Part shown: piece after piece, positions 1 through 33,894 of the stretch
How positions within the stretch are numbered: the stretch's first letter is position 1
How the letters are laid out: each line of letters opens with the position of its first letter
Assembly (NCBI GenBank): GCA_003990765.1
Contig: RBNJ01000293.1
Span: 1-33,894, forward strand
Direction of reading: 5' to 3'
Source: Jimgerdemannia flammicorona
Taxonomy: Eukaryota
DNA: 33,894 bases
The notes under the pieces: generated by a model
What the model was told of the DNA's origin: nothing
Databases searched by the model: none
Seen by the model: the letters and a program-made list of their open reading frames with translations, nothing else
Made by a program: the position numbers and the translations under genes

Positions 1-1268
1 CCCACCCCTTCTTGATGAAAGACTACTTTATCAACCATCATTACTACCTGCCCACCACTCTGTTTATATATCTCCTCTATTAGATGGCAATGTCACCCAC
101 CCTAGAGACCCCAACCAATCCACCACCTAGTCAGTAGATCTTCCACCAAAGCCTCTCACCTCAACAACTTCTCCTGCATCCCTATTTATTGTCCTTCCTC
201 AAAAACAAAGAGCCAATGCCCAGCCAAACCTACCCACACTACTATAACCTACCCTACCATGAGCCACCCATTACTGATACCTTTCACCAGTCTAGATCTC
301 AAATCCTCCCAGCGACCCCTCTTATCATCCAGCCTCCTTCCTACACCCAGCTAGTCCCCTATAGCTATCCACAAGTCTCCCAATATCTCACATTCTCCCA
401 GCCAATGTTCTGGCATCTGCACAACTCCCCCAGCCTACCCTATATTATAACACTTCTCACAATCCAGTCAGCCACCAACCACCAGATGCCCAGCATGGAA
501 ATTCAACATAATATTCCTCTATAGCATTCTCCACCAAACTACCCAGAACTTGGGAGGAAGCCATCTCCATACCTCAGCACTCCAGAACCAGATTCCTGCC
601 CAGTCCCACTTCTCACCAATCCCCACTGTCTACCAGCTCTTTGGCCAAAGGTCTTGGCTAAGACCTTGCTGACACTCCACTCCATTGCCAATGTCAAACT
701 CAGCAAGCAGAGTCCCCTCTAGAAGCAGTTGGTCCCATCTCCATATAGTAGGGCCCCATACCATCTCTCTCTTATTGCTACACCAGCGCAGGCCTATCTG
801 GTGTGCTCCATCCACCACTCCCCACCAGAAGCCCTTATATCACATCTAGCAGCTTCCATTCAGACCCACCAGAGAGAGTAAATCGCCCAAGGACCCTCAA
901 GGGGAGAATCTCTTCTCCTACACCTTCTGCATCAATAGTACCCAATCTCCTTTCTGTAGCTCCACCACCCTTCTCAACTATCAGGTATGCAGACAGTGTA
1001 GCCGCTTAGGGAAATCTACCAAACCAAGGCCTCCCCTAATCCCCAGCTCTACCAGGGTATCCCAACTGATCTGAGACCTTCTTCCTGCCCAAATCCAATC
1101 CCTAGCCAGCTTTATCAGCCTCTTCACCACTCAGGCTAGAAAGTCTAAGTGATATGCCACATACCACAGTTTGGAGAACCAGTAAATATTCAAGATCAAA
1201 ACCCTCCCTACTAGGGAGATGTGATGATCACCCCAATCTTTAAGAACCTCTCTCTAAACAGCTACTCT
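1..1268 (-). mobile_element. L1/Tx1-like LINE copy A, 3' part of ORF2 (post-RT and C-terminal Cys/His region), decayed; continues left of the window
   Basis: Colinear similarity to 22935-24200 of LINE C (e.g. ccaccagatgcccag..tggaaattca, tggccaaaggtcttggc, tgcccaaatccaatccctagcca). Stops abruptly at the LTR start at 1269. Confidence 0.9.
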
Positions 1269-3334
1269 TGTAAGAGGGTTGCTTTTTAGGGTAACTATTA
1301 CATAGTTCTGGAAGGGTTTTTTAGAAGTTCTGGATATTCTAGAAGACTGTTTTCTTATGGTCAAGATCAATTTCATATGGAGTACATCCTCTATACTTAT
1401 TGATTTCAAGATTGAGTTGACGTCTCAACTAAAGTCCTTTTCTAGACTAGTTCTGGATGTTTAGGAGTTTCTGTATTTCAGGAAGTTCAAGAAACTAAGA
1501 CCAGCTCAGTTGAATTGGCGTATCGCTGCAGACAATACCCAATTAGGAAATTTTGTGATGGGATTAGGAGTGAGACCTAACAGAGAGCAGATTTACTTAA
1601 GAGTAGTTTGTAGGTTATTAAATAGGTTTATTCACTATTCATGATATTGCTATACTAGGAGTAGTTGTATGTATAAAGAGATATTGTGGAGAAGTGTTCA
1701 GAAATGTTCTTATGTGTTTGAGTCTGAGATTCTGAGGTCTGGGGGAGGGGGTATTTATACTAGTGAGGGGCTATCTGGACTATACTAGATATGGATGTAG
1801 CACTAAGTATCTTGCTGAGTCAGAATGCAGTCATATAGTATAAGTGTGATCTGACATGTCAAGAGATCATCTGACTGCTGAGTCAGTTTACAGTTATATC
1901 ATATAAGGCTAATCTAACTATACTATGACTGCTGAGCTATTTATAGGTTTAGATGCTGTCTGGGTAGTCTTCAATGATATCACCATCAATGACATCATCT
2001 CTGATGAAGTAGTCATCTAAGAAGAGTGGTTCACGGATTACTTCTCCTTGTTCACTGAGATAATAATATATTGGAACTTCATTGCCATCCCACAGAATTG
2101 CATCATCTGTCTCATATACTAGATAAGGTGTTGGTGAGCGAAAGAGTGGTATATCATCTTCACTTTTATCAGTTTTGCTATCTGTATACCTTCTGTAGGT
2201 TATAGTACTATAAGTTGCAGGATTGTAGTAAGCTGGTGGCTGTAGTTCATGTCACTCGTACTCGAGTGGTAGAGTGGTTGGTTCAATCTCAAGAGTTGTC
2301 TGGAGGTACAGGTTGTATTCTCCAGTCTCTTCATTGTAGTTGAAGTAATCAGGGGTGAACGTGGGTTGGTATTCATGCCAGTGGTCATTGTCCTAATAAG
2401 TCTCATATATAGTTATGAACTGTTGTAAGTTCATCAGCAAGGTTGGTGGCATGATCAGAGTTGGTAGAGATCCTTAGCTTGAGGTTATGTTGGCATCAGA
2501 GGGATCATTGTCTTCTGCTTCATCTTCATCAAAGTGGATTATATTGTAAATATCCTTTATAGCATAACCAACTTGAGATATTTGCAGAATATGGTTGTCA
2601 GGGTGCAGGAAGGTTCTGTCTGTGGTTTCAATATACTTGAGGTACTTGTGGTTAAGTTCTTGTATCATGTCATCGATTTGGCCATAGGACAGAGTAGCAA
2701 CCATTTTGGTGGTAGTAACTCAGAGGTAGGGAATAAAGGTACTGTACTCATAGAAGAGTTCTTGATGTTTGCGGGCAATGAGTTTCTGGTATTGAGATAT
2801 CTGAGTAATGTCTGTATCATAGTGGTGTTTGACCATGTCTTCTAGGAGGCAACTGATCTGGTAGTAGCTTGAGATTTGTCCAATCTGGTAGGCCTCATTA
2901 AGCATGTTCAGGGTATTCCATCAGGCTTCCATGAAGTAGAGGGGTGCTAGGCTATGGATATTTATAAGGGGCAGAGGGGGTGTGACTCGGTTGACAATGG
3001 TATTCCAAATGTCAGCATGGATGTGGTTATAGATCTCAGTGGTCATGTTTATGTGTTTGGAAGTTGTAGTTGTTGTTTGTTTTGGTTCTCTGTTTTGATG
3101 CATCTTGGTGCTCAGTATATATGCATTTGGTCCTAATTGGTAAGATTCTGTTTATATAAATCTTATGTTCTGTGACTTTGTATTGACTCAGCTTTGTATG
3201 CTGTGACTTCAGTTTGACTCAGCTTCATGATCAAGCAGGTGATTTCCACATTTGTTTGGAGGTCTCATGTGATTTTGGTGGCTTGTTCAAAGAGTGATGT
3301 GTGATTTCAGTAGCTTGGAGGTTGTGCACTTACA
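1269..3334 (-). repeat. 3' LTR (2066 bp)
   Basis: Starts tgtaagagggttgc at 1269, ends cttaca at 3334; direct repeat of 9844-11916. Confidence 0.95.
1949..3046 (-). pseudogene. LTR(U3)-embedded ORF, 3' LTR copy, 365 codons with several premature stops; unknown protein
   Basis: ORF-track pieces 2921-3103, 2720-2905 and 2474-2704 are in one frame, separated by stops explainable by C>T. Same 1098-bp length as the 5' LTR copy. Confidence 0.8.
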
Positions 3335-3348
3335 ACTCTCCCCTTCTT
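3335..3348 (-). other. Polypurine tract (AAGAAGGGGAGAGT)
   Basis: Purine run immediately 5' of the TG start of the 3' LTR on the minus strand. Confidence 0.9.
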
Positions 3349-3779
3349 AGCTTTCAATGTCCTCGTCAGGGCCTTCTAATTTTGTTCTAGTGTTGTTATA
3401 CTATTTGAGAGATCAAAAGTCCAGTGAAGTCTATTTTTCTCAGAAAGTGGTATGCTTATAGTACAGTTGCTTAACACATTGGATTCATACGTTAAAGAGT
3501 CGTGTGTTCGATGCCATATGCCAGAAGTGATTCTGATATTATTTACTGCTGGAGAATTTCCTCTAAGAATCTTCTTAAATGTCTATGCCTCATTTCCCAC
3601 CAGTAGTATAGGGAGAATAGGCTTGCTTTCAGTTTTGCTATTTTTCCAGAGGGTCGGTATTCTTGTCTTGTTTTACTGAGTTCTTGATTTTTGTTCATGA
3701 TAATTATAGTATTTCAGGAGGGTAATATATAGTATATACTGATAGGTATCAGAGTATTCAGATTTCAGTTGTTCAAGGA

Positions 3780-6700
3780 ATCATATTCCTGAACTAAGTT
3801 AGTGGCATTCTGGAGGTTGGTCTTGGATTCCCATATGGCATCATGGATTGGGTAATCTTTCCATTTGACAAGGTACTTAGAGTGGTTCTTGTGGCCATGT
3901 TTGTTGAGGATTTGTTCAACTTCATATTCTTTTTGGTCATTAATAATGACAGGTACAGGTAGTTTGGTGGTCTGGTTTGGAAATAGCTCATCATCATTTT
4001 CATTATATCACTTGAGATGTTGGACATTGAAGACTGGGTGAATCTTAATGGTATCTGGTAGTGCTAGTTTGTAGGAGGTCTGAGAGATTTATGCAATGAC
4101 TTCGAATGGTCCAATAAACTTACTGTTCAGCTTTGTAGATGGTCTGTACTTAAGGTTGTCAACTCAGTATCCTCAGATATCTAGTAGAACCTTTTCTCCA
4201 ATATCAAAGGTTTCTTCTTAGTGGTGTTGGTTAACATACTGTAACTGTTGTTCTTGAGCTCGTGATAAATTCTCAATTGCAATCTGACTTAGATTACACA
4301 TTTGGAGTAAGAATTCTTCAACAGCTTTGACTGTGGAGGGTTCTTCAGTAGTCTGGATGAGTGTCAAAGGGGTGTTTGGATTTTGTCTAGTGTTGGTGAA
4401 GAATGGAGTCATTCCAAGAGAGACTTGCTTGCTGTTGTTGTAAGCAAACTCGACTGTAGTGAGGTGTTCATGCCAATTATCTTGTCTGTAGGAAATATAG
4501 TTCCTTAGCATTTGTTCCAGAATTTGGTTCATCCTTTCAGTTTGGCCATCAGTTTCAGGGTGAAAGGCTGTAGATAGTGCAAGTTTTGTTCCAAGGTATG
4601 CATGGAGGGCTTTCTAAAAATAGCTGATGAATTTTAGATCTCAGTCACTAATAATAATCTTAGGGAGACCATGATAGCAGAAGATATTGTCAAACAAGAG
4701 TGTGGCTATGTCTGGTGCTGTTGCAGTGATAGTAGTTGGTACAAAGTGGGTTTGTTTGCTGAGATAGTCCACAAAGACAACAATTGCATCTTTTCCAGTC
4801 TTAGTTCAGGGTAGTTGTACAATGAAGTCCATGGATATTTATTCCCTATTAATGGATAGTACTGGGATAGGGTGTAGTAAACTAGGTTTTGCTAGTATTG
4901 AGGACTTGTTTCATTGGCAGACATCACAGAAAGTAATATAGGTCTTGAGCTGATCTACTATGTAGGGCCAATAGAAGTTTCGGGAGATAACTTCGTAACA
5001 TTTATCAAATCCTAAATATCCAGCTATAGGGGCATCATGACATTCAAATAGGATAGTCTTTCGGAGGTCTCGGTTGTTTGAAACATACAGTCTGTCCTTG
5101 TAGTAGATAGCATTGTCCTTGAGTTAGTATTGATGGTACCAGGTATGCTTGTCAGCATCATCACTATTCAGAATTTCTTGGAGTGCTTGAGCTTTTTTGT
5201 CATTAGCACATGCTGCAATAATTTTTCCATGATAGTATTGGTAACTAAGGTGAGAGTTTGGATAACTTCTTCAATGGGTGGTCTGGAGATTGCATCGGCA
5301 ATAACATTCTCCTTGCCAGGGTGATACTGGATTTCATAGTCAAAGTTGGTGAGGACTTTTATCCATCTGGCTTGCTTTCGAGAAAGGGTAGTCTGTATCT
5401 TGATGTTGACTAATGACTTGTAGTCAGTCAATATAGTGAAGTGTGCTCCTTCTAGGTATGGTTGCCATTTGATCAGAGTGTCTACGATGGCTAGCATTTC
5501 CTTCTCATAAGTTACATAGTTGATTTTGGCATCATTGAACTTGCAGGAATGATAGGCCATGGGGTGTCCTTCTTGCATGAGTATGGCTCTAAGGGCTAGG
5601 TCAGAGGCATCAGTGGTAACTTCATATGGCAGGGCAGGGTTTGCTGCTTGAAGTACTGGAGTGATTATCAGGGTATCCTTCAGTGCTTGAAAGGCTGTAT
5701 CTTGTTTGGGTTTCCAATTTACAAGATTGTTAAAGTCTTTCTCTTATTTCATAGTCTAGGGTTGTTCTTCTTTCTTACTGTGCTTGGTTATTTGGGTAAG
5801 AGCAGTAGCGATTTTGGCGAAGTTGGCAACAAATCATCTATAATAGTTTGCTAATCCCAGGAATAACTGAAGGTCTTTCAGCTTCTTAAGTCTGGACCAA
5901 TCCTTGATTGCAGAGATTTTGCTGGGGTCCACTTTAATTCCATTTGGAGTGACAATGTGTCCAAGGAATTGAATTTCTTTCAGGAGAAATTCACACTTGC
6001 TGAGTTTTGCAAAAAGTCAGTTTTCTTGGAGTTTCAGTAGTACTAGTTCAAGGTATTCAAGATGTTCCTCCAGGGTTTTGCTGAAGACTAGGATGTCATC
6101 AATATAGACAACATTGAATTTGTTCAGATATGGGTGCAGGATGGTATTCATCAGTGTCTGGAAGGTAGCAGGAGCATTAGTTAAGCCAAAGGGTATAATC
6201 AGGAACTCGAAGTGTCCATAGTGGGTTCGGAATGCTGTCTTGTAGATGTCTTCTTCTTTCATAGCAATTTGCCAGTAACCATTTCATAGATCGAAAGAGC
6301 TCATAAATTGCAGGTTGGTGAGCCTATTGAATATTTCATTGATTCTAGATAATGGGCAATAGTTCTTGATGGTCTGTTAATTGAGGTTACGGTAATCAAT
6401 ACACATTCATAAGTCTTCTCCTTTCTTGACAACAAAGAGAACTGGTACACCATAGGGTGATACACTGAGTCTAATGAATCCTTGTTCTAGGAGTTTGTCA
6501 ATTTCCTTCTTAAGTGCATCAATTTCTCTCAGAGACATGAGGTAGATTGACTTGAAGGCTGGTTTGGCATCTGGGATAGTCTTGATGGCATGGTCTACTG
6601 CTTGTTTGGAAGATAGGCCTTTCAGGAGCTTCTTTGGGAATATGTCTCGGAATTTCTAGAGTAGAGGTCTGACATGGCTGTCAACTTTGGAAAAGTCTTC

Positions 6701-7230
6701 TTCAGAGTTCTCAGGTTCTCCTTTAGATAGACAGATGGAGATAGCAAAGAGAGGGCATTTCTTGGCCAATTTCTTGAGTTGTAGCTTGTTGATATGGGTG
6801 ATCTTTGGTCCAGAGTCACTAGAGTTGAGTGGATCCTTTTCACCTTGCAGTTTGAAGTTATAGTGTCCTTTCTAGATGGTCAAAGAATGGTTTACCCAAT
6901 CGATCATGGGGTTTTCTTATTTTAACCATAGAGTCCCAAGGATGATTTTGTTATCAGGGAGTGGTATAATCTGGAGAGTAATATATACTCGGTAGTCACT
7001 AATTCAGAAGGGCAGATTGTAGACTTCCTTGCTAATAATATGAGAGGTTCTATCAGCTGTAGCAACTGCTTGAGTTTGTTGTACTGGGGAGGTGAAGACC
7101 TTGAGTCTGTTGGCTGTTTCTTTATTGATAAAGTTGCCTGAGGCACCACTGTCTATCATAATCTTGACAGGTACTCAATTGATAAAAGCTTTAAGTGTAA
7201 GCAGTTTGTCTGATCCAATAGTGGTGATTT
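3780..7230 (-). pseudogene. pol: pol: aspartic protease, reverse transcriptase, RNase H, integrase, chromodomain (multiple stops)
   Basis: MIDSGASGNFI (~7150); [25 protein letters not shown] and [10 protein letters not shown] (~6100-6240); TDAS..EKEMLAIV (~5490-5620); FECHD..FCDVCQ, SMDFI and HPETDGQTERMNQ (4500-5040); KFIGPF (~4110); EYEVEQIL..YLVKWKDY..WES (3800-3930). Confidence 0.95.
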
Positions 7231-7424
7231 TGGTTATAGGAGCTTTCCTTCTGTTGGTTCTTCTTTGAGCCAGTTCATTGACACAAGAGAAGCAATCATC
7301 AATCATTTGGGAAGAGTACATTCCAATACCATGGGGGCATCAGCCACTAGATATATATCTATCTTCAATTTTCTTATAGAATTGTTCTTTTTTGTTTATG
7401 GTTGGTTGAGCTGGGGCCTTGTTT

Positions 7425-7830
7425 GATAAGCCAAATCCTTTGGATCCTCGGATGGTAGGTAGTAGTTCAGAGACTTCCTTAACTGTCAGAGTTGACTCAA
7501 TTTTCTCAAATAGGATCTGGGCAATGCAGAAACCAATAGGGATCTTGAAGGGTGTCCAACTGTGGTTTTGGATGAGGATAATAATTTTGCCTGTATAATC
7601 TTCATCAATGACTCCTCCTTCTACTGAGAGTTCTTTCAATGCTAGACTGCTGCAACAGCATATTCTTCCAACATGTCCTTCAGGAATTTGGATACTGATT
7701 CCTATATAGACTTGCTTGACTTCTTGGTTGGAAACTATAGCTTCTTCGGCTGCATACAGGTCATATCCAGCTGCTTTTTGACTTCCTTTGGTTGGGGCCT
7801 TGGTAGTTTGCCTTAACTTGACAAAGTCTA
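7425..7830 (-). pseudogene. dut: dUTPase domain, in frame with gag and upstream of the protease
   Basis: Five trimeric dUTPase motifs: AAGYDL, (R>C)SSLA, GGVIDEDYTG, IAQI, RGSKGFG. Confidence 0.93.
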
Positions 7831-7889
7831 GTATTCTGGTGGTCAGATTGTTGAGGTAGTGTAGAGTGGTAACAGTTGCTCATGTTGCT

Positions 7890-9720
7890 GTTCAGGGTTT
7901 TCAGTTAGGGCAGGCACTGGCCATGTATCCTGTCTTTCGTATACTCTGCTTCTTCAAAGTTCATTCCTTTCTCCTTCAGTCAGTTTCTTGAAGATATTCA
8001 CCTGGGTGAGTTTGTGATTTCTGGGTGTCCAAGAGGTGGATGTGAAGGAAGCTTGGAATGCTTTATGCTTGGGTTCTTCTTTCTTGGTCCAAGTTTTTTC
8101 CTTGTTGTTGAATTGTCTTTGGGGCAGAATTGGTCCAGCTATTAGGATTTACTTAACCATGGTCTTGATTCTTGCCAGGCCCATTGTTGGTGATCACAAT
8201 CAACTGGGCAGCCTTGTTTTTGGATTTTTCTAATAAGCTATTCAGACAGTACATCGAATAAATGGTCTGCTCTTATACCATTTCATGCTTCATCATTGGT
8301 GATATATCTTAGGCCAACAGTGTTCAGGAGTAACTCAAGTTTTGTACAGAAGGTTTCGAATTCTTCTTTGCTATGTACATTGAATTTGAGATTGTGGAGT
8401 TTTACTCAAGATTCAGCAATCATAGTTTCACTGCAGTATTGAGCAATTATGAGTTGTTTGAGTTCAGGGGCTGCAGGATGGACTTCATATCCTGAGGCAT
8501 TGTTTGCTGTATTCTGAGCAACTACTGCAGGTCAGGTGTTCCAAGTGAGGGGTTTTCAGGAAGGGTTCACCACCATTCTTCAGCAGGTTCTCGGAAGAAT
8601 ATAACAACTCAGTGGACATAGGCTATAGTGATAGCAAAGAGTTGTTCCAGAGTGTGGTCTTGATTGTTTATCAGAACGTAGTCAGCAACTCACTCATTTG
8701 TCTATTAATTGGCTTCAAAGTTGGTGTCAACTATACTAATGAAGCTTTGAACTTCTTGTGCAGTACCATTGAAGGTAGGTAGACTCAGAATTTTAGTAGG
8801 TCAGGTCTGTTCAGCTAGGGCAATAATGGTTGCTGCCATTATCACTACCTGGACTGTAAGGTCTAGAATCTGTTGGTTTGCCATATTGTTTGCTGGAGGT
8901 GATTGGACTACTGGTAGTGGTGTTACTGGTACTACTTGAGGTATTGGTGTAGAGTGTGAGGGTGTTCTTTGGGTCTGTGTAAGTTGCTGGAGTAGTAGTT
9001 GTGAGTCTGAAGTAAGGGCTTGATAGATAGCTGTTTGTTGCTGTATAGGTATATTCTGTTCTGATAGAGGGGTGTCTCTTTCGGTAGTGTATCTGAGATT
9101 GAATTCACTGAGATACTCCTCCTCCTCAGTTTGGTCCCTGTGTAATTGGGTTTGCTCAGCATTAAAGTAGACAGAATCAGTTGTATATCTGATTTCAGAT
9201 GGACTTAATTCGAAGTCAAGTTCTGGTTCAGTGTTGGTTTCAGATTTAGGTAGGGTAGTAGCAGGACCTGCTTCTGGTTCAGGGTCTAATAGTTGATGAA
9301 GGATTTCTCTTACTTCTTCTTTAAGAATATGGTAGGCCTTGCTGTTCTGGAATTGGTAGTATAACATGGTCTTGGTCCTGGTATGGTGAAAGTTGGTAGA
9401 GTTGAGCTACTTGGCTATAGAGGCTTGGGCTTTATGAGGAACTAAGGCTAGAAAGGCTGCTGCTGGTTGTCCTAGATTGCTTGGATTTGTGGAGCTGACA
9501 AAACTCTTATTGAGAAGAGTAAAGAAGGCTTCAATAAGACCTTCTTCATCTTGACTTACTGGGTGTAGTGCAAGGAGTTTAGTGAATAGAGTTTTGCCTA
9601 TTTATTGATTTAATCAGAATACTTCTTTCTTTGAGTGAAGTTTGTTCCACTTGTTACAGGTGTAGAGGTCAAATTGTCCTTATACGTCAGGTTCAATTCT
9701 CTCCAGATTGTCAGATTATT
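7890..9720 (-). pseudogene. gag: gag with long N-terminal extension and a degenerate CCHC knuckle
   Basis: LPTFNG..FI capsid-like start (~8770); KTG(H>Y)MASACPN knuckle remnant (~7905-7940). The frame of ORF 8801-9367 extends to ~9720 with only transition-type stops. Start position uncertain. Confidence 0.75.
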
Positions 9721-9828
9721 CAGGATAAATTTTAGTTCAGAGGTTGGGCTTTATACCAACTTGTAGGAATTCGCAGAGAGGTTTGTAGTGGAGTGAGGAA
9801 GTGTCTTAAAGCAGAATTGAATTGTAAA

Positions 9829-9840
9829 CTACTACTACCA
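9829..9840 (-). other. Primer-binding site candidate (TGGTAGTAGTAG), 3 nt after the 5' LTR
   Basis: Minus strand reads ...CTTACA ACT TGGTAG...; TGG complements tRNA CCA, and TGGTAG matches initiator-Met-type PBSs. tRNA identity is inferred. Confidence 0.7.
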
Positions 9841-10201
9841 AGTTGTAAGAGGGTTGCTTTTTAGGGTAACCATTTTGTAGTTCTGGAAGGGGTTTCTGGA
9901 GGTTCTGGATATTCTGGAAGACTGTTTTCTTATGGTCAAGATCAATTTCATATGGAGTATGTCCTCTACACTTATTGATTTCAAGATTGGGTTGATGTCT
10001 CAACCAAAGTCCTTTTCTGGACTAGTTCTGGATGTTCAGGAGTTTCCATATTTCAGAAAGTTCAAGAAACTAAGACTAGCTCAGTTGAATTGGCGTATCA
10101 CTGCAGACAATACCCAATTAGGAAATTTCGTGATGGGGTTAGGAGTAGGACCTAATGGGGAGCGGATTTACTTAAGAGTAATTTGTGGGTTATTAAATAG
10201 G

Positions 10202-10340
10202 TTTATTCGCTATTCATGATATTGCTATACTAGGAGTATTGTGTGAAGGAATATTGTGGGGAAGTGCTCAGGAGTTATGTTTGGATTGTTTGAGTCTTTC
10301 AAGTCTGAGATTCTGAGATCTGGGGGAGGGGGTATTTATA
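10202..10340 (-). promoter_or_regulatory. LTR genomic-RNA TATA box (TATAAATA, 10333-10340) and poly(A) signal (AATAAA, 10202-10207)
   Basis: Canonical U3/R order, conserved in the other LTR (1752-1759 and 1627-1632). Confidence 0.65.
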
Positions 10341-10529
10341 CTAGTGAGGGGCTATCTGAACTATGCTAGATATGGATGTAGCACTAAGTGCTTTGCTGAG
10401 TCGGAATGCAGTCACGTAGTACAAGTGTGATCTGACATGTCAAGGGATCATCTGACTGCTGAGTCAGTTCACAGTCACGTCGTACAAGGCTAATCTATCT
10501 ATAATATGACTGCTAGACTATTTATAGGT

Positions 10530-11627
10530 TTAGGCACTATCTGGATAGTCTTCAATGACATCACCATCGATTGCATCATCTCTGATGAAGTAGTCGTCTA
10601 GGAATAATGGTTCGCGGATTACTTCTCCTTGTTGGCTGAGGTAGTAATACATTGGGACTTCATCTCTGTCCCACAGGATAGCATCATCTGTTTCGTATGC
10701 TGGATAAGGTGTTGGTGGGCGAAGGATGGGTATATTGTCTTCGCTTTCATTGGATTCGCTGTCTGTGTACCTTCTATAGGTTACAGCACTATGAGTCGCA
10801 GGGTTGTAGTATGCTGGCAGCTGTGGTTCATGTTGCTCGTACTCAGGTGGTGGAGTGGTTGGTTTGATCTCAAGGGTTGTCTGAAGGTACAGATTGTGTT
10901 CTCCGGTCTCTTCATTGTAATTGAAGTAATCGGGGGTAAATGCGGGTTGGTATTCATACCAGTGGTCATTGTCCCAATAAGTCTCATATGCAGTTATGAA
11001 CTGTTGTAAGTTCATCGGCAAGGTTGGCGGAGTGATCAGGGTTGGCAGAGATTCTTGGCTAGAGGTCATGTCGGTATCAGAGGGATCATTGTCTTCTGCT
11101 TCATCTTTGTTGAAGTGGATTATATCATAGACGTCCTTCATGGCATATCCAACTTGAGGCATTTGCAGGATGTGGTCGTCAGGGTGCGGGAAGGTTCTGT
11201 CTGTGGTCTGGACATATTCAAGGTACTTGTGGTTGATTTCTTGTATCATGTCATCGATTTGGCCATAGGACAGGGTAGCAACCATTTCGCTGGTAGTAAC
11301 TCAGAGGCGGAGAATAAAGGTGTTGTACTCATAGAAGAGTTCTCGATATTTGCGGGCAATGAGCTTCTGGTGTTGAGACATCTGGGTAATATCTGTATCA
11401 TGGTGGTGTTCAACTATATCTTCTAGGAGGCGGCCAATCTGGTAGTAGCTTGAGATTTGTCCGATTCGGTGGGCCTCACTAAGCATGTTCAGGGCGTTCC
11501 ATCAGGCTTCCACAAAGTAGAGGGGTGCCAGGCTATAGATATTCATGAGGGGCAGAGGGGGTGTGGCTCAGTTGACAATGGCATTCCAAATGTCAGCGTG
11601 GATACGGTTGTAGATCTCGGTGGTCAT
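10530..11627 (-). pseudogene. LTR(U3)-embedded ORF, 5' LTR copy, 365 codons (MTTEIYNRIHADIW...IEDYPDSA) with three TGA stops; unknown acidic Tyr/Pro-rich protein
   Basis: ORFs 11301-11486 and 10530-11285 are in frame with the ATG at 11627. The first TGA is CGA in the 3' LTR copy. Confidence 0.85.
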
Positions 11628-11696
11628 GTTTGTGTGTTTGGAAGTTGTGGTTATTGTTTGTTTTGGTTCTCTGATTCGACGTGTCTCGGTGCTCAG

Positions 11697-11802
11697 TATA
11701 TATACATTTGGTCCTGATTGGTAAGGTTCCGTTTGTGTAGATCTTGTGTTCCATGACTTTGTATTGACTCAGCTTTGTGCACTGTGACTTCAGTTTGACT
11801 CA
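11697..11802 (-). promoter_or_regulatory. Putative promoter of the LTR ORF: TATATATA (11697-11704), CCAAT (11717-11721), two TGACTCA sites (11765, 11796)
   Basis: Motifs lie 70-175 bp upstream of the ATG; equivalents occur at ~3116-3221 in the other LTR. Confidence 0.55.
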
Positions 11803-11916
11803 GCTTTGTGATCAAGCAGATGATTTCCAGATTTGTTCGGAGGTCACATGTGATTTCGGTGGCTTTGTTCAGAGGGTGATGTGTAATTTCGGTGGCTTGG
11901 AGGTTGTGTGCTTACA

Positions 11917-12078
11917 CTATACCCTCTCCTGACATGCTGCCAGTTGAAGGCCCTAGGTCCACCCAACCTAGGATGTGCATCGGCTCACTTGCTGGTTGAC
12001 ATCTCCTTAATATCTTTCTCCAATAAACGATTTGAAAGTGTGTTATAAAGTGTGTGTAATGTGAATTGTAGCAGAGAG
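11917..12078 (-). mobile_element. LINE 5' tip (5' UTR plus start of ORF1), probably of copy A
   Basis: tgctgccagttgaaggccctag.tcca...aacctag matches 28554-28590 of LINE C. Right boundary approximate. Confidence 0.8.
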
Positions 12079-12079
12079 A

Positions 12080-14600
12080 GATGTTCTGCATCTTCAACAA
12101 CCCCTTGACCACCCAGGGTGGGAAATCTAAATGATATTCTACATACCATAGCTTTGGCATTCAATACATATTCAGCACCATCACTCTGCCAGCTAGGGAC
12201 ATATGTCAGCCTTCCCATCGCAGCAGAACATTTCTCCACTCTAGAAATTTATGGTCTCACCATGCCCAGGGAAGTAGAGATCCAAACACTGAGAAGTAGA
12301 TCTCAAATAACACACTAGTTCACCAGCCGATACCACCATCCCAATGACATCACCACCAACAATACCAGCACCCAGCACCAGAGTCTCACACTTGTGCCAG
12401 TTTAGCTTAGTGCCAGAACCCCTCTCATATCATTCCACAGACCTCTGTAACTCCCCCACATCTGCCAAGTGACCACCATATTATCAGCAAAGGCCCCCAC
12501 CTTCCAATTAATCCCTAAAATGTCCAAGCTCCCAATCTGATGCCAAATTCTGTCCAGTAGAGGCTCCAGAGAAAGGGCATACAATATGGGTGACAAGGGA
12601 TTCCCTTATAGTACCCCATGTCCCAGGGGGAAGGTCATCCCCCTGTGGCCATTAATGATCAATGCCACCTGACTGTCCTCCAAGAGGCCAATCAATGATC
12701 TTTGGAACCCTGGGGGGATTCCAATCCATTTCAGTACTCCCTCTAGCCATATTCTCTGCACTCTATCATAAGCCTTCTCCTGATCCAGAAACACCAATCT
12801 GCTATCCACCCCTATTACCTGGGTACCTTCAATCACTCCATGAACCTAAGCTATTCTATCTCGAATCAACTGACCACTGACAAACCCATGCTGCTCCACA
12901 CCAAGCATCTACTGAGTGATTCCTTGCAGCCTCATTACTAAGATCTTCATCACCAGTTTGTGGTCTATGTCAAGAAGAATAATTGGCCACCAATTCATCC
13001 AGTCCTCTCACCTCCCCTTATTCTTGTAGAGTAAGGAGACTAATCCTAAGTACTGTCCCCCAATCCAGGCACCAGACCAAAGAACTCCATCACACATAGC
13101 AGTCATTTCCTCTAGCACCACACCCACTCCAGCCATCTTCTGCCAAAAATCCCAGAGAAGTCTATCCTCTCCTGGGGCTATCCCCTTACTTGTTGTGGCC
13201 ACAACCCTGCAAATTTCCTCGCCACTCACTGGGTCCCCCAACACCCCAAGTCCTATCGCAGGGTCTGGGTGCCAATCCCCCAGCTGCCTTTCAATGTCCA
13301 GAGTATCCATTTCTCCTTCCTCCTCACTCTATAGATTCTCCCACTGGGTTCTTAATAGGCCCAGAATCACTGGAGACCCCACCACCAACTTGCCATTTGC
13401 ATCCAGGACCCCCTCCCACCTTTGCTTTGTTTGTCATGCTTGTAACAACTGTGACAAAAATCTAGTAGGCCTCTCCCCCTCCTCAAGCCTCTGCCACCAC
13501 AGGTGGGCCACCATTCCCTGCAACTTCACCTCCTTCTCTCTTTGTAATACTCCCTTAAGCTTGTCTACCTCCTGCCAGATTCTCACAATATGCCAATCAG
13601 TCACATCCTCATCCTCCAGCACACCTGCCCATCTCTCTATAAGTGCTGCCAGACACCATGAGGCCCACAGTACCCTCCGCCTTCACTGGGTATACTTTTC
13701 TTTCCCTGCCTCCCTCCAATACCTCTGAGCAGACATCTTCAACCTTCTCCAGCAGTCCCCAATCTCCAGGCCTTATTCCCACCACCTACCAATATTTCCA
13801 ACCACTTCTGTTTTCCAACTCTCCCACAATACCCTATCCTCCAACAAGGAAGAATTTAGCCACCAATGTCCAGGCCCATCCTCATTTCCCCCAAACCTCC
13901 CCCCTCCAAGCAGCCCCCAGTGATCAGACCATGGACACCATACTACTTCCAGCACTGATCAGACATCTGCTCCCCAACACTCCGCCATCAGAACCCAGTC
14001 AATCCTGGAGCCCAGCCCTGCTGTCCAGTGAGTGTACACCCACTGATTGGCCCAAAAAAGTCTTCCTGAGTCTACCAAAGAACATAACCTCTCTGTCTCC
14101 AACCAGTCCCCCAACCCACCACTTTTGCCCTGCACACCTTACCTGCCATCTGTTCTATCCATCTCCTTATCCCATACTATGTTGAAGTCACCCCCCATAC
14201 AGTCCAGCCCAACTCCTCTCAATACACCAGCCTCCTTCAATCCACGAATCCAATCCACTCTCTCCCCTCTCTCAGCTGGGCAGTAGCAAGACCCAACTGT
14301 CAACGAGCCCCATCCAGGCCTTTTTCACATTCCCCACACCACTCAAGACCCCCAATATCCAATGTCCTCAATGTCCCCCATTCCTTTCCGAACAAGAATA
14401 CACACTTTCCCCCTCTATACTGCTGCGCCCCCCCATTTCTTAGTCCAATCCTGTAAGTCCACATCTGCCTCATAATGAATATCCTGTAACAAGAAGAGGT
14501 CCACATCCAGTCTCTTAAGCCATCTAAATATATACCTCCTCCTAGTTGCCCCCCGTAACCTATTAACATTCAACAAGAATATCCTAGTTGTACTGTTCAT
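12080..14600 (-). pseudogene. LINE B ORF2: APE endonuclease plus reverse transcriptase (stops and frameshifts)
   Basis: MNSTTRIFLLNVNRLR, LLQDIH, GGDFN, WSDHW, APGED, DQEKAYDRV, LSPILY, GAFADN. Confidence 0.92.
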
Positions 14601-14631
14601 ATTGAAAAAATGTTGCAATAGCAACCCCAGC

Positions 14632-16539
14632 CTAGTACTCCATGCTCATCTCATCTCCAGCCAGATTCAAGCACCATTCAGCTTCCAAGTTACCCTCCAC
14701 ATTAGCCTGAGCATCCAGTGCCTCCAAGATTTCCTGACATTCCACCCCATCCACTACCTCCATGTTGGACTGGTAGTCTAAGCAGACTGCACACCACTTC
14801 TCCAGTTCCTTCCTCAAGTTCCACAAGAAAAGTGCCCTGTCACTCGCAATCTTCTGAAGTTCCTCCTCATGCCGATCATCAACTTGATATTCAACTGACT
14901 TCAGGAGGACAGCCAAGATCTCATTCCTCATCTTCCTCGGCACCTCCTCCTCCCATAAGATCTCCTCCCAATGCCTCTCTTCCATTACCCTGAAATCCTC
15001 ACCCCCCAGCTCTTCAGCTGCTACCCCTTCCAGAGTCTTCCACATCCACTTCTCCTCATCCACTGCCTCTGCTGCACCCTGAGCGATTCATCCCCCATCC
15101 ACCTTGGGGTCCATCAGCACACTCCTCCTCACTGACTCATCTCACTCCTCATCTGGCATATCCAGTAACTCCTCCTCCTCCTCAGCTCCACCTGGGACAC
15201 TATACTGAGGGTGCACACCCACCCATTTCTGCATCTGCCTCCAAATCGCCTTCTCTCCTCCCCCACTCCAATCCAAGCCCCACCCTGGGCCATTTCTCCC
15301 CCCTCTGCCCAGGCACTCTCCTGCAACCCTGCAACTCTCTCCCCTGAGCTTCCACCAGCCCTACCCCCACCCAACCTCACCAGCAGCTCCTTCTGGATCT
15401 TTCACCCCTGCATCTTCTCCCAAGCCCTCTTCTCCATCCAGACCCTCTTCCCATCCACCTCCCCTACCACTGTCCTGGCCTCAAACTCCTTCCAGACCAA
15501 TCTCCTCCTTGCAACCGCCCCTTCCAGATCCTCCAGAGCCTCCAACAAGTCCTCCTCCTCCTCCTGGGTCCTCTTCACCCTCATGATCTTACACTCCACT
15601 GGACCCCACCTCAGTGCCGCTGGCCAGTCCCTTGACTTCTCCATATTCTCCTTCCCAGCCAGCCTCACCCTGACATCGATGTCACCAGTCCAAAGCTCCA
15701 TGCCCTCCCAGACCTTGAAACCAACATCCACAATCTCTCCATACTCCTTGATCACCTCCACAACCAACTCCCTGGTCCTCTCCTTCGACACGGTAGAGAG
15801 ATTCAACACTGTCAACTGCACCACTCGGGGGTCCCAGCATATGCACCGGGCCATGGGGACCACAACTCCACCAACTGTCACCCCCTTCTCCATGGCCATC
15901 AACAAGGTGTCCTCCTCCTCAAACCCCACCTCAACCCCTTCCTTTCTTCTTAAAAACTTCACCAACACTGCTCCCTTAACCTCCTGCACCACTAGTCCTA
16001 AGATTATCCTCGCTGTCACCACCAAGCCCCAGAAGCCATAGTGACTGCAAATTCTGACCTCGACTTCTTGAGTAACAGGGCCGACACCATGCCTGTCACT
16101 CTATCTGCCAGGTTCCTGGGCCTCATGTCCACTCCCAGTCCTGAATTGCCAACCACTATCACATTTGAATTTTTTGCCAGATCTCTAGTCACAGCCCCAT
16201 CAACAGTTACATCTCCATCTCTAGCCTCTACTCCCACTCCTTCCCTGCCATCTGAGACTCCCCTCCCTATCCCCCAGTAGCAGCTGTCGGTGCCTTCCCC
16301 AGATCCAGCCAATTGTCAAGGCCTGAGGCCATCTTCTCCATTCTGACCTTGTCAGCAAAGGTCGACCTCTCTCCACCTCTCTGCCTCAGCCTGCCCCTCT
16401 CTCCACCACCAGGACCTCGGCTAGCTATTGAGGCCCCTGGCATCTCCAAACCATCTCCCCTCCTCCCCACCTACTACCAGCCAAAGGTGCTGGCACCCCC
16501 CTGACCAGTACGCTCACCAGTTCAATCATTGCCATCCAT
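14632..16539 (-). pseudogene. LINE B ORF1 (RRM-like core, acidic C-terminus), broken
   Basis: ORF pieces 16267-16470, 16016-16312, 15402-16025 and 14632-15063 are homologous to LINE C ORF1 (e.g. VDVGFKVWEG vs VDIGFQVWEG). Confidence 0.8.
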
Positions 16540-16610
16540 GTTAATAGTCACTTGATACCGAAAATGTAGTAAAAGTGTTGTCTGAGTTCTTGTGTCACCT
16601 GAATGTTACT

Positions 16611-17911
16611 AGTGCAAAGTCCACTAAAAGAGCTTATATTGGATGTCTGTACATGTTGGAACTCAACATTTGCAATGATCTAGCATATGCTGGAGTTTGC
16701 TATGGTATGCATCCTTTTTTTCTTCAGTCGGCTGAAGTAACTTGTTTCAGATAATTGAAGATTTATTTTAAAAAAAACAAAAAAAGCCAATAGATTCAAT
16801 AGTGGCTGCCGATAAGGAAATATAGGCCAAGGCTCTAGGTGAAAGCAAGTGGGATGTACTTAGGAATATTGTTGGAGTTTTGGAAGTAAGTGGTGATTAC
16901 TCTGGCTCTACACTCATTTTGTCAGCCTCTACACTCATTTTGTCTGCCTCCATACAATGCAACACCTCACCACATATAACTGCCAGTGTTTCGACAATTG
17001 TACGAAGGATATAGTCAAACAAATGACCCTGACAATAAGCTTGGTAATACCAGTATACAACCTTCTAATTGACTGGTTAGAGGATAAGCTCGAGGACAGG
17101 CTGGAGGGTTGTGGTGATTTATGATTGAGCCCGGATCAGAGAGATACCATAGAGGTTGCTCTTAGTAAGCTCAGAAAGTACTACTCCCAAATAGATACTG
17201 CTGTATACTCAATCAGTACAGGTATGTCAATGTTAGTGTGTGGCTATTGCCCCTTCCAAAACAGAGAAACCCTCACAAAAACTCACTCTCTCCTCTCCTT
17301 TGAACAGTGCTGGACCCATGCTTAAAGCTATAATACTATAAAGATCAGAGCTGGGAGCAGCACTTCATTGAGAGAACCAAGCAGACCATAATCAAAGTGT
17401 ACTGGAAAAACTATGCGCCACTGCAAGGTTCCGGCCGAAGTTCAGATGAATATGTCAAGGGATTCCTCCTATCTCACATTTACTTTAGCAGAAAGAGGAA
17501 GAGGGAGCTGTCAGTGGAAGAGCTGCCATTAATAGATGAACTTACTATTTACCTTGCCAGTGATCACATAATCCTGCTGGAGAGCACAGAGGTGCTCAAC
17601 TGGTGGAAGGTGGGTTGTCAGGTAGGCATTGGGCCAATTTAACCCACCAATCTAACCACTACTCTATCCACTACTCTATCTACCACTCTACCCACCGCTC
17701 TACCCACTGGGGTATGCAGCTGCATCAAATAGACTTCCCTAGCCTGTGTGATATAGCTCGGGACTATCTGGCGATTCCTGCCTCCAGCGCTCCTGTCAAG
17801 CAGATGTTCTCAGGTGGGGTAGACCTCATTGCCCCAAAGAGGTGTGTGCTGAATGCTAAGATAATCTGGGTATATATGTGTCTGAAGTCTTGGTGTGGCT
17901 CAGGCTGCTAA
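16611..17911 (+). pseudogene. hAT-superfamily transposase, 3' half, with four introns; 5' half displaced by LINE B
   Basis: LILDVCTCWNST (DVxTRWNST), KLRKYY, VLDP(R>C)LK, LNWWK..FPSL..IARDYLAIPASSAPV(KQ<ER)MFS dimerisation domain. Donors at 16705, 16886, 17222, 17610; acceptors ending 16986, 17307, 17719. Confidence 0.92.
17657..17708 (+). repeat. ~12-bp tandem repeat (ccactactctat-like, ~4 copies) in a hAT intron
   Basis: Directly visible. Confidence 0.7.
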
Positions 17912-18069
17912 AATTTGGTGAGTCCTGGGGGTTCACGGATAAGTTGGTTGGCCTTGTGGAATATTTAATACCTTTCAAAAATAATAAAAAGGCAAAAAAC
18001 CCTAATGACTCGGCCTGGAGTTTGTGGCCCAAGTGGGCAGTGGTCAGCAGGGTTGGTGGTGGTGGTGGA

Positions 18070-18695
18070 GGGAGCATGCAGTGTTTACAGCCCTCCACCA
18101 GCAGCAAGGGGCAGCCCCAAGCTGTCAGTGTCTGGGTCGGTGGGTGGGTCAGTGGGCAGGTTGGTGGAGAGAGCATATAAAATTTGTGGCCCTCCACTGA
18201 CAGCAAGGGGCAGCTCCAAGCTACAAATGTCCCAGTCAGGGGGGTTGGCAGAGGGAGTATGCAAAACTTGCGGCCCTTCACCAGCAGCAAGGGACAGCCC
18301 CAAGCTATCAGCATCTGGGTCAGTGGGTGGGATCAGTTGGCGGGATTGGTGGGCACGAGGTCGGTAGAGGGAGTGTGTAAAATTTGTGACCCTCTGCTGG
18401 CAGCAAGGGGCAGCCCCAAGCTGCAAGTATCCAGGATAGGTGAGGTAGATGGAGAGAGCATGCAAAATTTGTGGCCCTCTGCCAACAGCAAGAGGCAGCC
18501 CCAAGCTGTCAGCACCCAGGTCAGTGGGCAGGGTTGGTGGGCATGGGATCAGCAAGAGAGCATGCAAAGTTTGTGGCCCTCTACTAGTAGTAAGGGGCAG
18601 CTCCAAGCTACAAGTATCTGGAACGAGCGGGGCAGGTGGAGGGAGTGCACAAAATTTGCAGTCCTCTGCCAGCAGCATAGGGGCAGCCCTAGGCC
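18070..18695. repeat. Seven-unit GC-rich array with core GCAAGGGGCAGCCCCAAGCT and alternating spacing
   Basis: Cores at 18104, 18203, 18287, 18403, 18488, 18590, 18675; spacings 99, 84, 116, 85, 102, 85. Confidence 0.9.
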
Positions 18696-18944
18696 ACTAA
18701 AGAGTCCAGGGCAGAGGGTGTTTCTGGTGGTCAGAGGGTACTTTTAGTAGTCGGAGGGTGTTTCCGGCAGTCAAAGTCCACCACAGATTTGGGCTCTATC
18801 ACCAGTTCGGGTCTCATGGGCACCCTGGCTCTGTGCCACAGTGCCACACCAGCGGTACTGCAGAGCAGGACTAAGAGGCCAGTAGGGCCCTGCATAATGG
18901 CTAAGCTAGGGCTACAGAAGAGGTGCCCAGCCCAACCCCCACAT

Positions 18945-19053
18945 AAGACTGCCTAACCTACACAAAATGACTGCCTAACTCTCATGAAAGACTGCCTATC
19001 CCTTGCAAAAGACTGCCTATCCCTCATGAAAGATTGCCTAACCCTCACAAAAA
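18945..19053. repeat. ~22-bp tandem repeat (aagactgccta.ccctca...) x5, immediately downstream of the dioxygenase-like stop codon
   Basis: gactgccta/gattgccta recurs at a ~22-bp period. Confidence 0.85.
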
Positions 19054-20840
19054 CTACTCCATCTGCTGGTCCCAGGCCTTGATGAGCCTATTATCTATTA
19101 TGAGTATGACAACTATTGTGTCTGAGCTCTCCTTGAAGGTGATGGTGCCATAGCGGTCATCTGATTGGAAGAGGACAGCCATGTTGGCTGTAAATGGGAC
19201 CCCAAAACCATAGGTGAGGTTGTACCAGACTCTGCCACTATCCTCTCAAGTTGGGCCCTTCCTTTCTAGGATGTAAAACATTATCAGGGTGATATTGTTG
19301 TCTGTATGTGTGGGCAGAGAAAGGTTGTGCCCAACATATCCTGATGTGACACAAGTGTATGGTTGGGTGAACCCTTGGCCCAGAACCTCATACTGCCAGG
19401 CTGTGCTGGTGGATGCCTGCCCTTGGTCCAGCCCTGGGAGCCCCAGCTTAGAAATCTGCCAAAATAGACAGCAACTAGTTAGTCCTTTTTACATGCAGGG
19501 GGACAGAAACCCCTCAGGCTGCAGAAATCCCCTGGGCTGCAGCACCCCAAAAAAGCAGAGCTCACCTCATATGGCATGCTAAATTGTACCAAGAATGTAC
19601 ATATAGCTGTGCCAAGATCACCACTAAGCTGGCCTGCCATACACTCTACCAATCTGCTCAAAGAACCCCAGATTATAGCTACCATCACTATACAGGTTGT
19701 GTCATGCTCGTGTACAGTTTGCTCTTTGACAGTACTTCTAAAGTTCTAATAGGGGTACAGAATCTTGTACATCCCTGGATTTGTATCAAAAAAAAGTATG
19801 TCAGCAAAGAGTGTGATTTATCTGGAGAAGAGTAAAAAAAAGAGAGATGAGTGTGGGGGATTTCGAAACTCTGGAACCCACTCTTCGCCAGTATTGCAGT
19901 ATACCCAATTCCCATCCAAACTCCCCCTCCTTGCTTTTTTTGCCCCCTCTTTTCTGCTACCTAGTATTTGATGCAGTCCTTGCAAATCTTGTTAATGTAG
20001 CAGCAAAGCTCATCACTGTAGAGGTTCCTTACCATCATCACAACCACCTCTCTATGTTCGTTAATAAAGATATGGTTCTCTTTGTTGTTGGTTACTCCTG
20101 CTGGCCAATAGATCCCTTAGTTGAGAATGATTAGCTCTGATTCGAATGTAGACCCCCAAGCCTTGATGATAATGCTGATACTGCTCATACTGAACATCTT
20201 GCCCTTGAATTTCTCTATTTGATCAGACACCAGACATGGTTGAACTTGGATAACTTTGAACTCTCCTTTCTAATAGAACTGAGCCCTGATCTGAGAGACT
20301 GAGATAAGTGTATGGATGGGTTGTGTGCAGACAGGTTGTATGCAGGCAAGTTACATGTGGGTGGGTTGTGTGCAGGTGTGGGTGTTTTTTAGGGGAGACC
20401 ACGTAAAAAATGAAATTAAATAAAACACAGAGATGGGTATTTCAGAAAAAGAGCGTGAGTGAGTGAGTGAGTGAGTGAGCTACATACCAATGAGTTGTAT
20501 GCCAACGAGTTGTACAAGATTGCTTACAAAGGTCTGCTTCTGTTTCTTTTGAGACCTCCACTATGTGATGTATTGACTCAATAGCTCAGCCACCAAAGGT
20601 ATACCCTGCAATGTCCTCCAACCTTTCATCTTGACCAGATGTTATGAATAAAGTTGGCAGATCTTGCCATAGAGCTGTGGACCCTAAGAAGAGCACAAAG
20701 TGAATCAGGTCATGCTGGGGGAATTTAAACAAAAGTAGCAGCAGAAAAGAGCAATCTACATCTACTACTGACTGCTCCAAAAAGGCTACTGCATACATAG
20801 CTATGAGGTCTGTGAATTCTGAGGTCCAAAGGTCTACCAT
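19054..20840 (-). pseudogene. Spliced 2OG-Fe(II) dioxygenase-like gene, TET/JBP-like; 5' boundary uncertain
   Basis: Exons 20528-20683, 19882-20290, 19566-19774 and 19054-19455 join in frame via GT-AG introns. Product has KRG..GGGVWMGIGY, LGLPGL, PT-HTD-NN (19300-19308) and GFGVPFTANMAVLFQSDDR(Y<H)GT (19150-19152), and ends IKAWDQQME*. Confidence 0.68.
20455..20478. repeat. (GTGA)6 microsatellite inside a predicted intron
   Basis: Directly visible. Confidence 0.9.
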
Positions 20841-21143
20841 GAGTTATTGCTAGAATTCACCCTCACCCCCACCATTGCCACTATCACCCTTTTGGCTCTT
20901 GATGAGCAGCTTGTATGCTGTCCATATGAGAAAAAATCTAACATTATCAGCAGAGAGTGTGTTTCCACCTCAAATACTCTCTCTTTTGATAATCATTGCA
21001 GGGTGAAAAATGAGTAAACTAGACCAATGTATGAATTAAGGGCTGCTATTCTGTTTGCTTATGAATATAGCAGGAAAGAACAAAGAAAAAGAATAAAGAA
21101 AAGAGAGGGAACAAAGGAAAGGGTGATGTCACCAAAGATTTCA

Positions 21144-21348
21144 ATCTGGATGGGTCAATCTGGATGGATCATCTGGATGGGTCAATCTGGATGGATCATC
21201 CAGATGAATCAATCCAGATAGATCAATCCAGATCAATCCAGATCAATCTGGATCAGATCACAAGACCAATCTGAGTTGATTCGAATCCATCACATGATGA
21301 ACTTGAATCAAATCTCATCTGGATCAACTCTATTTGTTTGGAGCACTA
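21144..21348. repeat. Subterminal ATCTGGAT/ATCCAGAT repeats and hAT-type terminal inverted repeat end
   Basis: About ten copies of the motif in both orientations, followed by tttggagcacta (reverse complement TAGTGCTCCAAA). Confidence 0.8.
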
Positions 21349-21592
21349 GTTGTAAGATTTGATAGATAATCTTCCAAGTCTCTTTTCTACAACTCATACT
21401 CTCTCTATCTCAGGTTGATTTGTTATATCTATTGCAGAGCAGTAGAAGAGAGACAATAGTGATTTATCAGTATTGAATTAGTATTTTCTTTACTTTTTTA
21501 TAGTTTCTAATACTTCTAGTTATATCTAGAGTATATTCATTTTAGTATAGTACCTTCTTTCTTTTACTATCATCAACAAGGTATCATCTCAG

Positions 21593-21912
21593 TAGTACTC
21601 CCAATAAATCAAATCAAAGGTCCAATTCAATTTGATTCAAATCAAATTGAAGGCTAATTTAATTTGAGGTCCAATTCAAACTCTATTTTTCAAAATGTAA
21701 TAACTCAATAAATATATATTTAAATTCAATAATCTTTAGCTTATTAGATTTCTCTTATATAAGAAAATCTAACAAACTAAAGATCATTAAATTTAAACAT
21801 ATATTTATCAAGTTATTATATTTCAAAAAATAGGGTTTAAATTAGACCCTTAATTTAATTCAAACTTAATTCAAATTGAAAAATTCCTAATTTAATTTGT
21901 TTGGAAGTACTA
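21593..21912. mobile_element. hAT-type foldback MITE 1 (320 bp)
   Basis: TIRs tagtactcccaa / ttggaagtacta; 8-bp TSD catctcag / tatctcaa (two transitions); internal palindrome centred ~21757. Confidence 0.85.
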
Positions 21913-22173
21913 TATCTCAATATATTATAGGTTATATAGAAAGTTAGTTGACCTTAAGTATTAAGTACTAGTATAGATTATATGTAAGTTCTTGGTATCT
22001 ATATATAGTAAAGTTCTCTAAGCTTTAGTAAACTTCTCAGTGAACATAGTTCTAACATAAGTAACTGTTTTTTAGGTAAAGTTGAGATGAGAGAGGATAT
22101 GGCTATTATAGATAAGAGAAAGAGTAATTATAGTAAACTAGTTAAGTACTAGACTAGAGATAGTTATTAGAGC

Positions 22174-22556
22174 TAGTGCTCCCAATGATTTGAATCGAAT
22201 CAAGGGTCCAATTCAATTCTAATTCAATTTGAAGTTTGATTCAAACCTTAATTTTCAAAATATAATAACTAGACAAAAACTCATCTAAATTTAACATATT
22301 TTAGCTTGTTAGATTTACCATATTAATGTGATTCCAACAAGCTAAAGTACATTAGATTTGGATGAGTTTATACTGAGTTATTACATTTTGAAAATTAGGG
22401 TTTGAATTAGCCCCTCAATTCAATTTGACTTTTGATTTGATTTGACTTTTGATTTGATTTGAATTGATTTGAATTGAAAAATCCCCAATTCGATTTGACT
22501 TGTTTAACTTTCAATTCAATTTAATTCAAATTAATTTGACTTATTTGGGAGCACTA
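22174..22556. mobile_element. hAT-type foldback MITE 2 (383 bp)
   Basis: Perfect TIRs tagtgctcccaa / ttgggagcacta; perfect 8-bp TSD attagagc (22166-22173 and 22557-22564); internal palindrome centred ~22324. Confidence 0.95.
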
Positions 22557-22902
22557 ATTAGAGCTAGAGTAGATACTATATTGGTAGGGTCTTCTGATTG
22601 GTACTAAGTAGTTAGATGATAGATATTACTCTTAGTAGCTTTTGATATACTATAGTATTACTAGGAGATTATTAAGAGATCCAAGACTATCTGAATTAGA
22701 TATCTTAACTATATTTAACTAAAACTAAGAGCTGATATAATAATATAATCAAGGTCTATAAGCTTAAATAGTAGAGTATTAGAGATCTCCTCTTATCTTA
22801 TATATAAGTTATCTACTTATCTCATTTTTTTTTTTTTATAGTCACTTGAACTCGTCCTATATTATACCCATCTATTCTATATAAATACAATAAACCCACC
22901 CC

Positions 22903-25900
22903 CTATCCAATCCCCCTAGGGGGGCCCCTCCCCCCTATCCCTTCTCGATGAAACACCACTCTATCGAATACAATTCCCACCCTCCCACTACTCTATTTGT
23001 ATATCCTTGCCACCAAACCATACCACCACCCCTCTGAGGGACCCCAACCTATCTACCATCCAGTCAACAGATCCCCCAACAGCTCCTCCCACCTTACAAC
23101 CTTCTCCTGTAGGCTCATCTGCTGCCTCTCCTTAAATACAAATAGCCAATATCCCACCAGACCCACCCAAACTGCTAACACCCACCCAACAGTGAGTCAA
23201 CTATCACCCACCCCCCCCACCAGCCGAGATCTCAAGTTCTCCCAGCAATCTCCTTCACCCACTGGCCTGTGCTCCACACCCAGTCTATTCTCTATTTCAA
23301 CCCAAAAGTCCCCCAAAACCTCACACTCCCCCAGCCAATGTTCTGACATCTGCACCAAACCCCCAACTTGCCCTACATTGTAACACTCCTCACAATCAAA
23401 ACATCCACCATCCACCAGATGCCCAGTGTGGAAATTCAGCATGATGTTCCTCTGTAGCATTCACCACTATACTATCCAGAACTTGGGGGGAAGCCACTGC
23501 TATACCTCAGCACTCCAAGACCAGATACCAGCCCAGTCCCACTCCTTACTGATTCTGACTACCTGCCAACCACTTGGCCAAAGGTCTTGGCCAAGACCCT
23601 GCTGACACTCTATTCTATCTCCAATATCAAAAGTAACAAGTGGAGCACCCCCCAGAAGCAGTCTATTTCATCACCATATATGAGGACCCCACAATACCTC
23701 CCCCTCATTGCCTTGCTAGCACAGACCAATTCTGTATACTCCATCAACCACTCTCCATCAAAAGCCCTTAAATCGCAGCCACCAAATTCCATTGAGCCCT
23801 ACCAAAGAGAGTAGATCTCCTGAGGACCCTTGGGAGGAGGTTCTCATCTCCCACACCTTCTGCATCAGAAGTACCCAACCCCCTCCCTGTAGTTCAGCCA
23901 CTCTCTTCAGCCACCAGGCTCGCAAGCAGTACAACCTCTTAGAGAAATCCACAAGACCAAGACCTCCCCTGTCCACTGGTGTCGCAAGAGTATTCCAACT
24001 GATCTGGGACCTCCTCTCTGCCCAAATCCAATCCCTAGCCACCTTCATCAGCCTCTTCACCACCCAAGCTGGGAAGTCTAGATAATATACCACATACCAT
24101 AGCTTGGGAAACCAGTATATATTCAGAATTGATACCCGCTCTGCTAGAGAGATATGGCAGCCTCCCCAATCTCGAAGGGCCTCCCCCCAAATAGCCACCC
24201 TACTCTCCCACCACACTCATGGTAAGACAGAACCATATACAGAGAGGAAGATGCCCAGATACCATACTATCTTACCAGTAGAGACAATTGTTCCAATAAT
24301 GTCCCCACCCACCAGTCCATTCCCTAGCACCATAGTCTCACACTTATGCCAGTTGAGCTTTACCTCAGAGTGAACCTCATACCATTCCACTGTCTCTTGA
24401 AGTGCCTCGACATCTACCACAGACCCAAGGCCAACCACTATATCATCTGCAAAGGCCCCCACCTTCCACACTATACCATAGATAGAGAGCCCCACTACCT
24501 TCTGGCAAATCCTATCCATTAATGGTTTCAATGAGAGAGCATAAAGAATAGGGGACAAGGGGTCCCCCTGAGGAACCCCTCTTCTCAAGGTAAACACCTG
24601 ACCATGGTGACTATTACACAACAGTGCTGCCTGACTGCCCTTAAGCAGATTCACCATAGAAGCCCGAAATCCAGGAGGAACACCAATATGGTCCAACACC
24701 TTGCCCAGCCAAACCTACCAGACCTGGTCATAGGCCTTCTCCTGATCCAAAAAGACCAACCTCCCATCCAGGCTGCAAGCCTGGGCCCCTTCAATAATAC
24801 CATGCACCCAAGCAGTCCCATCTCTAATAAGCCTACCTCCAACAAAGCCCTGCTGCTCCTCCCCCAGCACCTGTTGGGCAACCTTCTGCAGTCTTGCGAC
24901 AACCACCTTAGTTACCATCTTCCTGTCTATGTCCAAAAGCATGATTGGCTGCCAGTTCTTCCAGTCTTCTCTCCTCCCCTTGTCTTTGTACAATAAAACC
25001 ACTAGCCCAAGGTCCTGCTCTCCAACCCATTCACCACTCTAAAGAATATGATTATAGAGAGCAGTTATCTCCCCCAGAATGCTGGAGACCTTGACCATCT
25101 TCTTCCAGAAGTCCCATGGTAGTCTATCCTCCCCTGGTACTGTTCCAGTTTTAGTTGCTGCAAGGACACTCTGGACTTCCTCACCTCGCACTGGCAAGGC
25201 CAAGTCATCCAGTCCAGCCACTTGCAGCGGCCTCCATTCTCCTAATGCATCTTCAATAGTCACCTCATCAGTACCCCCTTCATCCTCACTCCACAAACCC
25301 TACCATCTCTCTTTCAAAACCCCTAGGATTTGTTGCATGCCATGTACTATGTCTCCATCAGCATTGAGAACTCCATCCCACCAATGTCTCACCCTCCTAG
25401 CATTGAGCAGATGGGATAAATATCTAGTAGGCTGCTCACCCTCCTCAAGCTCCTACCACTATAGCCTAGCAGCCATACCTCGTATATGCACCTCCTCCTC
25501 TTCTCTCAGAACCTGTTGCAGTTCTAATATCTCCAATTTAATCTGTACTAACCTCTAATCCTCCACCCCATCAGAAGTAAGCAAACCTACCCAATCCATT
25601 TGCAATCTCCTCAGCCTGCTGGAAGTATACCTTGTGTGCTTCCTCCTTCATCTCCCAGCTTCTCTCCCAGTCTCTCTCCAATAGACCCTCGCAGCCTCTT
25701 TCAATCTCATCTACTGGACACCCACTGACAAACCCTCACACCTCTAGTAAGAAACTTTCACCTGAATGTCCTCTACCCACAAATCCCACAACCCCTTCTC
25801 AGGTAGTAGGGAGGAGTTGAGGCACCAATGTCCGGGTCTATCTCTACTCTCCCCAAACTGCCCCTGTCCCAATAGTCCCCAGTAATCAGACTATGGGCAC

Positions 25901-26562
25901 CATTCTACCTCCAATACCTTCTAGACATCAGACCCCCAGCATTCCATCATCAGAATCCAGTCAATCCTTATACCCAAGCCATTCACCCAATGCATATAGA
26001 TCCTGGAGTTGCTCCATTGTGTTCTACCCATATCCCCTAAGGAGCTCAGCCTCTCTACCTTCTCCCATACATCCAGGCCTCCACTTCTCCCTCCTGCACT
26101 CCTCCCACCATCAGTGTGGTCCAGACACTGATCCCGAACCATATTAAAGTCTCCCCCAATCATATCGACCCCTTCTGCCAAGAGAACATCCTCCTCCAGC
26201 AGCTCCTCAATCCAAGCAATCCTCTCACCTCTAATCGCAGGGCAGTAGTAAGAGCCAACCCTCACCGACTCCCACCCTGGCCACTGCCAATCTCCTCAGA
26301 CCAAATGGTCACCCCAGCTTCTGATTCCCTTCAAGTCACCTCTATCCTTCCTCATCAGAATTACCACTTTTCCAAACCAAGCAGTAGTCCTGCCCCATTC
26401 CTTAGTCCACTTCACCTGATTATCCTCATCCTCATACTGAACATCCTGTAGTAAAAAGAGATCAGCCTCCAATCCCTTGAGCCAAGTAAAAATGTTCTTA
26501 CACTATCCAGACCCCCTCAGCCCATTCACATTCAAAGAGAAAATATTAGTTATACTGTTCAT
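22903..26562 (-). pseudogene. LINE C ORF2 (~1220 codons): APE endonuclease, RT, C-terminal Cys/His region
   Basis: MNSITNIFSLNVNGLRG, GGDFN, RIDWI, KNWQPIMLLDIDRK, DQEKAYD, GVPQGDPLSPILY, AFADD, CFDC..HWLGEC. Confidence 0.95.
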
Positions 26563-26593
26563 AAGGAATAATGCTAAAAAGTGATCCCATCCT

Positions 26594-28633
26594 CTATAAG
26601 TCCACATTCAGCTCCTCCTGCACCAAGTCCAATTCACATTCAGCAGCTAGTTCCCTTTCCCCAGCTTCCCATACCTCCAATTCTCCCAGAAGTTCTACTA
26701 TTGCCTCATCTTCCCTCTCCTCAAATTCCTCTCGATACTCCAGACAGGCCTCCCTCCAGAGCTGCAAACCATGCCACTCAGCCCAGCAGTATGTTGCCTG
26801 CTCACTTGCAGCCACCACCAGCTCTGCCTTCCTCACCTCATTGACCTCATATCTCTCCTCCTTTAAGAGGATCACAAGAATCTCCCCCCTCAGTGCCTCC
26901 ACTACTCCCTCACCATGCAGAATCTGCTCCCAGTATCCCTCAGGCATAACCCACAGGTCCACTTCTTCCAATGTATCAGCCACAAGGTTATCCATCACCT
27001 TGCTCATCCACAGCAAGTTTTCTACCTCCTTCCCTCCAGGAGTCCCTGGCTGTCCCGCATCCAACATCATGGTATCAGCACCCATACTGGCAGCCTCATC
27101 CCACTTCTCCTCAGGGACATCCACCAGCTCATCCTCATCAGCTGCCACCACCTGGCTCCCTTTTGCCACATCAGGGATCCCAAAACATACTCGCTGGGCC
27201 CCCTTCATTAGCATATCCTCTGATGTCCTTCTCTTTACAGCCAGGCCCCTCCTGATCAGAGGGGGGGGGGTGGAGTTCAATTCTGGCTCCCAGACCTCAA
27301 AGGTGCCATTGGCAAAAGAGTCCTTGCTCAGTACCTTCCCATCTCCTTCCTTGCCTACCTCCACCTCCCCTATCCCTTTACTAGTCCAGACACTGGCCTC
27401 AACACCCCCAGACACCTCAGCCCCAACTGCCTTCTTCTTTGCCTTAACTGTCATACTTGCCAGTAACTCCCTCTGCCTCCTGCACCCCTGCACCCGCTCC
27501 CACTGCCCCTTATCCATGTGAATATGCTTCCCCTCCATAACCTCCAGATGTGTCAACTCCTCATATATCTTCCAGGCCCTTGCCCTCCTCTCCACAGCTC
27601 CACTCATCTCCTCCAGCACCTCTAACAAGTCCTCCTCCTTCTCCTCACTCCTCTTCACCCTTGATACCTTACAGATGAATGTCCTCCACATCAGCACAGA
27701 AGGCCAGTTACTTGCCTTCCCCATGACCTCTTTTCCTGCCAGCCAAATCTTAACATCAATGTTACTTGTCCTGATTGTCGTCCCCTCCCACACCTGAAAG
27801 CCAATATCCACCACATTACTATACTCAATCATCACCTCCTCCACCCTCTTCCTAGTCTCCTCCTTGGTCACCATGAGCACCCCCTTCACCAGAAGCTATA
27901 CCACTCTGGAGTCCCATCGCAAGCACTGCACTATAGGGACCACCACCTCCCCAACTATGACTCCAGTCTTCAGTACCTCATCTAGTGGACTGGCCTCCTC
28001 AAAGCCCACCTCAACTCCCTCCAGACCCTTCAAGAACTTCACTGAGGCCACCCCAGCCACCTGCTTCGAGATAAGCCCCAGAACCATCCTTGCCATCACT
28101 GCCAAGCCCCAGAAGCACAAGGTCACTGCAAACTCCGAGATCAACTTCTTGAGCAACAGGGTCACCACCAGCCCCATTATACTATCCACTAGGTCCCCCT
28201 TCCACATCGGGAACCCCTGTCCCCCCTGGCCATTAGCCATCACATCTTCTTTTTTTTCCTGATTCTCTATCACACTCCCATCAACAGTCACACCCCCAGC
28301 CACAGCACCTCCAGCCCCTACACCTACACTCCCAGCTAGAGCACTGCCCCCTCTCTTAAGGCTTATCTTGCCCTTCCCCTCAATAGCACTAGCCCTATTA
28401 CCAGCCGGCCACCCACTCTTCTTAACCTTGTCTGTGAAGCTTGAGAGACCAGATCTTCCCTCATTGCCACCTGACACCAGTCCCCCTCTAGAGCCTTCTC
28501 CATTCTTCGGTCCTCTGAAGGCTCCCATCCCTAGACCATAACCCCTTCCCACCTGCTGCCAGTTGAAGGCCCTAGATCCATTCAACCTAGTATGCACACC
28601 TGTATGGTCATTGCTCTCTATGTTGCTAGTCAT
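26594..28633 (-). pseudogene. LINE C ORF1 (~680 codons, one internal TAG at 27896)
   Basis: ORFs 27896-28633 and 26594-27889 are in the same frame, lie upstream of ORF2 and are homologous to LINE B ORF1. Confidence 0.88.
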
Positions 28634-28723
28634 CTTTTACCAAAAAACATTATTGAAAGTATTGTCTGAGTCTTGTGTCACCTGAATGTTACTGGTAAAA
28701 GGTGCTTGTCTACTTATCTCATT

Positions 28724-30694
28724 GAGAAAAACTAGATTCTACCCACTGTTCTATATTTTTTTAAAGAGTTTTTTCTTTGCCTATTACTTTATTTAAAGTA
28801 GTAAGAGCTATTTTATTTAGTTTAGATATAGTCTTATATATATTGAAGTTTTAGATATATATATATCTTTAGTTATTGGTATATAGTTACTTTGTCTCTA
28901 ATAGTAGAGAGAGTATAGTATATAAAATGAGATGTAGACTTATTACTCTATTATATCTGATATAGTTGAACTACTAGATAATAGTTAGTCTAGATTTAAT
29001 AGAGATATAATACTTGAGAGAGAAAGTGGAGAAGGCTTTTGGTCTATATAGTTTAGGTTTTCTTCTAATAAAAAATCTATAAGATATAGAGTCTGTTAAA
29101 AATATATATATATATATAATATTATAGATTTGTATTATTAGTAAAATTATATGCTATAATATTAGTAGCATACTAGTTTAGTATATAATCTCACTAATAT
29201 TACTATAATTATACTTTAAAAATATATCAATAGTATTTGTAATATTATAGATTAAATTAGTCTATAATCTTATTAATATTATAAAAACTAAAGTATATTA
29301 AAATTAGCTACTGATATTATTAATCTCTCTAATATTATAAACTAGTAAAATCTATAGAATTAGTAATATATATATTATGCTAAATTAGATTATAATAAAT
29401 AATAATATTATAATTATTATAATAGTATATCTTTACTATTATAATAATTATACTCTTTAAGTTAATAATTCTTATAATTAATAACTTAAAGGTACTTATA
29501 TCAGATGTCTGTAGTTTAAGAAAGCAGCTATCTTAATTTCTAAGTACTGTCTATTATACTTTTAATTAATCTAGTCTCTTTCTAGTAGACTTAGATAATA
29601 ATTTAGTAATTATAGACTTTAATTCTACAAAGTCTAAGTCCTTTAGTATATCTTTTTAGATATAGTCTAGTTCTGAGAATTATATTTAAATTCTTTAGAG
29701 TTTAAGTATTTATAGAGTTCAGAATATCTAATTTTAGATATATATACATAGTTTTTTTATTGAGAATTATTCTGAAACTTATTTATATATTATAAACTTA
29801 AGTCTTAATTGTTCTTTTATTCTATAATCTGTAAATTCTGAAAGTTCTTGAGTCTTCTCTAGAGGTATTTATATATTTTGAAGGTCTCTTAACATTGACT
29901 AACTATTGGCTAAAAGATATAAGATAAAAAGTTACTAGAAATAATATAAAAGTTACACTATAATAATATTATTATAAAGTCATAATGATGCTATTTAATG
30001 ATATTATTTTCACAAACTAAGTATAAAGTCATTATTCTAGATTTTAACTGAGACTTATAATGTAGTATCTTATTATATTATATAGTAGTAATAGACTTCT
30101 GTATAAGGAGTTAAAGGCTCTTTATCTGTCTTTATACTAGATGAGAAACAGGTTAGCTCTTTTGAGCTAGTTTCTAACCTTATGATCTCAGATAATATAG
30201 AAGATCAGTTAGAGACTAGTCTGACATTAGAGAAGATAAGGTAGCTAGGTGGCTAGACACTGATAGACATGGAGACTTATATAATTAATTCTTAAAAGAG
30301 ACTAATAATAGAGTTAAATATCTTATTCTCATAAGGCCAAGTATCATCATTATAGTAGTCTCGAAAGTTAAAGTCATTTATAAGATCTAACTCTACTTAT
30401 ATTATATAGGTATTATTGAGGCTACTAATTTCAACAAGAGCTATCTTTTGTATGTCACTAATGGTAAAAAGCATTTTTCTGAACAATTAGTAGATATAGA
30501 GTAAAATATATTATCTAAATATAGAGATATTATATTTGTCTAGTATCTCTAAAGTATTCATACTACTTCTAATAATAAGTCTACTTGCTTAATAGTTTCT
30601 TAATATCATGAAATATCTAGTGATCTATTATATTCTAAATATACATAACTTTATCAGTAGTTTGTAGATACTACTCAAGATTATAGATATCTAT
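28724..30694. other. Extremely AT/TpA-rich decayed relic of unidentified origin; continues the AT-rich host sequence at 21349-22811
   Basis: No ORFs in the track, almost no CpG, abundant TA/TAG/CTA. The LINE C TSD joins it to the left AT-rich block. Confidence 0.7.
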
Positions 30695-31159
30695 TATGAC
30701 AGTATAGCCAGATTCAGAAGAAGGAAATAGGGAACAGATACTTGATTGCACTTAGTCCCAAAGTAGTATAGCCACATAGTTAGCAGTCCTCGATTTTGCC
30801 ACTTGCTAAATATTTCGCAAAGTGTGAGATCAAGCTTCTTGATATAGTATAGCATTTTGCAACTGGCAAAATATTTTGCAAAGTGTTAAATGACTCATAA
30901 CTTAGCCATGTAACCCAGTAACCATCTTATAGCTAGCAAACTTGTATAAATAACCTAGTATCTTCAGTGAATAAACCTCAGATCAAAATAGTTCAAAGCA
31001 AAGAGATAGCAAAGGAACTAGTAAGCCTATGGGCAGATACACTTTGAACTCACCCACTCTCTCCTGCAACTCAAAGGACTCTGAGGAGTCAGAGAAGATC
31101 AAGTTTTCAAGATACAGAAATCTGACGTACTTTCAAGAGTAAACATCCACTACATTACA
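30695..31159 (+). repeat. Putative 5' LTR (~465 bp) of element 2
   Basis: Ends tatgac...attaca are consistent with decayed TGTGAC...GTCACA. TATAAATA ~30946, AATAAA ~30970; followed by ACT-T(G>A)GTGCC, PBS-like. Partner LTR not in the window. Confidence 0.55.
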
Positions 31160-31279
31160 ACTTAGTGCCTATTGGCTGGTGATTCAAGACGAATCTCTCA
31201 CTTTTAAGCTGAACAATGAATAACTACCCCTACCCAAACAACCATACAAACTGAGCTCTAATATCCAGACAAGATGGAT

Positions 31280-33000
31280 ATGAGACTACCAGTATTCCAT
31301 GGATATACCTCAGATGAATCAATCATCACCTTCATTGACGATTTCAAGCAGTATGTCACTGTAAGGACCCTGACAGTAGTACAGCAAGTAGCCCTCATGC
31401 TCTTCAGCCTATGAGGTCCTGCCAGAGCAGTATTCACAGCCACAACCTATGCAGGAAATGATACCGATGCTATACTGACAGTACAGAAAACCTGGCTCTG
31501 AAATTCATATTATATAGATAAGATCAAGCAAGCCCTGAAGGATCAGCTCAATACAATATACCAAGGAATGAGCAAGAATCCAAACATATTCTATACCAGA
31601 ATTTGATATCAGATAATCCTTGCAGATTATGCTGCTGCTATCTGAGATCAAGTAGCCAAAGCAACCTTCATGAAAGGAGTCCATCCAGAAATAGTTATGG
31701 CCATCCGCTCATCACCAGTGATTCTGGATCTACCACAAAAGGTCACCTATACTCAGCGATACTGGATAGCCAGACACCCACAAGACCATATAATGGAGAG
31801 AGTTACAGGAGTCAGAATTGAGGTACCTAAGTCAACCAGTGTGATCCCTATCACAATGATCAATCAAAACATACCTCAGCCCAAAGCTACAGAGTAGCAA
31901 AAGAACAGTGACCTTTGGAGGAACTTATCAAGAGGTTCACAGAAATGACTGCCCACTTGGAGGATGTAGTAAAGGAGATCAGAGAGAGAGACCACTGCTC
32001 TGTCCAGAAGTTTGCTGCAACCTTAGACAAGAAGAAAGGTACCTGCTATACTTGCAGAGAAGAAGGCCACTACTTCTATGAATGCATAAGTGAAACCAAG
32101 TGTAAGGCTCAACCAAGCAATGCTATATGAAACAAGGAGTAGGCCAATACAATTACCTTTGAGGAAATTGGAGATTCTGATGAAGAAGAATGGGAGGCCT
32201 ATCCTGCTCAGACTACTAAGAAGGATGTTCGCAAGGAATCCTATAAGAGACCACCAGGAAGATCCAAGAAGAACCCAGTAGAAAAGTAGATAAAAATGAC
32301 TACTGAAAGCCAAGCTAAAGAGATGGACCAAGATATAGAGCTGGAACAAGCAGTTCAAGATATTATCCAAGGAACTATCCCAGCCAGTGAAGGAGAAAAA
32401 GAAAAGAAACTTTGCAAGACCAAGACTTTCAAGTATGATATCTTCAAGGACCTTAACCAACAAAAGGTCAATACAACCTTTGGTCAGCTTACAGAAATCC
32501 CAACATTCAGATAACAAATGAGGTTTGGACTTACCAAAACAACCAAGGAGCAAGGATGGAAGATAACCAAGGCCAATAATGTTCAAGAGGACTCAGGAGA
32601 AGAAAGTGAAGACAATCGCAAAATCTCTACCTATGCTACCTGCCAGATCAAGGACCAAGTCTTTGAAGCCATCATCAATACAAGAGCAGGAGGATGTCTT
32701 ATCACTAAGAAAGCAGTAGACCACCTAGGCTGAGAGATAGAAGAAGCCACCAAATTGGTATTTGTTATAGCTGATGGAATATGAGCAATACCTCTGGGAA
32801 AGATCTGAAATATACCCATCAAGTTTGGAGAAGTCACCATCCTGGTAAATGTCATCGTCATCAATGTAATCAACTATGATATCCTCATTGGCAATCAATG
32901 GCTTCACAAAGCCAAGGCAATGATTGATCTCAGTACACAGAAGATGTAAATCATCTATCAGGGAAAGAAGATCAGAATTCCCATCAATGTCCACAAAGGA
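31280..33000 (+). pseudogene. gag: gag (capsid, CCHC knuckle) and aspartic protease of element 2
   Basis: MRLPVFHG..FIDDF, FMKGVHPE, CYTCREEGHYFYEC (32044-32085), FEAII(N<D)T(R<G)AG (~32660-32690), ILIGNQWL. Confidence 0.88.
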
Positions 33001-33282
33001 GTTTGCCTGGAAATAGAGGAAGAGCAAGAAGAAGAAGCCTACATGGTTACCATGAGATAAGCAGTGGACAGAGGAAGAATAGTACAAAAGGATTACAGAC
33101 AGATATGCCTCACTAGGAAGGTACCCCCATGGTGAAAGAATGTACTACACCCAGTACTTGGATCACTGCTACTCCTGCATCATTGAAGTGAAAAAGATCT
33201 CCAATAAGCCAAAGAAGAACCAGGAGGAACCAGAAGATGGATCACTAGAGCTATTGAATAACAGCAATGATGAAGAAGACAT

Positions 33283-33532
33283 CACAGTCAAGATATGAAA
33301 GATCTACCCTGATGTAGTCTTGCTATAGTACAAATCAGAGAATGCAGCAGGAATGGACCTATCTACCACAACACATACAATCCTCGAACCACAAATCACT
33401 ACTATGCTGGGAACAGGAATCAAAGTAACCATCTCACCAAATCATGTTAGAATCCTCAAGACAAGGAGCAGCTTGGCGAAAAGTGAAATATCTATAGAAG
33501 GAGGAGTCATTGATTCAGACTATACAGGAGAT
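33283..33532 (+). pseudogene. dut: dUTPase domain of element 2, downstream of the protease, truncated after motif 3
   Basis: AAGMDL, GTGI, TRSSLA, GGVIDSDYTG. Confidence 0.9.
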
Positions 33533-33894
33533 ACTATTGGGTGGGTGTTAGCAGTTTGGGTGGGTCTGGTGGGATATTGGCTATTTGTGTTTAAGGAGAG
33601 GTAGCAGATGAGTCTGCAGGAGAAGGTTATAAGGTGGAGGAGCTGTTGGGGGATCTGTTGACTGGATGGCGGATAGGTTGGGGTCCTTCAGGGTGGCAGC
33701 AGCATGGTTTGGTGGTAAGGATATGTGAACAGAGTGGTGGGAGGGTGGGAATTGTATTCGATAGAGTAGTGTTTCATCAAGAAGGGGTAGGAGGGAGGGG
33801 CCCCCCTAGGGGGATTGGATAGGGGGTGGGTTCATTGTATTTATATAGGATAGATGGGTATAATAAAGGATAAGTTCGAGTGACTATAAAAAAA
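33533..33894 (+). mobile_element. 5'-truncated LINE copy D (same family as C), ending in poly(A) at the window edge
   Basis: Near-identical reverse complement of 22831-23193. Confidence 0.95.

Follow-up and report, generated by a model that had tools for sequence, protein, structure and literature searches.

The element and its terminal repeats

The window, by which we mean the whole stretch of DNA analysed here (33,894 nucleotides), carries on its minus strand a Ty3/gypsy chromovirus with the domain order dUTPase-PR-RT-RH-INT-chromodomain. The element has the features by which chromoviruses are recognized: long terminal repeats (LTRs) of the TG...CA type, a tRNA-type primer-binding site, a polypurine tract, and the order PR-RT-RH-INT with a chromodomain at the integrase's C-terminal end, as found with Pfam. 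Each of its two LTRs contains a long sense-strand frame, which is the subject of this work. The main features are the following:

9844..11916, minus strand: 5′ LTR, 2073 bp, TG...CA (alignment of both repeats, boundary reading, motif map)
10530..11627, minus strand: frame, 5′ LTR copy, 365 codons plus stop, with in-frame TGA at codons 20, 42 and 109
9829..9840, minus strand: primer-binding site (TGG... on the sense strand), 3 nt past the 5′ LTR (read from the sequence)
3780..7801, minus strand: decayed pol in two frames with many stops (Pfam scan with X at stops; coordinates from residue ranges)
7424-7801, minus strand: dUTPase, upstream of the protease (Pfam, E 9e-32 on the open piece)
6869-7234, minus strand: protease (Pfam RVP_2)
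5951-6400, minus strand: reverse transcriptase (Pfam RVT_1)
5342-5716, minus strand: RNase H (Pfam RT_RNaseH)
4899-5075, minus strand: integrase zinc domain (Pfam Integrase_H2C2)
4005-4199, minus strand: SH3 domain of Tf2 type (Pfam SH3_Tf2-1)
3780-3926, minus strand: chromodomain (Pfam Chromo, E 4e-12)
3335..3348, minus strand: polypurine tract abutting the 3′ LTR on its upstream side (read from the sequence; loose contig ends at 11916)
1269..3334, minus strand: 3′ LTR, 2066 bp, TG...CA (alignment of both repeats, boundary reading, motif map)
1949..3046, minus strand: frame, 3′ LTR copy, of the same length, with 5 in-frame stops

Beyond position 11916, contigs from other sequencing runs continue into purine-tract sequence, as expected at the start of an LTR, and a loose contig end at 9846 in another run marks the same junction between the 5′ LTR and the primer-binding site. 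Since pol is spread over two frames and interrupted by many stops, the element is an old, decayed chromovirus. An Rfam search of the window gave no match. In the Atlas, the clusters nearest to the RNase H piece most often belonged to Streptophyta, a record too thin for naming a host.

The frame is 1098 nt long in both repeats and occupies LTR positions 290-1387, which agrees with the preliminary description of this DNA, where LTRs of about 2.07 kb with ORFs of equal length at 11627-10530 and 3046-1949 had been reported. It lies 3′ of the polypurine tract, which abuts LTR position 1. The LTR boundaries, the primer-binding site and the polypurine tract thus show that the frame sits inside U3. 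The same description had spoken of a self-contained gene of 365 codons, and this does not hold for the window: with three in-frame stops in the 5′ copy and five in the 3′ copy, two of the latter at the same places as stops of the 5′ copy, both copies are dead. The longest stop-free stretch measures 256 codons in the 5′ copy versus 100 in the 3′ copy. The in-frame stops fit C>T decay, which is dominant among the differences here; pol is likewise heavily decayed.

The chromovirus is flanked by two distinct copies of a non-LTR (LINE) retrotransposon, of which copies or fragments, coded on the minus strand, occur at 22939-28696, 12089-16613 and 6-1268. The copy at 22939-28696 contains an Exo_endo_phos endonuclease and RVT_1 (Pfam, with X at stops), and its plus strand is strikingly C-rich, with a GC skew of about -0.5. 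Inside it, two ATG-started ORFs overlap on opposite strands, 26594-27874 (minus strand, 426 codons) and 26571-27521 (plus strand, 316 codons), neither of which has a Pfam match when searched alone; the plus-strand frame is probably a by-product of the skewed strand composition. The regions 21000-23000 and 29000-31000 contain only 19-30% G+C. Across the window the observed/expected ratio of CpG is 0.14, and TG and CA are raised. This depletion, together with the share of transitions among the differences between the two frame copies (144/159), fits heavy cytosine methylation of the repeats of the host.

The LTRs of a single insertion are identical at birth and drift afterwards. A comparison of such sister LTRs therefore cannot normally show selection, and the reasoning of the preliminary description is corrected here on this point. 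The pentamers flanking the element differ (ACTCT versus CTATA), and there is no matching target-site duplication; a 4-bp reading of the target site matches at 3/4 positions, which is not decisive. In addition, the flanks of the element, 6-1268 on the left and 12089-16613 on the right, both align with the LINE at 22939-28696, over parts that overlap and at different identity (74% on the left, about 65% on the right), so that they belong to two different LINE copies. The two LTRs are therefore probably not sisters. Such a structure might have arisen from two insertions joined by recombination, or by gene conversion of one LTR. Because the LTRs are probably non-sister, they would represent lineages that diverged while active, which would explain why a coding signature can be read between them.

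Coding signal in the frame

The open stretch of the 5′ copy is longer than chance would give. Its 256 codons without a stop exceed the longest run in each of 1000 dinucleotide-preserving shuffles of the LTR (1000/1000; largest run 203), and where it has three stops per 365 codons, 300 shuffles averaged 14 and none had fewer than 7. The alignment of the two LTRs contains no gap column inside the frame versus 17 in the remaining LTR, in line with the earlier remark that indels appear in the non-coding R region.

Substitutions between the two copies also follow the reading frame. The copies differ at 159 of the 1098 sites, by 144 transitions and 15 other changes, and the differences are distributed over codon positions 1, 2 and 3 as 51, 24 and 84. 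The Nei-Gojobori dN/dS is 0.21 in the frame versus 0.78 and 1.16 in the two shifted frames, all values being uncorrected for the transition bias of 144:15. As C/G transitions dominate and CpG is depleted, the mutated sites were shuffled within classes of dinucleotide context. Against these context-matched shuffles, the transitions still show a third-position excess (46, 23 and 75 observed versus 57.8, 29.8 and 56.3 expected by codon position), synonymous changes number 70 versus 53.9 expected, a count reached in 0 of 5000 shuffles, and new stops are fewer than expected (4 versus 9.1, P=0.019). In the phase test, P is 0.0003 for the frame versus 0.12 for the LTR segment preceding it and 0.24 for the one that follows. 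Of the last 70 codons, 32 differ between the copies and 19 of these differences are synonymous, including TTA/CTC, GCT/GCA and CCC/CCA, which bears out the observation, made by eye in the preliminary description, that over half of the differing codons there are synonymous.

Relatives of the frame were sought among 1.84 billion representative proteins, and three matches were obtained at E<=0.001. P0003 (128 aa, JGI, annotated as a "hypothetical protein") is 91% identical to the frame, begins at the same first methionine and is open at all three places where the 5′ copy has a stop. P0001 (247 aa, ENA) shares 66% identity and 83% similarity with the frame over 250 residues and stops at the same point; its alignment with the frame contains two gaps of two residues each, both in-frame. 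The residues identical in P0001 are not significantly clustered into blocks (longest identical run 14, P=0.18). As the first residue of P0001 corresponds to Met115, support from the divergent lineage is confined to the part of the frame beyond its N-terminal third. Both proteins are single-member clusters, each a gene-finder call on a contig of about 1 kb. The third match, P0004 (E 9e-5), was put down to chance and rejected: this tandem-repeat protein also matches 24 unrelated Pfam families, and no stretch of it passes alone. Beyond P0001 and P0003, no further relative was found among the 1.84 billion representatives.

A broader sample of the LTR family came from four public runs, of which two are soil metagenomes and two belong to coded organisms; their contigs were placed on the 5′ LTR at a likeness of at least 80%. 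The number of contigs placed, 5051, indicates that the LTR family is very abundant. In the complete table of indels from these contigs, 7 places are affected in the 975 non-coding bases of the LTR; the 1098-nt frame has a single +1/-1 pair, its members separated by 3 nt on the same contig, and hence no net frameshift. Among the 40 of 410 variant places listed, position 11303, where the 5′ copy has its stop at codon 109, shows another letter in 19 contigs across the 4 runs. In run X1 the non-stop letter accounts for only about half of the depth there, which means that many copies are dead at this place too. Thousands of short contigs of the LTR family occur in soil metagenome runs of several studies (X1-X3, X16), from which it follows that soils commonly harbour the host or close relatives of it.

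Taken at the level of the family, we consider the frame to be protein-coding with high confidence. Additional ORFs (aORFs) of LTR retrotransposons are extra frames that most copies of a family retain and that host genes lack; what was observed in this respect is that open relatives and frame-keeping contigs exist. Our verdict is that the LTR-borne accessory ORF is real and has decayed in this copy. The earlier proposal of an accessory gene under purifying selection is supported for the family, on account of the open copies, the lack of net frameshifts and the synonymous excess, while a self-contained, intact gene is not supported for the window, where both copies carry stops.

Product, expression and competing explanations

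The family-level product would be an acidic protein of 365 residues with a pI of 4.28. Its last 225 residues contain 46 Asp and Glu versus 10 Lys and Arg, as well as 21 Tyr and 25 Pro. With low confidence, the models suggest a helical N-terminal third (the first ~140 residues) followed by a tail rich in Tyr, Pro, Asp and Glu: AlphaFold with an alignment of four rows reached a pLDDT of 31.5, and P0003 folded alone gave a helix bundle with a pLDDT of 51.3. Profile and structure searches, which the preliminary description had proposed, were run on the frame and its relatives and matched no described family in Pfam, the PDB, the Atlas or Foldseek. Pfam returned nothing for the frame, P0001 or P0003 at E<=0.01, the only hit up to E<=1 being one DUF at E=0.079, below its own cut-off. 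The best E-value in the sequence profile search of the PDB was 0.42, the open 255-residue stretch had no usable match in the Atlas, and in Foldseek the low-confidence model of P0003 had no match at E<=0.001, generic helical bundles being all that came up. PPxY-like and similar short motifs of the tail were dropped as candidates, as they are not kept in P0001 (by eye).

The base composition of the frame by codon position resembles that of pol, which fits a long residence in the element better than recent capture. As to function, the only hint is that the acidic and aromatic tail resembles acidic activation domains. Going by this make-up of the tail, the protein might be a trans-acting helper directed at LTR transcription or at a host factor, a role that we regard as doubtful.

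The preliminary description had placed TGACTCA, CCAAT and TATA motifs ahead of the ORF and a second TATA after it, and motifs of these kinds were indeed located on both sides of the frame in both LTRs. Their positions in the 5′ LTR are as follows:

11628..11916, minus strand: upstream U3 block, candidate promoter of the frame (motif map)
11832-11898, minus strand: 33-nt tandem repeat, 2.1 copies, at the very start of U3
11796-11802 and 11765-11771, minus strand: TGASTCA sites (TGAGTCA, LTR 115 and 146)
11717-11721, minus strand: CCAAT (LTR 196)
11698-11704, minus strand: TATATAT (LTR 213)
10334..10466, minus strand: second promoter-like block, 3′ of the frame, candidate promoter of the genomic RNA (proposed from its motifs and their position relative to AATAAA)
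10460-10466, minus strand: TGASTCA site (TGACTCA, LTR 1451)
10334-10340, minus strand: TATAAATA (LTR 1577), candidate TATA, with the U3/R border about 30 nt further on
10202..10207, minus strand: sole AATAAA of the LTR (LTR 1710), candidate poly(A) signal, at the same place in both LTRs

The order and spacing of the motifs are identical in the two repeats. A further TATAAAT occurs downstream of the frame, at LTR 1391. The 33-nt repeat is followed by two units of about 31 nt, each with one TGASTCA site, in an enhancer-like layout. Of the 12 TGASTCA sites in the window, 7 lie in the two LTRs and so within 12% of its length; the total of 12 is not unusual in itself (shuffle mean 8, with 14 of 100 shuffles reaching 12), and the TATA and CCAAT motifs are short and frequent. 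The ATG of the frame, at LTR 290, has a purine at -3. Between the TATA at LTR 213 and this ATG there is no other ATG in the 5′ copy and one extra ATG in the 3′ copy. In run X16, which is taken for RNA by guess only, depth is uneven along the LTR and some bins are uncovered, a pattern counted neither for nor against expression.

We propose that the frame is an accessory protein gene within the LTR of a dUTPase-bearing chromovirus, and we assign to this statement as a whole a probability of roughly 60%. Lying 3′ of the polypurine tract, the frame is part of U3, so that reverse transcription places a copy at either end of the DNA form. By the same position it rides at the 3′ end of the genomic RNA and would stay in solo LTRs. 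Its origin may have been simple, since a frame that lands downstream of a functional polypurine tract becomes U3 by definition. As for its expression, the likeliest mode, which we put forward tentatively from the arrangement of motifs, is a short mRNA of its own from the upstream TATA block. The upstream block would drive an mRNA of about 1.5 kb that starts ~30 nt past the upstream TATA, near 11670, has the ATG of the frame as its first AUG and ends at the single AATAAA of the LTR. Through this sole signal, the short mRNA and the genomic RNA would have a common 3′ end. The latter would start at the second TATA, 190 nt past the stop codon of the frame; as this TATA (TATAAATA) lies 133 nt before the sole AATAAA, the result would be an ordinary short R.

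A real gene might instead be expressed in the retroviral manner: transcription would begin at the genomic promoter, splicing would yield a subgenomic RNA for translation, and the upstream block would serve the LTR as an enhancer and not as a separate promoter. The evidence for coding is the same for this possibility as for a gene with its own promoter; like sag and nef, the frame is found past the polypurine tract, where the genomic RNA has its 3′ end, and tandem repeats in such a position, at the beginning of U3, typically act as enhancers. Against splicing, no clear pyrimidine tract followed by AG is seen by eye just upstream of the ATG, and the two blocks, upstream and downstream, consist of the same elements, a TGASTCA site and then a TATA. 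We judge expression of this kind to be unlikely, though it is the main rival of our model.

It is improbable that the frame is a functionless relic, a captured or de novo sequence that is open in many copies only through a recent expansion of the family. Such a history would agree with the death of both window copies and with the outcome of the database searches, in which only two relatives and no homologue, domain or confident fold were found. However, it does not account for P0001, which has remained open at 66% identity with in-frame gaps only, for the excess of third-position and synonymous changes over the context expectation, which is not seen in the flanking LTR segments, or for a frame free of net frameshifts next to non-coding LTR with indels at 7 places.

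Another arrangement, which we find quite improbable, would have the genomic RNA start at the upstream TATA, so that the frame would lie in an R of ~1.5 kb as the first cistron of the full-length RNA. The upstream block does look like a full promoter, and in the 5′ copy the ATG of the frame is the first after its TATA. However, a first cistron of 365 codons, followed by a further ~690 nt, would block the translation of gag, and the well-formed TATAAATA at 133 nt before the sole AATAAA gives an ordinary short R. We know of no precedent for an R of 1.5 kb. Finally, conservation at the level of DNA or RNA (enhancers, packaging, structure) and not of protein is hardly credible: a U3 can be selected for promoter function, as argued in the available part of a study on the U3 of crapaud (PMC10787394), but such constraint gives no three-base periodicity, synonymous excess or in-frame gaps, all of which are seen here.

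If the accessory gene does have its own promoter, a more far-reaching interpretation can be outlined, although we doubt that it holds in full. The LTR would then be a self-sufficient gene cassette, and the upstream promoter of every LTR, solo ones among them, could drive transcription for the accessory protein. Read-through over the genomic promoter would act as a switch between accessory mRNA and genomic RNA, and the protein would be a trans-acting good shared across the family, for example a transactivator of the LTR or a blocker of host silencing. Gene dosage would in that case be uncoupled from the number of intact elements.

Comparison with known systems

Genes located in U3 or overlapping it are known from retroviruses, namely sag of MMTV, nef of lentiviruses and bel2/bet of foamy viruses, and U3 accessory genes are a hallmark of complex retroviruses. 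The frame described here resembles them in being a sense-strand frame 3′ of the polypurine tract, located at the 3′ end of the genomic RNA and doubled into both LTRs. It differs from sag and nef in that it has no sequence or family match to Sag or Nef (Pfam, PDB profile search, and Foldseek with a low-confidence model). Unlike the retroviral U3 genes, moreover, it lies wholly inside U3 with promoter-like blocks on both sides, and its carrier is a chromovirus-type retrotransposon without env.

LTRs with cargo of another kind are also known. In Cassandra elements, the LTR carries a 5S RNA gene. LTR cargo of the Cassandra type is marked by an independent transcription unit; the frame has promoter-like motifs before it and a candidate poly(A) signal after it. 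Retrozymes have LTRs with hammerhead ribozymes, according to the part of the source available (PMC12029980). As in Cassandra elements and retrozymes, the cargo proposed here is doubled along with the LTR and, in our main model, would have its own promoter. In contrast to both, whose cargoes are RNA, it is a protein frame of 365 codons accompanied by motifs of Pol II type.

Extra frames in LTR retrotransposons have been collected under the name of aORFs. Those of plant and fungal elements include the env-like frames of Athila and Bagy2, the antisense frames of Grande, RIRE2 and Retand, and that of Boty, and in the accessible part of that work they are placed in the internal region, either ahead of gag or in the stretch from pol to the 3′ LTR (PMC7264820). 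Similarly, Retrosat2 is described, in the available part of another paper, as having an ORF0 upstream of gag-pol (PMC3485330). The frame in the window is like these aORFs in being additional, having no relatives outside the element family and being conserved among copies. It is unlike them, as far as the accessible text of PMC7264820 defines them, in that it lies inside both LTRs and not in the internal region.

Elements of comparable structure are the dUTPase-bearing fungal chromoviruses, of which PosPlaTy3 from Postia placenta, an element from Phanerochaete and Tmt1 from Tuber are described in the part of the source available (PMC2864245). They share with the element in the window the Ty3/gypsy type, the chromodomain and a dUTPase on the N-terminal side of Pol. 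The available part of that paper mentions no LTR-borne frame for them, unlike the element in the window; a figure there shows an "add. ORF", which the text available does not locate. In the openly accessible literature that was searched, we found no protein frame located in the LTR or U3 of a retrotransposon.

So far as this search shows, no chromovirus has been described with a protein frame in its LTR, an arrangement that a few retroviruses have. If it is a selected gene, the LTR can become a carrier of coding cargo outside retroviruses as well. The route to such an arrangement would be a simple one, in which a frame downstream of the polypurine tract becomes part of U3, and solo LTRs, which are usually seen as regulatory debris, could be protein-coding.

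Follow-up and report, generated by a model that had tools for sequence, protein, structure and literature searches.

Introduction

Iyer et al. are said to have associated fungal TET/JBP genes in 2014 with KDZ (Kyakuja-Dileera-Zisupton) and Plavaka transposons. A recent catalogue, which rests on homology searches with known TET queries and is cited here in part, names seven carrier lineages from rusts as well as several from mushrooms and truffles. Its hAT7 elements with TET (TET+ hAT7) comprise twenty families, spread over six species of Puccinia (Kojima 2025, Biology 14:1741, PMC12730594, Dec 2025). hAT transposons with TET cargo are therefore already described in rust fungi, and the statement of a preliminary description of the present DNA that no hAT association was known has to be withdrawn. 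The same source links the PE type of TET/JBP proteins by structure to CMD1, NgTET and CcTET. Transposons equipped with a 5mC-oxidising enzyme of their own represent a counter-defence against genome methylation.

In the window, i.e. the whole 33,894-nucleotide stretch of DNA that was analysed, positions 16625-21348 may represent one decayed hAT copy with a convergent, spliced TET/JBP-like cargo gene, a reading that in our judgement has an even chance of being right. With the TET+ hAT7 elements of Puccinia the locus shares a hAT transposase beside a TET/JBP-type gene, putative in the window, and fungal repeats with C-to-T decay. In contrast to the 7-bp TSD of hAT7, however, MITEs with the TIR of the window have 8-bp TSDs (ATTAGAGC in MITE 2), which separates them from hAT7. 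Furthermore, hAT7 carries a PU-type TET, which the window gene does not resemble, and in three hAT7 families the TET gene precedes the transposase and is read in the same direction, whereas the window gene is found downstream and convergent. In a short-motif search of passages of Table S1 of this source, no motif of the window gene's family was found except for FYNL, which occurred once, by chance, in a sequence of the PU type (PMC12730594).

Closer similarity is seen with the PE type. By eye, the same order of motifs extends over the whole protein, with the SAG..S block, GGxF[FY]...YG[IV]x[IV]...N[TS]...HG[TS] and GLS..T..RL being colinear (passages of Table S1, PMC12730594). Both would be transposon-borne, and neither has an ordinary sequence match to classical TET. 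The hallmark of the PE type is HxE, whereas the window family exhibits HxD, and the part of the catalogue used here lists no hAT carrier for PE, whereas the window gene adjoins a hAT transposase. The solved enzymes CcTET, NgTET and CMD1 share the presumed 2-His-1-carboxylate triad HxD...H with the window family but show no detectable sequence match to it (profile against PDB sequences). The KDZ and Plavaka systems are comparable in the concept of a transposon-linked TET/JBP expansion and, for Zisupton and Dileera, in the 8-bp TSD. Inspection of the window, without a dedicated search model, revealed no transposase of the KDZ or Plavaka type; the sole transposase beside the gene is that of hAT.

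Results and Discussion

The left part of the window contains a LINE interrupted by an LTR retrotransposon:
1-1268: 3' part of LINE A, split from the 5' part by the Gypsy element
1268-11925: Gypsy LTR retrotransposon, interrupting LINE A
11926-16620, minus strand: 5' part of LINE A (self-BLAST and junction alignment)

In a self-BLAST of the window, LINE A (12089-16613) resembles LINE B (24040-28696) at 65-70%, and its 3' part (6-1268) matches 22939-24201 at 74%. The likeness to the LINE ends at about 16615-16625 in the junction alignment. The hAT element is truncated by the LINE A 5' end at about 16620, giving a nesting order of Gypsy in LINE in hAT. The N-terminal half of the transposase, where the RNase-H-like DDE core and the BED-type DNA-binding region would be sought, is cut off by LINE A and falls outside the window, as do the left TIR and left TSD of the element. 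A 'TAGTGC' at 16611 was rejected as a TIR since it belongs to the LINE 5' end, which adjoins the hAT fragment at about 16615-16625. In the transposable-element segments of the window, CpG observed/expected amounts to 0.07-0.22 with an excess of TpG/CpA. Differences to other copies, represented by the contigs of run X1 (a public run with contigs of about 200 nt, containing 0.05 of the sampled words), are mostly transitions. Taken together, these values indicate that CpG sites in the repeats of the host undergo methylation and deamination.

Adjacent to the LINE, the remains of a transposase gene are found:
16625-17911, plus strand: pseudogene remnant of a hAT transposase gene, keeping roughly the C-terminal 40-45% (PF05699 and hAT-like motifs)
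17642-17708: 12-nt tandem array in the last putative transposase intron (TRF: period 12, 5.6 copies)

Among 12 ORFs subjected to a Pfam scan, only ORF 17564-17911 (plus strand) exceeded a curated cut-off, matching PF05699 Dimer_Tnp_hAT (E 6.3e-9, 36 bits, cut-off 21.4). This bears out the plus-strand hAT transposase ending at 17911 that had been proposed from the letters of the sequence. Upstream of this ORF, hAT-like motifs were recognised by eye in changing frames with GT..AG gaps; the gene is spliced or frame-broken. In-frame stops occur at 17122-24 (TGA) and 17331-33 (TAA), the former being TGG in 20/20 X1 contigs.

On the opposite strand lies the putative cargo gene:
19054-20269, minus strand: spliced, putatively TET/JBP-like gene (PE-like, HxD), a pseudogene here (P0002 and P0004 matches, Atlas leads)
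20270-21140, minus strand: possible 5' exons and promoter of this gene (ORFs at 20586-20843)

The 374-aa protein P0004 is colinear with this gene in tblastn, residues 92-182, 167-227 and 234-337 matching 20104-19850, 19775-19566 and 19452-19144, respectively; residues 1-91 gave no tblastn match in the window. P0002 exhibits 73% identity (E 4.5e-63). HTD is found near 19300, whereas codon 19150-19152 specifies Tyr (DRYGT) at the position of the distal His. From the HxD..H dioxygenase-like gene of the preliminary description, the spliced structure and the HxD thus remain, whereas the distal His is missing in this copy. Four in-frame stops were located (20117-19 TAA, 19961-63 TAG, 19746-48 TAG, 19246-48 TGA), of which 19246-48 reads TGG in 24/24 and 20117-19 reads CAA in 11/11 X1 contigs. 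With stops in the frames of both genes, both are dead in the window copy. Since X1 contigs carry sense codons at three of these stops, the window copy belongs to a multi-copy family as a decayed member, and its value is that of a pointer to intact copies elsewhere.

The protein family is small. Six relatives were found among 1.84 billion (1.84e9) representatives at E≤1e-3, and P0008 and two metagenome loci (L001, L002) are further relatives. A sequence search with P0001 at the 'longer' setting returned no homologue, and a search with the profile of alignment A1 at E≤1 returned P0004 and P0002 only. P0006 (E 8e-7, seven short stretches of a 432-aa repeat protein) was regarded as an artefact of repeats and excluded from the alignments. 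The proximal His is present in 7/7 rows of A1, and every relative retaining the motif has HTD or HVD. HxD is found in P0002, P0003, P0004, P0008, L001, L002 and the window, while P0005 and P0007 have HVN instead of HVD. P0002, P0003, P0004, P0005, P0008, L001 and L002 possess the distal His, which is absent from the truncated P0007. In TET/JBP dioxygenases a 2OG-binding Arg follows the distal His; in the present family an Arg at this site (...T/V-x-x-R-L) occurs in P0001, P0002, P0003 and P0004, is shifted by one residue in P0008 and is absent from P0005 and L001.

Assignment of this family relied on different tools. Neither the ORFs of the minus-strand gene nor P0001-P0005, P0007 and the L001 exons matched a Pfam family, PF12851 and PF20515 included, at E≤10 or E≤1, and profile A1 found no PDB sequence at E≤10. 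AlphaFold2 yielded two unusable models with mean pLDDT of 36.7 (full-length P0004, 7 rows) and 36.4 (C-terminal exon, 10 rows). In the Atlas, a language-model search whose scores are leads only according to the tool's own warning, the top match of full-length P0004 (0.96, 209 shared features) is a Basidiomycota cluster with PF20515 in 15% of members, and a Tet_JBP cluster follows at rank 11. For the C-terminal exon of L001, a 'Tet-like 2OG-Fe(II) oxygenase superfamily' cluster (PF20515 72%, score 0.91, 178 shared) is obtained at rank 4 and Tet_JBP (31%) at rank 7. The ten best family-bearing matches all fall into one family or clan. A literature search found nothing on 2OG-FeII_Oxy_6 (PF20515).

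These missing Pfam and PDB matches and the lack of a usable structure model, together with HVN in P0005 and P0007 and the non-universal Arg, would also fit a transposon accessory protein of other function, in which HxD...H is no iron-binding triad. We regard this as improbable, since in the Atlas the full-length protein as well as its C-terminal exon stand beside Tet-like clusters, and the motifs are colinear by eye with PE-type proteins that are themselves tied by structure to known enzymes (PMC12730594). The minus-strand gene probably encodes a very divergent TET/JBP-like dioxygenase with a putative fold of that type. The earlier TET/JBP reading persists in this form as a lead, carried by relatives that keep HxD and distal His, by Tet-like Atlas clusters and by PE-type motifs, whereas Pfam and the two structure models lent it nothing.

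Run X1 contains multiple copies of both genes. At ≥80% likeness 2192 contigs align to the window, 20 of them over 17124 and 24 over 19246. At their length of about 200 nt no contig bridges the transposase and the minus-strand gene. No transposase is present on L001 (3.7 kb) or on L002 (2.9 kb), so that neither X1 contigs nor these loci contain both genes. L001 has 38% identity over the C-terminal exon and is 99.0% identical to L002; the two stem from different metagenome records. Compared with the window by tblastx, L001 and L002 matched in the dioxygenase exons only; a second gene of L001 (2320-3250) has no window counterpart and no Pfam match. About 1.6 kb 3' of its dioxygenase gene, L001 carries GATTTGA-type subterminal repeats like those of the window MITEs (82% over 56 nt, E 1e-7). 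The lack of a transposase on both contigs would be expected for a decayed single-copy host gene between transposons. Such an origin is nevertheless highly improbable, considering the 24 distinct contigs over 19246, the near-identity of loci from separate records, and the position of the gene within a terminus-bounded repeat.

The right end of this repeat and its neighbours comprise:
21141-21336: subterminal repeats, TCAATCTGGATGG units followed by TTGAATCAAATC-like motifs (TRF: period 14, 6.4 copies; period 27, 3 copies; D9, D15)
21337-21348, minus strand: right TIR, TAGTGCTCCAAA on the minus strand (alignment with four MITE ends)
21349-21356: GTTGTAAG, predicted half of an 8-bp TSD (from the sequence)
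21593-21912: MITE 1, same TIR family, TSD 6/8 (CATCTCAG / TATCTCAA)
22174-22556: MITE 2, same TIR, perfect 8-bp TSD

The terminus 21337-21348 carries the TIR (TAGTGCTCC...) of the two neighbouring MITEs. With up to one mismatch, TAGTRCTCCMAA occurs 6 times in the window compared to 0.84 expected, a number reached in 0/100 shuffles; five of these sites are the terminus and the four MITE ends, confirming the match noted in the preliminary description. In 16625-21336 no copy of the left TIR was found, and at up to three mismatches the other matches are MITE ends and one site at 3251. Consequently, no internal boundary of a TAGTGCTCC-type TIR splits the two genes, the stretch 17911-19054 included, where such a boundary would have spoken for separate elements. 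hAT TIRs are short, begin with YARNG and are accompanied by subterminal repeats. With its TAGTG... start, its length of about 12 nt and the repeats at 21141-21336, the window TIR fits this consensus. The 8-bp TSD had been taken as a hAT signature as well. It is perfect in MITE 2 and present at 6/8 in MITE 1, but it is not exclusive to hAT because Zisupton and Zisupton-1_PGr (Dileera) also make 8-bp TSDs (Kojima 2025, PMC12730594).

Between the genes, tandem arrays are located:
18058-18694: internal tandem array, 6-7 units of about 91-100 nt (repeat families D1, D4)
18712-18764: 20-nt tandem array (TRF)
18940-19052: 21-nt tandem array directly 3' of the stop of the minus-strand gene (TRF: period 21, 5.3 copies)

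The two genes thus converge across repeat arrays as had been described. X1 contigs show copy-number joints within 18145-18640. Across the roughly 1.1 kb of arrays, contigs are fewer or of lower depth (contig depth being no measure of copy number), as would be expected if two unrelated remnants lay side by side. The TET-like gene and the 21348 terminus would then form their own element, either non-autonomous and hAT-like or of the Zisupton/Dileera type with 8-bp TSD, and the hAT fragment would stem from another element, the insertion having occurred within or next to the latter. The heavy nesting of the region, the 8-bp TSDs of these classical TET carriers (PMC12730594) and the occurrence of the gene without nearby transposase in L001 and L002 agree with such an arrangement. 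We nevertheless consider it rather unlikely: 16625-21336 contains no further TIR of this family, the TIR is hAT-like, and the hAT fragment is oriented towards the terminus, as in one element. Similar numbers of distinct contigs over both genes (20, 24) are weak evidence in the same direction.

We infer that both genes belong to a single hAT element, of which 16625-21348 would be the right-hand two thirds of an old copy, marked by the TIR, the subterminal repeats and an 8-bp TSD deduced from the sister MITEs. Whole copies would be expected between TAGTGCTCC...GGAGCACTA with 8-bp TSDs. The accessory gene, convergent to the transposase, would encode a very divergent TET/JBP-like 2OG/Fe(II) dioxygenase with PE-like motifs but HxD. 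In active copies this enzyme may oxidise 5mC, or a different modified base, in the DNA of the element, potentially resulting in weaker host CpG methylation and hence less silencing and less C-to-T decay. A full-length LINE would later have landed in the transposase gene at about 16620, and transition mutations may afterwards have killed both genes.

With somewhat more doubt than confidence, we propose a fourth lineage of transposon-borne TET/JBP-like dioxygenases: PE-like in architecture, with HxD, invisible to Pfam and with known relatives numbering below ten. It would travel in canonical 8-bp-TSD hAT elements of a fungus that methylates CpG, and would recur in unrelated contigs from metagenomes next to subterminal repeats of the same kind. 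If correct, a cut-and-paste transposon would once more have captured a demethylase independently. Another hAT lineage with a dioxygenase that escapes profiles would show that the Kojima catalogue is still incomplete, and would add an enzyme family with 5mC, 6mA or a CMD1-like reaction as candidate substrates.

The X1 depth of about 200 drops at 21348 to about 13, as would be expected at a repeat boundary, although contig depth is no copy number. Three X1 contigs diverge at 21137, the start of the subterminal repeats, which speaks against the single-element reading.

Results and Discussion

The window is eukaryotic in content and rich in repeats. Its layout outside the candidate element, obtained from self-comparison and Pfam scans, is listed below.

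Transposable elements surrounding the candidate element
1–1268 and 11926 to ~16620, minus strand: LINE A, two pieces (self-comparison)
1268–11925, minus strand: Gypsy-type LTR retrotransposon, inserted in LINE A
1268–3344 and 9843–11925: Gypsy LTRs, ~2.08 kb, 86.6% identity between them
5168–5743: Gypsy RT-RNaseH domain (Pfam scan)
7340–7879: Gypsy dUTPase domain (Pfam scan, E 9e-32)
22840–28696, minus strand: LINE B, RVT_1 domain, with a poly-T run at ~22826–22838
33533–33894: third LINE 3′ end, 91% like that of LINE B, orientation inverted

Self-comparison showed LINE A to be interrupted by the Gypsy-type element; the candidate element is bordered by LINE A on one side and, on the other, by a short AT-rich flank containing two MITEs. 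The plus-strand hAT transposase ending at 17911, as proposed in the preliminary description, was confirmed by the ORF 17564–17911 (+), which matches the hAT dimerisation domain PF05699 (E 6.3e-9, 36 bits) and is the sole one of 12 ORFs scanned above a curated Pfam cut-off. On its 5′ side, hAT-like motifs such as LILDVCTCWNSTF from ~16624 and ...KLRKYYSQ... were recognized by eye in shifting frames with plausible GT..AG introns between them; stops occur at 17122–17124 (TGA) and 17331–17333 (TAA). Roughly the C-terminal 40–45% of the transposase remains. Alignment of the LINE A and LINE B 5′ ends extends LINE sequence to ~16615–16625. Therefore the 'TAGTGC' at 16611, formerly counted to the element, belongs to the LINE, and the transposase is interrupted within its coding region. 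Judged from the same pair of LINEs, the 3′ end of LINE A should lie ~100 bases before the window start, which would place the missing half of the element just beyond the window. A motif search found no left TIR within the window.

With at most one mismatch, the terminal motif TAGTRCTCCMAA occurs six times in the window (0.84 expected; six reached in 0 of 100 shuffles): at the terminus 21337–21348, at both ends of MITE 1 (21593–21912) and MITE 2 (22174–22556), and at 17179. The last match lies in coding sequence and is taken as chance. Over its final ~20 bases the main element can be aligned with the MITE ends, and subterminal repeats occupy 21141–21336. A TIR starting with TAGTG agrees with the hAT consensus. 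The described match to MITE TIRs stands. The 8-bp target site duplication (TSD) is perfect at MITE 2 (ATTAGAGC) and agrees at 6/8 positions at MITE 1. TIR, subterminal repeats and 8-bp TSD together would fit a hAT element. TSD length alone does not settle the superfamily and is not exclusive to hAT, since 8-bp TSDs are also produced by Zisupton and by one Dileera family according to the accessible part of a recent survey (Kojima, PMC12730594).

Segment 19054–19488 of the minus-strand gene (TGA read as X) was translated and scored against 1.84 billion representative proteins. Six reached E≤1e-3: P0002 (136 aa, 74% identity, E 1.7e-58), P0003 (E 1.5e-26), P0004 (374 aa, E 8.6e-12), P0005, P0007 and P0006. 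P0006, a repeat protein, was dropped as an artefact; a second search with P0004 added P0008. In tblastn, residues 92–337 of P0004 are colinear with the window in three blocks, whose boundaries coincide with two introns (...FASG|MHSC... and ...DRLY|DHPTLP...) of L001, a metagenome locus with an intact homologue. The gene is therefore spliced, as had been stated. The window copy is dead: it carries four in-frame stops (20117–20119, 19961–19963, 19746–19748, 19246–19248), and it has Tyr where all intact relatives have the distal His.

As to the HxD..H motif ascribed to the gene, the proximal His is invariant in 7/7 alignment rows, most relatives retain HxD, and all intact ones retain the distal His, which speaks for a dioxygenase. 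Pfam gave no family for any window ORF or relative of this gene, even at lenient E-values, and the family profile matched no PDB sequence. Two AlphaFold2 models, from alignments of only 7 and 10 rows, reached mean pLDDT of only 36.7 and 36.4, too low for use. Protein-language-model neighbours, which by the rules of that search count as leads, point towards TET/JBP enzymes. Full-length P0004 adjoins a Basidiomycota cluster (score 0.96, 209 shared features; PF20515 in 15% of members), with a Tet_JBP cluster at rank 11. The L001 C-terminal exon adjoins a 'Tet-like 2OG-Fe(II) oxygenase superfamily' cluster (0.91, 178 shared; PF20515 in 72% of members), with Tet_JBP clusters also among its neighbours. 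By eye, the family further shares motif order with the PE-type sequences in Table S1 of Kojima (PMC12730594, accessible part), the motifs including ...E[LI]V.VV..., ...G.SAG..S..., GGxF[FY]...YG[IV]x[IV]...N[TS]...HG[TS]... and GLS..T..RL. There, PE sequences match classical TETs weakly in HHpred (E 1.4 to CMD1); comparison of their AlphaFold DB models gives hits at E<1e-5 to CMD1, NgTET and CcTET. The PE hallmark is HxE; our family has HxD and is therefore not assigned to that type. We consider it improbable that the gene is not a dioxygenase.

Two loci emerged when metagenomes were scanned with the family alignment, L001 (3666 nt) and L002 (2870 nt), 99.0% identical, each with an intact homologue of at least three exons; neither contains a transposase. 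L001 ends in a GATTTGA-type repeat block ~1.6 kb downstream of the homologue, past a second gene. The block resembles the subterminal repeats of the window MITEs (82% over 56 nt, E 1e-7; the repeat is simple) and is followed by ...TTGGAAGC..., similar to the window ends ...TTGGRAGYACTA. L001 may thus represent a second, diverged case of the gene beside such a putative terminus, which makes it more likely that this transposon group carries the gene as cargo. The second gene (2320–3250), which is spliced and separates the TET-like gene from the repeat-rich contig end, lacks both a Pfam match and a window counterpart.

The observation is real with these corrections, and a single composite element comprising both genes is plausible, a reading we hold to be evenly poised. 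Two juxtaposed elements are the less favoured explanation. None of the contigs of a public sequencing run (X1, ~200 nt each) spans both genes. Systems of this class have been described before. According to the accessible part of Kojima (Biology 14:1741, December 2025, PMC12730594), TET/JBP genes are carried inside complete DNA transposons that represent seven lineages in Pucciniomycetes, among them twenty hAT families (hAT7, 7-bp TSD) from six Puccinia species; the hAT association, earlier thought undescribed, is thus published. If the composite element is true, the novelty would be the combination of an 8-bp-TSD hAT lineage, distinct from 7-bp hAT7, a convergent downstream cargo gene, and a dioxygenase-like family outside the PU, AG and PE types by hallmarks.

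X1 contained 0.05 of all words sampled, and 2192 of its contigs match 14000–24000 at ≥80% likeness. Position 19246 is C in 24/24 contigs, turning the window TGA into TGG, the Trp of P0002 and P0003; G at 20119 (11/11) turns TAA into CAA, and G at 17124 (20/20) turns the hAT TGA into TGG. Most of the differences are transitions (A>G 255, T>C 280 vs C>T 164, G>A 156; each transversion class ≤32), with A/T more often on the window side. By these comparisons the family is multi-copy; the window copy is a decayed representative, and the other members are less damaged. At 21137, the start of the subterminal repeats, three contigs depart from the window with the loose end TGCGGCAGAAAAAAA, which may reflect structural variation or a boundary that some copies have.

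One LINE family is represented at least three times, by copies or fragments whose plus strands are strongly C-rich (GC skew ~-0.5); within it, LINE A and LINE B are 65–74% alike. The ORFs at 32023–33144 have no Pfam match, and between them and LINE B the segment 29001–30000 is very AT-rich (GC 18.8%). CpG depletion is extreme in all segments of the window (observed/expected 0.07–0.22), and segments made up of transposable elements show a TpG/CpA excess; this pattern suggests heavy CpG methylation followed by deamination in the host genome.

What the first reader, a model, noticed from the sequence alone, without database searches (positions are those of the whole stretch)
19054..20840. Hidden spliced 2OG-Fe(II) dioxygenase pseudogene missed by the ORF track
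Seen: removing introns 20291-20527, 19775-19881 and 19456-19565 gives one frame: ...NHIFINEHREVVVMMVRNLYSDEL..KRGQKKQGGGVWMGIGY..MPYE|ISKLGLPGL..GYVGHNLSLPTHTDNNITLIMFYI..GRVWYNLTYGFGVPFTANMAVLFQSDDRYGTITF..TIVVILIIDNRLIKAWDQQME*. All internal stops are one transition from Gln, Arg or Trp codons. The distal Tyr (TAT) is one C>T from His. Inference: HxD, a distal HGT about 50 residues later and the alternating beta-strand pattern fit TET/JBP. Caveat: the usual 2OG-binding Arg after the distal His is not evident, so this may be a divergent or non-catalytic subfamily.
Basis: partly seen in the sequence, partly recalled or inferred. Interest (0 to 1): 0.75.

Follow-up and report, generated by a model that had tools for sequence, protein, structure and literature searches.

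The report
hAT transposon carrying dead TET-like gene
This is a mutation-wrecked copy of a spliced gene for a divergent TET/JBP-like DNA-base oxidase that rides inside a very abundant cut-and-paste (hAT) transposon of a fungus, probably as a counter-measure to DNA-methylation silencing; such cargo is known from other fungi, but this enzyme lineage and host group are not described.

Summary
The hidden gene is real. It is not a host pseudogene but the second gene of a 6.3-6.5 kb hAT transposon (15-bp TIR, 8-bp TSD in 12 of 12 complete copies; at least 680 left ends in the genome). Thirty copies give five exons and 479 codons, with His393-x-Asp395 and His445 (Tyr in this copy, His in 24 of 30). 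A model built with homologues matches TET2, CMD1, NgTET1 and CcTet best (Z 17.8-13.5), and the catalytic exons were under purifying selection between source lineages. The protein is a distant sister of Kojima's (2025) PE-type fungal TET/JBP, but has HxD, not HxE. Its whole clade lacks the usual 2OG-binding Arg, as do most PE types, so the chemistry is open. TET-bearing hATs are published (rust hAT7, PU type, 7-bp TSD). New here: a canonical hAT, a probably non-Dikarya host, this clade, and a second hAT family with a 29%-identical paralogue. Inserted copies show no protection from CpG decay. The scan has already reported this element on many other pieces of this genome.

The parts
16627..17911 (+). 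3' half of the multi-intron hAT transposase gene (decayed); the first 1872 bp of the element (left TIR, BED finger, first two catalytic Asp motifs) are missing from the window, where a LINE end abuts at about 16626
   Evidence: PF05699 Dimer_Tnp_hAT E 6.3e-9; 84% match to element consensus positions 1873-3111; element consensus
18050..18720 (.). GC-rich 84-116 bp imperfect tandem repeats between the two convergent genes; part of the element
   Evidence: families D1/D5; shared by other copies
18930..19052 (.). 21-bp tandem repeats just past the dioxygenase stop codon
   Evidence: families D12/D16
19045..19455 (-). exon 5 of the TET/JBP-like gene: DSBH core with H393 (19308-19306), D395 (19302-19300), distal H445 (19152-19150, decayed to TAT here), tail Arg466; true stop TGA 19047-19045; premature stops at 19248-46 and 19056-54
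19456..19565 (-). intron 4 (110 nt; 96-131 nt in other copies)
   Evidence: low-confidence loop in model; absent from P0003
19566..19774 (-). exon 4: helices packing on the DSBH; premature stop at 19748-46
19775..19881 (-). intron 3 (107 nt, phase 1; same position in metagenomic homologue L120)
19882..20290 (-). exon 3: N-terminal strands, helix and basic Gly-rich loop of the TET-like domain; premature stops at 20272-70, 20119-17, 19963-61
20291..20527 (-). intron 2 (237 nt; 234-387 nt in other copies)
   Evidence: P0003 aligns across it
20528..20683 (-). exon 2 (frame ending ...WRRSQKEQKQAF in the consensus); last 20 codons match P0003
   Evidence: acceptor AG in 30 of 30, donor GT in 23 and AT in 7 of 30; needed for an open consensus frame
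20760..20996 (-). exon 1 with putative ATG at 20996 (tentative: no homologue, no selection signal)
21140..21348 (-). subterminal ATCCGG-type repeats and right terminal inverted repeat (TAGTGCTCC..., ends at 21348); flanking 8-mer 21349-21356 is the presumed TSD half
   Evidence: homology to other copies stops at 21348-21352; termini and TSDs of complete copies

Best explanation
The stretch is a dead copy of a five-exon cargo gene in an autonomous hAT DNA transposon. In active source elements the gene made an Fe(II)-dependent DSBH dioxygenase of the TET/JBP group, a distant sister of the PE type. SHOWN: element anatomy, gene structure, triad, TET-like fold (modelled), purifying selection on the catalytic exons between source lineages, heavy CpG-directed decay of inserted copies, host DNMT1/DIM-2-like genes. 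INFERRED: the enzyme binds duplex DNA, flips 5-methylcytosine into the site and oxidises its methyl group, which lifts or weakens methylation silencing of the element long enough for the transposase to be expressed and the element to jump. The benefit would fall on expressed source copies at the time of transposition; inserted copies such as this one are later methylated and destroyed by C-to-T deamination.
For: TIR and 8-bp TSD in 12 of 12 complete copies among 20 loci fetched (8 perfect, 3 at 7/8, 1 at 6/8). 680 exact left-end and 355 exact distal-His-motif matches, 0 for reversed controls. Open 479-codon consensus from 30 copies; 1 of 30 (L010) is stop-free. Shared non-deamination variants in exons 3-5: 10 of 13 synonymous against 3.1 expected (p 7e-5); private ones 9 of 38 against 7.9. 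Profile of 46 PE-like ascomycete proteins scores the consensus 48.4 bits, best of 500 shuffles 2.9, aligning HTD with HxE and HHGT with YHGT. Model pLDDT 72, pTM 0.76; all 19 listed Foldseek rows at E<=0.001 are CcTet, TET2, NgTET1 or CMD1; VIA-align top four of 48,161 are TET2 17.8, CMD1 17.0, NgTET1 16.6, CcTet 13.5, then ALKBH1 12.8. Atlas neighbours of P0003: PF20515 cluster 0.96 (15% of members), Tet_JBP cluster 0.91 (16%). C-to-T at CpG 38.5%, CpA 8.7%, CpC 5.4%, CpT 1.4%; DNMT1/DIM-2-like loci L111, L114. A second hAT family holds a 29%-identical paralogue with the triad. Same arrangement and hypothesis published for Dikarya (PMC12730594).
Against: No Arg or Lys in the last core strand where TET2 R1896, NgTET1 R289 and CcTet R385 hold 2OG (R385A kills CcTet; PMC11040006, PMC7854593 passages); the His+5 position that reads cytosine N4 (Asn/Asp in TET2, NgTET1, CMD1) is Val here, with a conserved Asx one residue earlier, and the stacking aromatic two residues before the tail Arg is Asp (mapping by residue spacing only). 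No Pfam TET model hits the protein or the genome (the genome controls were silent too) and no PDB sequence hit. The good model depends on an alignment in which 46 of 58 rows are the ascomycete proteins I added; the single-sequence model failed (pLDDT 30). Atlas recognition for P0003 was 2142, under the 2300 mark. Inserted copies are not protected: CpG deamination 0.41-0.49 at non-CpG deamination near 0.05, against 0.46 for 30 copies of a LINE. No transposon-borne PU or PE enzyme has been assayed (PMC12730594).
Confidence: 0.55

Rival explanations
1. Same fold and same anti-silencing role, but non-canonical chemistry: the enzyme does not use 2OG in the TET way and instead uses another co-substrate (ascorbate, as CMD1 does) or makes another base (a 5mC adduct, hydroxymethyluracil, or oxidised 6mA).
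For: The whole clade lacks the 2OG Arg. CMD1 is tied for best structural match (Z 17.0 against 17.8) and cannot use 2OG because no basic residue holds its C5 carboxyl (PMC7854593 passage). CcTet, which also lacks the Asx at His+5, acts on 6mA (PMC11040006 passage). Thr at distal His+2 and Thr at tail Arg-4 sit where CMD1 has Thr399 and Ser414 (spacing only).
Against: Most published PE types also lack the Arg (Table S1 parts 9 and 12), so another residue may serve across the group; 2OG-binding residues are subfamily-specific (PMC7854593). The decay spectrum points to 5mC as the host mark.
Confidence: 0.2
2. Non-catalytic or weakly catalytic TET fold that binds methylated element DNA and shields it from readers or methyltransferases.
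For: Missing Arg and missing stacking aromatic; no lasting protection of copies.
Against: His-x-Asp and distal His are kept in family 1, family 2, P0002, P0003 and the P0009 cluster at about 30-50% identity (one member, P0005, has Asn for Asp); dead enzymes usually lose metal ligands first (general knowledge).
Confidence: 0.1
3. A 2OG-Fe(II) dioxygenase of another kind (AlkB-like RNA/DNA demethylase or protein hydroxylase) whose TET likeness comes from the alignment used for modelling.
For: AlkB and prolyl hydroxylase structures follow at Z 11-12.8; sequence identity to all solved structures is 6-14%; link to the PE-like family is E 9.8e-4 in the unbiased search.
Against: TET-family chains lead both fold searches by a clear margin and cover residues 5-413; the Atlas result on P0003 used no alignment; motif order matches published PE types.
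Confidence: 0.1
4. A host gene captured by chance and carried passively (Pack-type capture), of no use to the element.
For: Private mutations in inserted copies are neutral; introns are retained.
Against: Purifying selection between source lineages; two hAT families carry 29%-identical paralogues in opposite orientations; the gene is present in all complete copies examined.
Confidence: 0.05

Closest known systems
TET+ hAT7 transposons of Puccinia (Kojima 2025, PMC12730594, section 3.1.2)
   Same: hAT transposase plus a TET/JBP dioxygenase gene inside one TIR element; repeat-rich fungal genome with CpG hypermutation.
   Different: hAT7 makes 7-bp TSDs, the two examples seen start with CA, carries PU-type enzymes and, in three families described, has the TET gene upstream of the transposase in the same orientation. 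Here: 8-bp TSD, TAG termini, gene downstream and convergent (family 1) or downstream and tandem (family 2), PE-related enzyme, host probably outside Dikarya.
PE-type TET/JBP dioxygenases of Pezizomycetes and Agaricales transposons (same paper, section 3.4, Table S1)
   Same: Motif order and spacing: short strands with xxVxxVxR, GY/GxS loop, GGxF/WY..YG, DxHGT, and the TxxRL tail without the canonical Arg; invisible to Pfam Tet_JBP.
   Different: HxD instead of the hallmark HxE; lacks the RxED-G and PPxG..NYxR motifs; PE types are reported on Helitron, IS3EU, Zisupton, EnSpm and Plavaka, not on hAT; long branch to the PE-like ascomycete proteins.
CMD1 of Chlamydomonas (PDB 7cy4; PMC7854593)
   Same: TET fold (Z 17.0 over 255 residues), HxD...H with about 50 residues between, no basic residue for the 2OG C5 carboxyl.
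   Different: 12% identity; CMD1 keeps Asp at His+5, Phe at Arg-2 and uses Trp358; ascorbate use not testable here.
CcTet of Coprinopsis / AG-type enzymes of Kyakuja and Zisupton elements (PDB 7vpn, 8jkk; PMC11040006)
   Same: Best Foldseek match (E 4e-7); fungal, transposon-associated, no Asx at His+5.
   Different: CcTet has the 2OG Arg385 and Phe391; 7-9% identity; other transposon superfamily.
Human TET2 and Naegleria NgTET1 (PDB 9hxv, 4nm6, 5cg8)
   Same: Highest structural Z (17.8, 16.6); facial triad.
   Different: Host genes, 10-13% identity, both 2OG arginines present.

Membership tests
hAT superfamily | short TIRs | tested here: met
   15-bp TIR at both ends of 12 complete copies
hAT superfamily | 8-bp target-site duplication | tested here: met
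   8 of 12 perfect, 3 at 7/8, 1 at 6/8
hAT superfamily | transposase with BED finger, DDE and C-terminal dimerisation domain | tested here: met
   PF05699 E 6.3e-9; BED-like Cys/His and TIDTW, TTDNA, ERVFS motifs read by eye in the consensus frames (motif names recalled); a full spliced transposase was not built
hAT7 (Kojima 2025) | 7-bp TSD and PU-type enzyme | tested here: not met
   TSD is 8 bp; enzyme motifs match PE better than the PU rows seen
TET/JBP family | DSBH fold most like TET structures | tested here: met
   the model leans on added homologues
TET/JBP family | HxD/E...H facial triad | tested here: met
   H393 25 of 30, D395 30 of 30, H445 24 of 30 copies; kept in homologues; clustering in 3D not measured (no coordinates available)
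TET/JBP family | Arg in the last core strand binding 2OG | tested here: not met
   no Arg/Lys there in family 1, family 2, P0002, P0003, P0009; also absent or variable in published PE and PU rows
TET/JBP family | match to Pfam Tet_JBP PF12851 or 2OG-FeII_Oxy_6 PF20515 | tested here: inconclusive
   no direct hit; 1 of 46 PE-like homologues hits PF20515 at E 0.0018; Atlas neighbours of P0003 carry both families on 15-16% of members
TET/JBP family | oxidation of 5mC or thymine in DNA | not testable with these tools
   needs an assay
PE type (Kojima 2025) | HxE in place of HxD | tested here: not met
   Asp in 30 of 30 copies and in the clade
PE type (Kojima 2025) | sequence homology over the whole domain | tested here: met
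   48.4 bits against a PE-like profile, shuffles at most 2.9; hhalign 97.6% on 48 columns; the profile family was called PE-like by eye against Table S1, not by a computed test
CMD1-like ascorbate-using enzymes | ascorbate-binding residues (Arg244, His249, Thr337, Trp358, Thr399, Ser414) and 5gmC formation | tested here: inconclusive
   by spacing only: Thr at two positions, no Trp (passages); no residue-level superposition possible

The most novel reading that the evidence does not exclude
An undescribed clade of transposon-borne TET-fold enzymes of non-Dikarya fungi, which has lost the 2OG-binding Arg and the usual base-reading residues, writes a new DNA base (CMD1-like use of another co-substrate on 5mC, or action on 6mA or thymine) and helped drive a hAT expansion to roughly a thousand copies in a heavily CpG-methylated genome.
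Probability: 0.15. Interest if true: 0.8.

Novelty: new variant of a known kind. Interest (0 to 1): 0.4.

Why it matters
It extends transposon-encoded TET/JBP enzymes from rusts, mushrooms and truffles to a fungus that is probably outside Dikarya and to canonical 8-bp-TSD hATs, with two families and at least 680 insertions of one of them. That copy number runs against the suggestion (PMC12730594, discussion) that such enzymes suit low-copy elements. A stop-free natural copy exists (L010), so the untested anti-silencing idea and the chemistry of Arg-less PE-related enzymes can be assayed directly. If the enzyme is a plain 5mC oxidase it is a compact new TET; if it is not, it may reveal a new DNA modification. 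The principle itself is published, and this window's copy is one dead member among hundreds.

Tried and rejected
Pfam on window exons, on L010 and on six homologues: nothing above noise. PF12851 and PF20515 against the genome: 0 matches, controls silent too, so uninformative. Word-indexed protein search with the L010 read-through: 0 of 2994 candidates; with alignment A2: 8 short ENA-type fragments only. PDB sequence search: 0 hits single, 1 chance hit (EF-P, E 1.7) with profile. Single-sequence AlphaFold: pLDDT 30, not used. No Atlas result exists for this protein itself; only its homologue P0003 was scored. RNA runs: no RNA holder listed, so expression and junctions are untested by reads. Viral contigs with P0003: 10 candidate stretches, none confirmed; alignment A4 was too diverse for locus searches. 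Rfam 16000-23000: 0. Tree of 17 proteins: no outgroup and long branches, says nothing on PE membership. Self-protection test against a LINE family: no protection seen; the LINE consensus probably undercounts CpG and the copies were chosen by likeness to this window. RIP as the mutational process: rejected in favour of CpG methylation decay (CpG 38.5%, CpA 8.7%). No transposase on the two metagenomic contigs (2.9-3.7 kb), so their mobility is unknown. Iyer et al. 2014 (PNAS) was not held and not read. Paper searches found no report of TET-bearing transposons outside Dikarya; subscription papers and Repbase were not searchable.

Full report
1. Observation. The window is a stack of eukaryotic transposons with strong CpG loss (CpG observed/expected 0.14). 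The stated ends are wrong: from ATG 20840 the join is 1333 nt and goes out of frame at the first intron. A search of the own genome (G000, 231 Mb) with the gene gave 1226 candidates, 40 scored, full-length ones at 84-87% identity; 30 loci were aligned. A CpG-aware consensus gives five exons (20996-20760, 20683-20528, 20290-19882, 19774-19566, 19455-19045) and an open 479-codon frame; the window copy is 75% identical with 11 internal stops and no frameshift; 1 of 30 copies (L010) has no stop. ATG 20840 is ACG in the consensus and TAG 19056-54 is CAG. Its key prediction holds: the codon at 19152-19150 is His in 24 of 30 copies, and HxD is His in 25 and Asp in 30 of 30.

2. Splice model. Splice dinucleotides are conserved apart from CpG decay at donors 1 and 2, and intron lengths vary without regard to frame. 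A search of 1.84 billion representatives with the L010 read-through returned 8 proteins. P0003 (374 aa) aligns at 31% from residue 118 to 447 straight across junctions 2, 3 and 4. A metagenomic homologue at 28-37% identity has introns at those same three places (L120). In the folded model the long low-confidence segments include exactly the two retained introns (138-170, 254-279). Exon 1 and most of exon 2 have no homologue and no selection signal and stay tentative. No RNA holder was listed.

3. Context. Homology between copies stops at window 21348 and runs left through a hAT dimerisation domain (PF05699, E 6.3e-9). Of 20 longer loci, 12 held both ends: 6298-6531 bp, a 15-bp TIR and an 8-bp TSD (8 perfect, 3 at 7/8, 1 at 6/8). 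The transposase gene is on the + strand with several introns; the dioxygenase gene is convergent. The window copy lacks the first 1872 bp, cut by a LINE. Exact patterns give 680 left ends and 355 distal-His motifs, both lower bounds, controls 0. Searching G000 with P0003 showed a second group of copies (170 matches); the consensus of 14 of them is 60% identical to P0003 and 29% to family 1, keeps the triad, and ends at a terminus of the same type. In L162 and L165 a different hAT transposase (43-60% identical to family 1 pieces) lies about 3 kb upstream on the same strand, and L162, L165 and L166 are collinear from there into the gene; only 2 of the 20 loci in that call showed this transposase, the rest being truncated or interrupted. 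The other end of family 2 was not found.

4. What the protein is. Pfam and PDB sequence searches are blank. The weakest hit (P0008, E 9.8e-4) belongs to a family of 51 unannotated ascomycete proteins whose motifs match, by eye, the PE-type TET/JBP rows of Kojima's Table S1. A profile of 46 of them scores the consensus at 48.4 bits against at most 2.9 for 500 shuffles and aligns the metal ligands; hhalign gives 97.6% on one 48-column block; 1 of the 46 hits PF20515 at E 0.0018. The Atlas places P0003 next to clusters carrying PF20515 (0.96; 15% of members) and Tet_JBP (0.91; 16%), with a recognition value below its mark. AlphaFold failed on the single sequence (pLDDT 30) and gave pLDDT 72, pTM 0.76 with a 58-row alignment, 46 rows of which are those ascomycete proteins. 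Foldseek found 23 matches at E<=0.001; all 19 listed are CcTet, TET2, NgTET1 or CMD1. VIA-align ranks TET2 (Z 17.8, rmsd 3.5, 249 aligned), CMD1 (17.0, 3.6, 255), NgTET1 (16.6, 3.7, 224) and CcTet (13.5, 4.8, 229) above ALKBH1 (12.8). The last core strand has no Arg or Lys in family 1, family 2, P0002, P0003 or P0009; most published PE rows also end G-L-x-x-V-T-x-x-R-L without it. By spacing, the tail Arg466 would match the base-reading Arg418 of CMD1, while the His+5 Asx and the stacking aromatic are not in place (inference from passages).

5. Selection and decay. Leaving out CpG sites and all C-to-T/G-to-A changes, variants shared by 3 or more copies in exons 3-5 are synonymous in 10 of 13 cases (3.1 expected, p 7e-5), private ones in 9 of 38 (7.9 expected); exons 1-2 show 1 of 5 and 2 of 10. 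With deamination-type changes included the ratio is near 1, because recurrent deamination swamps the signal. So source lineages kept the catalytic part and inserted copies decay neutrally. C-to-T rates are 38.5% at CpG, 8.7% at CpA, 5.4% at CpC and 1.4% at CpT; CpG o/e is 0.97 in the consensus, 0.70 in L010 and 0.07 in the window copy. The genome has two DNMT1/DIM-2-like and one or two DNMT2-like loci (labels by eye). At equal non-CpG deamination the element's copies lose CpG as fast as 30 copies of a LINE: no lasting protection. The host has fungal-type chitin synthases and an intron-bearing methylmalonyl-CoA mutase, which PMC8085122 reports as lost in Dikarya and Mucorales; I infer a non-Dikarya fungus and did not place it further.

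6. Mechanism. Most likely (0.55) the source element expresses, besides its transposase, an Fe(II) dioxygenase that oxidises 5mC in DNA and so eases methylation silencing when the element moves. Rivals: unusual co-substrate or base (0.2), non-catalytic binder (0.1), another 2OG family (0.1), passive capture (0.05). Fold and triad are shown by modelling and conservation; substrate, co-substrate and in vivo role are inferred.

7. Known systems. Kojima 2025 (PMC12730594; main text parts 1-5 of 7 read, figure-legend passages, Table S1 parts 9 and 12 and search rows; the other 18 supplement parts were not read and could hold closer relatives) describes TET-bearing elements of 11 lineages in Pucciniomycetes, Agaricomycetes and Pezizomycetes, hAT7 among them; 'Mucoro' and 'Glomero' do not occur in its text. 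A 2026 review (PMC13297926, passages) still lists them for Basidiomycota and Pezizomycetes only and as uncharacterised. PMC7854593, PMC11040006, PMC8085122 and PMC5751038 were seen as passages; Iyer 2014 was not seen. The element is a hAT (tests met), not a hAT7; the enzyme works like a TET/JBP and is homologous to the PE type but fails its HxE hallmark and the canonical Arg test. Searches found no paper on such elements outside Dikarya.

8. Verdict. New variant of a known kind, interest 0.4. Earlier notes of this scan (116 notes in this genome fit 'TET dioxygenase') reach the same reading on other copies; I saw them after forming mine and they are not independent support. One gave the CMD1 lead, which I checked only at the level of residue spacing.

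Noticed in passing
G000 loci L081-L110, L152-L171 (e.g. L162, L165, L166): A second hAT family carries a 29%-identical paralogue in tandem behind its transposase, without introns 3 and 4 in the consensus frame, ending at a terminus of the same TAGTGCTC type; older and more diverged copies.
   Followed up: partly
proteins P0008, P0031-P0080: 51 unannotated Xylariales-type proteins on long contigs with PE-type TET motifs (HxE...HGT); may be a domesticated, conserved TET-like gene in these ascomycetes. Gene context not examined.
   Followed up: partly
L120:733-1956, L121: Homologue in an AT-rich (34% GC) metagenomic eukaryote with the same intron positions, CpG o/e 1.2, a 28-member cluster; L120 ends in ATCAAATC-type repeats like hAT subtermini, no transposase on the short contigs.
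   Followed up: partly
window 1268-11900: Ty3/Gypsy element with long (about 2.1 kb) LTR-like repeats, dUTPase (7340-7879), RNase H and a chromodomain, inserted in a LINE; the repeats hold a 256-codon acidic frame (10530-11300) without Pfam match.
   Followed up: no
window 11900-16626 and 22950-28640: Two minus-strand LINE copies about 72% alike; the first interrupts the hAT. The second family gave 9172 candidates in the genome.
   Followed up: partly
window 21600-22535: AT-rich inverted arms built of ATTTG/TTCAA repeats (222-nt arms, 70% complementary): MITE-like element next to the hAT end.
   Followed up: no
L158 and L157 (oriented coordinates 3969-4571 and 1843-2266): Short 0.4-0.6 kb elements with the same TAGTGCTC termini and 8-bp TSDs: non-autonomous derivatives mobilised by these hATs.
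   Followed up: no
window 22831-23193 and 33533-33894: About 360 bp repeated in inverted orientation at 90-94%, the second copy running to the contig end and adjoining a dUTPase-like fragment.
   Followed up: no
30 element copies: Deamination is context-biased: ACG 53%, CCG/GCG 37%, TCG 28%; CpA 8.7% and CpC 5.4% well above CpT 1.4%, suggesting some non-CpG methylation.
   Followed up: partly
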